Below are positions 1 to 64,000 of a stretch of 64,000 nucleotides of DNA, piece by piece. The position numbers and the translations under genes were made by a program. Numbering within the stretch: position 1 is the stretch's first letter; every line of letters starts with the position of its first letter. A model generated the notes under the pieces. That model did no database searches. It saw nothing but the letters and a program-made list of their open reading frames with translations, and was not told the origin of the DNA. Source of the stretch: Heptranchias perlo (taxonomy: Eukaryota); contig NC_090353.1 in NCBI RefSeq assembly GCF_035084215.1, forward strand, positions 13,144,001-13,208,000, in the 5' to 3' direction.

Positions 1-300
1 TGAGGAAGGTGCTGGCTTTCAGATGGGATGTTAAACCAATGCCTTGTCTGCCTGCACTGGCTAAGGAAGAAGAGATCACATGGCACTGCTTGAAGAAGAG
101 CAGGGAGTTCTCCTGGTGTCCTGGCCAACATTCCTCCCTCAACCAACACCACGAAAAAATAACAATTTAACTGGTCATTCAACTAATATTCTGTTTGTGG
201 ACCATTGTGTGTACTAATTGGCTGCTGTGTTCGCCTGCATATCACCAGTAATGGGTGTGGAGCACTTTGGAGCTTCCTAAGAACATGATAAGGCGCTAAT
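1..300 (+). mobile_element. Deu-domain SINE (SacSINE1/AmnSINE-like), partial, cut by the window edge
   Basis: Shares the body with the full copy at 2451-2897 (tttcagatg..ttaaacc, gaagaagagcagggagttctcc, aattggctgc). Confidence 0.7.
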
Positions 301-1854
301 TCTTATTAGCAGACAAATATTTTAACAAATTTATGTTACATTCGGTTAGTCGGCTATTTTAGCAGAGTGGGTAACCTATTTACAATAAAGCACTTGCCTT
401 AAAGTAGTGGACAAAGGAACGTAATACAAGATCACTAAGTGTCTTCCACTTTTATCGCCAACAGTAATTTGGAAGCTTAAAATGTTCTATGGTAAAATAG
501 GAAATGTCATTTTACTTAGTAAGTGACAATGAATCAAGGCCCTGAATTCCCCCTCGAAGCCTGGGACAGACTCTTGAGATCAGAGGGGCAGGGCAGGACA
601 GGCGAGGCTGGGAAATGGGGTGGGACCCAGTCATGCCAGGTCTCCACCCTGAAAGAATTTCCTCTGGGGCGGGTACAGACCAGTGGGACAGGGTCATCTG
701 CCAGAATTCCCGCTGGCCTCGTCTCCTGTGACCCCAATGTTCAGCACATTGCAGCGGTAGAGGTGGGGCCTTCAAGAGTGTTCTAGGTTGGGAAAGCAAC
801 CCTGAAGTCAGCAGACTTTCAGAAAAGGGACCGAAAATTGAGATTTTTTGTTGTTGTTGCTTGTGCTGGACCAGCCATTTTGCAGATAAACAGCAATCTA
901 TTGCCACATTCTCTGAAACCGAGCGGGTGGCCAAGATGTGTGAGCACCTACCTGTATTATGCAAGCTGCCTGATCTGGGGAACCCAGGCAAGGTCAGGCA
1001 CTTGGGTCAGTGGCGGGACCTGACTCCTGCTCCACCAAAGTTACAACGGCAGAGCGGGATTGCAGATGAACCAAAATAGTTGCAGTTTTCCTTTTAATTC
1101 TCTGGAATATTTCATTTAATAATACAACGGCAGGGTCCTGTTAGTCTCGATTTTATTTGGTCATTTATTTTCTGATAAGCAATCAGAAAGTAGGTCAAAC
1201 TGCCTAAGTCAAATCCTCGCCCAGGACAAGTAGTAAGATGGTTACCTGCAGGTTACCAGAACGCAGCAAATACTTTGCGTTGCTAAAGTACAGAAGTAAC
1301 TCTGTGGCCTTCTCATTGCAATGTGAATGTAACTGAAATCAGTCATTGCCATCTCCCCAGTTAATGGAGATGCTCAAACTTCCTGAGCGCAGGGGATTTT
1401 AGGTGGCTTTTGCCCAGATCAAACGCTTCACTTGCTTTCCACCCACACATCTGCAAAGCCTTTTTGAAAATCACACTGCAGTAGCAGTACAGCTTTTACT
1501 ATTTTTTTTAAACGAAGATGTATCTCAGTAAAATTACGACAGCAGCAACAAAATGATGGCACAGAAAATAAATTATGGGGTGCGTATCAGCTTTGGTGCT
1601 GACATACACTCGCTAGGAACCTCTGCTGCTGATTCCAGGGGACTTTCCAGGTAGTTTAGTGTGTACCATGCCCAGTAATAGGGTCCTTACAACTAGCAGA
1701 GAGAGGAGACCTACATCTCACTGCATTGGACTAGATTTGAACCCAGATCCCAGAAGTGAAAGGCCAGTGTCTAACCCATTACAGCAGCCAGTTCCAAAAT
1801 GCTTTTGATTTAAAATGATCTTTCATTTTTTTTAAGGAAAACAAAAAATATGTT

Positions 1855-2367
1855 GGCTTAGGAATTGGCAAAGGTGAACCAAATCGAAACCGATGAGCAA
1901 GAGGACCACACAAGATTGGTCATCTTGCATCATCAGGACACTCTGGCACCCTGGGGACACCAAGAGACAGTGCGCTGGTCGCAAAGAAGTTGATAATCGT
2001 CCGATGGTGACGTCAACATCGGAGCAGCCGTGAGTCCGGGGGAGGTGGGGTGGGGGGTGGGGGGAGATTGGGAAGGGGCAAGTGGTGACTGGCAGCAGCT
2101 CTTTCTGACTCCACATACAGGTAAGTAAAAAATTTGTCAATTACCTTTTTGGTGGCAGCCTCCAGCGATCTCTTTAAAGACCGACATTTTGGCTGCTGCG
2201 TGCCTGAGAGAACTGACTGCAGACACACAGCACAAACCAATTTCAGGAAAGGGAACTGAAATAGGCATTAGGCCCCCCAGTTTGCGTAGGACACCCTAAT
2301 CAAGCTGGCGTTCAGCGCCCGTTTTTCGCCTGAGAAACAGATGCTGCGCCATCCAATTTTTAAGCCC
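1855..2367. mobile_element. Putative MITE with Harbinger-type termini
   Basis: Left ggcttaggaattgg versus right ccaatttttaagccc (imperfect TIR). The right end resembles that of the 18324-27580 element. TSD not clean. Confidence 0.4.
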
Positions 2368-2450
2368 TTGTTTTGCAGAAACAATATTATAAATTAATGT
2401 TCACCGCACCTTTTGAGAAGTTGAGTGTAGTATTTCAGTAAGTGTTAACC

Positions 2451-2897
2451 ATGGCTCAGTGGTAGCACTCTCGCCTGTGAGTCAGAAGGTCGTGGGTTCA
2501 AGCCCAATTCCAGAGACTTGAATACATAATGCAGGCTGATACTTCAGTGTGATACTGAGGGAGTGCTGCACTGTTGGAGGTGCCGTCTTTCAGATGAGAT
2601 ATTAAACCAAGGTTCTGTCTCCTCTGTCAGGTGGAGTAAAACATCCCATGGCACTATTCAAAGAAGAGCAGAGGAGTTCTCTCTGATGTCATGACCAACA
2701 TTTATCCCTCAAACAGCACCACCAAAACAGATTATCTGGCCATTAATCTCATTGCAGTTTGTGGGATCTTGCTGTGTGAAAATTGGCTGCCACCTTTCCC
2801 TACATTACAACAGTGATGACATTTCAAAAGTACTTCAGTACTTTGGGATATATTGAGCTCATGAAAGACGCTATACCAATGCAAATTCTTTCTTCTT
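2451..2897 (+). mobile_element. tRNA-derived Deu-domain SINE (SacSINE1-like), full length
   Basis: Pol III A box tggctcagtgg, B box ggttcaagccc, conserved central domain, L2-like tail ending gctata..aatgcaaattctttcttcttt. Confidence 0.8.
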
Positions 2898-3924
2898 TCT
2901 AACCAGGGCAGAAATAGACTAACAGTAACAGGTAGGACTTCTTTAGAAAGTAAGATTTGCAATTTAATTTGCATTTCTTTAACCTAACATTTTTGTGGTT
3001 AATAGAAAAAATGAGGCAGATGTACAATCGCCAATTTAAATTTGTAGCCACAAGGTCACAAGATAAGTACAGATGAGGGAGGTAATTTTAGCCATCCTAG
3101 TTCATCCATCCAAAAAGAACCTACAGTTCCCCATCATAGTATCTAATGTTTCTTATGCTGCACTTGTAGCATTTAAGGTTTAAGATCCGGCAGTGTAAAT
3201 CTGGAGTCAGCGAACTACCTGATTTCAGAAGGAAGTGAAGCCTCACACCGCTTCAGTTTGTCACCACATGGAGGGTAAATCAAGTGTGGGGTCAAATCTG
3301 GTTTACAAAGTGCGCTGGGGGTCTGTTGGACCACCTGGATACTTTGTAAACCTACTGTATCTTAATTTAATGTTTAGAGAACAGATATTCTCCCATTCCC
3401 GCTCTCTAAACATTTAGGGGCCCATTTTCGTATGCCTACCACCCCATTTACACTGACAATTTAAAACAAGGGTCCTGCTCTCTGACCACCTGACTCGATT
3501 TTCCAGCGGGCCTCGAAATGGGTGGGTCACGTTCCCTCCGAAAACAGGCAGGGAGCCTTATTAAAATATTTAAATCAGTGTTGTTGTAGGACCCGACATT
3601 GTGGACCAATGGAAACTGTGTGTTGGTCCCTGGCGTGGAGTGGCCTAACCAGCGGTGCTTAAAGGGACCACTGCTGAACGCTCCAAAACCTGATAACACA
3701 TAGTCCAGCTCACATAGTCCACAGCAGCAACCCCCCCACCCCCACCCATGATGTCAGCCAGCTCACCATAGGAGTTAACCAATTCCCCGCCCTCTTCAAC
3801 CAGTGAGCTACCTCTGAGCGCCTTCCAGCACTTGAAGCTTGCTGGCCAGAAGCTAATGAGGCCCAGGCACCAAGATAGATCGGCCCTCTCACCGCTGCAA
3901 TCAGGCGGACAGTACAATCACAAC

Positions 3925-5900
3925 CAGAGGATTGGAGGACTGCTAATGTTGTACCGTTGTTTAAAAAGAAAGAGAGAGATAGACTGAGTAATTACAGGCC
4001 AGTCAGTCTAACCTTGGTGGTGGGCAAATTATTGGAATCAATTCTGAGGGACAGGATAAACCGTCACTTAGAAAGGCACTGATTAATCAAGGACAGTCGG
4101 CATGGATTTGTTAAGGGAAGGTCGTGTCTGACAAACTTGATTGAATTCTTTGAGGAGGTAACAAGGAGGGTCGATGAGGGTAGTGCGTTTGATGTAGTCT
4201 ACATGGATTTTAGCAAGGCTTTTGACAAGGTCCCACATGGCAGATTGGTCAAAAAAGTACAAGCCCATGGGATCCAAGGGAACGTGGCAAGTTGGATCCA
4301 AAATTGGCTCAGTGGCAGGAAGCAAAGGGTAATGGTTGACGGGTGTTTTTGAGACTGGAAGGCTGTTTCACAAGAACATAAGAAATAGGAGCAGGAGTAG
4401 GCCACATGGCCCCCCAAGCCTGCTCCACTATTCAATCAGGTCATGGCTGATCTTCGACCTCAACTCCACTTACCTGCCTGATCCCCATATCCCTTGGTTC
4501 CCCTAGAGTCCAGAAATCTGTCTATCTCAGCCTTGAATATATTCAACAACACAACATCCACAGCCCTCTGGGGTAGAGAATTCCAAAGATTCACAACCCT
4601 CTGAGTGAACAAATTCCTCCTCATCTCAGTCTTAAATGGCCGACCCCTTATCCTACGACTATGCCCCCTAGTTCAAGACTCTCCAGCCATGGGAAATAAC
4701 CTCTCAGCATCTACCCTGTCAAGCCCCCTCATATTCTTATATGTTTCAATTAGATCATCTCTCATTCTTCTAAACTCCAGAGAGTATAGGCCCATTCTAC
4801 TCAACCTTGCCTCATAGGACAACCCACTCATCCCAGGAATTAATCAAGTGAACCTTCACTGCACCACCTCTAAGGCAAGTATATCCTTCCTTAGATAAGA
4901 AGACCAAGTGGGTTTCCAGTGGGCTTCCGCAGGGCTCAGTATTGGTCCCTTGCTTTTTGTGGTATATATTAATGATTTGGACTTAAATGTAGGAGGCATG
5001 ATTAAGAAGTTTCCAGATGATACAAAAATTGGCCATGTAGTTGATAGTGAGGAGGAAAGCTATAGACTACAGGAAGATATCAATGGACTGGTCAGGTGGG
5101 CAGAAAAGTAGCAAATGGAATTCAATCTGGAGAAGTGTGAGGAGCATTTGGGGAGGGCAAACAAGGCAAGGGAATGCACAGTAAATGGGAGGATACTGAG
5201 AGGTGTAGAGGAAGTGAGGAACCTTGGAGTGCATGTACACAGATCCCTGATGGTAGTAGGACAGGTAGGGATAAGGTGGTTGAGAAGGCATATGGAATAC
5301 TTTCCTTTATTAGCCGAGGCATAGAATATAAGAGCTGGGAGGTTATGCTAGAACTGTATAAAACACTAGTTAGGCCACAGCTTGAATATTGCGTACAGTT
5401 CTGGTCACCACATTACAGGAAGAATGTAATTGCACTAGAGAGGGTACAGAGATGTTGCCAGGACTAGAGAATTTTAGCTATGAGGAAAGATTGGATAGGC
5501 CGGGGTTGTTTTCTTTGGAACAGAGGAGGCTGAGGTGTGATTTAATTGAGGTGTACAAAATTTTGAAGGGCCTAGATGGAGTGGATAGGAAGGACTTATT
5601 TTCCTTACCAGGGAGATTTAAAATGATTGGTAGAAGCTTTAGAGGGGAGCTGAGGAAAAATGTTTTCACCCAGAGGGTGGTGGGGGTCTGGAACTCACTG
5701 CCTGAAAGGGTGGTAGAGGCAGAAACCCTCATCACATTTAAATGTACCTGGATGTGCATCTGAAGTGCCATCACCTACAAGGTTACGGACCTAGTTCTGG
5801 AAAATGGGATTAGCCTGGGTGGCACATTTTCAGCCAGCGCGGACATGATGGGCCAAATGGCCTCCTTCTAAGCTGTATATTTTCTATTCTGTGATTCTAT
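3925..5900 (+). mobile_element. CR1 LINE, 5'-truncated, decayed RT
   Basis: ORF fragments IEFFEEVT..DVVYMDFSKAFDKVPH, FPDDTK, LYKTLVRPQLEYCVQFWSP; (attctrtg)n-type 3' tail at ~5882-5900. Confidence 0.9.
4370..4908 (-). mobile_element. CR1 3' fragment inserted antisense into another CR1
   Basis: Begins with the reverse-complemented tail (aagaacataagaaataggagcaggagtaggcc). Host CR1 resumes at gtttccagtgg. Confidence 0.8.
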
Positions 5901-5959
5901 GAATGCCCACCGCCCACCCAATTATCACAGCAAACCAAACCCGGCCCCTTAAATTTCTA

Positions 5960-7590
5960 TTAGGAGAGCCCAATGTTTGTTTCCAGTCATGCACTGAAAC
6001 TCCAAGGTCTCTTTCAGCTTCATCCTTAGCTATTTTGGCACCATTCATGGCGTATGTGTGTTGCCTATTCTTCTTTCTAATGTGTCGCACTTTACATTTG
6101 TCTGTATTAAGTTTCATCTTTCACTGTTCTGAACACTTACATATCTTTTCCAACTCATTCTGTAATTACTAAGTTGCCTTTTATGATTCAATTGCCCCTT
6201 CTAGTTTGGTATCATCTTCAAATTTGACCACTTTGCATTGGGTTTCTAAATCCAGGTCCTTTATGTAAATTAGAAACAGTAGTGGTCCCAGCAAAGAGCC
6301 CTGAGGCTCCCACAGTACTTAACCCTACTCTAACGTAACTCCACTAATGAGTACTGATTGTTTCCTACCCTTCAACTAGTTTCTTATCCATTCCCGGGGT
6401 TTACCCTGAATCTCCACAGCTTTGAGTTTGTCATAAGCCTTTTGGAAATCAAGGTTCACCACATCATAGGGCTTACCACAGTCCACTGTTGTCACTTCCT
6501 CAAAGAAGTCGAGCAAGTTGGTTAGGCCGGAACCTTACCCTTCTTAGTCCATTTTGACTGTTGTTTACCTAGATTAATGTTGTAAAAATAGTCCTCAAAT
6601 TTACTCCTGATAATCAATGCCATTGTTTTAGATGGAATGGAAGTAAGGTTGATGGTTCTGTAGTTGCCTCTATCTGCTTTGTCCCCCTTTTTGAATATGG
6701 GCACCACATTAGCCTATTTTCAATCTTTTGGTACCTTCCAGGTGTCCAATGGCTCCCTCATAAGGATTGTCAGTGCTTCACAAATGTCTTCTATGGTCAC
6801 TTTCAGTAGGCTGGGATAAATAACAACCATCTCTGGGAATTTATTTGCTTTGAGTCCAATTGGCCTGCCTAGGACTTTCATTTAATTTATAACAAAGTCA
6901 TTGAATTTACTTGGGATAGCTTTGTTTCGAAAGGATGTGTTGCTCATGTCTTCCTTTGTGAATACTTAGAGGAAGCAATCATTCAGAATATTCCTCAGCT
7001 TCAAGGCCATTTGCATGTTTTATGGTTTTCAGCTCTTCTCTTGCTGTTGTGGTACTGTAAGAATTTTTTATTGTTAAGCTCAGTCTCAGCTGCTGTGCGC
7101 TCCCCAGGTCCCTTTTTGCCTCTCTGATCGCTTTTTTAACATGTTTCTGCAATTTTTGATATTCATCCCACCTCTCCTTTCCCCTGCGGGATTGTATATG
7201 TCATTTTTTCCTCTTTATCTCATTTTTGTTTGATGATCCATTTTATTTAGGGTCATGTTTGTTTGGTCTGAGCTTGTTGGTTTGGGGATTGTATTTATTT
7301 TGCATGCTCAGTACTATATCTTTAGAGGTGTTCTACTTGCCTTCTTCTGAAGTGTTGTTGAACTACCTCCCACATTCTATTTGCTTCTGTTGTTCCCTCA
7401 TTTCACTGTGTATAGCCCTTTTAAAATTATATACCAGGCTTCCGGTCTTAAGTATTTTTGATTCCCAGACCATGTTAAACTTTATTATTCTGTGATCACT
7501 CTGGGGGAGAGGTGCTACAATTTCCATTTCCTGTATGATTTCTGAGTAATTTACGAATACCAGATCAAGATGAGCATTACCTCATGGCTT
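5960..7590 (-). mobile_element. Old CR1 LINE (decayed APE/RT); its 3' tail probably lies at ~3050-3155
   Basis: Minus-strand fragments VPIFKKGDKADRGNYRTINLTS and KLNTDKCKVRHI. Confidence 0.75.
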
Positions 7591-7714
7591 CAGAACCCTC
7601 TGGTAGGATATCTCGAGAAAGAGAAAGAAAGCCAGGAGGAAAAAGAGAAAAAAGGCAGAATGAATGACAGAAAGAGAGAGGGAAAATGAAAGAATGAAAA
7701 ATTTTTTTAAAATA

Positions 7715-8097
7715 TTGTAAAGCAGTCATCACATTCTCAGAACATCCCAAAGCACTTCACAACCAATGGATTACTTTGATATGCAATTACTATTGTTATG
7801 TAGGAAAACGTGGCAGCCAATTTGCCCACAGCGAGGTCACTCAAACCGCAACTGAATGAATCTGTTTTTGGCAGCTTTGAATATTAGCAACAACACAAGG
7901 AGAATTCTTTGTGCTTCTTTGAATAATGCCATAGGATCGTTTATATTCATCTGTACAGTCAAATGGGGCCTCAGTTTAACATTTCATTTGAAAGATGGCA
8001 CCTCTGACAATGCTGCACTCCCTCAGTACTGCACTGAAGTGTGAATCTCGATTATGCGCTCAATCCTCAAGTGGGGTTTGAACCTACAACCTTCTGA
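7715..8097 (-). mobile_element. Deu-domain SINE
   Basis: Reverse-complement similarity to 2451-2897. Confidence 0.7.
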
Positions 8098-8697
8098 AAG
8101 AAGTATTATGGTTTGGTTTCCAAGCCACAGTATCACGTTAACTCCAGATCCTCCTGTTTTCACTCTGTCCTCTATAAGTCTGGGACTCCATTTTTAACCT
8201 AGAATAACATTGCCAGGTGTCCTCAAAAATTCAATATTTCCCTTTTGAAAGCAATGGTACAGTACCAGTACATCACATTAATTAACAGCTCTTTCTGTTT
8301 GAAGATTAATACAGAGCTTCCAAATTTATGGTGTAGAAAATATTTCCAGTCAATGTGTACTTGTTCAGTCTTTTTCTATTTTCTTCCTTTTGCCCTGATA
8401 CCTCTTAATAGGTTTGAAACACTATTGATACTAAAGGCCAAGGATTGTATCACCTGCTTGAATGAACAGATTTAAAATAGCACCAAGAATTATTTAATTT
8501 TAAAACGTCTTTACCTCCAGTAATCAAATATTGTCTGTTACTGGGGGAAAGAAATTTTACTTTGCATGAAAAATGCTGATAAAAAGGCTGGGGTTCAAGG
8601 TGATGAAAAGGCAAGGAATTCAATGCTCCCCCTCCCGCTAACAAATGTCACTGTAACCACTCAACATTAAACAGCCCATAGGCAATATCACTCGGCT

Positions 8698-11600
8698 CCC
8701 CTTCAACTGTGGACCGCCTCCCCTTCAACTGCGGCCCGCCTCCCCTTCAACTGTGGCCCGCCTCCCCTTCAACAATGGCCCACCTCCCCTTTGTTGCGGC
8801 AACTAAAGAATTACGGGCTTTGCGATATTAATGTTGATGTAAGAGGTGTAAGTGTACAATCTTTATATGTATAATGAAGTTATCCTAGCTACAAAATAAC
8901 CAGTGTGACCGCAAGGCATAATGGGAAGCTTGACCAAAAAGGATTAAAGCAAAGTGTCAGCAGTTTAACCGTAGCAGTTGTCCTAAACATGTTTTCACAA
9001 AACCTTGTAAGAAGAACAATGGACTAAGATAATGATAATGGGAGACCTCGGACACCGGATAAGGTGAATTGCAAACCATAGGAAGGCAGAAGTAAGAGCT
9101 TAAGACAGTTGAGATAAGAGGGACAGTTGAGATAACAGGAACATCTCCTCCCGCACAGACGTAAGACTCCATGATGACTATGGGCTAGGTATAGGCAGGA
9201 CCTAGTTGGTCACATGCGTGAGGCCAACAGACTGCTGCCTGTCAGTATCAACCATACTGTGTATAAAGCCTGATGAAATTGTTTAATCGGAGGGACCCTT
9301 GGCTCGCTAAGGCTGTCCCCTGAATATGCTTGAATAAACTCTGCTTACGAAAGGCTGTCCGGACTCAGCATGGGTGATTTGAATAGTGACCGAGACGGTC
9401 GCTACAACACCTTCAACAATGGGCCACCTCCCCTTCAACGGTGGCCCATCTCCCCTTCAACTGTGGCCCACCTCCCCTTCAACTGTGGCCCATCTCCCCT
9501 TCAACAATGGCCCACCTCCCCTTCAACGGTGGCCCATCTCCCTTTCAACTGTGGCCCACCTCCCCTTCAACTGTGGCCCACCTCCCCTTCAACTGCGGCC
9601 CACCTCCCCTTCAACAGTGGCCCACCTCCCCTTCAACTGTGGCCCACCTCCCCTTCAACTGTGGCCCACCTCTCCTTCAACAATGGCCCATCTCCCCTTC
9701 AACTGTGACCCACCTCCCCTTCAACTGTGGCCCACCTCCCCTTCAACTGTGGCCCACCTCCCCTTCAACAGTGGCCCACCTCCCCTTAACTGTGGCCCAC
9801 CTCCCCTTCAACTGTGGCCCACCTCGCCTTCAACTGTGGCCCACCTCCCCTTCAACTGTGGCCCACCTCCCCTTCAACAGTGGCCCACCTCGCCTTCAAC
9901 AGTGGCCCACCTCCCCTTCAACTGTGGCCCACCTCCCCTTCAACTGTGGCCCACCTCTCCTTCAACAATGGCCTATCTCCCCTTCAACTGTGACCCACCT
10001 CCCCTTCAACTGTGGCCCACCTCCCCTTCAACTGTGGCCCACCTCCCCTTCAACAGTGGCCCACCTCCCCTTAACTGTGGCCCACCTCCCCTTCAACTGT
10101 GGCCCACCTCGCCTTCAACTGTGGCCCACCTCCCCTTCAACTGTGGCCCACCTCCCCTTCAACAGTGGCCCACCTCGCCTTCAACTGTGGCCCACCTCCC
10201 CTTCAACTGTGGCCCACCTCCCCTTCAACAATGGCCCACCTCCCCTTCAACTGTGGCCCACCTCGCCTTCAACTGTGGCCCACCTCCCCTTCAACTGTGG
10301 CCCACCTCCCCTTCAACTGTGGCCCACCTCGCCTTCAACTGTGGCCCACCTCCCCTTCAACTGTGGCCCACCTCCCCTTCAACAATGGCCCACCTCCCCA
10401 TCATTGGTGGCCCATCTCCCTTTCAACTGTGGCCCACCTCCCCTTCAACTGTGGCCCACCTCCCCTTCAACTGTGGCCCATCTCCCCTTCAACGGTGGCC
10501 CACCTCCCCTTCAACTGTGGCCCACCTCGCCTTCAACTGTGGCCCACCTCCCCTTCAACTGTGGCCCACCTCCCCTTCAACTGTGGCCCACCTCCCCTTC
10601 AACAGTGGCCCACCTCCCCTTCAACTGTGGCCCACCTCCCCTTCAACTGTGGCCCACCTCTCCTTCAACAATGGCCCATCTCCCCTTCAACTGTGACCCA
10701 CCTCCCCTTCAACTGTGGCCCACCTCCCCTTCAACTGTGGCCCACCTCCCCTTCAACAGTGGCCCACCTCGCCTTCAACAGTGGCCCACCTCCCCTTCAA
10801 CTGTGGCCCACCTCCCCTTCAACTGTGGCCCACCTCTCCTTCAACAATGGCCTATCTCCCCTTCAACTGTGACCCACCTCCCCTTCAACTGTGGCCCACC
10901 TCCCCTTCAACTGTGGCCCACCTCCCCTTCAACAGTGGCCCACCTCCCCTTAACTGTGGCCCACCTCCCCTTCAACTGTGGCCCACCTCGCCTTCAACTG
11001 TGGCCCACCTCCCCTTCAACTGTGGCCCACCTCCCCTTCAACAGTGGCCCACCTCGCCTTCAACTGTGGCCCACCTCCCCTTCAACTGTGGCCCACCTCC
11101 CCTTCAACAGTGGCCCACCTCGCCTTCAACTGTGGCCCACCTCCCCTTCAACTGTGGCCCACCTCCCCTTCAACAATGGCCCACCTCCCCTTCAACTGTG
11201 GCCCACCTCGCCTTCAACTGTGGCCCACCTCCCCTTCAACTGTGGCCCACCTCCCCTTCAACTGTGGCCCACCTCGCCTTCAACTGTGGCCCACCTCCCC
11301 TTCAACTGTAGTCCACCTCCCCTTCAACAATGGCCCACCTCCCCATCATTGGTGGCCCATCTCCCTTTCAACTGTGGCCCACCTCCCCTTCAACTGTGGC
11401 CCACCTCCCCTTCAACTGTGGCCCATCTCCCCTTCAACGGTGGCCCACCTCCCCTTCAACTGTGGCCCACCTCGCCTTCAACTGTGGCCCACCTCCCCTT
11501 CAACTGTGGCCCACCTCCCCTTCAACAGTGGCCCACCTCCCCTTCAACTGTGGCCCACCTCCCCTTCAACTGTGGCCCACCTCTCCTTCAACAATGGCCC

Positions 11601-11945
11601 ATCTCCCCTTCAATGGTGGCCCATCTCCCTTTCAACTGTGGCCCACCTCCCCTTCAACTGTGGCCCACCTCCCCTTCAACTGTGGCCCATCTCCCCTTCA
11701 ACGGTGGCCCACCTCCCATTCAACTGTGGCCCACCTCGCCTTCAACTGTGACCCACCTCCCCTTCAACAATGGCCCACCTCCCCTTCAACAATGGCCCAC
11801 CTCTCCTTCAACTGTGGCCCACCTCCCCTTCAACAGTGACCCATCTCTCCATTCAACAATGGCCCACCTCCCCTTCAACTGTGGCCAATTTCCCCTTCAA
11901 CTATGGCCTGCCTCACGTTCAACTGTGACCCACCTCCCCTTCAAC
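8698..11945. repeat. 22-bp minisatellite (CCTTCAACTGTGGCCCACCTCC)n, ~4 units plus ~115 units, split by a solo LTR
   Basis: Direct reading of the tandem units. The long + strand ORFs are the 22-aa periodic translation of this repeat. Confidence 0.97.
8792..9409 (+). mobile_element. Solo LTR (618 bp) of an LTR retrotransposon or ERV
   Basis: TGTTG...CAACA termini, 4-bp TSD CCTT (8788-8791 and 9410-9413), TATAAA at 9262, AATAAA at 9333. Confidence 0.85.
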
Positions 11946-14195
11946 TGTTGCTCTCAACGGAGTTGCCGCCCTGTCTGCCTCCAGGGCATCATTCACAGCC
12001 TGTTATCGGATGTTGCCAGGGTTCCAATTCAATGCTGTTCTTTCTCTCTCAATGCCTACTGTCAGAAAGTAAAGGAATGTTGTTAAAAAGCAGAACCATC
12101 CCAGCTTAAATAGAGCCAGTGAAAGGGACCTATTAAAACTATAGGATTTGAAGTTTTAATTGAATTACCAGTCCTATATTTTCTTTCCATTTCCTATAGG
12201 AAAGTGCCTGGCTTCCACTTCGCATCAGGAACTCAGCATGTAGGCAAGTGCAGAATCATTTCTCCTTGGTGCAACATGTTGAGGCATTCCTGACAGGCAC
12301 CCTTGAGCAAGACACTGGGCAGGGCTGTGGCCCTGAAGAAATAGTAAATAATGTTGTATTACAAGAAGCACTTGCATACAGCATGGCTGAACAGGGAAAA
12401 CACAGCATGGTTAAACCGGCAAAGCATGGGATATCATGGAAAACAGGGAAAGTACAACAGAGGATGGCAGAGTCGAGAGCAGGGAAAGCACAGCAGAAAG
12501 TAGGGCATGACAGAGCATAGGAGAGCACGTCAAAGCCAATCAGTCAGACTGACCTGGTAATCCTTTGCTGAAATGAACTTATGTGACAGGAATTTTTTCT
12601 GAGTATAAAGTACATGAAACATCTAACTGTAAGGATTACATGTTTTAAACGTAATCTATGTTCAAATTTTACTACAGATGTTTGATGTAAATACTGAAAT
12701 AGAGCAATAGACCAGATCTACTGCAGTTTCTGCTTCAATGTGACCTGGTTTTCACATTGTATTGAGGTCGCCAACCTGAGTATCATCTGAATCTTAATAT
12801 GCTGTGTGTGACCTCAAGGTGGATTTACACTACAGGATTAGCATTGCTTCGAAGTGGTTTTAACTTTGCAACGACGCTGAACTTGCAATGTAAATCCAGA
12901 GTGAGTCCAACTTGACTTTAAAACAAAGCAAACTTGTCAATGAAGAGGTAAATGGTTGTTTAGAGATGGGCCATGTGACACCACTTTAGTTGGACATCAC
13001 TGGGGGTAAATCCAGTGTGGTGCCAAACCTGGTTTACAAAATATTTAGGAGATTTGTTAGGTCTCCTGGGCACTTTTTAAAGCTACCATACCTCCCGTTA
13101 ATTGTTTAGAGAACAAGGATTTTCCTCTTCATGCACCTTAAACATTTAAATTTCTAATTGTTGGAAGAGAACTCTATGCATATATGTATCCAGGTATAGA
13201 CAGAGCTTTCTCCTGGGCAGAACTTTTAGCATTCCAGCCAGATGGGAGCCAAGCAATATAAACAGGTCTTGGACTGGTAACTACAATGTTAATTCACCCT
13301 CACAGCCTACTTGCCCTTACATTTAGAGTATCCCCTTTTAACATTAAAACTTCAGCAGCCATTACAGAGCCTTGCCCGAGTCTGTAAGTCTTCCCATGCA
13401 GACCTCCATTGGCCCTGAATGGAGAACGGCACATAGCCGATCGTGTAACTTGATGCTGCCGACTCACATTACTCCGACCGGCCGGAAGAATCATTTAGTT
13501 TTTACTTGTATTCTGTGCAGGACACAAAAAAAAACCTTTTCATGGTTGAAGGCAACATTTTTGAGCTTCTTTTCAGATGCAGCACATCCCGGTCTGAATT
13601 GATGCCTCACTACTTTGTGCCGTTACACACACCAGAGAAGCAACACACAAAAAATCTAATTCCGTTACTAGGTCCAGAATTCGAATTTACCTCAGAAAAC
13701 AAGTACAGCCAGGATTTTCCCAATCAGATTTGCAGCTGTTAATTAAACTTACATCATCCCTTAAAATGTGTTTTGCAGCTGAAGTTACACTATTTGCTTA
13801 CGGTCACTCTGAGAACCACGGTTTATTTAACAAATGAACAGTAAGGTTCCTGTTAAGGACTATTACAAGAAGTAAGTTGTGTTAGAAAATTTCACTCTCT
13901 TCAATTGAATTGGGCTTTATGTTATTTATTCACAAATTATTCATGAAATATGTTAGTTCTTCCTTCAATGGCACTGTATCAGTTACTGGGACTTCGTTTT
14001 ATGACAGGGATGTAGTGTAACTCAGAGCTGTCCGCTAGTGAGCAAAATCTGAGATGCTTGGCTCCAGTTAGTGCGAGGGTAAACTAGTTCATGGCTTCCG
14101 TAGCTCGAGGGGCTCACAGTACAAGTGTATTGTGCCATGGTGACGTTTACAACTCCTGCCTGTGCTTCCAGCTCTATAAGTGCATAATAAACATA

Positions 14196-14490
14196 TTGCC
14201 AGTTGGGGAGTCACTGATGAGCGGTCATCAATTTAAAACTGTCACTAAGACAGTGAGGAGAGGGGTTAGAAGAAATTTGTTTATGCAGAGTGTTATTAAA
14301 GTATGCAATACTTTACCACGGAGAATAGTTGAGGAGGAGACCATTGTTTTTTTAAAGAAAATAGTTGCTAAACATTTGAAGCCGAGGACGTTACATGGCT
14401 ATGGGGAGAGAGCAGGGCAATGAGATTAGTTTTGGATTGCTCTAGCATAAAGATGAAACAGACACGATAGCCCGAATGCATGATTCTACA
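14196..14490 (+). mobile_element. CR1 3' fragment
   Basis: Encodes decayed GHQFK..RRNLFMQSVIKVCNTLP; CR1-type 3' UTR. Confidence 0.7.
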
Positions 14491-15724
14491 GTCCATTTCA
14501 ACAAAAATATTTTTGTATCTGAATTTACTCATACTTAGTTACATTGGAACAATTAATCTTAATATAATCAGGGTTGAAAAATCCAGATTTATACTGGGGA
14601 GTCTACCCTTTCCAATTAAATTGGTTAGTACTCTACAATCGTTAAGGGACTTACCTACGGACAGCAAGGACTGTAATGTGAGCATCTTCCTGAATAAATC
14701 CATTGAGATGCCACCCTCTCCAGAAATAAATTTAAAACAGTTGTTTTCTAATTAATAATCTTGAGTTTCCTGCATTGTGTTCCAATAGACAATATTATCT
14801 TCTGTAAGAAATGACCCTTTTCTGATGCATCTGATGTATCAGTCTGCTGTTTCCTGCCACAAGGTTCCGTTAAAATATCTGGTGGTTTTCACACACACAC
14901 AAAGAAGATATTGTCATTTGGTGGTTGCTATGGCATTTTACTTCTCTTTTTATGCACGCATTTCATACAGGACTGCAGACATCCTAACCTTTTTCCTACC
15001 AGCAGTCGAGTAGAATTGGACCCAAAGGAAAGTTCAGGTTGGCTGAGGATGTGTTCTTGTTACAGTCTTTCATCCAGTGCAGGTTTCAGTCACACGGCCC
15101 ATCTTTAAACAACCATTTACCTCTTCATTGACAAGTTTGAATATTATGTAGGACTTCGAAGCTTATATAGACCTTGGGTAAGGCAATTCACGGGGCTGAA
15201 CTTTCACTTTGAGGGCAGGTGGGGGAAGAGGGCCAAGACCTGGGAGGATGTCCAAACTACAGGCTGTGGGCCATTTGTGGCCTGCCAGCCCTGGCAGTCT
15301 GGCTCTTGAAGCCCAGGCACTTCAGTCCTTTTTGCTTTTATATTTTTTAATCGTGGGTTTGTCTTGTTTGAGTTTTGGCCTCCTAGTTTGGAAAGGGCTG
15401 TTCTTAGCACTGTTGCCTCAATGGTGGATACATCCTAACTCAAAAAACTAAGATCTATTAGTATCGGTAACATGAGGTATATGCAAATTAATGGGAACAT
15501 GGATTTAAACTTTATATGTGGCCAGTGAGGCTCCATGGTGTGAACTCATTAGCAAAAGAAAACAAAAAGCCTTGGATACTCCTGACTTTGGCCTTTCAAA
15601 TCTTGAAAAGAAATCTGAAATAAGGCAGAAAATGCTGGAAATTCACAACAGGTCAGAGGAAAGGTGCTAATGAAGGATCCAACATAAAATATTAACTATC
15701 TTTTTTTCAGATAGATAATGCAGA

Positions 15725-16160
15725 TTTAAAGAAAGGCTTCCATTTATATAGTGCCCTGTCACATCTCTGAGAAGCATTTCACACAAATCACTTTTTGAAG
15801 TGCAGACACTGATGCACTAAGCAGACATGGTGGCCAATTTGCATATAGCAAGATCCCACAAACATCAAGAAAGTAGATGACCAGATAATGTCTTTTTGAT
15901 GGCACTGGTTGAGGAAGGAAGATTGGCCAGAATATGAGGAGAGCTCTCTGCTCTAATTCAAATAGTAGCGTGGGATCTTGACATCGACCTGAACAGAGAG
16001 ACGGGGCTTTGGTTTAACATCTGATGGATAGCACCTCCAATCGTGAAGCACTCTTCAGTACTACATTGGATGTTAGATTGTGTGCTCACATCCTAAAGTG
16101 GGGCTTGAGCCCACAATTTTTTGACTGAGAGATGAGAGTGCTCCAACTGAGCCAAGCAGA
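15725..16160 (-). mobile_element. Deu-domain SINE
   Basis: Reverse-complement similarity to 2451-2897, including the tRNA head (aactgagccaagc). Confidence 0.7.
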
Positions 16161-16379
16161 TACTTGGCATTTAGTGTGGAATGTCAGCACAGAGCTAGGA
16201 CAATTAACACAAAATTAACAACTATAAACAAGATTAGAGATTAGAAAAATGTGTTCCCACAGAATGGGAGCCATGTAGAAAAGAAGTTGGTGCTATGTTA
16301 ATTAAGTGTCAAAAATGAATTGTATAAATGTCTGATTAGGAATGAAATAGGCCAAGCATCCTAATGATTCAGAGAATGT

Positions 16380-16700
16380 ATCCAGGAAATAGCTGAGCTA
16401 TACAGAACAGGGAGAGGCCAGATTTGATCCCCAGCCTTTGCTTAGTTAGCTGACATCAGTCAGGGCAGTTGAAGGGATGCTATAATTCACCTCTGCCTCT
16501 GATTAGCATGCGGAAGAACTAGCCAGCGTTTCTGCTCCTGAAGTGCCCATGTGTAAGTCAGGTGAGGACAGCATCAGGTTCAATTGTGGTGCTCCAATGG
16601 TCATTTAGTCTGCTGAAATTCATTGTGAACGCTCACACATCCTTGCTAGACCACATCGCCAATAGGTCCATGTGGCCCAAGGTCGCTCCATTAGGAAACA
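16380..16700 (+). mobile_element. LF-SINE-like element
   Basis: ttagttagctgacatcagtcagggc, ttctgctcctga and ggtgaggacagcatcagg motifs, as I recall them from LF-SINE; also similar to 59850-60225. Confidence 0.55.
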
Positions 16701-17094
16701 ACTGGGACCATAGATTAATGAGAGTTATTTGGAGCTCTGGGGCCCAAGAAACCATGTTGTGGGCTGCAAAGGCAGTGCTCTACTCTGCAGTCCCAGCGCC
16801 CTAGTTTCTAACAGGGAATGTATGGGTCTGTCTCATTAAGTCACATTGTTGAAGTACTGTAGAGGAAGTGTGACTGATTGGAGAGCACGGGTGCCAAAAA
16901 CAAAGGGCCCACCATCGATATCTCTCAATTTGAACATGAACATTCACCAAAGAAATGTAAATTGTTAAAAATCTATAAAGGATACTTTCATCGGGGCTGG
17001 AGTTATTATGGATATCTTCCAGACACTTAATAGCTGCAGTACAATTGAGATCAACTGTTTCAAGGACCTGGGGGGGTGAGCTAACATCCAGCCC

Positions 17095-17540
17095 TGCCAT
17101 CTCACCTCTGAGCCAGAGGTTGTGGATTCAAGTCCCACTCCAGAGATTTCAGCACAAAATCCAGGCTGATACTCCAGGGCAGTACTGAGGGATTGCTGCA
17201 CTGTCAGAGATGCTGTCTTTCAGGTGAGGCATTAAACTGAGACCCCATCTGCCCTCTCAGGTGGACGTAAAAGATTCTAAGGCACTATTTTGAAGAAGAG
17301 CAGGGGAGTTCTCCCTGATGTCCTGGCCAATATTTATCCCTCAACCAATACCTAAAAACAGATTATCTAGTCATTGTCACATTGCTGTTTTTTGGACCTT
17401 GCTGTGCACAAATTGGCTGCTGCGTTTCCTACATTACAACAGTGTCTACATTTCAAAAGTACTTAATTGGCTGTAAAGTGCGTTGGGACATCCTGAGGTC
17501 ATGAAGGGCGCTATATAAACACAAGTCTTTCTTTCTTTCT
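17095..17540 (+). mobile_element. Deu-domain SINE, near full length
   Basis: High similarity to 2451-2897 and 31486-31937. Confidence 0.8.
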
Positions 17541-17699
17541 TAAGTACTTCAAATAAACTGTCCCAACAGATGTCAGAGCATGTTCTAATTATGTTGATGC
17601 AATTTATTCAACTTGCAGTGTGTGCACTGAATCTGTATTGTGACAGAAGAGTCAGGTTTCCTACCATTCAACATTAGGGATACAAGCATATGAACGCTT

Positions 17700-18323
17700 A
17701 AAGCACAGAACCATAGAAGTGTACATGAAAGGGGGCCATTTAGCCCATATCTGTATTGTTAGACCAATTTAAAGCTAATCCCATGGCTCTGCTCTTTCCC
17801 CATTTGCCCTGTATCTTCCTTTGCTTCAAATGTTTATCCAATTTTCCATTAAAAGATGCAACAGTCAACAATTCCCTGTTCCAATAGTCCTTTGAATTAA
17901 AAAAATTCTCCTGACCTCTCTCCTCCCTTTCTTAGTGGCAATTTTAAATTGATGACCCCTCATCATTCACTTTCCTGGCCCAGCCTATCAAAGCCCTTCA
18001 AAATTTTAAAAAGCTCCACTAAATCTCCTCTTAGCCTTCTCTGTATCCAATAGAAATAGTCCCAGTATCTCAAGTCTCTCCTCATACCAGTAGTTTCTGG
18101 CATCAAGTTGGCGAATCTACATTGTACGTTCCCTGTGGCTTTAATGTCCTTTCTATAATTGGGTGGCCAAAACTGCACAGAGTACACCAATTAATCAAAG
18201 CCTTGTAAAAATTTAGCATTACTTCTTTACCCTTGTATTCAATGGCTCTATTTATAAAACCCAAGCCGCTATTGGCCTTTCTTATAGCTTTATCTACCTG
18301 CACTTAAACTTTTAAGACATTAT
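17700..18323 (-). mobile_element. CR1 3' part; continues at ~27581-27650 after the nested Harbinger
   Basis: Minus ORFs QVDKAIRKANSGLGFINRAIEYK and VQFWPPNYRKD. Confidence 0.8.
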
Positions 18324-20281
18324 GGGTGCTAAATTGGACCGTGTAGCACCTATTGTTTCGGTGCTACACAATCTGTCCAACATCCAAGATGGCATCTTGG
18401 CTATGCAAGTACGTCTCCAGTGTGATGTGCCCCGGATGCCATCTTGGTATAGGAGCTAGCGCTTGCACAAATACCGGATGCCGGAAGCCTGTAAAGTAAG
18501 GAGAAAATGGATACAATCAGTGTGCAACACTGATTTAAAGTGATAGACGCCATTTTGGGACTTAACGCTCAACTCAATGCACAGTCTTAACCCTGATCAT
18601 CTGAACGTGTCTTAGAGTGCCTGGGGGACCCCCACCAGTGCTATTTAAAGGGACCATACAGCATTTACAGGTTAAAGGCTGGATTATTTCTTGTGGCTGC
18701 CAAGACGTTTGTAACTGTTTTTGGAGATCTCCTATAGTTGAATACGAGGATTAGGGACATAGCCTAACATTTAGAGCCAGGACATGCAGGAGTAAAGTTA
18801 GGAAATGCTTCTACACGCAAAGGGTGGGAGAAGTTTGGAACGCTCTTCTGCAAACGGCAGCTAATGCTAGCTCAATTGTGAATTCTAAATCTGAGATTGA
18901 TAGATTTCTGTGAACCAAGGGTATTAAGGGATATGGGGCTAAGGCGGATATATGGAGTTAGGTCACAGGTCTGCCATAGGAACATAGGAACAGGAGTAGG
19001 CCATTCAGCCCCTCGTGCCCGCTCCGCCATTTGATAAGATCATGGCTGATCTGTGATCTAACTCCATATACCTGCCTTTGGCCCATATCCCTTAATAACT
19101 TTGGTTGCCAAAAAGCTATCTATCTCAGATTTAAATTTAGCAATGAGCTAGTATCAATTGCCGTTTGCGGAAGAGAGTTCCAAACTTCTACCACCCTTTG
19201 TGTGTAGAAATGTTTTCTAAACTCACTCCTGAAAGGTCTGGCTCTAATTTTTAGACTGTGCCCCCTAGTCCTAGAATCCCCAACCAGCGGAAATAGTTTC
19301 TCTCCATCCACCCTATCCGTTCCCCTTAATATCTTATAAACTTCGATCCTATCACCCCTTAACCTTCTAAACTCCAGAGAATACAACCCCAATTTGTGAA
19401 ATCTCGCCTCGTAACTTAACCCTTGAAGTCCTGGTATCATTCTAGTAAACCTACACTGCACTCCCTCCAAGGCCAATATGTCCTTCCGAAGGTGCGGTGC
19501 CCAGAACTGCTCACAGTACTCCAGGTGCGGTCTAACCAGGGTTTTCTATGGCTGCAGCATAACTTCTGCCCCCTCGTACTCTAGTCCTCTGGATATAAAG
19601 GCCAGCATTCCATTAGCCTTATTGATTATTTTCTGCACCTGTTCATGACACTTCAATGACCTATGTACCTGAACCCCTAAGTCCCTTTGGACATCCACTG
19701 TTTCTAACTTTTTACCATTTAGAAAGTACCCTGTTCTATCCTTTTTTGATCTAAAGTGGATGACCTCACATTTGTCTGCATTGAATTCCATTTGCCACAG
19801 TTTTGCCCATTCATCTAATCTATCAATATCGCTTTGTAATTTTATATTTTCATCTACACTGCTTACAATGCCACCAATCTTTGTGTCATCGGCAAACTTA
19901 GATATGAGACTTTCTATGCCTTCATCTAAGTTGTTAATAAATATTGTAAATAATAGAGGCCCCAAGACAGCTCCCTGCGGGACTCCACTAGTCACATCCT
20001 GCCAATGTGAGTACCTACCCATTGGGCCCGATTTTACCAGGGGTGCGGGTTGGCAGCGGGTGGTCGGGCGGGCTCGAGGAAAACGCGCCAGCCAAATTGA
20101 GTGCGTTGCGCACGCGATCGCGGGATGATTGATGTGATTAGCCGGCAGTTACGGGTTCCGCGCTTCTCAGCTGCGTGCCGGCGGCCTGCGCATGCGCATT
20201 GACGTCTGAGCGATGGTTGCGCTCTATTTAAAGGGGCAGTCCACCAAAGCCCCTCCAGCCACAAACTACACTCCATCAAGG

Positions 20282-22152
20282 ATGGAGGAGCACAGGGGTA
20301 AGGCTGCTCCCCGTTTCACGGACCACGCCCTCCAGGTGCTGCTGGACGGGGTCCGCATGAGGAGGGAGACGCTGTTCCCCACGGATGGAAGGAGGTGCCC
20401 TGCCAGCGCCACCAAGAGGGCATGGGAGGAGGTGGCCGCGGAGGTCACAAGCAGGGGAAACACCACCCGCACTTGGATTCAGTGCCGCAAGAGATTCAAT
20501 GACCTCACCAGGTCCGGAAAAGTGAGTACACTAACGCATTCTGCATCACTCCGTCTTCCACATCACCTCAAACACCTCACAACCCCATCTCCACTGACAG
20601 TACTGCGCTCCCGCACCAATCCTCACAGCCACCCAACTATCATCCTCACAGTGCCTGCACGTACCCACCGTCCCTGTCCCCACTCGACCACTACCACACA
20701 CCCCAATGCCCATACAATGGGATGGCCATGTGGCACACGCATCCTCCCATCCATCTGGCACACGTTCAACCCAATCACACCAATGCTTGAAGCGTCTCAC
20801 ATTGTAATCATCACTCAATAACGTTTTTGTGTTTTGCCCTCACAGGAGAAGAGGGCCAGGAACGCACGCGATAGGGCATGCACCGGAGGGGGCCCGCCAC
20901 ACGAGATGGCCCTGACAGACGCCGAGGTCGAGGCACTGGAGATCAGCCGCACGCTGCATTGCCTGTCGATGGCGGATGGCGAGTCTGGTTCTGGTGAAAC
21001 GGCCGGTAAGGGAAAGCTGGCACTCATCACTCATGATCGTGAATGATCGTAGCATCACATGGCATATGCCGCACCGCCACATTTGGTCACATGCCTGATA
21101 TTTCCCTCTGTTCTCTTCCAGGACCGTCTGCGATCGACGTCTCGGTTGAGGGCGATTCCTCAGAGGACATGCCCGTCTCTGAGGGTGCATCGTCACACAT
21201 GAGCCTTGCATCCACCAGCGCAGATACACACACCTCGGTGGGTCCCCCCCCTCAGCTAGTTGGGATTGCACATGGTGAGTCACCGCGCACACATGAGCAT
21301 GAGCAGACCCTGGTGGCAGGGTCAGCCGCGGAGGGTCCGCGTCGGTGGGAGCACTCTTCTCCAGGCTTTGCTCAGCCGGACCCAGATGCTGAACCCAGGG
21401 GGCCACCTGTCAAAAGGAGAGTCGTCGAGGGGCACCAGAACATTGCTGAGGTACTGGGAGAGGTGCCACGCGCACTCTCCACAATCGCACGGAGGATGGA
21501 GGAGTCCAACTCCTGCATGAGGGGAATGGTGGCACAGGTGCAGGAGGGTATCGCCGAGATAGTGTCGCAGGGACGTGAAGGCATCTCTGAGATAGTGTCG
21601 CGGGTAGGTGTGGGAACGTCTGCGGTGGAGGACAGGCTAGCCTCCCTCGAGCGTCACGCACAGCTCACCAATGAGTCCATCCAGGCCCTCACAACGGCTG
21701 TTCGGATTCAGGGTGAACAACATTCTGCCGCCATCAACAGGTTGACAGATACATTGGAGGTGGCCTTGCAAGGTCTCACCCACGTCATCCAAACTGCCGT
21801 CCAGCAGGGTGGAAGGGGTGATGTGGGCCTTGGCCATGAGAGGGAAGATGGTGAACGGGGAAATGGAAGTGTGGACGCTACTCAAGGCGCCCCCAAGTCT
21901 CACCCGTTGCCCCCCTCTCAACCAGTGCCCGCAATAGTCCATCCTCTCCAGGTGGCCGAGTCTGCCCCTGCACAGGTGCAGGAGGAGCAGTCTGTGGAGG
22001 TGCCCTCACGGGCACCGAAACCCAGGGGGCGTCGGCCCAAAGCATCTACCCGGTCAGGGCACGAACAGGAGCAACCTGCCACCACCTCTGCTGGAGCCAC
22101 AGGGGTAGCACCACGTAGGGGGTCCCGAAAACGAACGCCTAAAGTTCCGTGA
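20282..22152 (+). CDS. Harbinger Myb/SANT-like DNA-binding protein, 3 exons (20282-20521, 20846-21005, 21122-22152), 476 aa
   Basis: APRFTD..W..VAAEV..RTWIQCRKRFNDL trihelix. GT-AG introns in phase 0 and 1 give one continuous frame. TATTTAAA upstream, AATAAA at 22222. Confidence 0.88.
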
Positions 22153-22449
22153 GCACACAGGGATTGCAACAGGGTGTTTGTCGTTTTTTTTAAATTTTCT
22201 ACTCTTTGAATGTCACCACAAAATAAACTCACTTTTTCTCACCAATGCTGCCACCTCTTGTCCATAATTCTGCGGCTTGTGCAATATGTCCCTTCCCTGC
22301 GCCTCATCATGACGACGACCACCCCGTCCCACCCATTGAGCATAATCCAGTGGGTGCAGGTGTACAGGCACCACTCTTCTGTGGAGGGAGCCTGTATGGA
22401 CCCTCGTCTGTGCACGTTATGACATGTGAACGCCTCACACAGTGTGATG

Positions 22450-23685
22450 TTAGGAGAACCGTTGGCATATGAGTGCCTCCCTGGCCTGACGAGCACGCAG
22501 GTGAGCCGGTGTTCGGCGCATGGGTCGTTCCTCCTCCTCTCCCTCTTCCTCCTCCTCCTCTTCCTCCTCCACCTCCTCCTCATTGTCGTCCTCAATGTGG
22601 GTGGCGGGTGTGCATGGGGCCTCCTCCAGCGGCACCCCTCTCTGTAGTGCCATGTTATGCAGGGCACAGCAGACAACTATTATTCGTCCCACTCTGAATG
22701 GCGTGTATTGGAGCGCTCCCCCGGAACGATCAAGGCACCTGAAGCGCATCTTGAGCAGCCCTATAGCCTGCTCAATTGTAGACCTGGTAGCAATGTGGCT
22801 GTCATTATACCGACGCTGTGGCTCGGTAATGGGGTTCCTCAGAGGTGTCATAAGCCACGTGTGCAGGGGATATCCCTTGTCGCCGAGGAGCCAGCCGTTG
22901 CCGGCGTTGGGTGCGTGGAAGAGGGGCGGGACGGTGGACTCCCTGAGGACGAAGGCATCGTGGCAGCTGCCAGGGTATCTGGCGCACACGTGTAGGAATC
23001 TCTGGCGGTGGTCACAAATGAGCTGGGCGTTCATGGAGTGATACCCTTTCCTGTTGATAAACAGCCCTGGCTCATGTGGAGGTGCCCGTATTGCTATGTG
23101 GGTGCAATCGATTACACCCTGCACCCGTGGGAAGCCAGCCACAGCATGGAATCCAACCGCCCTCTCCGTCTGGCTGCGCTCATCCATGGCGAAGTTGATG
23201 TAGGTCGAGGCCCTGCGGAACAACCCATCGGTGACCTGCCTTATGCAATTGTGTGCAGACGACTGACAGACCCCGGTGATGTCCCCCGTGGCACCCTGGA
23301 AGGATCCGGAGGCGAAGAAGTTGAGGGCAGTGGTGACTTTGACGGCGACGGGTAAGAAGATGCTGCTTGGTCCATCCGGGAGCAGCTCGTCATTGAGGAG
23401 GCTGCAGATGTCGGCGACTACCTGGCGAGTGACTCTGAGCCTCCGTATGCACTGCTGCTCAGAGAGGTCCATGAAGCTGAGCCTCGGTCTGTAGACCCTG
23501 TGCGGAGGGTAGTGCCTCCTGCGACGCATCTCTCTCTGCGGATGCCCTCCATCCTGCTGTGCAGGTGGATGTGCCGCAGCACCGTGTTGTGGGGATGCAT
23601 GTCTCTGAGGCGGACGGCGTGGACTGCGAGGCTGCTGAGGCTGGTCATCCTGTTCGTCCTCCGAGGATGTCAACGCAGCACCCAT
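22450..23685 (-). CDS. Harbinger (HARBI1-like) DDE transposase, 411 aa, intact
   Basis: Motifs GVIDCTHI, PGSCHD, LLGDKGY and STIEQAIGLLKMRFRCL, plus CCALHN and an acidic C-terminal tail. Confidence 0.95.
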   Translation of the reverse strand: MGAALTSSEDEQDDQPQQPRSPRRPPQRHASPQHGAAAHPPAQQDGGHPQREMRRRRHYPPHRVYRPRLSFMDLSEQQCIRRLRVTRQVVADICSLLNDELLPDGPSSIFLPVAVKVTTALNFFASGSFQGATGDITGVCQSSAHNCIRQVTDGLFRRASTYINFAMDERSQTERAVGFHAVAGFPRVQGVIDCTHIAIRAPPHEPGLFINRKGYHSMNAQLICDHRQRFLHVCARYPGSCHDAFVLRESTVPPLFHAPNAGNGWLLGDKGYPLHTWLMTPLRNPITEPQRRYNDSHIATRSTIEQAIGLLKMRFRCLDRSGGALQYTPFRVGRIIVVCCALHNMALQRGVPLEEAPCTPATHIEDDNEEEVEEEEEEEEEGEEEERPMRRTPAHLRARQAREALICQRFS

Positions 23686-26600
23686 CTGGCAGGTTTAGGT
23701 TTGCGGGGTTGTGCACGCTAGAAAAGTGTGTCCTCGCACAGGGGTTGGACTTCCACGCCGGTGAATCTTCTTGCTTGGAGGAGGGTGGTGGAGGGCAGGC
23801 GTTGCCCAATGTTACGGAGTGTCCTCCTGCGTTGGTGAAGGCTCTCCCCCCCCCCACCTGTGGAATGCACCTTGGCAGCTGCCACAGGCTGCTGGCTGCA
23901 ACACGTCCGTTGAGAGTGTGAGTGTTTCCCCCAGTATGGGAAACAGTCTCATTTCACTGTAAAATCCGACACCTGTTAAATAAACAGCTCAATCAGGTCA
24001 TTTAATGACCTGAAATACCAAGATAAATACACTCAAGTGGAACCCCGCTGGCTTTAATTGCCTGCGGGATTCCCACCAGCGGGGCCAACGCACGCACCCC
24101 CGCACGTCATCGCGCAACCAGGAAGTGGGCGGGATCGAGGCGCGATCCGGTCCCGCTCCTCGAAACCGGGATTTTAGAGGCCCCCCCGCCGAGAACGCAC
24201 CCGGAACCGGGTGCTAAAATCGGGCCCATTATCCCTACTCTCTGTCGCCTTTCGCTCAGCCAACTTCCTAACCAAGTCCGTACTTTTCCCTCGATTCCAT
24301 GGGCTTCTATCAAAGCTAACAGTCTCTTATGTGGGACCTTATCAAATGCCTTTTGGAAGTCCATATAAGTAACATCCATTGACATTCCCCTGTCCACTAC
24401 TTTCGTCACCTCTTCAAAAAATTCAATCAGGTTTTTCACCTACCTTTCACAAATCCATGCTGGCTCTCTCAGATTAACTGAAAATTCTCGAGGTGTTCAG
24501 TCACCCTATCTTTAATTTTAGACTCCAGCATTTTCCCCACAACAGATGTTAGGCTAACTGGTCTTTAATTCCCAGGTTTCCCTCTCTCTCCTTTCTTAAA
24601 AAGCAGAGTGACATGTGCAATTTTCCAATCTAGAGGAACAGTTCCTGAATCTAGCGAACTTTGAAAGATTATAGTTAGGGCATCTGCAATGTGCTCACCT
24701 ACTCCCTTAAAAATCCTCGGATGGAAACCATCTGGTCATGGGGATTTGTCACTCTTTAGTGCTATTATTTTCTTCATTACTGTTGCTTTACTTATGTTAA
24801 TTTTATTGAGTCCCTGTCCCCAATTCAATATTAGTTTTCTTGGGATTTCCGGCATGCTAGCCTCTTTTTCTACTGTAAATACTGACGTAAAGTAATTGTT
24901 CAACATGTCTGCCATTTCCCCATTGTCAATGACAATATCCCCACTTTCAATTTTTAAGGGGCCAACACTGCTCCTGACCACCCTCTTTTTCTGAATACAA
25001 CTATAATCTTCATATTGGTTTTGCTATCTCTTGCAAGTTTCTTTTCATACTCTCTTTTTGTAGCTCTTACTATCTGTTTTGTGACCCTTTGTTGATCTTT
25101 GTATCTTTCCCATTCGCCAGGATCTGTGCCATTTTTTGCCTTTTTGTATGCCCTTTCCTTATGTCTTATACTGTCCCTTACCTCTTTAGTTGTCCATGGC
25201 TGTTTTTTTTGTCAAGTAGAGTTCTTGCCCTCAGGGGTATAAACCGATTCTGTATCACGTTAAAGTGTTTCTTTAAACATTTCTACTGATCATCAGTCGT
25301 TTTACCCATTAACAGATTTGCCCAGTTTACTGTGGACAGTATCTGTCTCATCCCATTGAAGTCAGCCTTACCCAAGTCTAGAATCTTAGCAGCTGATTCA
25401 CTTTTTTCCCTTTCAAACACTACATTGAACTCGATTATGTTATGATCGCTATTGGATAGATGTTCGCACACAGTTAAGCTGTTAACTAAATCTGGTTCAT
25501 TCCTCATTACTAAATCTAGTATGGCTTGCCCCCTTGTTGCCTCTAAGACATACTGCTGTAGAAAACTATCTCGGACACACTCAAGAAATTCACTACCTTT
25601 CTGACAGTTGCTAGTCTGCTTTTCCCAATCTATGTGAAGGTTAAAGTCCCCCATTAAGACCAGTATACCTTTGTTACACGTTTGTCTAATCTCTGCATTT
25701 ATACAATCTAGCACTTCAGAGCTGCTGCCAGGGGTCCTATACACAACTCCCACTATAGTCTTAGATCCTTTCCTATTTCACAATTCAACCCATAAGGTCT
25801 CTGTTGGCTGCTTACCTCTCATTATATCCTCCTTGATCATTGAAGTGATTTAATCTCTAATCACTAAGGCTACTCCTCCCCCTCTCTCTCCTGCAGACCT
25901 TATAACCCGGTATATTTAGTTCCCAATCCTGACTATCCTGCAGCCATATCTTAGTAATAGCTATCATGTCATACCCTTCAATTTGAATTTGAACCAGTAG
26001 TTCATTTAATTTATTCCTTATACTCTGTGCATTTGTATATAGAACTCTTAGTTGGGCCACACACCCTAGCCTGACCTTCAGCTTTGATGTTGGGTTAATC
26101 GCCTTAAGCCTTCTAGTTTTCACTTCATCTGTAGTGCCTAAAGTACACTTCTTTCTGCTGGTCTACGCTTTTCCCTTTCACTTGTTCTTGAACAACTGTT
26201 TGTACTATTTGTATTGTAAATTTCCCCTGGGTCTTCCCCTCTCTTGCTGCTCTCAACTTTACTCCCTTCTGACTCCCCGCTCAGTTTCCCATCCCCCTGC
26301 CACTCTAGTTTAAACCTTCCCCAATAGCACTAGCAAACACCCCCACGAGGACATTGGTCCCGGTCCTGCTCGGGTGTAACCTGTCTCGCTTGTACAGGTC
26401 CCACCTTCCCCAGAACCGGTCCCAATGTCCCAGGAATCTAAATCCCTCCCTCCTACACCATCCCTGCAGCCACGCATTCATCCGATCTATTCTCCTGTTC
26501 CTATACTCACTAGAGAATGATCTCATTGAATGGTGGAACAGGCTCGAGGGGCTAAATGCCACTGCCACTTGCTGCCTCCTGATATGCGCCCCCTTCTCCT

Positions 26601-28017
26601 GCAAGAAAGCGGGACATGTGTCTGGGTGATGTGCCTGTTATGGTTAAATAGCTGCCAGTGTGAGTGTCCTGTGAGTTGTGAGTGGGCGGCTTGAAACAGT
26701 GTTAATATGTAGGGGTGAGAGGAAGCATCTGATTAGAAGAGTTGAGTACTGATGGAAAGAGTTTGTTGGTATGTGGGTGATGTGGGGTGTAGTGCATGGA
26801 GCAGTGGATGTGGCTTGTGGTGTAGTTGGTAGGAGACGCCACTAGACAGTTGACCTCACTCACCTTGACCACTCATGTCAAAGCATTGAACTTCTTCCTG
26901 TACTGCGTCCATGTTCATGATGCTGTGCGCCTGGCATTGACTTCATCCCCTGCTGCCTCCCACTGCCTTTTGGGTATATGTCTGGAGAGCCTCTTGCCGG
27001 CCCCCGCCCCCCCCCCCCCCCCCCCACCCCCACGGATATAGGATGTCCCTCCTTCTGCCCACCTCTTGCACCAAGGCCTCTAGTGCATCAGCAGAGAACC
27101 TTGGTGCACGCACTCTTGCAGGCCTGGTACAAACTCCGATCAGCAGATTGGTGAGGTCTGGCATGTAGATTGGAGGATGTGGGATTTAGTAGTGCGCAAT
27201 CTTTATTCAATGTTTTAATATAACTCATCAGTTTGTGAACATGGGGACAGGGGCTGTGTTTTGCATGTGTGATGTCTGATCTCTGTTCAGTCGCTGTATA
27301 AGCAGCAGACTGTTAGTTTCAGCAAATAACAGATACCAGTTAACTTTAAGAGATTTTTAAGAGGCAGCCTGCCTTTAAGAGAGTGGGTCTCTCCCCGCTG
27401 GTGGAAAGTGCAAATTGCATTGAATCCAAAAATCAATGCTGATTCAGAATGCTGCTTGAAGTAAGGCCTCAGGCTTCATGAAAGTCTCATCCTGCCTGCA
27501 CAGGGGCCATTGGGCATGGGGTAATAGTGGATCGAGCTACCCCCGCCCAATAATAGGCCCTATCCAATTTTTTTTCCCCCTATATATTTTAACCCCTAGA
27601 TCTCTGTTCTTTCACACCTTTCAGTGTCATGTTCATCTGAAATGTCTCTCTCTGCTACTTTAGCAACAATGTTAAACATTTTAAATAAATAGGTTTAACA
27701 CATGCGCTAAAATAGCAGAGAGAGGAATTTCAGAGGGATCTGTTAAGTGCTTCTTTGCTCATATCCCACAGTGTAATCTCTGGACCCAAATGCTTTATTT
27801 TGGTCAAGAAGTTAACTTTTCCTTTGTTAAAAATACAAGTGAAGGGCTAAGGTCCATAGTGCAGGACACCAACAAAGCTTAAAACAGGAGAAAAGATGAG
27901 ATAATCAGGAACAAGTGACACCAAGCTTGGATTTTGAAAGTCCGTAGATTATAGAAGGGAAGACTGCGGGAAGTGAGGGGGTCCACAATTTTGAGACCAT
28001 GACCCCGATATTTAAGG

Positions 28018-29819
28018 AATCTTACAACACCAGGTTATAGTCCAACAAATTTATTTTAAAATCACAAGCTTTCGGAGATTATCTCCTTCGTCAGATGATT
28101 GAATGAAAAGGTTCTCAAATCGCATATCTTATACGATGTTGGGACAGCATCACACCAATCAAAAGGTGTCGTTGTTATTCAAACAGGCCAGTCACGGAGA
28201 ACAGAACGTCCCAGTACACTCGATATACATTGTGTCTTTTACACAGGCAAGCAGAAAGAAACTTAAAATGGCAGAGAGAGAGAGAGAATTTTAAAAAACA
28301 TATAAATTTTTTCCCCCTTTTTGCTGGTGGGGTTACGTGTAGCGTGACATGAACCCAAGATCCCGGTTGAGGCCGTCCTCATGGGTGCGGAACTTGGCTA
28401 TCAACTTCTGCTCGACGATTTTGCGTTGTCGTGTGTCTCGAAGGCCGCCTTGGAGAACGCTTACCCGAAGATCGGTGGCTGAATGTCCTTGACTGCTAAA
28501 GTGTTCCCCGACTGGGAGGGAACCCTCCTGTTTGGCGATTGTTGCGCGGTGTCCGTTCATCCGTTGTCGCAGCGTCTGCATGGTCTCGCCAATGTACCAT
28601 GCTCCGGGGCATCCTTTCCTGCAACGTATGAGGTAAACAACGTTGGCCGAGTCACAGGAGTATGAACCATGTACCTGGTGGGTGGTGTCCTCTCGTGTGA
28701 TGGTGGTATCCGTGTCGATGATCTGGCATGTCTTGCAGAGGTTGCCGTGGCAGGGTTGTGTGGTGTCGTGGACGCTGTTCTCATGAAAACTGGGTAACTT
28801 GCTGCGAACGATGGTCTGTTTGAGGTTGGGTGGCTGTTTAAAGGCGAGCAGTGGAGGCGTGGGGATGGCCTTAGCGAGGTGTTCGTCGTCATCGATGACA
28901 TGTTGAAGGCTGCGGAGAACATGGTGTAGTTTCTCCGCTCCAGGGAAGTACTGGACGACGAAGGGTACTCTGTTGGTTGCGTCCCGTGTTTGTCTTCTGA
29001 GGAGGTCTATGCGATTCTTCGCTGTGGCCCGTCGGAACTGTCGATCGACAAGTCGAGCGTCATATCCCGTTCTTACGAGGGCGTCTTTCAGCGTCTGTAG
29101 GTGTCCATCGCGTTCCTCCTCGTCTGAGCAGATCCTGTGTATTCGTAGGGCCTGTCCATAGGGGATGGCCTCTTTGACGTGGTTGGGGTGGAAGCTGGAA
29201 AAGTGGAGCATCGTGAGGTTGTCCGTGGGCTTGCGGTAGAGTGAGGTGCTGAGGTGCCCGTCTTTGATGGAGATTTGTGTGTCCAAGAAAGAAACCGATT
29301 CTGAGGAGTAGTCCATGGTGAGTTTGATGGTGGGATGGAACTTGTTGATGTTATCGTGTAGTCTCTTCAGTGATTCTTCGCCGTGGGTCCATAGGAAGAA
29401 AATGTCGTCGATGTATCTGGTGTATAGTGTTGGTTGGAGGTCCTGTGCAGTGAAGAAGTCCTGCTCGAACTTGTGCATGAAAATGTTGGCGTATTGGGGT
29501 GCGAATTTGGTCCCCATGGCTGTTCCGTGTGTTTGGGTAAAGAACAGGTTATCGAAGGTGAAGACATTGTGATCCAGGATGAAGCGGATGAGTTGTAGGA
29601 TGGCGTCTGGAGATTGGCTGTTGTTGGTGTTGAGTACTGAGGCTGTTGCAGCGATGCCGTCATCGTGGGGGATACTGGTGTATAGTGCCGAGACGTCCAT
29701 CGTGGTGAGAAGTGTTCCTGGTTCAACTGGTCCGTGGGTGCTGAGTTTTTGTAGGAAGTCTGTAGTGTCGCGACAGAAGCTGGGGGTTCCCTGTACAATG
29801 GGTTTCAGGATGCCCTCGA
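28018..29819 (-). mobile_element. Penelope-like retroelement, 5'-truncated, flanked by a 12-bp TSD
   Basis: CGATATTTAAGG at 28006-28017 and 29820-29831; RT plus GIY-YIG ORF. Confidence 0.9.
28060..28100 (-). ncRNA. Minimal type-I hammerhead ribozyme (PLE pLTR type)
   Basis: AAUCAU CUGACGA A GGAG auaau CUCC GAAA GC UU GUGAUU: stems I and II pair, stem III region AAGCUU is palindromic. Confidence 0.75.
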
Positions 29820-29820
29820 C
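28333..29820 (-). CDS. Penelope RT + GIY-YIG endonuclease, uninterrupted frame but missing its N-terminus
   Basis: DVSALYTSI, GTAMG and YIDDIF (RT); CKTC..C..NVVYLIRC..WYIGET..R..H..E..LN (GIY-YIG). Confidence 0.9.
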   Translation of the reverse strand, partial: VEGILKPIVQGTPSFCRDTTDFLQKLSTHGPVEPGTLLTTMDVSALYTSIPHDDGIAATASVLNTNNSQSPDAILQLIRFILDHNVFTFDNLFFTQTHGTAMGTKFAPQYANIFMHKFEQDFFTAQDLQPTLYTRYIDDIFFLWTHGEESLKRLHDNINKFHPTIKLTMDYSSESVSFLDTQISIKDGHLSTSLYRKPTDNLTMLHFSSFHPNHVKEAIPYGQALRIHRICSDEEERDGHLQTLKDALVRTGYDARLVDRQFRRATAKNRIDLLRRQTRDATNRVPFVVQYFPGAEKLHHVLRSLQHVIDDDEHLAKAIPTPPLLAFKQPPNLKQTIVRSKLPSFHENSVHDTTQPCHGNLCKTCQIIDTDTTITREDTTHQVHGSYSCDSANVVYLIRCRKGCPGAWYIGETMQTLRQRMNGHRATIAKQEGSLPVGEHFSSQGHSATDLRVSVLQGGLRDTRQRKIVEQKLIAKFRTHEDGLNRDLGFMSRYT

Positions 29821-30524
29821 GATATTTAAGGGGAGGGAAGTAGGGGGGGGACTTGTAGCAGCCGGGGAGCCCGGAAATGCAGGGAACACAGACGTCCTGC
29901 CAAATTTAACAGCAGGACCTCATTTGAATTTTTTTTTCTCCGTTTCCCGGCCGGCAGCCGGCCAGATTGAGAGGTTGCCTGGCTGTCAAGCACGAAGGAC
30001 TGTGGCATAAGGCCGCAGCCAGGGACCGGAGAGGAGGAAGGAAGATCACAGGGGTGGGGGGAGAGATCGCCGGGGGGGGCGGGGAAGAGATCGCAGGGAA
30101 GAGATCACAGGGTAGGGGGGTAAAATATCACGGGTCACCCTGGAGATTGCTGAGGGGTTGGGGTAGGTCTGGACATCACGGATTAAAATTCCCTGCAATG
30201 TGTCAGAATGAATTAAAGTCAGAGATGAGTCTTAATCTCAACAGAGTGAGAATGCAGGGAAGCAGATGTGTACAGGACGCAGTAAAGAAAGAAAAAGTGA
30301 CTTGTATTTATGGAGCACCTTATCACATATCTCAGAAACTCCCCAAAGTGCTACAAATACAATGAATTTGGAGCTCAGGAGGAGCAAGTAGAGGAAAGTT
30401 CACAGGAGCAGGGATCATAGCAGTGTTGATAAAATGGAGTGACAAGAATGTTTGCGATGGAGAAAGGTTAGGGATTAGAGGTGAAAGAGAGGTCAAACTT
30501 TTCTTGTATCCTGGCTAGGAAGCG

Positions 30525-30945
30525 GACAGAAAGAATTTGCATTTATAAAGTGCCTTTCACATCCACAACTAATGTTTTACTTTTGAAGTGCTGTCACTAT
30601 ATAGGCAAACATAGCAGTCAATTTGCACGTAGCAAGGGCTCACAAACAGCAAATGGATGAATGACCAAGTATTCTGTTGTTGGTGGTGTTGGTTGATGGA
30701 AGAATGATGGCCAGGAGAACTCCCTGCTCTATTTCAAACAGTGCCATGGAATCTTTTATATCCATCGGAACAGGAGAACAGGACCTCACTCTATCATCTC
30801 ATCCCGGAAACAGCACCTCTGACAATATAGCATTCCCTCAGTTCTACACACAAGTAGCAGCACAGATTATGTACTCAACTTTGTAGTTAGCCTTAACCCA
30901 CAACCTTCTGATTCAGAGATGAGTGCTACCAACTTAGCCCAGTTG
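30525..30945 (-). mobile_element. Deu-domain SINE
   Basis: Reverse-complement similarity to other copies. Confidence 0.65.
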
Positions 30946-30959
30946 GCACGTACAAAAGT

Positions 30960-31172
30960 ATAAGAATCTGGAATGCACTGCCCGAGGGGGTGGTGGAGGC
31001 AGATTCAATCATGGCCTTCAAAAGAGAACTGGATAAGTACTTGAAAGAAAAAAATTTGCAGGGTTACGGGGAAAGGGTGGGGGAGTGGGACTAGCTGGAT
31101 TGCTCTCAGAGCCGGCGCGGACTCAATGGGCCGAATGGCCCCCTTCCATGCTGTAACCTTATTATGATTCTG
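30960..31172 (+). mobile_element. CR1 3' fragment
   Basis: tggaatgcactgcc..., gggccgaatggcc, tatgattctgt tail. Confidence 0.7.
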
Positions 31173-31485
31173 TAAGAGCCAGTCCACATATTACTGTACT
31201 GTTTCAGATTCTTTATGTATCTCAGTTTCACTTTGTGGAAGGTTCTGGTAGACATGCCACAATTTGATCCATCGAGTTCTTGTTTCTTTAAATATAGATA
31301 CTGCTTACCTCAGACTCATTAGTTCATTATTGTATAGAGTTGATTTCCAGTTTTGTAATATTTGTTGCAATTAGCCATTGAAGCAAACTTGTAAAAAATC
31401 ATAAGATCGCAAGACAGATAAGGATGAGGAAGACCATTTGGCTATTTTTACCACATCCATTTAGAAAAATCTACAGTTTCCCCCA

Positions 31486-31937
31486 GCCGTGGTTCAGTGG
31501 TACAACTCTCTTCTCTGAGTCAGAAGGTTGTGGGTTCAAGTCCCACTCGAGCGACTTAAGTATAAAATCTAGACTGACACTCCAGTGCAGTACTGAGGGA
31601 ATGCTGCATTGTCAGAGGTGCCACCTTTCGGATGAGACGTTAAACTGAGACCCCGCCTGCCCTCTCAGGTCAACATAAAAGATCCCATGGTACTATTTCG
31701 AAGAAGAGAATGGGAGTTCTCCACAGTGTCTTGGCCAATATTTATCCCCCTACCAACATCAATAAAAAAAAACAGATTACCTGGTCATTATCATACTGCT
31801 GTTTGTGGGACCTTGCTGTGCGCATATTGGCTGTCGTGTTTCCTACATTACAACAGTGACTATACTTCATTGGCTGTAAAATGCTTTGGAATGTACTGAG
31901 GTCGTGAAAGGTACTATATAAATGCAAGTCTTTCTTT
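31486..31937 (+). mobile_element. Deu-domain SINE, full length, inserted into an old minus-strand CR1 tail (~31395-32280)
   Basis: A and B boxes (tggttcagtgg, ggttcaagtccc) and tail ctatataaatgcaagtctttc. Confidence 0.8.
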
Positions 31938-33597
31938 CCCCCCGCCCCCAACATAGCATCCAAGCATCCAACTGTCTTTTAAATGACTTCAGGAAGTCCA
32001 ATGCACATGTTGATCACTCTTTGTATAAAGAAGAACTTCCTGACATCAGTCCTAAATTTGCTTTTTACTAGTTTGACCCTGTGGCCCTTGTCCTACTATG
32101 ACATTTTAATTTGAAATAGTGTTCAGGAGTTACCTTTTCTATACATTTAGTATCTTGTAAATGACTAAAAGGTCCCCTTTCAATGGTTTCCTTTCAAGAC
32201 TGAAGAACTCCAGTTGCCCTAGTGTATTTATAAGTCAATTCCTTGACATTAGGGATCTGCCTCATGGACCTTCTCTGCATTATCTTGCAAATTCTTAAAA
32301 CTCTTTTCTTGTTTTAGCAGAGTTGTTTTTAATTAATTATTGTCGTTCCATAAATCACAGCACGTTCATGTTTAGCAATGGCACTGTGATAAAATTGCAA
32401 ACTTCTTTTATAGTATGAGAAATTAAACTCCCAGTGCAAACAGGTCTCAGACAGACCAGGAGGTCCCTTGGTACCCATGCCCAGACAGTGTCTTCTAGCA
32501 TCTCTCTCATACTTCTAGACAGGATACAAGTTAATTGTTTGATAATTGACTCATCTCTCATCTCCAGCTCCCAACCTCTCTCAGTTTCTGTTGTAATCTT
32601 TCCTGTTTCTATTTTGTGAAATATACTGTGGTCATTGCTTCTCCTCTCACGTTCTTCTTAGCTCAAAATCTGAAACCTAACGCACTTTTTCTCTTTGAAT
32701 CCTCACTATGTTGAAGTCTGACTATAAGACCATTCGTTTTTATTGGTGGGAGGAGGCCCGTCTGGAGAATAAACACCAGCAGGACCAGTTGGGCTGAATG
32801 GCCTGTTTCTCAGCTGTACATTCTATGTAATTCTATGTAGTTTCTCCCCCTCTTTTCGACCTCCATTAATCAACTGTTCATGAGACACATTTTTATTCTG
32901 AAGCTCACTGTGTGAAGAATCACAGGTATAGTCCCGGGTCCAATCGTTCTATAGGGCAGTGAAATGTTACAACAACAATTTGCATTTATATATCTGGGTC
33001 ATAGTGGCTGAAAAATCAGCCTCTATTAGAGAAACAGAGGCTGCAGGGTTTGAACAGTAACATGGGGCTCGATTTTGCGATCGCGTTTCCGGCGGGTTTC
33101 CAGCGGGGGGGCCCCGAAAATCCCAATATCCGGTCACGTGACCGGATCGCGACGAAATCCCGGCCACTTCCGGGTACCGCGCTGATGTGCGGGGCTGCGC
33201 GCGCAAGCCCCGCTGGTGGGAATCCCGCAGGCAATTAAAGCCAGCGGGGTTCCACTTGAGAGTACTTACCTTGCTTGTTGAGGTCAGTTAATGAGCTGAA
33301 GCAGCTGTCAAAAGAGGAAGTGTGGGATTTTAGGTTCAAAGCAGTCAGTTTCCCACACTGGGGGAAACAGGACCCTTCAAACCAGGCGTGTTGCAGCCAG
33401 CAGCCTGTGGCAGGTGCCAAGGTGCGCTCCACGGGGGAGAGCCCTCACCCACGCAGGAGGCCACCGCGTCACATAGGGCAACCCCTGCCCTCCACCACCC
33501 CCCGCCAAGCCAGAGGACAGACCGACACGAAACCGCAGCCCCAGTCCGAGGAACCACCCACCTACCCTGCACAACCCCTCAGACCAACACCTGTCAG

Positions 33598-34854
33598 ATG
33601 GGTGGTGCGTTGACATCGTCGGAGGACGAACAGGATGACCAGCCCCAGCAGCCTCGCAGTCCACGCCGTCCGCCTCGGAGAGGTGGGGCCCCCCAACACG
33701 GTGCTGCGGCACACCCACCTGCACAGAAGGAGGGAGGGCAACCGCAGAGAGAGATGCGTCGCAGGAGGCACTACCCTCCGCACAGGGTGTACAGAGCGAG
33801 GCTCAGCTTCATGGACCTCTCCGAGGAGCAGTGCATACGTCGGCTCAGAGTCAATCGCCAGGTAGTCGCCGACATCTGCAGCCTCCTTAACGACGAGCTG
33901 CTCCCTGATGGACCAAGCAGCATCTTCTTACCTGTCGCCGTCAAAGTCACCACTGCCCTCAACTTCTTCGCATCCGGTTCCTTCCAGGGTGCCACCGGGG
34001 ACATCACCGGGGTCTGTCAGTCCTCTGCACACAAGTGCATAAGGCAGGTCACCGATGGGTTGTTCCGCAGGGCCTCCCACTACATCAACTTCGCCATGGA
34101 CGAGCGCAGCCAGATGGAGAGGGCGGTTGGATTCCATGCCATGGCCGGCTTCCCACGGGTGCAGGGTGTAATCGACTGCACCCACATCGCAATACGGGCA
34201 CCTCCACATGAGCCAGGGCTGTTCATCAACAGGAAGGGGTATCACTCCATGAACGCCCAGCTCATCTGTGACCACCGCCAGAGATTCCTACACGTGTGCG
34301 CCAGATACCCCGGCAGCTGCCACGATGCCTTCGTCCTCAGGGAGTCCGCCGTCCCGCCCATCCTGCAGGCACCCAACGCCGGCAACGGCTGGCTCCTCGG
34401 CGACAAGGGGTATCCCCTCCACACGTGGCTCATGACACCTCTGAGGAACCCCATCACCGAGCCGGAGCGTCGGTACAATGACAGCCACACTGCTACCAGG
34501 TCTACAATTGAGCAGACCATAGGGCTTCTCAAGATGCGCTTCAGGTGCCTTGATCGTTCTGGGGGAGCGCTGCAATACACACCATTCAGAGTGGGACGAA
34601 TCATAGTTGTCTGCTGTGCCCTGCACAACATGGCCCAACAGAGAGGGGTGCCGCTGGAGGAGGCCCCATCCACACCCGCCACCCACATTGAGGAAGGCGA
34701 GGGCGAGGAGGAGGAGGAGGAGGAGGAGGAGGAGGCGGAGGAGGTGGAGGAGGAGGACGCGCCAGAGGATGTTGGACGACCCATGCGCCGAGCCGCGACT
34801 CACCGGGATGGTCGCCGGGTCAGGGAAGCACTCATACGTCAACGGTTCTCCTAG
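33598..34854 (+). CDS. Harbinger DDE transposase, intact, 418 aa from MGGALTSSED
   Basis: Same DDE motifs (IDCTH, GDKGY, TIEQ). Start chosen by homology with the ATG at 23685. Confidence 0.93.
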   Translation: MGGALTSSEDEQDDQPQQPRSPRRPPRRGGAPQHGAAAHPPAQKEGGQPQREMRRRRHYPPHRVYRARLSFMDLSEEQCIRRLRVNRQVVADICSLLNDELLPDGPSSIFLPVAVKVTTALNFFASGSFQGATGDITGVCQSSAHKCIRQVTDGLFRRASHYINFAMDERSQMERAVGFHAMAGFPRVQGVIDCTHIAIRAPPHEPGLFINRKGYHSMNAQLICDHRQRFLHVCARYPGSCHDAFVLRESAVPPILQAPNAGNGWLLGDKGYPLHTWLMTPLRNPITEPERRYNDSHTATRSTIEQTIGLLKMRFRCLDRSGGALQYTPFRVGRIIVVCCALHNMAQQRGVPLEEAPSTPATHIEEGEGEEEEEEEEEEAEEVEEEDAPEDVGRPMRRAATHRDGRRVREALIRQRFS

Positions 34855-35151
34855 AGTCAGACACTGCGAGGCGCTCGCATCTCCTCACCTGCACATGCGA
34901 GCGGCCATACCAGCCCCCTCCACTGAAGAGTGCTGCCAGTAATCCTGCACCCACAGCAGTGTGCCCAATGGGTGGCAGCAGGTGTTCGCCGTCATGATGG
35001 CCTCCACGGAACGCAACTATTGCACAAGCCGCGGAAGAATGGACGAGAGGTGGCAGGAGTGGTGAGAATAGACTATTTAATATCTCGAATGTGACATTAT
35101 ATAAGAAAAAAAGTACAAAATAATAAACACCCTGGTGTATTCCCTTTGTGA

Positions 35152-36991
35152 TTATAAGGCCTTTGCAATTCTTTTCCGGGAACCCCTACGTGGTGCTACC
35201 CCTGTGGCTCCAGCAGAGGTAGTGGCAGGTTGCTCGTCTTCTTGCCTTGACCGGGTAGATGCTTTTGGCGGACGGCCCCTGGGTTTCGGTGCCCGTGTTG
35301 GCACCTCCACAGACTGCTCCTCCTGCACCGGGGCAGGGGCAGACTCGGCCACCTGGAGAGGAGGCACCATTGCGGGTACTGGTTGAGAGGTGGGCGACGG
35401 GTGGGACGTGGGGACGCCTTAATAGGCGTCCCCGCTTCCATGTCCCCTGTCACCATCATCCCTCTCTTGGCCTCGGCCCACATCACCCCTTCCACCCTGC
35501 TGGACGGCAGTTTGGATGGCATGTGTGAGGCCTTGCAAGGCCACCCCTAGTGTATCCCTCAGACTGTTGGTGGCGTCGGAATGTTGCTCACCCTGAATCC
35601 GTACAGACGTTGTCAGGGCCTGCATGGACTCGATCTGGAGCTGTGCGTGACGCTCGAGGGAGGCCAGCCTGTCCTCCACCGCAGACAGTCCCGCACCTAC
35701 CTGCGACACTGTGTCGCCGGTACCCTCCTGTGCCTGCGCCACCAATGCCCACATGCAGGAGGTGGACTCCTCCATCGCCTGCGCTATTGTGGACAATGCG
35801 CGCGGCACCTCTGCCAGTACCTCAGCAATTAGCTGGTGGCCCTCGACGACTCTCCTTTTCACTGGTGGCCCCCTGGGTTCAGCATCTGGGTCCGGCTGAG
35901 CAGAGCCTGGAGATGAGTGCTCCCTCCGTCGCGGACCCTCCGCGGCTGCCCCTGCCACCAGGGTCTGCTCATGCTCACTCGTGCGCGGTGACTCACCAAG
36001 TGCTACCCCAACTAGTTGGCGAGGGGGACCCACCGAGGTGCGTGTCTCTGCGCTGGTGGATGGTTGGCTCTGATGTGACGATGCACCCTCAGAGACCACC
36101 ATGTCCTCTGAGGAATCGCCCTCCACGATCGCTTCACCCAAAGACGGACCTGCAAGAGAACAGAGGGCACTTTGAGGCATATGGACCAACTTGACAGTGC
36201 GCCTGATGGCAGGTGATGAGACGGTAACTCGCGATCATGGGTGTTGAGTGTCAGCTTTCCCTTACCGGCCGTTTCGGCAGCGACACACTCGCCATCGGCC
36301 ACCGACAGGCAATGTCGCGTGCGGGCGAGGTCGAGCGCCTCCACCTCTGCGTCGGTGAGCTCCACCACTTGCGGCGGCCCACCTCCGGTGCGTGCCCTTT
36401 CCCTATTGTTCTTGCTTCTCTTCTCCTGTGAAGGCAAAACACAGATGTGTGAGTGGGTGCGTCTTGCATCGTGAGACGCATCGAGCATCGGTGTGGTTGG
36501 GTTGAGCATGGCGCGGAACGGATGGGAGGAAGCGTGGGCCACGTGCCCATCCCATTGCATGGGGATTGGGGTGTGTGGTAGTGTTCGGGTGGGGTCAGGG
36601 ACGGTAGGTACTTGCGTGCACGGCGAGGATGGTGAATGAGTGGCTGTGAGGATTGCTGATGGAGCGCAGTGGTGGCTGTGCAGGAGGGGGTTGTGATCTG
36701 CTTGGCGTGATGGTGGGGACGGGATGTGGGAGGGTGCGTTGGTGTACTCACCTTGCCAGACCTAGTCAGGTCATTGAAGCGCTTGCGGCACTGCTCCCAA
36801 GTCCTTGGGGTGTTGCCCCTGCTGCTCACCTCCGCCGCCACCTCTGCCCATGCCTTCCTGGTTGCGGCGGCAGGGAACTTGCGTCCATCTTCTGGGAAGA
36901 GTGTTTCCCTCCTCCTCCTCACGCCCTCCAGCATCAGCTGCAGTGCCAGATCTGAAAAACGGGGCGCAGCCTTTCCCCTTTGCTGAGCCAT
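35152..36991 (-). pseudogene. Harbinger Myb/SANT gene (exons 36991-36752, 36425-36266, 36149-35152) with a premature TAA at 35421-35419
   Basis: Exon sizes 240 and 160 nt match copy 1. TAA replaces the CAA (Gln) seen in copies 1 and 3; the downstream frame continues in phase to ..RRGSRKRIAKAL*. Confidence 0.85.
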
Positions 36992-37249
36992 CGTCTCAAA
37001 CCGCTTGCTTGTAGCAGGAGGGGCTTTGGGAGACTGCCCCTTTAACTGGAGCTCCTACATCACGTCGACGGTACTGCGCATGCGCAGCCGGCCGGCACGC
37101 AGCTGGGGAGCGCAGAACCCGGAAGCAGGGCTTAATCGGTCCAATTATCCCGCGATCGCGTGGGGGACGCACACGATTAGCCGTCCGCGTTTTCCACGCT
37201 CCCGGAGGACCACCCGCTGGGAACCCGCAGGCCTGCTAAATTCGAGCCC

Positions 37250-37480
37250 ATGGAGTCAGAGGGGCGGAGGGAGCAGAGGATAAACAGTAACACAGAGTTG
37301 GAAGAATGGAGAGTGTGAGGAATGAAAAGCAACCCAGAGTTGGAGGAGTGGAGGTGCAAAGAATGAACAGTAACATGGAGTTGGAGGAGGGAGGGTGTGA
37401 TGGATCAACTGCAATATGGATTTGGAGGAGTGGAGGATGCAGACTGGGGCACAAGGCTGGAAAGGATCATTGAGGTAAGG
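37250..37480. repeat. Degenerate purine-rich tandem repeat (aacagtaacatggagttggaggag-like), target of Harbinger 2
   Basis: Several related units visible; the left flank aacagtaacATG at 33053-33064 matches the unit. Confidence 0.6.
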
Positions 37481-38044
37481 TGGAGTGACAGAACAATAAA
37501 AAGTTGGAATAATTAGGAGCGATTCTAGGGTTTGAAGAAGGGTGGCAAAGGGCAATAACTCCTCATTCCTCCACCCCTCCAACCCCACCTTTATAGTTAC
37601 ATCTGTCCCATGAAGAGATTTGAAAATGAGGCTGAGGACCTTGAAATCAATACATTGGGGACAGGAAGCCAGTGAAGCTTGGCAAGGGCAGGAGTATAGG
37701 GTGTGTAGGATTTTGTATGAGAGTGTTCATGGCTGCATGAATGAACTGAAATTTGCAAAGTTTGAAAGAGGGGTGACCAGTGAGGAGAGCTTTGAAGAAA
37801 TCTGCTTGAGCGCCCCTGAGAGTGACTGTCAATCAAAACACTGCTTATGAGCGTGCCTTCAACAATAAGGTAATGAACAACAATGGCCTACAATAAAGCT
37901 GAACATTGTGATTTATTCTTGGTGCTAAATTACCAATTAGTGGTAATAATACCCAACGCTGATTCAACGCTTCTGTTGACAGCTAATACCACATGAGCAC
38001 TAAGGGACACAAAATAACGCCAGCTCTTCAATTTAATATAGTCT

Positions 38045-38580
38045 CAGCTTGGCTCACTTGACAGCACTCGCACATGAGTCAACGGATTGTGGATTCCAGC
38101 CCCACTCCAAAACTTAAACACATAAATTAGATTGACAATTCAGTGCAGTACTGAGGGAATGCCACTGATAATTGAGGTCGAGTGTAGGACATTAGTAGGA
38201 CAATTTTACAAATTTTACATTCCTGCCATGGAGCTCCACATGGAGCGAGGATGCATATCTGGAATTCAGGCACATGATCCCCACAATTCTCATGGGGATC
38301 ACGTGCCCAATTTCCTGATATGTGCGTCCGCCGGGAACAGTTGGTATTATGCTGGTAGTATAAATTCATAAAATTATTTCTTATAGATCTATACTACTAT
38401 TTTTCAGTGCTCTCCCTCGCTAATAATCTTCCCTTAATCGACACCGCCTGAAAATAGATTAACTAATGATTCATCTCATGGCTGTTTATGGGATGTTGCA
38501 GGTGATGACGGCCTCAATACTTCAAAAAGGAATTGATTGTGGGAAGCATCTTTGAAACATTTTGGCATGATAAATGCAGG
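38045..38580 (+). mobile_element. Decayed Deu-domain SINE with an internal insertion
   Basis: tRNA head cagcttggctca..gattccagccccactcc; SINE body resumes at ~38410. Confidence 0.5.
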
Positions 38581-38789
38581 CTGCATAAAAGAAACCATGG
38601 CTAATTCTCTCTTTGTCAACTTGATTTACCTCATTTTGGCTTAGGAATCTTTAATGTGCACAGCAATCAGTAAAGTATGTGTTATTAAGGCACTTGAGCT
38701 ATTAATGAGGTGATTTTTAGACTAGTGTATTACTGTGCAGAAAATGGTGCCTGGATATCTAATGGGTGAGCTTTTTTCTCTCCTTTTCT

Positions 38790-39045
38790 CACAGTTCCCC
38801 TCATCCTTTCCTGAAGGTGCAGTTTCTTGTTTGGGTATTGTTTCATTAGTGGCAATCTTCTCCGCTATGTCACCTAAGCAGCTATTCTTTACATGCGAGC
38901 CTAGACAGTGATTGTTTGCCGGCTATTTGACTATACAGGGCATCACGGCTGTGTTTAACTCAGTCCTGGCCCGAAATCCAAACATGCCTACTTTCAGCAG
39001 GGGTCACTAGACAGCAATCAGGAACAGGAACTTTGGCCAGTTGCC
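38790..39045 (-). mobile_element. LF-SINE-like element
   Basis: gagcctagacagtga..ggctatttgac..catcacggc, reverse complement of the LF-SINE-like body. Confidence 0.55.
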
Positions 39046-39129
39046 CCCTCCTTCACTCTTAGTGCCCCTACAGCCTTCTCAGTTGACACTGATAGCTCTG
39101 CACACATCAGGGATTGAAACTGGGACCAT

Positions 39130-39630
39130 AGTTTTCTGTACTTCCACCTCCGTAACATCGCTCATCTCCGCCCCTGCCTCAGCTCATCTGCTGATGAAAC
39201 ACTCATCCCAGTCCGGCAACACCTCGATTTTAAAATTCTCATTCTTGTTTTCGAATACCTCCATGGCTTCACCCCTCCTTATCTCTGTAACCTCCTCCAG
39301 CCCTACAGCCCTCCGAGATCTCTGCGCTCCTACAATTCTGGCCTCTTGCACATCTTCGATTTTCATCGTTCCACCATTGGCGGCTATGCCATCAGCTGCC
39401 TAGGCCCTAAGCTCTGGAATTCCCTCCCTGAATCTCTCCAACTCTCTCTCCTCCTTTAAGACGCACCTTAAAACCTATCTCTTTGACCAAGCTTTTGGTG
39501 ACTTGTCCTAATATCCCTTTATGTAGCTCGGTGTCAAATTTTGTTTGATAACACTCCTGAGAAGCGCCTTGGGACGTTTTACTATGTTAAAGGTGCCAAA
39601 TAAATGCAAGTTGTTGTTGTTGTTGTTGTA
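39130..39630 (+). mobile_element. L2-clade LINE 3' end
   Basis: ctctggaattccctccct..cttaaaacctatctctttgaccaagc..aaatgcaag(ttg)n; same family at 63090-63405 and, on the minus strand, 61445-61660. Confidence 0.75.
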
Positions 39631-40484
39631 TGACTTAGCAACTCTCCACCTTGGCACATTATAAAATTCACATTTCACAAGACTGGGGAGAGGTTTGGCT
39701 TAATGGGAAGTGGACACAGCAGAGTCAGCTAAATGGTTAATCGCTGTCTTGATGATGAAGAGGCCAGGTTGGAGGGAGAAGGACTTAAAGAAGTAGTTGG
39801 TAGTAAAGCAAAGGAGCTGAAGTTGTCTTTGCTCTCCAGGATCATCCTGGAAAAGTGGGCAATTTTGGCAACGGAGAGCAAAGTCCGGTAGAACTTGATA
39901 TAGCTGAGTCAGATCTGGCGATGGAAGGCCAGTTATGCATCAGGTAGGCTCAAGTTTGCACTCCTTGGTCTTAATGGAATGAAAATGGGAGCCATACCAG
40001 GGGAAATGGCAGGGATGGGAGATTGTGGCGGTGTCTCCCACCCCTTTCATTCCCCCAATACCATGCTTTTGCTCCATCCCCCATTATCCTTTCTCCTGCC
40101 CATTGCTCTCTTCAGCTCCTTGTAAAACACTTTGAGACGTTCTTCTATGTGAGGGCTGCTGTAACTGTTACTGAAATTTAAAATTTAATAATTAGGTACT
40201 GAACCAACTGGGAACACATTGGTTCTGTACCTAATTATTAAATGCAGAAACCATAGACACTTGTATTGAGACAAATGAATAGAAAGAAAGAACTTGCTTT
40301 GAAATAGCGCCTTATCACGACCACAAACAGCAAATTCATGAATAACCAATTAATCTGTTTTTTTTGGCAGTGTTGGTTGAGATAAATGTCGAGTAGGAGA
40401 GCTCCATGCTCTTCTTTGAATAATGCCGCAGGATCGTTTACATCCACTTGAACAGGCAGATGGGGCCTTGGTTTAACATTTCAT

Positions 40485-43400
40485 TAACGGAGGACTGGAA
40501 GAGACAAACATCATTAGAATAAAGAATAGTTCAGAAATAGGAAGGGTGAAATATAAAGCAGACTAAGGTGGGTTTGGAGTGCATGTGCGTAAATGCATGG
40601 AAGGTGGTAAATAAAGTTGGTGAGCATGCAGGCACAAGTCGCCACATGGGATTATATTATAGTGGTGATAACAGAGACCTGGCTCAAACAAGGTACTTAA
40701 TATTCCTGGCTACAAAATATTCAGGAAAGATAGGGAAGGAAACAAAGGCGGGGGGTGGGGCGGTGGTGGCGGCAGTATTGATCAAAGATACTGTTGCAGC
40801 ACTACAAAGGGATGATATACTTGAGGGTTCAAAGACAGAATCTACTTGGTTAGAATTAAGGAACAGTAGAGTTGCTATTACGCTACTGGATGTATTCTAT
40901 AGGCCACCAAATAGTGGGAAGCAGATAGAAGAGCAAATTTGAAGGCAACTTGCAGAAAGATGCAAGAACTTTAGAGTAGTGATAATGGAGGACTTCAATT
41001 ATCCTAATATAGACTGGGAAAATAGCAGTGTAAAGGACAAAGAGGGGGAGGAGTTCCTGAAATGTGTAAAAGAAAACTTTCTTGATCAGTATATTTCCAG
41101 CCCAATGAGGAATGAAGCAGTGCTGGATCTAGCTCTGAGGAATGAAGTGGGGCAAGTGGAGCACGTTTCAGTGGGAGAGCATTTGGGAAACAGTGATCAC
41201 AATATCATTAGGTTTAGAGTAGTTATGGAAAAGGACAAGGAAAAATCAAATATGAAAATACTCAACTGGAAGAAGGCTAATTTCAGTGAGTTGAAAGGGG
41301 ATCTGGCCCAGGTGGATTGGAATCAAAGATTGGCAGATAAAACGGTGAATGAGCAATGGGAGGCCTTCAAGGAGGAGTTAGTTCGGGTGCATTCCCACAA
41401 GGGAGAAAGGAAAGGCATCCAAAGCTAAAGTTCCCTGGATTACTAAAGGTACAGAGATTAAAATGAAACAGAAAAAAGAGGCTTATGATAAATGTCAGGT
41501 TCATAATGCAATAGAGAATCAAGCTGAATACAGAAAGTACAGAAGAGAACAGAAAAAGGAAATAAGAGAGGCAAAGAGAGAGTATGAGAATAGATTAGCG
41601 GGGAACATAAAAGGGAACCCAAAAGTCCTTTATAAACATATAAATGGTAAAAGAGTAGTCAAAGAAAGGGTGGGGCCGATTAGGAACCAAAAAGGAGATC
41701 TTGTGGAGGCAGAGGGCATGGCTGAGGTACTAAATGAATACTTTGCAAATGTCTTTACTGAGGAAGTGGATGGTGCCAATGTCACAGTAAAGGAGGAGAT
41801 AGTAGAGAGAAATTGGATCGGATAAAAATAGATGAAGAGGAGGTACTTAAAAGGTTGTCAGCGCTCAAAGTAGAAAAGTCACCCGGTCCGGATGGGATGC
41901 ATCCTAGGTTGCTGAGGAAAGTAAGGGTGGAAATTGCAGAGGCTCTTTCAATCCTCCTTAGATATGGGAGTGGTGCCAGAGGTCTGGAGGATTGCAAATG
42001 TTTCACTCCTGTTCAAAGAAGGGGAGAGGGATAAACCCAACAAGTACAGGCCAGTTAACCTAACATCAGTGGTGGGAAAACTTTTAGAGATAATAATCTG
42101 GAACAAAATTAAATGGCACTTGGAAAAATATGGGTTAATAAATGAAAGACATCACAGATTTTGTAAAGACAAATCGTGTTTGACTGACTTGATTGAGTTC
42201 TTTGATGAAGTAGTGCAGTTGATGAGGGTAGTGCAGTTGATGTTGTGTATATAGACTTTCAAAAGGCGTTTGATAAAGTGCCACTAATAAACTTATTAGC
42301 AAAATTGAAGCCCATGGGATTAACGGGACAGTGGCTGCGTGGATATGAAATTGGCTAAGGGACAGAAAGCAAAGAGTAGTGTGAAAGGTTGTTTTTCAGA
42401 CTGGGGAGAAGTAGACAGTGGTGTCCCCTATGAGTCGGTATTAGGACCACTTTTTGATTTTTATTAAAGAGTATAATTTCAATGTTTGCAGATGATATGA
42501 AACTTGGAAATGTAGTAAACAGTGAGGAGGATAGTAAAAGACTTCAGGAGGGTATAGACAGACTGGTGAAATGGGCTGACACATGGCAGATAAAATTTAA
42601 CGCAGAGAAATGTGAAGTGATTCATTTTGGTAGGAAGAATGAGGAGACCCAATATAAACTAAATGGTACAATTTTAAAGGGGGTGCAGGAACAGCGAGAC
42701 CTGGGGGTGTACATACACAAATCTTTGAAGGTGGCAGGACAAGTTGGGTAGGCTGTTAAAAAGGCATATGGGATCTTTGGCTTTATAAATACAGGCATAG
42801 GGGTCAATTTTCGGATGGCCGAGCGGGTGCGTTCGTGGTGGGGGGGCTGCTAAAATAGGGGATTCCCGGGGCAGGTCAGGAGCCCGGTTCCAACCCGCCC
42901 ACTTCCGGGTTCCCCAATGACGCGCTTAGATGCGCACGCAGCCCCCGCATGTGGGACTCCCACCGGTAATTAAAGCCGGCGGGATCCCACTTAAACCAAT
43001 TAATTACATAGTTCAGGTCATTTGCAGACCTGATTGGGAGGATATTTTAGGAGGGGTGGGATTTTCATGTCAACTGAGCGTGTTTCCCATATTGGGGGAA
43101 ACACTCCCAGTTGAAACAGACGTGTTGCAGCCACCAGTCTGTGGGAGCTGCAAAGGTCCATTTGACAGGTGTGGGGGGAGACCCTCACTCATTGCAGGAG
43201 GCCACTCTGTCACTTTGGACAAAGTTTGGCCTGCACCACCCTCCTCCTAACACAAAAATTCACCAACTTGGAACCTCAACCCCGGTGTCCAGACACATTT
43301 ACCTACCTTGCGGACCCCTTCAAATGTACATCTTCCAGATGGGGGCCGCAATAGCTGCAGTCATGACCTCCTCGGAGGACGAACAGCATCACCAGCCTTG

Positions 43401-45773
43401 CCGGCCACGCCGTCCACCTCAGACACGTGGAGCTCCACAACACAGTGCTGTGACACATCCACCTGCACAGCAGGAGGGAGGGCAAATGCAGAAAGAGATG
43501 CGTTGCAGAAGGCACTACCCTCGCCACAAGGTCTACAGACCGAGGCTCAGCTTCCTGGACCTCTCTGAGGAGCAGTGCACACAGAGGCTCAGAGTCACTC
43601 GACATGTAGTCGTGGACATCTGCAGCCTCCTTCATGCCGAGCTGCTCCCGGCTGGCCCGAGCACCATCTTCTTACCTGTCGCTGTCAAAGTCACCACTGC
43701 CCTCAACAACTTCTCCTCCGCATCCTTCCAGTGTGCCACCGGGGACATCGCCGGCGTCTCTCAGTCGTCTGCACAAAAGAGCCCTGCAAGTACACCTACA
43801 CCCACTCTGCAGTGACCCAATGAGTGGCATCAGGCGTGGATCTTCATGGTGATCCTCAGGAAAGGGAATTATTGCACAAACCAGACAAGATTTGCAAAGA
43901 TGTGGCAGTAGTGGTGATAACAACATTTAATGTGGTTGGCAAAAGAAAAAAATCTAAATGAAAAACATGACATTCCATCATACACCCTTGTGCATCCCCT
44001 TTGTGCTCACAAAACCTTAGCCTTACGTTTACGGGAACCCCTACGTGGTGCTACCCCTGTAGCTTCAGCAGATGTAGTGGCAGTTTGCTCTTGTCCATGC
44101 CCCGACTGATGAGATGCTTTGCGCGGACGCCCTCTGGGTTTCGGTGCCTGTGAGGGCCCCTCCAAAGACTGCTCCACCTGCACCTGTGCAGGAACAGACT
44201 CGGCCACCTGGAGATGAGGCAGCATTGCGGGTACTGGTTGAGAGGGGGGCAACGGGTGAGACGTGGGAGCGTTTTGAGTGGCGTCCCCACTTCCATGTCA
44301 CCTTTCGCCATCATCCTTCTCCTGGGCCTTCTGGCATCTCTTCTCCTATCAAGGCAAAACACAGAGAGTCGTGATTGAGTGATGGTTGCATAGTGACCCA
44401 CTGCATGCATTGGTGTGAGTGGAGGTGACTATAAGGGAGATGCATGGGAGGGTGCATGTGAGACATAGCCATGAGATTGTATGAGGATTGGGTTGCATGG
44501 TAGTGATCGAATGGGAACTGGGGCGGTGAGTAAGTGCAGGCAAGGTGAGGATGATGGTTGAGTGGATGTGAGGAGTGATGCGAGAGCGTTGTGGTGGCAG
44601 TGCAGAAGGACTTGTGTGGTGGTGGAGGTGATGTGGAAGATGGAGTGTGGGAGAATGCGTAAGTATACTCACTTTGGCTGACCTGGTTAGGTCATTAAAG
44701 CACTTCCTGCACTGGACCCAGGTTCGGGAGATGTTACTGCTGCTGCTGACCTCCTCTGCCACCTCGAGCCAGACCTTCTTGGTGGCAGAGGCAGGCCACT
44801 TCCTCCTGTCCGCTGGGAAAAACGTTTCCCTCCTCCTCCTGACCCCATCGAGCAGCACCTGGAGTGAGGAGTCTGAGAACCTTGGGGCAGCCTTGCCTCT
44901 GGGCTGCTCCGTGCTGCCAATTTGGTTCTTTGCTGCAGGAGGAGCATTGAAGGACTGCCCCTTTAAATAGGACTCCTCCTGCTGACAGCCTGTGATGCGG
45001 GTGCGCAGTGCGTCCGCAGCTAAGGTCTGCAACGGGAAACCTGGAAGCACGGGTAAGTACCTTCAATTAGGCTGCGATCGCGTGCGGAGCACACTGATTT
45101 CACTGGGCGCATTACCCACGCGCCCAGTCGACCCCCCATTGCCAACCCGCCTCCCTCCTAATATCAGGCCCATAGAGTAGAAAAGCAAGGAAGTTATGCT
45201 AAACCTTTATAAAACATTGGTTTGGCCCCAGCTGAAGTATTATGGCCATTTCTAGGCACCACACTTTAGGAAGGATGTCAAGGCCTTGGAGAGGGTACAG
45301 AGGAGATTTACTAGAATGGTATCAGGGATGTGGCACTTCAATTATGTGGAGAGACTGGAGAAGCTGGGATTCTCCTTAGAGCAGAGACGGTTAACAGGAG
45401 ATTTGAGAGAGGTGTTCAAAATCACGAAGGGTCTCAATACAGTAAATAAGGAGAAATTGTTTCCAGTGGCAAAAGGGTCGGTAACCAGAGGACACAGATT
45501 TAAGATAGTTGGCAAAAAAAGAGGTGACATGAGGAAAAAAATTTATGCAGTGAGTTGTTATGATCTGGAATGCACTGCCTGAAAGGGTGTTGGAAGCAGA
45601 TTCAATAGTAACTTTCAAAAGGGAATTGGATAAATACTGAAAGGGGAAAATTTTGCAGGGTTATGGGGAAAGAGGAGGGAAGTAGGACTAATTGGATAGC
45701 TCTTTCAAAGAGCCAGCACAGGCACGATGGGCCGAATGGTCTCCTTCTGTGTTGTATTAGTCTATGATTCTAT
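40485..45773 (+). mobile_element. CR1 LINE (APE+RT, decayed), inserted in a minus-strand SINE (40280-40484 / 45774-45915) and interrupted by Harbinger 3
   Basis: EDFNYPNIDW, SDHNII, KSPGPDGMHPR, FADD; ctatgattctat tail. Confidence 0.9.
42800..45171. mobile_element. Internally deleted non-autonomous Harbinger (2372 bp)
   Basis: TSD ATA; termini ggggtcaatttt / aatatcaggccc; truncated transposase 43339-43815 (+) lacking DDE; Myb exon 1 at 44912-44673 (-) with ATG>ACG. Confidence 0.88.
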
Positions 45774-46505
45774 CTCATCTGAAGGGCGACAGATGCAATG
45801 ATGCAGCACACCATTAATGAAGTGTCAGTCTCGATTATGTGCTGGAGTCCTGGAGTGGGGCTTGAACCCATGACCTTCTGACTCAGGGACAAGAGTGCTA
45901 GCAGCTAAGCCAAGCTGAATAACAAAAAAAATTGAAACAACCTTACGAATGTTATGGTTGAGCCCCATGGCATGATAACACTGTGAAATGCCTTCACAAT
46001 GTAATGTCGGTGTTTATTGCAAATGCAGCACTGGTCAATAACAGGAAGCAAGGCAACTAAAAACAGAGTCTGAAAATTCAGAACACAGAGCAAAGATGCA
46101 GGTAAACAGTATACAGTTATCTAAACACATCACAACCTAAATCAATTGACAAAAAATCATTTTCTTGGGTTGCAAGCATTTATATCTGTCATATTCTACA
46201 ATAACACATCTATTTTAAATAAGCAACTTGCTAAATATTAGACCAAAATATGTGGACCGTTTTTTTTAAGTGCTAAATTGGCATGTTTCTGCAGAGTGCC
46301 CAGTGTCATCATGGAACAGATCCATGATTAAAATCGAAACTCTCAGTGTTTTCCCGAGTATTGTTGAAAAGGAAGAAAAACCTCGCACTTTCCTACCCTT
46401 CCAATCTCTGCTTTGAAAATTGTAAACCTGTAAATTGCACTGTGTGATATTATCGTGGGAGCATCAAATTCCTTCGAGCTTTATTTTTATGGAGCCATTA
46501 ACCCA

Positions 46506-48006
46506 TCTATCTATCTACATGCAATTATAAACTGTGTGTGGTTATAGCATTCGAATGGTATTTTCCTTAAGATGGTGCTGTGAAAGCTGGGCTCAAGTAA
46601 CGTTTCGAGACAGTGTACTAACTAAGTGGAATATTGTGACCTCTGTGACTGCCGTTCTAATTGTTTGTGTCTTCCTCTCCTGCTTCGTTTGTAATCAGCT
46701 GACAGTTAGCTCCAAAAACCGTACTTTCCGATCACATGTTGGTACTTTCTCCCGGGGGGTGCAAATGTAAATGCAGTCGCTCTATTCCTGAAGGTGGCAT
46801 TTGTGCAATGTGGACCCATGACCCTTTTAAATCTGTCACCACAGTCGCTGGTAAAGGATACCCAAATATCCTCCACAGAATTGATCTCCCCCACCAAACC
46901 TACTCACAGAAAAAAAAGACATTTTTTGTGTCCAGTTCCATGCTTCGCTCCCCTGAGGCTGATCAGAGATTTTTTAAAATCCTTGATGACACCTTGCTCT
47001 TTGCCCTGCTTACCCCACCATGCCCCCCACTGCGGCACATTTAAGTCCTGCATCCTCCATCCCTGCTGACGCAATTTTCATCCAACACCTTTCCCCCCCA
47101 TTCAGCCACTTTGCTCCCATGTAACCCCCCCAGGGTGCCTACCCATCTGACTGCCCTTCCCCATTTTCTCCCCCCCCCCCACCCCTCCTCTCTCACTTTT
47201 CCTCCTCTCACTCCCCCTCCTTCCCCTCCCATCCCGCCCCCTCTCCTCTCACCCTTTCTCTCCCTCTTCCCTTCTCCTCCTCTGTCTCCCTCTCCTCTCC
47301 CCTCTCCACCTTCCTCATCTCCTCTCCCTCCCTTCCTCTCGCCCTTTCCTCCTTCCCTCTCCCCATCCCCTCCTCCCTCTCCCCACCCTTCCCCCTCCTC
47401 ACTTCCTCTCCACCCCGCCCCATCTCTTCTCTTTAACTCTCCCCCACCCTTCTTCTCCTCCTCTCACCATATCCTCCTCTCGCTCTGCTTTCTTCCTCTC
47501 CCCTCCCATTTTTCCCCTCTGCCCTCCTCTCCCTTGCCCTCTTCCCTTCTCCCTCGCACTCCTTCCTTCCCTCCAACAACCTTTCCCTTCTTCTTCCTTC
47601 TCATCCGCTCCCCCTTTCCCTCACTTAGGAACATAGGAACAGGAGTAGGCCATTCAGCCCCTTGTGCCTGCTCCGCCATTTGATAAGATCATGGCTGATC
47701 TGTGATCTAACTCCATATACCCGCCTTTGGCCCATATCCCTTAATACCTTTGGTTGCCAAAAAGCTATCTATCTCAGATTTAAATTTAGCAATTGAGCTA
47801 GTATCAATTGCCGTTTGCGGAAGAGAGTTCCAAACTTCTACCACCCTTCTCCCCCTCCCCTCCTTCTTCCCCCTCCCACTGCCTCCTCCCCCTCCCATCT
47901 GCCTTCTCCCGCTCCCCCCCTCCATCTTGGCCCTCTAATCCTACTTGACATCAGTACTGCACTTAATCTTGACTCCCCATGTGCAACATTGTGGGAGTTC
48001 AACTAG
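46506..48006 (+). mobile_element. Putative non-autonomous Helitron with an internal polypyrimidine tract
   Basis: A|TCTATCTATC start; 3' hairpin actccc..gggagt followed by CTAG|T. Confidence 0.5.
47627..47846 (-). mobile_element. Young CR1 3' tail, nearly identical to 18978-19197
   Basis: Only a handful of differences over ~220 bp by eye. Confidence 0.85.
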
Positions 48007-48187
48007 TTATATATTAAAAATGTAACGTCTATGAGTGGCATTGTGACAGGTCATTTCAAGGTAACAGGCAAAAGTTACAAACGTATAAGAAATGCTTGCC
48101 AGTCTCGACAGCTGATTCCGTACTTCATGGCCTTACACACACAGGCCATCGGGTGGCTCTGCTCCAATGCGCTGGCAATTTCAGCAA

Positions 48188-50458
48188 TAAAAACAGAAAA
48201 TACTGGAGAAGCTCAGCAAGTGAGGCAGCATCTGTGGAGAAAGAAACAGAGTTAACGTTTCAGGTCGAAGACCCTTCATCAGAACTGGGAGAGTTAACAG
48301 TTTTTAAGCAAGTACAGAGCCAGGGAAAGAGGGTGAGGGGGGGGGAGGGGTAGAGATCGGTAGGGAGGAAAGAACAAAAGGGAAGGTCTGTGATGGGGTG
48401 GAGGGCAGGAGTGATTAAATGACAAAAGGGATGATGGTGCAAGACAAGGAGGGTGGTAATTGGACAAGTTAAGAAACAATAGATGGGTCTAGAGGAGCTG
48501 TAAATCACAACAGCAGAACCATTACCAGCAGCTGTAGTGCCACAAAAAAAAGGAAGCAGTGGTTATGATCTGAAGTTATTGAAATCAATGTTGAATCCAG
48601 AAGGTTGTAAAGTGCCTAATCAAAAGATGAGGTGCTGTTCCTCGAGCTTCCGTTGAGCTTCATTGGAACGGTGTAAGAGGCCGAGGACAGAGAGGTCAGA
48701 GTGGGAGTGGGACGGGGAATAAAAATGGCAAGCGACCGGAAGGTCAGGGTCATGCTTGCGGACTGAGCGGAGGTGTTTAGCAAAGTGATCACCCAACCTG
48801 CATTTGGTCTCCCCACTGTAGAGGAGACCACATTGTGAGCAGCGAATACAGTATAATAAAGTGAAAGAAGTACAAGCAAACCACTGTTTCACCTGGAAGG
48901 AGTGATTGGGGCCCTGGACAGTGGGAAGGGAGGAGGTGAAGGGGCAGGTGTTGCATCTCCTGCGCTCGCACAGGAAGGTGCCGTGGGGAGGAGAGCGGTG
49001 TTGGGGGTGTTGGAAGAGTGGACCAGGGTGCCGCGGAGGGAGCGGTCCCTTCAGAATGCTGAAAGAGAAGGGGAGGGGAAGATGTGGTGGGATTGCGCTG
49101 GAGGTGACGGAGATGGTGGAGGATGATACGTTGAATTTGGAGGCTGGTGGGGTGGAAGGTGAGGACAAGTGGGATCCAATCATGGTTCTGGGAGGGAGGG
49201 GAAGGGGCGAAGGCAGAAGTGTGGGAAATAGGACGGACACGGTCGAGGGCCATGTCAACTACAGTAGAGGGCAATGCTCGGTTGAGGAAAAAGGAAGACA
49301 TATCAGAAACATTGGTGCGGAAGGTGGCATTGTCAGAACAGATGCAATGGAGACAGAGAAACTGGGAGAAGGGAATAGAGTCTTTACAGGAAGTGGGGAG
49401 GGAGGAAGTGTAATCAAGATAGCTGTGGGAGTCGGTGAGCTTATAATAGATGTTGATTGACAGCCTATCCCCAGAAATGGAGATAGAGGAGTCGAGGAAG
49501 GGATGGGAAGAGTCGGAGATGGACCATGTGAAGGCGAGGGAAGGGTGGAAATTTGAAGCAAAATTGATGAAACGGCACCAATACAGTCATCAATGTACCG
49601 AGAAAAGAGGTGAGGGAGGGGACACGAGTAGGACTGGAACAAGGAATGTTCCACGTATCCCACAAAAAGGCAGGTGTAGCTGGGACTCATACAGGTTCCC
49701 ATAGCGACAGCTTTTATTTGGAGGACGTGAGTGGAGTCAAAGGAGACATTGTTCAACGTAAGAACAAGTTCAGCCAGGCGGAGGAGGGTGGTAGTGGATG
49801 GGGACTGATTAGGCCTCTGTTCAAGGAAGAAGTGGAGGGCCCGCAGGCCGTCCTGGTTGGGATGGAGGTGTAAAGGGATCGGATGTCCATGATGAAAAGG
49901 AGACGGTTAGGGCCGGGGAACTGGAAACTGTTAAAGTGGCGGAGGGCGTCGGAAGAGTCTGGACAAGGGGAGAAAAAATAGAGCCGAGATAGGAGGAAAT
50001 AAGTTCCGTGGGGCAAGAACAGGCTGAAATGATGGGTCTCCCGGGGCAGTCCTGCTTGTGGATCTTGGGAAGGAGGTAGAAGCGGGCTGTGCGGAGTTGG
50101 GGGACTATGAGGTTGGAGGCCGTGGTGGGGAGATCTCCAGAGGAGATGAGGTCAGTGACAGTCTGGGAAACAATGGCTTGATGTTTGGCGGTGGAGTCAT
50201 GGTCCAGGGGGAGGTAGGAGGAGGGGTCAGGGAGTTGGCACTCAGTCTCCACAAGGTTCGCCACATAACAACAGCACCGCTCTTGACAGCAGGTTTAATG
50301 ACAATGTCAGGGTTGGACTTGAGAGAATGGAGTGCTGCAAGTTCAGAGGGAGGTAGGTTAGAGTGAGTGGGGGGAGTAGAGAAATTGAGACGGCCGATGT
50401 CACACTGGCAGTTTTCTGTTTTTATTTCAGATTTCCAGGATCCGCAGTATTTTGCTTT
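48188..50458 (-). mobile_element. Second Penelope-like element (decayed RT/GIY-YIG) with an inverted terminal segment and a 15-bp TSD
   Basis: TGGCAATTTCAGCAA at 48173-48187 and 50459-50473; FYLLPKIHK..GRPIIS, YIDDC, YCIRCSQCGLLYSGET. Confidence 0.88.
48250..48286 (-). ncRNA. Minimal type-I hammerhead ribozyme
   Basis: AGUU CUGAUGA A GGGUC uuc GACCU GAAA CG UU AACU, with palindromic AACGUU. Confidence 0.75.
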
Positions 50459-50565
50459 TGGCAATTTCAGCAAGATTGTTTTGACATTAAGTGTTAAAAA
50501 ATGAACTAACTTAGTTAAATCTGGGCTTCTCTGCATTTAATTGGATTATATATTGCAACGTTACC

Positions 50566-51385
50566 TTTTTTTTTCATTTATGGGATATGGGCGTCGCTGG
50601 CAAGGTCAGCATTTATTGCCCATCCCTAATTGCCCTTGAGGAGGTGGTGGTGAGCCGTCTTCTTGAACCGCTGCAGTCCGTGCGGTGAAGGTTCTCCCAC
50701 AATGCTGTTAGGAAGGGAGTTCCAGGATTTTGACCCAGCAACGATGAAGGAACGGCGATATATTTCCAAGTCGGGATGATGTGTGACTTGGAGGGGGACG
50801 TGCAGGTGGTGTTGTTCCCATGTGCCTGCTGCCCTTGTCCTTCTAGCTGGTAGAGGTCGCGGGTTTGGGAGGTGCTGTCAAAGAATTCTTGGTGAGTTGC
50901 TGCAGTGCATCCTGTAGATGGTACACACTGCAGCCACTGTGCGCCGGTGGTGAAGGGAGTGAATGTTTAGGGTGGTGGATGGGGTGCCAATCAAGCGGGC
51001 TGCTTTGTCCTGGATGGTGTCGAGCTTCTTGAGTGTTGTTGGAGCTGCACTTATCCAGGCAAGTGGAGAGTATTCTATCACACTCCTGACTTGTGCCTTG
51101 TGGATGGTGGAAAGGCTTTGGGGAGTCAGGAGGTGAGTCACTCGCCGCAAAATATCCAGCCTCTGACCTGCTCTTGTAGCCATAGTATTTATGTGGCTGG
51201 TCCAGTTCTGGTCAATGGTGACCCCCAGGATGTTGATGGTGGGGGATTCAGCGATGGTAATGCTGTTGAATGTCAAGGGGAGGTGGTTAGACACTTTTTT
51301 TTTGGAGATAGTCATTGCCTGGCACTTGTCTGGCACAAATGTTACTTGTCACTGATTAGCCCAAGCCTGGATGTTGTCCAGGTCT
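50566..51385 (-). mobile_element. CR1/L2-group LINE 3' fragment of a distinct, poly(A)-tailed family
   Basis: PDKCQAMTIS..LGVTID..HKAQVRSVIEYSPLAW..LDTIQDKAARLI; T-run at 50566. Confidence 0.75.
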
Positions 51386-51519
51386 TGCCGCATGGATCAT
51401 CATGCCCAGGCATGCGGGGCCCAGCGTTTTATTCTTCCCATCTGACAACTGTAGTAGCCTCTCCAACAGTGAGGAAGGAAAGTATGTTGATTTGACTTAG
51501 TTTTGCAGCAGATGAACCA

Positions 51520-52430
51520 TTCCCCCAACCCCTTCCCCCAACCCCTTCCCCCAACCCATTCCCCTTCCCCTTCCCCTTATCACATTTCCTCCTTGCCCCA
51601 TCACTGGCAGCAGCTACTCAGACTTTGAGCCTTGCAACCTGACCGCCTCTCATGTTGAACCCACCACCGTCCCTGGCTGTATTTCCCGGCCTGCAGCCTT
51701 CTTTGCGCCCCCCCCCCCCCCCGCCACCCTCACCACCACCCCTCCCTCCCCCCAACTAGCATGGCTTCTCAGTAGTATTTCCTGACCTCAACATCCCCTC
51801 TCACTGAGCATGTTTGCAACCTATTGCCCCGCTGAGATTGTTTTCCAGCCTTCCCCCACCCCCACCGCCAACTGACAATGTTTTTTAGTCTCCCCCCTAC
51901 CCTGCTCAGGTGGTTTCCCAGCCTTTGTTCTCCCCCTCCCCTGTCCCCTTGCATTTCATTCCCCATCCCTTTGCCTTGTCCCCTTCCTATCTCTCTCCCT
52001 TCCCCATGCCTCTACTCTCCCCTCTCCCCTCCTTTCCCCTCTCTCATCTCTCTCTTCCCTCCTTTCCCCTCCTCTCTTTCTTCATCCCCTGTCCCCTTCT
52101 CTCCTCTCCCCCTACTCTCCCTATCTTGCTTCCTCTCTCCACGTCCTCACTCCCACTTCCCCACTCCTACTCTCCATCCTTTGCCTCTTCCCGTCCCCCC
52201 TTGGCCACTATCTCCTCTTCCATACTTCTCACCTCCCCTCTCCTCTCTCTTGTTGCTCCCTTCAGTCCCCTCACCATCCTGTCCCCCTTCTGCCTGTCAC
52301 CCTACCTCTTCTCTCCCTCTCCCCACCCATTTCCCTCCCTTTCTCCTTCCCCTCTCCTCTCTCCCTCTCCCCTCCTTCTTGCCCTCTCCTTCTCCCTCCT
52401 CTCCTAACTGCCTTCTCCTTTCCCTGCCTT
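51520..52430. repeat. C/T-rich low-complexity tract, followed by a Helitron-like 3' end at ~52524
   Basis: Mostly pyrimidine on the + strand; similar tract at 47080-47940. Confidence 0.8.
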
Positions 52431-53696
52431 GGTCCAATTATTCCCCCACCCTCAAAACCTGCTCTATGTGAATACTGCACTTGGCCTTGACTCCCTGTGT
52501 GCAACACTACAGGAGTTCAACCAGTAATATATTTTAAAAATTACATCTTCATATACTTCCTGTAAACAACTTCTGTTATAAATTCCTATATCTACATTTA
52601 TAATGAAAACTGTTTATGAAACTTGTTATGCTGTAATTACACTTGCTCATCAGTGGAGGCACTGCACACCACTGCTAGCAGGAGGATGTAATTACAGTGC
52701 AAGAAGTTTACATAGGCAGCTTCCATTATTAATGTGGACATAGGAATTAATAATGTTACCATATAAAAATGATCAAATTTATAACTTTAAAAGGGCAACA
52801 GATTTATGTCTGCATACTCTGTTCCAATTATCCCCCACCTTCTAACCCCAGTTCATTTGAGCTTGGCCATGACTCCTCATGTGCAATGCCACAGGGCATC
52901 AACTAGTTTAAAATAAATGTGCCTAAAACAGCAAGACTTAACACTTTATTACACTAGAGTTTTGTAACTGATATCTGCGTAGAGTGATGAAGAACCAGCA
53001 CACTCAAGTTATACTGTCAATTGTGCATCACCATCTGGTCAAGCAAAGCATTGGTGTCCAAATGCTGGTTAAGATTTAATATTAAAAAGAGCACATTTGA
53101 AAATCTTTATGGGAGCGGGGAGGGAGGGAGGGCTGTGTTGCAATCCATGTACTAATCTCACTGAGATACGTTCCTGCAGTTTGCCAACCCAGATAGGAGT
53201 GGGTTCATTAAATTGAAGAGACATGCGAAGTGAAAATATTTAACATCCTACACTGAATCACTATATTCACCCCTTTATATTTCAAATGTAGCAATTAGTG
53301 AATAGGGAATAGTAAAAGGGTAACTTTACGAGTCGGCACTGCCAGTGGGGATCCTTTGAGCGTTATGGTGCGTGCAGCCCAAGTTTGGAAAACCATAGCA
53401 CAAACTGGAATTTCTGATACACACTGCCAATGGGCAAGACTCCCTACCAGCAGGACAGATCCTATAATAACCCCTTAAAAGCATTTTTTCAACATGAGAG
53501 AAGCATTGGTTTAATTTGGAGACCTTCCCTAAGGAAGGCCTTTTCATAACCTTAGTTGGAAGCCAGAGAATTAAAGGGACATTGTCTCCACGTGTTTAGC
53601 AAACCTTTTGGGATGGAGAGGTGCAAGGTACCATTTCTGTCACAGTGACCTCACACTCAAATGACCTTGCAATGTGTTCTGAATTCACATACAGTC

Positions 53697-54097
53697 GCTT
53701 GGCTCAGTTGGGAACATTGTCATCTCAAAGTCAGAACTTTGTGAGTTTAAGCCCCACACCAGGACTTGAGTGCATTATCTAGGATGAGACACTGAGGGAG
53801 TGCTGTCCTTTTGATTAAACAGTAACTGAGTAACCTATCTGCCTGTTCCGATGACTATTAAACATTCCATGGCATTACTTGAAGAAGAGTGAGGAGCTCT
53901 ACCGGAGTGCTGACCAATTTTCTCCCTCATCCAATAATACCAAAACAGCATTCATTTCAATTGCTGTTTTAGGTGCAAAATGGCAGCTGCCATTGCCTAC
54001 ATAATAACACTATACTCCAAAAGTAACTCATTGTGTGAAGGGCTTTGAGATGTTTTGGCACAATAAAGGTGCTATATAAATGGAAGTGTTATTTTAT
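53697..54097 (+). mobile_element. Deu-domain SINE just upstream of the FSD1 promoter
   Basis: tggctcagttgg head and gctatataaatg tail. Confidence 0.7.
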
Positions 54098-54179
54098 TGT
54101 AAACAGGAGTATAATACTTTTTTTTAATCAAGATGACAGCCGCCCTTTAATACTATTAAACATTGTTTTGGCCCAACAT

Positions 54180-54505
54180 AGATATGCAGCCCAGGGGAAT
54201 GCAATTCACCGCAGCTCAGACGGGTGGAGAGGTTTCTCCTGTGTGTATGTGGTCCGGGTACAGTTCGAATAAAACGGCCCATCTCCTACAAATCCCACAA
54301 TTCGCTGTAGTGTGTGTGTGTGCTGCTATTGCGCAGTGCCGGTGCGGTTTAGTGGAAGGCCCCCCTCTCCTCTCGGTAGCGGTTACTGCGCTTTGTTCGG
54401 GTTTTTAAAGACGAGGGGAACAAAAAAAAAATAAGCAAGCGAAATGTAAATGAAATCAGCCCTGTTTTAAAGAAACGGAAAGGAATTCCCAGTAGCGATT
54501 CCGCA
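54180..54505 (+). promoter_or_regulatory. Probable FSD1 promoter / 5' UTR
   Basis: Unique, locally CpG-enriched sequence directly upstream of the putative first coding exon. Confidence 0.45.
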
Positions 54506-54523
54506 ATGGCAGATTACAATAAG
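54506..54523 (+). CDS. FSD1: FSD1 coding exon 1 (MADYNK)
   Basis: gcaATGG Kozak-like context and AAG|gtaac phase-0 donor; comparable to the short MEEQR first exon I recall for human FSD1. Confidence 0.6.
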
Positions 54524-57500
54524 GTAACATAGAAAGTAACAATGTTGCACCTACAATGAATGGTTTAACCTGCAGCGTAACCTGGTCAGTTTCAGCAGGG
54601 AGGAGGAGAGGGGACCTGCCTGCAAAAGGCACCCAGTTTTTCATTTTTGATGTCGCAACACAAATAGATTTTAAACCATTCTGACAATCTGTGGCCCTCC
54701 TTCCTATGCTTTAACATGAGAAGGTGGTTTTATTAATTATTTCTAGATATCAGTCGAGACTGAGTTTTTTTTTAGAAAGCAGCCAACGTTTGATAACGAA
54801 AATGGGAGGGGTGATTCTAAATTATTGCTTTAGTGCATCGGTACAGGCTGTTCTTGGCATAGATTAATCGGTACAATACTGCTAGTGTGTTCGGTACATT
54901 GATATTTATTTGTGTTCCAGTATCCACTGATAGTCCTTTATTTGGCAGGAATTACACTGGGTGTCCTTTTTATTTAACGAGTTGTGTCGTAAATTGTATC
55001 GTTTGTTGGGGCTGTGTCTGATGGATTAAAGATGGGCCAGTGAAAGCAGTGTCAGCACTGCATCTTTGCCGAGCTTCTATATAAACCAGAATTGTGCACT
55101 TGGAGACTGTTCCAGTCGCTTCATGCAGTCTGTCAAGTTTATAAATCTGAATTGCAACCTAATCAGAATATCGTGGACAAGATGGTCGAGGGCCATCTGA
55201 GCTGTGGAAATAGTGATTGGGTTTATCACTGCTGCCTCTGTCTCAATGGCAAGATATTTAAAATGGAATATTTCTGTTGCAGGGAAAACTCAAATGTGCT
55301 TGAATTTTGTCCTCACGTGTGGGTCCCAGAATTTGGAATTAAGTTCTGCATGTTGCCTTGGATGTGCAGATTTACAGAATGTGTAAAGAAAGAAAGAGAA
55401 ATTTGTACAAATTCCGGTTTGTATGAGCCTGCCTAAACAGCACCATTGGCACTTCATTATAAACCAGTGCTGTTGTCATTTGTACCTAAAAAGGCCTAGA
55501 GCTGCAGGCTTTACAGCAAACTCTCAGAGCTCCAGATTAACCTAGTGTTGAGGGAATGTTTCCTAATACCATTTCCTTGCTTTCTCCCCTGGTCAGTGAG
55601 GGGGGGATAGGTCTAAATCCCAGCAGCAAGCAATTGAAAATCAGGCAGCATCAAAGAGGTCCAGAGAGAGAGGGGGGGATACAAGCAGCATTTCTGCAAA
55701 AGGAGCAGAGATGGGTAAATTTTAGAATAGAAGTGCTAGAACATTTAAAAAGAAGTTAATGTTTTTGGTGTAACCCTTTTCCAGAATCTGAGATTAACTT
55801 GTATCTTCTCTCCAGATACTGATGGAAATACACAGAAGCTTCAACATTTTCTGTTTTTATCTTAGATTTCCAGCATTTGTAGTTTTTTTTTAAGTCACAA
55901 GTGAAGGAGCACGGGGTAGCCACTAATCTTGGGACAATGTTATAAGTAACACTGTCTTGCAGCATTTTCACAGTGGGAACAATTGAATAAGGAGGGCAAT
56001 TTTCTCAGCATGGATATGTTTGTATTCAAAGGCACTCAATGGTACCCTACAATTTGCTTTAATTCAGTCCAACATTAAAAATTATCAGTTTTCTTCCCAT
56101 CACCAAATGAATTTTTCAAATCGTGAGTGTAAACCTAAAGCTACAAGGCATCTAGTACAATCCCACCCCAGCATGGGTCCTACATTACCCAGAGGTGTAT
56201 TTTGCAAAGGATTATTTTTCTGTCTTCCCTTTCATCCTCTTAAACTTGTAGAGTTCCAAAGGCACCTAGCCCGAGTGGCCATTCTGTGTAATCCAGACGG
56301 TGAGTTTTGGCAGCGTTATTTGATATGTGGTGCAAAGGGACGAGTAAGCCCAAAGGTTACAGGTCTTTACTTGAGTGGCACTTCCCAACATCTACCATCT
56401 ACCCTCTACCCAGTGAAGGAAATCAGGAGACTGATACTAGGTGAGGTGGTTACCGTCACCTATAGAGCAGGTGAAGAGGCCTTATTAAAATGAGAAGACC
56501 TGTAGCTTTTTAGAAATGTTAGTCTTATACTTTTTTAAATCTACCTTGAGGAGAAGGAAGGAAGAAAGAGAGAAAGAACAGTTCTAGGGGGTAGGAGACT
56601 CCTTTTAGGAAGGAAAGGAAAGAATAGTCCTTGGGAAATGAAGGAAAGACCTGGATGAGGCAGGAGAAGCAGAGCACCTGTGGAGAGGGAAGAGAGTGCG
56701 AGGTATTGTTGTAGAAAGGTTCAAATCAGGAGCTCACTGTGTGGAGAATTACTAACAGACTACATTGCATCGCTCCTTGGTGTAGCATGTTGTAGCTTTC
56801 TTGTGAGTTACCCATAAGAAAAGGAGTTGCTGTAGAAAATGAGTGAGTCCACTTGAGAAAATGTTTAGTTAACTGGCTTGCCCTGCAGTGTGATGGACAC
56901 ATGGCCTGGTGCACAGAAATACTCTTGAAAGATTCCAACATGCACTTGAGATTGTCTAGCGTTTGTGAAGGTACCCATCTCAGATTAGAGTAAACTGAAG
57001 AGAGAAAGATCAAGCTATTGAGTCTATAATGGTGCCCTGTTAATACCATGCTGTTGTAAATGCATTGTTAGTTCTCAATTGGCAAATAAGCATTTCTGTT
57101 TTGAGATCACTAGAATGTTGCTAGAATTCCAGTAAAGTGACATTTTCAGACTTGAACTGTGAAAAACACTCTGCTTCTAGATTTTTATCCTAGCAAACTT
57201 GGGTTGAGGCTGGGGACAGATTTTATATTGGGGTGAAGTGCTGCTGGGAACACTGATCAGTCACTGGTGATAGAGCAATTTAAGGTGTCAAATTACAGTC
57301 AGCTCCACATATTCTAGACTCCAATATTGTGACCAACAGTTTATATAATCCCAAGCCCATCAAGTTCAATAGTAAATCTGTTGCTTGCAGCAACACTGTT
57401 GCTGCTTTAAGCAGACAAATAGCATCTATTATAAGCAATTGATTTGGGAATCCATAGTTTGGTACAATGGTCCTGGATCGGTCTCTAACCTGGATGATTT

Positions 57501-57804
57501 TATCCTGCGTGTCCCATTCTCTATGTAGCCTGGTCCAGCCCATTTAAACACTCTCGTGTCGGCCAGTAGAGCGCATGATGTATGAAACATCAGCTGTTTT
57601 ACTGCACCAGCTGCTCTGTAGTTCAACATGCCCACTGCTCACCAGCACAGTAATCGAGCAGGCTGTGTGTGCATTTTACAGTCGGCAGTTCCACTGAGAT
57701 CAGAGCTGCCAACTTGAACGTCAGCACAGAGAGGTGACCTGCTTAAACATTGGGAGTGAAACAGACAGGTTGTAAAATCATCCAGGACAGGGAGAAACCC
57801 TAAA

Positions 57805-58212
57805 GAAAGAGCAAACCTGTATTTATATAGCGCCCTTCACAACCTCCGGACGTCCCAAATCGCTTCGCAGCCAATGAAATACTTTTGAATTTGTCACTTG
57901 TATTGTAGGGAAACATGGCAGCAAATTTCTGCACAGCAAAGTCCCACAAACAGTCATGAGACAAATGACCAACTAAACTGTTTTAGTGACGTTGGTTCTG
58001 CGATAATTGCTGGCCAGAACATGAGGAGAACTCCCCTGCTCTTTGAATAGTTCCATGAGATCTGTTAATGTCCACTTGAAAGGCGGCACCTCCGACAATA
58101 CAGCACTCCCTCAGCATTGACTGTCAGCCGAGATTAGGTGCTCAAGTCTCTGGAGTGGGACTAGATCCCATGACGTTCTGACTCAGACGAGAGAGCTGCT
58201 ACTGATCCAAGG
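57805..58212 (-). mobile_element. Deu-domain SINE in FSD1 intron 1
   Basis: Reverse-complement similarity to other copies. Confidence 0.75.
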
Positions 58213-59085
58213 TTGATGCTTGTAGATCATTCTCTAGTGTATATACTGGGGACAGCTGTTTATATGTGGTAGATTCCCATGAATAAACAAGTCTGATATA
58301 GGCAGCATACACTAAGAGTGTCACACAGAAGTGAATCAGCAATTCACAGTATAATGCAGCCTGTAACTTTTTCTGTAGCTGTATCAGCACCAATACAATA
58401 AATATGCCCAGTGATAAACTCCACCATAACACTGCAACACCGCGATAACACCAACAGCGGAAACATGGGTCTTTGAGGCTATAACAATTGCAGAGACAGA
58501 ACTTACAACGCTGTCAATAATGTGGGTGCTGCATTGGCTCATGTTCACAAGTGATGGATAATGTGTCCTTGAACTTTCCTGTATGCCATGTAACTGTCAA
58601 CCTCTGAGTCGGTGCTGCCAGCAATCCAATAATATTTGAATTATTACTAATGTAATTTTTCTTAGTATTTTGCCAGCTTCATCAGAACTGACAAATATAG
58701 TTTTGTCATCGAAGCATTAGTGTCCTGCACAGAGCTAGCAGTGGCAAAAAAAATTATATGCAAAGTCTTCTAATACGTCAAGCAATAATATATTTATTGA
58801 GAAACCAAGGTGATGGTGCCAGACCCATAGTGCAGGGCACGAGTGTTGAGAAGATACAATAAATCAGGAAGTAATGGTTAGGTGATACCAAGATTGGGAT
58901 ATAAAAGTCTGAGAGTGAAAAATCAGTTTAAAAACTTGAATTTCATTTCAATTTATGCGAAGCTAGGCCCCAACTTCCCTGCAAATTGTTGCAGATGGTG
59001 CGAGTGTGGATAATTTGAGTTTTCACTGGAGATAATGAGTATATTCTTTTCAAACTTTGATCCTGATACTCTTAACTTTCTTCAG

Positions 59086-59181
59086 GAGACTTTGAGGAGG
59101 ATTATTACTACCCTGGCTGTGAAGAATGAAGAGGTCCAGAACTTTGTCTATGTGCTGAAACAGACCCTGAAAAATGTTGAG
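59086..59181 (+). CDS. FSD1: FSD1 (fibronectin type III and SPRY domain containing 1) coding exon 2
   Basis: ttcag|ETLRRIITTLAVKNEEVQNFVYVLKQTLKNVE|gtaac, 96 nt. Matches my recollection of human FSD1 EALRKIIKTLAVKNEEIQSFIYSLKQMLLNVE, closer to FSD1 than FSD1L. Confidence 0.85.
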
Positions 59182-59849
59182 GTAACACTGGTATTTATAC
59201 CTGCTGTCCAGCACGTAAACCCTTATCAGACTGTCAGCCTGCTGAACTCTTCATAACATTCAACCAAGAACGGAGTACTAAAAGTAATTGGTGTGTGTTA
59301 GGTTTGTGATCGTAGGGTAATGGCCAAAAGCAGCAGGCTTTTCTGCGTGTTCTATTTTCCCCACCCTCCTTTTTCCCCCCTCCTCCCTTTGTGCTCCAAA
59401 GGTGTTAACTTGGACGTGACTGTACAGAATGACTCCAACTGGAGCTTGTAGTTTGCAATGGTTGAGGGCAATAAATGTGTAAAAGGTGAGAGTCAGGCGA
59501 GGCCTGTCTGTTTCAGACCTGTCCATAAAGAACCTAAACCGTCATTGTATAAGACTGCCCCAAACATTTACACTGTAAATATCCTGCAGCAGTTCATTGC
59601 CTTGTTTTTTTTTATATTGCGTGAGACCAGAGACCCATGATAGAGGTGCCAGCTCCTGCTGTATGGGTAACTTGTGCAGCTGGCTGCAACCCAAAAATAA
59701 AATTGCCGGCCTTAACAAAACCCACCAAGTTTGCTTTTGGGTTGGAGCCAGCTGCAAGGGAACCAGCACCACAAGCACAGGTCTTATTATAATGTAAAAG
59801 CAGCTTTTACTTTTCTATTTCGTAAGTGCCAACAGGGGAGATAGGCTAC

Positions 59850-60225
59850 AAATTGGCCTTGCACTTAGTGAGTAAACACACCACGTGTTGTGGTACTGAA
59901 CCACACGGCTGATGAAGATCTCCAGTTTGATCCTTGGTCTGCACTGAGTTTGACCTTCGCTGGAATGGTGATAGTACTTTACAGTTGGTCTCCTCCGTGC
60001 CCCTGAGCTAGGAACAATGGGTAAGGTAGAATCAGCTTGGTTCCTACTGCTCATCACTATCTCGTGACCCATTGCTGTGGACATTGGATGAGGGAAGGAT
60101 CAGACTCAGCTGTGATTCTCATCACTACTGAATAACCTGTCAATATGTACTGTGTGGGCTCACACATGAAGGATAGCCACCTGGGCGAAATACTAGAGAA
60201 GGCCTGGAGAGTGGAACTGTACCTG
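59850..60225 (+). mobile_element. LF-SINE-like element in FSD1 intron 2
   Basis: tttgatccttggtctgcactgagtt, ggttcctactgctc, ggctcacacatgaaggatagccacctgggcga, gtggaactgtacc. Confidence 0.6.
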
Positions 60226-62466
60226 ACGGAGAAAGATGACTTAGCAGTGAGCAGCTTCAGCATTTTTGCTATATGTTTGGGGCAGTCTTGTCTCGGTCTC
60301 ATCTCTCCGTTTCAGCCATGCCCAACAGGATTCAGCTGACCAGTGTTTCTTAACACATTAACTGCACACAAGAACTGCAACATTACAAATCACAGCACCT
60401 TCACAAGAGGAGTGGAGAACTTTTAGAAAGTAATCATAAGTCTGTTTGAATGCACATTCGTGCAAGTATGTCTGCATGTTGCGTTCTCTGCTTAATCTAC
60501 TGAAGGGAGTGAATTGATTAAAGACTGTGCTCCCAGGCAGAACGAGCAGAGTGTTAATGCTGCTGAATTTCGGCCTTCATGTGCATACTGGCGTAAAATC
60601 CCTGTTCTCTTTCTCCTGGGACCAGCAACATGCCAGTAACATTCAACATTATAAACAAATAGGCAGTATTAAACTAGCAGGTGCTGGGATGGTGTGGCAT
60701 GGTGTTCCCATCTGTCAGTGATCAGCATCAGAGGCATTCTTAACTAATACGTTTATCCTTTAACTGTCTCCAGACTGGTCACACCAATCTTATCTCCAGT
60801 TCTGGTCGCCTGTCTGTGCCAAGTTAGTTGATCTCAGCCAGGACAGTAGTGGGAGTGCTACAGTTTTCTTTTTGTCCAGACAGAGCCTTGGTTTAAGGTA
60901 TCATCCGAAAGATGACTCCTCCAACAGTGCAGCACGCCCTCAGTGAAGGGTTAGTCCGGATTATGTGCTCGGGTCTCTGGAGTGGGGCTTGATCCCATGA
61001 CCTTCTGACTCAGTGGCGAGAGTGCTAGCACTCCTTCAAATACATATCCAATTCTCTCAAGGTTTTTTACATTATCTGCTTCCCTAAGTTATCCATTCCA
61101 CATACCTGCGTAAAAGTAGTTAAATCTATACGATCTGTGCACATTCCCTCTTCTAAGCTTGAGCCATGTTCACTGGTCCTAGAATTTTTGATAATCCAGA
61201 ACATGTTATTGAGTTCAGTTTATCTGTTCTCTTGAGAATCTTGAATAATATCTTTCCTCAGCCTTCTCTTCAGAGTAAATAACCTCGGGGTCTATAACCT
61301 CCCCTCGTAGTTCAGATGCCTTAAGCTTAGTATCTGTTTGCTTGCCCTTTTCTGAACTGACCCCACAGCCTCTTTATTCTTGCTGTAGTATGGTAACTAG
61401 AATTAACCTCCGTACACCAGGTGAGGCCATACCAGCGCTTCGTGCAACAACAACTTGCATTTATATAGCACCTTTAACGTAGTAAAACGTCCCAAGGCGC
61501 TTCACAGGAGCGTTAGCAAACAAAATTTGACATGGAGCCACATAAGGAGATGTGAGGCCAGGTGACGGGTAGGTTTTAAGGAGTGTCTTAAAGGCGAAGA
61601 GAAGTGGAGAGGTTTCGGGAAGGAATTCCAGACCTTAGGGCCTAGGCAGCGGAAGGCATGTTCTGTTTGGTTTGCCTGTTCACTATTGCAGACTCATTAT
61701 CACCTCCTGGAATTTGTGCTCTATCCCTCTACCTGTAGATCTGGTTGGCTTTCCTTACTGCTGCTACACACTGCGCTGTTTGTTTCAGTGAGCTATCCAC
61801 CAGTATGCCCAGATCCCTCTTCTGTGTTGTACCATGGAGCCTAGAGCCATTTAATTTATAGTCCCACTGTTTGCTTTCCTTCTCATTACCTTGCATTTAT
61901 CAACATTAAATGCCATTTGCCACTTATTGGCAAACTTTCCCAACCTATCCAGATCCCTTTATGTTGGGTTTGCCTGTTCACTACTATTAGAACCCCTCTA
62001 CCCCACCCTCCGTTTAATGTTATCTGCAAAATTTAGGTAGCTTTCTTTCTGTCCTTGAATCCAAGTCATATGTACACTGTGAACAGCAATGGCCCAGTAT
62101 TGATTTTTGTGGTAGCCCACTAGTGTCATCTTGCCATGTCACTGCAGCTCCGTTCACAGCCACCTTTTTGCTTTCTTTGGGTTGGCCAATTTACAATCCT
62201 TTTCACTTTGGAAAAAGAACTTGTGTAGCTGGTTCGCATATTTTGAGCCAGGTTTGAATTTCCCATTGGATAATATGCTGTGACATTGCACGGTATACTA
62301 TTGAGTGCCATCATGGCTTGAGACAATTGGCACTCATTGATTGAAGAAAAATGCATGTCAGTGGTGCAACTGGCATTTTTAAATAGATGGAGTTTACCTG
62401 TGCTTTAGGGAGGGAAAATCACCCCAGGGTTCCTGCTGCCGATCACTGTCCAGCGAGCCCTTTTGG

Positions 62467-62938
62467 AAACATAGGAACAGGAGTAGGCCATTCAGCCCCT
62501 CGAGCCTTTCCATCATTCATTTATATCATGGCTGATCTGTACCTCAATTTCATTTATTTATCTTTGCTCCGCAATCCTTGATACCCTTACCTATCAAAAC
62601 CCTATCGATCTCTGTCTTGAAAATTTCAATTGACCCAGCATCCACAGCTTTTTGGGGGAGTGAGTTCCAGATTTCCACTACTCCTTGTGCCAAAAAGTGC
62701 TTCCTGATTTCATTCCTAAAAGCTTAAGATTGTGTCCTCTGGATTCCCCAGCAGAAGAAATAGTTTCTCTGTATTTACCCTATTGAATTTCATTATCATT
62801 TTAAATATCTCAATTAGATCACCCCTTAATCTTCTAAACTCATGGGAATACAAGCCTAGTTTATACAACCTGTCCTCATAATTTAACCCTTCAAGCCCTG
62901 GTATCATTCAGATGAATCTGCGCTGTATCCTTCCAAGG
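62467..62938 (-). mobile_element. CR1 3' fragment inserted into an LF-SINE-like element
   Basis: aacataggaacaggagtaggcc tail; MIPGLEGLNYEDRL..RRLRGDLIE. Confidence 0.8.
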
Positions 62939-63089
62939 CGTGCATGTATGGATGTGGGATGAGGACAGAATTGGCTTGGCTGTAATGCCCTCTATAGTAG
63001 AACAGCTTGTGTTGCACCATACCTCAGCAAGTAGTCAAACCTCTGAGGGATGAGAATGCTTAGAATTCAGTAGGTCCAGCGAAATTGCA

Positions 63090-63405
63090 GTGTTCTGGCC
63101 TCTTGTTCATTCTCACCTCTTGCACATTCCCTACTTTAATTGTCCCACCATTGGTAGCCGTGTCTTCAGCTGCCTAGATCCTAATCTCTGGAATTCCCTC
63201 CCTAAATCTCTCCGCCTCTTTACCTCTTTCTCCTGCTCTAAGGCTCTCCTTAAAACTTACTCTTTGACCAAGCTTTTGGTCACCTGTCCTAAAATCTCCT
63301 TATGTGGCTCGGTGTCAAATTTTGTTTGATAACGCTGCTGTGAAGCGCCTTGGGACATTTTACTACGTTAAAGGTGCTATATAAATGCAAGTTGTTATTG
63401 TTGTT
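63090..63405 (+). mobile_element. L2-clade LINE 3' end
   Basis: Same tail as 39350-39630. Confidence 0.7.
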
Positions 63406-63529
63406 AGGACGGTCAGTCTCTTAAATTTTCTGCTCTTGCACTGTAACACTGAAACAAATGCTAATACATGTATAGTAATAAATATACTCCAGCAAAAGGG
63501 ATGTTTATTACTGTGCACTACATAACTAA

Positions 63530-63942
63530 GGACTTGCATTTATGTAGCACCTTATCATGTCTCGTAAATGTTCCTAAACACATGCAATGTCACTGATATG
63601 TAGGTGAACACAGCAGCCAATTTGCATGCAGCAAGATCCCACAAAGAACAATGAGATGACTAGCCAATTAATCTATTTTTGATGATGTTAGTTGAGGGGG
63701 GAATGTTGCTTCGGACACTGGAGAACATAACTCTTTGGATAATTCCATGGGATCTTTAACATCTACCTGAAACGCCAGAGCAGCGTCTTGGTTTTACATC
63801 CCATCCAGAGGACAGCACCTTTGACAATGTAGAACCGTCAGTACTGCACTGGGGTGTTAGCCTGTTATATGCTCATGTTTTGGTGTGGGGCTCGAACCCA
63901 CAACCTGCTGATTGGTGAGAGTGCTACTAACTGATCCAAGCT
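63530..63942 (-). mobile_element. Deu-domain SINE
   Basis: Reverse-complement similarity to other copies. Confidence 0.65.
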
Positions 63943-64000
63943 GGCATTTCAAAATATACAAATTAAATATGCACTTCAACCATTCTAAAAGCACAAGTTT

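What the first reader, a model, noticed from the sequence alone, without database searches (positions are those of the whole stretch)
20024..24227. Apparently complete, potentially active two-component Harbinger transposon in a probable shark genome
Seen: a perfect 13-bp TIR, a clean ATT TSD, an unbroken 411-aa transposase with D-D-E (IDCTH/GDKGY/TIEQ), and a convergent Myb/SANT gene that splices (240+160+1031 nt, GT-AG) into one 476-aa frame, with CpGs largely retained. Known: Harbinger transposition needs both a transposase and a Myb-like protein; the vertebrate example tested (Harbinger3_DR) was a reconstructed consensus; HARBI1/NAIF1 are the domesticated pair. Inference: this is a natural, recent, possibly still mobile element and a candidate genome-engineering tool.
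Basis: partly seen in the sequence, partly recalled or inferred. Interest (0 to 1): 0.8.

Follow-up and report, generated by a model that had tools for sequence, protein, structure and literature searches.

The report
Intact two-gene Harbinger transposon in shark
This is a structurally complete copy of a very abundant cut-and-paste DNA transposon (Harbinger type) in a shark genome, one of many similar copies, and nothing yet shows that it still moves.

Summary
Window 20024-24227 is a 4,204-bp PIF/Harbinger element. It has perfect 13-bp terminal inverted repeats, an ATT target-site duplication, an open 411-aa DDE transposase gene (minus strand) and a convergent three-exon Myb/SANT gene. LINE copies without the element give a 4,207-base empty-site joint, which confirms the ends. 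Annotated Heptranchias perlo proteins use the same exon junctions; one is 100% identical to exons 2-3.

The copy is probably young: it differs from most of the family's read depth at 10 listed sites, and 48,489 contig pieces from one DNA run match at 95% or more. At that divergence, open frames are expected by chance in 37-82% of copies. No spliced joint, RNA evidence or insertion polymorphism was found.

The copy is not unique. The window holds two older copies. This scan had already flagged at least eight "apparently intact" copies on other DNA of the same genome (unchecked notes). The three TSDs seen (ATT, ATG, ATA) are not the canonical TWA.

Verdict: a new member of a known kind, of modest interest.

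The parts
20021..20023 (.). Left target-site duplication, ATT
   Evidence: Read. The 4,207-base empty-site joints equal the element plus 3 bases.
20024..20036 (+). Left terminal inverted repeat, the perfect 13-bp core. It is the start of an imperfect repeat of about 48 nt that carries conserved GCGGGT and CAGCGGG boxes.
20282..20521 (+). Myb/SANT gene exon 1 (80 codons, DNA-binding domain). An in-frame upstream ATG lies at 20213.
   Evidence: Pfam Myb_DNA-bind_5 E=1.1e-10. The exon ends at ...RSGK exactly where the paralogues P0122 and P0123 continue with EKR. ORF 20213-20821 is listed.
20846..21005 (+). Myb/SANT gene exon 2 (160 nt)
   Evidence: Intron 1 has a GT donor (GTGAGT) and a CAG acceptor. 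The translation abuts exon 1 and exon 3 in the alignment with P0121-P0123.
21122..22152 (+). Myb/SANT gene exon 3 (1,031 nt including the stop), with a long helical part and a basic C-terminal tail
   Evidence: 100% identical over 342 aa to the Heptranchias perlo protein P0121. The junction ETA-G-PSA is used in P0121.
22222..22227 (+). AATAAA signal 70 nt after the Myb stop codon
   Evidence: The same scan of 22101-22500 found no AATAAA or ATTAAA on the minus strand for the transposase gene.
22450..23685 (-). Transposase ORF, 411 aa, with D193, D269 and E305
   Evidence: AlphaFold2 model: mean pLDDT 78.1. The structural matches are DDE transposases and integrases.
24215..24227 (-). Right terminal inverted repeat, the perfect 13-bp core
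24228..24230 (.). Right target-site duplication, ATT
19546..20022 (-). Host LINE reverse-transcriptase fragment, downstream half
   Evidence: RVT_1 E=8e-13, profile positions 115-194
24231..24439 (-). Host LINE reverse-transcriptase fragment, upstream half
   Evidence: RVT_1 E=4.1e-05, profile positions 69-109 (below Pfam's own cut-off taken alone)
33065..37249 (-). Second full-length copy, 81.9% identical and in the opposite orientation. The transposase ORF is open (418 codons from 33598). Myb exon 3 carries one in-frame stop. TSD is ATG.
42800..45171 (-). Third copy, internally deleted, 73-78% identical. It keeps both ends, Myb exon 1 and the N-terminal part of the transposase. TSD is ATA.

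Best explanation
Window 20024-24227 is a structurally complete, autonomous-type member of the PIF/Harbinger superfamily of cut-and-paste DNA transposons. It inserted into a LINE reverse-transcriptase sequence in a hexanchiform shark genome, most likely Heptranchias perlo. It is a fairly young copy of a very abundant family that contains several subfamilies.

The mechanism below is inferred from the family, not shown here. The two convergent genes are transcribed from promoters in the two end regions. The Myb/SANT protein binds short subterminal motifs; the candidates are the conserved GCGGGT and CAGCGGG boxes within about 50 nt of each end. It also binds the transposase and brings it into the nucleus. 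The DDE transposase (D193, D269, E305) cuts at the GGGCCC... termini and reinserts the element, making a 3-bp duplication.

Whether this copy, or the family, moves today is unresolved.
For: Anatomy: TIR, TSD, transposase and Myb gene are all present.

Precise insertion: empty-site joints skip 4,207 bases in 28 X1 contigs and 1 X10 contig. The RVT_1 profile is contiguous across the site.

Fold: the AlphaFold2 model has mean pLDDT 78.1 and pTM 0.76. D193 lies in strand 188-199, D269 just after strand 265-267, and E305 in helix 288-314. The first 34 of 50 VIA-align rows are all DDE transposases or retroviral integrases: piggyBac Z 9.6 (rmsd 5.1, 235 aligned) and Tn5 Z 8.8 (rmsd 5.3, 231 aligned).

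Splice model: exon translations abut exactly on P0122 and P0123, and P0121 equals exon 2 plus exon 3 at 100% identity. All four splice sites are conserved in copy 2.

Selection during family history, copy 1 against copy 2: dN/dS is 0.24 for the transposase (371 of 411 aa identical), 0.18 for Myb exon 1, 0.39 for exon 2 and 0.48 for exon 3. Non-coding parts are only 70-77% identical.

Cis-sites: terminal and subterminal boxes are conserved across all six ends of the three copies. 15 of the 19 GCGGGT sites in the window lie inside the three copies.

Youth and abundance: 48,489 X1 contig pieces laid, 16,488 of them at 99% or more. Only 10 of the 30 listed in-element sites have most X1 depth differing from this copy. 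The small runs X5-X8 still hold 52-57% of its 31-letter words.

Mechanism in relatives: passages read in PMC9710019 and PMC9179366.
Against: No transcript evidence. None of the 15 joints listed is a splice joint (114 more were not shown). The contigs of X5 and X7, guessed to be RNA, cover introns, TIR tips and LINE flanks unspliced, so they may be DNA.

The annotated model identical to this locus (P0121) starts inside exon 2 and omits the Myb domain.

No annotated shark transposase is more than 76% identical to this one, so no independent gene model supports the transposase ORF.

At 0.24-1.2% divergence, 37-82% of copies would keep both frames free of stops by chance. Open frames therefore do not show function.

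Two of the seven private changes I checked by reading the sequence (20090 and 20995) sit where copy 1 has CA or TG and the other copies have CG. That is the pattern of CpG decay after insertion.

No canonical poly(A) signal was found for the transposase gene.

The TSDs (ATT, ATG, ATA) are not the TWA that defines classical PIF/Harbinger (PMC4482050).

E305 is shared by only 9 of 17 aligned relatives and D193 by 13 of 17 (my count on the alignment).
Confidence: 0.85

Rival explanations
1. The copy and its family are mobile now. Both genes are expressed in the germline and the element still excises and reinserts, so the insertion at 20024 may be polymorphic among individuals.
For: Both ORFs are open. 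The 13-bp TIRs and the TSD are perfect. There are very many near-identical contig pieces (16,488 at 99% or more). Other windows of the same genome carry first-reader notes of at least eight 'apparently intact' copies of 4,102-4,204 letters (unchecked). Both genes were under purifying selection while the subfamilies diverged.
Against: No spliced joint or RNA holder was found. No second individual was available. This copy already differs from the family majority at 10 or more sites, including CpG-decay-type changes (read). Open frames are expected by chance at this age.
Confidence: 0.3
2. It is an inert young fossil. The family stopped moving, or is fully silenced, and this copy merely has not yet acquired a stop or frameshift. 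It may also carry a disabling missense change.
For: The chance of staying stop-free by substitution alone is 0.37-0.82 at the estimated divergence. Private changes include D13, where 61% of the other depth reads H. CpG observed/expected is 0.665, not 1. No expression evidence was found. Copy 2 shows how decay proceeds: one in-frame stop in Myb while the transposase stays open.
Against: The abundance of pieces at 99% or more and the several other apparently intact copies noted by the scan (unchecked) suggest activity that is recent on a shark time-scale. Two of the three private coding changes examined are synonymous.
Confidence: 0.5
3. It is a domesticated host gene pair like HARBI1/NAIF1, not a transposon.
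For: Public annotation names the relatives 'putative nuclease HARBI1' and 'myb-related transcription factor, partner of profilin-like'.
Against: It has TIRs and a TSD, sits inside a LINE, occurs three times in this 64-kb window, and matches tens of thousands of contig pieces in one run. It is only 42-43% identical to the turtle and emu HARBI1-named proteins P0071 and P0081, which lack the first D.
Confidence: 0.02

Closest known systems
Harbinger3_DR of zebrafish (reconstructed, tested in human cells)
   Same: [quoted passage not shown] Terminal inverted repeats and a 3-bp duplication. In that element both proteins are needed, the Myb-like protein brings the transposase into the nucleus, and it binds a 9-bp subterminal motif (PMC9710019 passages; PMC3016246 passages).
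   Different: Harbinger3_DR was rebuilt from dead copies and inserts into AAACACCWGGTCTTT (PMC3016246). The shark copy is a natural sequence with TSD ATT in a different context, and its activity is untested. No Harbinger3_DR sequence was available for alignment, and the original paper PMC2290759 is not held.
Annotated shark and ray 'putative nuclease HARBI1' paralogues and the H. perlo Myb-like proteins P0121-P0127
   Same: The first 40 rows are all elasmobranch proteins carrying DDE_Tnp_4. The best is 64% identical over 86% of the query (P0001), or 76% over 66% (P0005). All 8 hits to Myb exon 3 are from H. perlo, at 57-100% identity. They share the same three-exon layout.
   Different: These are database gene models without described ends. 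None is the transposase of this copy. They are named as host genes, whereas this locus is plainly a transposon.
Ping/Pong/mPing of rice (naturally active PIF/Harbinger)
   Same: Same superfamily, with the same requirement for ORF1 (Myb-like) plus the transposase (abstract of PMC2836001 in the listing; PMC9710019).
   Different: A plant element with TWA-type TSDs (PMC4482050). It was not aligned here.
HARBI1/NAIF1, the domesticated vertebrate pair
   Same: Derived from the same kind of two-protein system (PMC9710019).
   Different: By recall they are single-copy host genes without ends. The element here has ends, a TSD and very many copies.

Membership tests
PIF/Harbinger superfamily (PHIS) | Transposase with the DDE_Tnp_4 / PIF-type catalytic domain | tested here: met
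   Pfam PF13359 E=1.3e-36 over residues 192-344, covering profile positions 1-158 of 158. D193, D269 and E305 are present. Their placement in the predicted secondary structure matches the description in PMC4482050.
PIF/Harbinger superfamily (PHIS) | Second gene encoding a Myb/SANT-like DNA-binding protein | tested here: met
   Exon 1 matches PF13873, E=1.1e-10.
PIF/Harbinger superfamily (PHIS) | Terminal inverted repeats, usually starting with GG, on an autonomous element of about 4.1 kb | tested here: met
   GGGCCCGATTTTA at both ends. Length is 4,204 bp, against an average of about 4,124 bp in PMC4482050.
PIF/Harbinger superfamily (PHIS) | 3-bp target-site duplication | tested here: met
   ATT at both sides, and an empty-site joint of 4,204+3 bases.
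PIF/Harbinger group in the strict sense | TSD composition TWA | tested here: not met
   ATT, ATG and ATA in the 3 of 3 copies in the window. n=3, and the two older copies may have mutated.
NuwaI group (Myb-bearing; includes zebrafish families) | TSD CWG | tested here: not met
   0 of 3 copies. The definition comes from PMC4482050.
Pangu group | TSD ANT, and a second ORF without a known motif | tested here: not met
   Only 1 of 3 TSDs (ATT) fits ANT, and the second gene has a Myb domain.
Active (currently mobile) transposon | Spliced transcripts of both genes | tested here: inconclusive
   No splice joint among the 15 listed (114 unseen). No run is on record as RNA.
Active (currently mobile) transposon | Insertion polymorphism, identical copies at several loci, or transposition in an assay | not testable with these tools
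   Only one sample of organism A was available.
Domesticated HARBI1/NAIF1-type host genes | Single-copy locus without transposon ends | tested here: not met
   TIRs, a TSD, three copies in the window and 48,489 matching contig pieces.

The most novel reading that the evidence does not exclude
The sevengill-shark genome carries a living, very high-copy Harbinger family. Several natural, unreconstructed copies, this one included, still encode a working transposase and Myb pair, and the family uses a target duplication (AT followed by any base, after a C) that fits none of the TSD-defined PHIS groups. That would be the first natural autonomous vertebrate Harbinger shown to move.
Probability: 0.25. 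Interest if true: 0.55.

Novelty: new member of a known kind. Interest (0 to 1): 0.33.

Why it matters
If it is active, it would be a natural vertebrate two-protein transposon that can be tested without reconstruction. It would also be a marker of recent genome dynamics in a slowly evolving shark lineage. In the literature I could search, Harbinger elements of cartilaginous fishes appear only as lines in repeat tables (PMC8455134, PMC12498223), and one survey found none in the elephant shark (PMC9179366). A described, abundant family with intact copies would therefore fill a small gap. As it stands, this is one ordinary copy among many.

Tried and rejected
1. Domesticated gene pair: rejected (ends, TSD, many copies).

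2. Splicing evidence from reads: sought with read laying and not found. The contigs of X5 and X7 are unspliced, and the nature of those runs is unknown.

3. Copy number: the depth sums are stated by the tool not to be copy numbers, so I give none.

5. Solved relatives by sequence: none for the transposase (E up to 0.01) or for Myb exon 1 (E up to 1). Foldseek against the PDB gave no match at E 0.001 or better; the best was 8ea3_X at 1.2e-02. VIA-align gave middling Z values, but the first 34 rows were uniformly DDE transposases or integrases.

6. Short repeats within each end: the repeat finder found nothing in the Myb end and only short two-copy families in the other end. The cross-copy alignment was more informative.

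7. Repbase and Dfam could not be searched, so an exact match to a named family is not excluded.

8. Literature searches found no description of an intact shark Harbinger. Supplementary tables of PMC4482050, PMC9179366, PMC8455134 and PMC12498223 were closed and might list such families.

9. Pangu and NuwaI membership: rejected on TSD and ORF content.
Full report
**What is there**

The stretch 20024-24227 begins and ends with GGGCCCGATTTTA in inverted orientation. These are the only two matches in the 64-kb window at up to one mismatch (0.05 expected by chance). The repeat finder extends the pair to 17 nt at 94%. ATT flanks both ends.

The element is GC-rich (0.57-0.60) in a 0.39-0.45 background. 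Its CpG observed/expected is 0.665, against 0.26 and 0.48 in the flanks.

**The insertion is real and its ends are exact**

Both flanks encode, on the minus strand, parts of one reverse-transcriptase domain. The right flank matches RVT_1 profile positions 69-109 and the left flank positions 115-194.

Contigs of public runs laid on 19600-24650 include LINE copies that lack the element. 28 contigs of run X1 and one 2,337-nt contig of run X10 join 20017 to 24225. They skip 4,207 bases, with six letters fitting either side. That equals 4,204 bases plus a 3-bp duplication. These are paralogous empty sites. They say nothing about polymorphism at this locus.

**Transposase**

The minus-strand ORF 22450-23685 (411 aa) matches DDE_Tnp_4 at E=1.3e-36 over the whole profile.

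In an alignment with copy 2 and 15 database relatives, I count D at the first position in 13 of 17 sequences, D at the second in 16 of 17, and E at the third in 9 of 17.

An AlphaFold2 model built on that alignment has mean pLDDT 78.1 and pTM 0.76. D193 sits in strand 188-199, D269 just after strand 265-267, and E305 in helix 288-314. This is the arrangement that PMC4482050 describes for this superfamily (section read).

- Sequence search of solved structures found nothing.
- Foldseek found nothing at E 0.001 or better.
- In the VIA-align search, the first 34 of 50 rows are all DDE transposases or retroviral integrases: piggyBac Z 9.6, Tn5 Z 8.8. The Z values are middling, but the family is uniform.
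- Residues 1-54 and 357-390 (an acidic run) are predicted disordered.

**Myb gene**

Exon 1 (20282-20521) matches Myb_DNA-bind_5 at E=1.1e-10. Exons 2 and 3 match no Pfam family. Each exon is open in its own frame, and the introns start with GT and end with AG, with strong consensus around them.

The 476-aa length is the sum 80 + 53 + 1 split codon + 342.

Support for the junctions comes from homology. A search with exon 3 alone returned 8 proteins, all named Heptranchias perlo.
- P0121 (376 aa) is 100% identical. It consists of exon 2, from an internal Met, followed directly by exon 3.
- P0122 (497 aa) and P0123 (465 aa), 80-81% identical, run ...RSGK|EKR... and ...ETA-G-PSA... exactly where the window's exons end and begin.
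- All four splice sites are conserved in copy 2, although the introns are only about 77% identical.

Two caveats apply. I cannot see what evidence those gene models rest on. And the model identical to this locus omits exon 1, the DNA-binding domain.

An AATAAA follows the Myb stop at 22222. No canonical signal was found for the transposase gene.

**Family context in the window**

BLAST of the element against the window finds two more copies.
- Copy 2 (33065-37249) is full length, inverted and 81.9% identical.
- Copy 3 is internally deleted and 73-78% identical. I place its ends at 42800-45171.

Copy 2 has an open transposase frame and a Myb exon 3 with one in-frame stop. Copy 3 keeps both ends, Myb exon 1 and the N-terminal part of the transposase.

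Between copies 1 and 2, nucleotide identity varies by region:

| Region | Identity |
|---|---|
| Non-coding parts | 70-77% |
| Myb exon 3 | 86% |
| Transposase | 92% |

dN/dS is 0.24 for the transposase, 0.18 for Myb exon 1, 0.39 for exon 2 and 0.48 for exon 3. Both genes were therefore under purifying selection while the subfamilies diverged. That is what is expected of lineages that kept transposing.

The six ends of the three copies share the terminal GGGCCCGATTTTAGCA. They also share two subterminal boxes, GCGGGTT and CAGCGGGNGGNC, within about 48 nt. 15 of the 19 GCGGGT sites in the window lie inside the three copies. By analogy with the 9-bp subterminal motif bound by the Harbinger3_DR Myb-like protein (PMC9710019, passage), these boxes are candidate binding sites. 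This is an inference.

**Age and abundance**

- Run X1 gave 48,489 contig pieces at 95% or more, 16,488 of them at 99% or more. This count includes the LINE flanks.
- Runs X5-X8, each with only 89-132 million letters of contigs, still hold 52-57% of the element's sampled 31-letter words. This is only possible if many copies share those words.
- Of the 40 difference sites listed, 30 lie inside the element. At 10 of these, most X1 depth differs from this copy: 20090, 20601, 20995, 21049, 21118, 22169, 22192, 23395, 23649 and 23968. Another 39 sites were not shown.
- That brackets the distance from the family majority at roughly 0.24-1.2%.
- In coding sequence, 20995 and 23395 are synonymous. At 23649 this copy has D13 where 61% of the depth gives H.
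- At 20090 and 20995 this copy has CA or TG where the others have CG (read). This pattern fits methylation-driven decay after insertion.
- A run labelled as another organism (X10) holds six pieces with 0-8 differences each (16 in 1,177 letters by my sum). I do not know how that organism is related.

**How much do the open frames mean?**

3.1% of all single-base changes in the 2,658 coding bases would create a stop. At 0.24-1.2% divergence, the chance of no stop by substitution is therefore 0.82-0.37. Intactness fits youth. It does not show selection on this copy, or activity.

**Expression**

No listed run is on record as RNA. The two runs guessed to be RNA (X5, X7) gave contigs that run unspliced:
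- from exon 1 into intron 1 (20221-20756);
- from exon 2 into intron 2 (20880-21048);
- from intron 2 into exon 3 (21050-21236).

Some of their pieces also stop at the TIR tip. That looks like DNA or unprocessed RNA. None of the 15 listed joints is a splice joint, and 114 joints were not shown. Splicing of this copy therefore stayed unconfirmed.

**Comparison with what is known**

The architecture, size and 3-bp duplication fit PIF/Harbinger (PMC4482050).

The mechanism I propose is taken from relatives:
- Both proteins are required.
- The Myb-like protein binds the transposase and is needed for nuclear localisation.
- The Myb-like protein binds subterminal motifs.

Sources are the passages in PMC9710019 and PMC9179366. 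Harbinger3_DR is described as reconstructed, with the target AAACACCWGGTCTTT (PMC3016246). The original paper is not held.

The three duplications seen here (ATT, ATG, ATA, each preceded by C) fit neither TWA, CWG nor C|TNA|G, and only one fits ANT. With n=3 and two old copies, this is a lead and not a result.

**Novelty**

- The first 40 rows of the transposase search are all sharks and rays named 'putative nuclease HARBI1'. None is above 76% identity.
- Harbinger-type repeats are listed for the whale shark and the grey reef shark (passages).
- One survey found none in the elephant shark (PMC9179366).
- My searches found no description of an intact two-gene shark Harbinger. Repbase, Dfam and all supplementary tables were out of reach.
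- Within this scan, 78 notes on the same genome mention Harbinger. At least eight describe 'apparently intact' two-gene copies of 4,102-4,204 letters on other pieces. These are unchecked AI notes, which I could not test directly.

**Verdict**

This is a young, structurally complete copy of an abundant shark Harbinger family. It is a new member of a known kind, and present-day mobility is untested.

Noticed in passing
window 33065-37249: Second full-length Harbinger, 81.9% identical to the first and in the opposite orientation. TSD is ATG. The transposase frame is open (418 codons from 33598). Myb exon 3 is interrupted by one in-frame stop.
   Followed up: yes
window 42800-45171: Internally deleted Harbinger (2,372 bp, TSD ATA). 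It keeps both ends, Myb exon 1 and the N-terminal non-catalytic part of the transposase. It resembles the 'mini-Harbinger' family noted elsewhere in this genome (s1-927416).
   Followed up: partly
window 20021-20023, 33062-33064, 42797-42799 and their partners: The three target duplications are ATT, ATG and ATA, each preceded by C. None is the canonical TWA of PIF/Harbinger.
   Followed up: partly
window 22450-23685 versus 20282-20521, compared with copy 2: Divergence between copies 1 and 2 is mosaic. Synonymous divergence is 0.20 in the transposase but 0.98 in Myb exon 1, and 23-30% of bases differ in non-coding parts. This might reflect exchange between subfamilies.
   Followed up: no
window about 21538-21603: In-frame 33-nt tandem duplication in Myb exon 3 of copy 1 (QEGIAEIVSQGREGISEIVSR). 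It is absent from copy 2 and from P0122 and P0123. (table 5c) lists a joint 21527 to 21564 in X1.
   Followed up: partly
window 20213-20281: An in-frame ATG 23 codons upstream of the proposed Myb start. The paralogue P0122 is annotated with a similar N-terminal extension, so the true start is uncertain. A TATTTAAA motif lies between the two ATGs.
   Followed up: no
window 9410-11948: Tandem array of a 22-bp unit (CCTTCAACTGTGGCCCACCTCC), 115.5 copies, 91% matches, with strong C-over-G skew.
   Followed up: no
window 19546-20022 and 24231-24439 (minus strand): The host LINE belongs to an extremely abundant family. Its contigs give the highest depth sums in every run laid.
   Followed up: partly
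run X10 (coded organism C) on window 20025-23492: A run labelled as another organism holds six pieces of this element with 0-8 differences each. This could mean a close relative, slow evolution or transfer.
   Followed up: no
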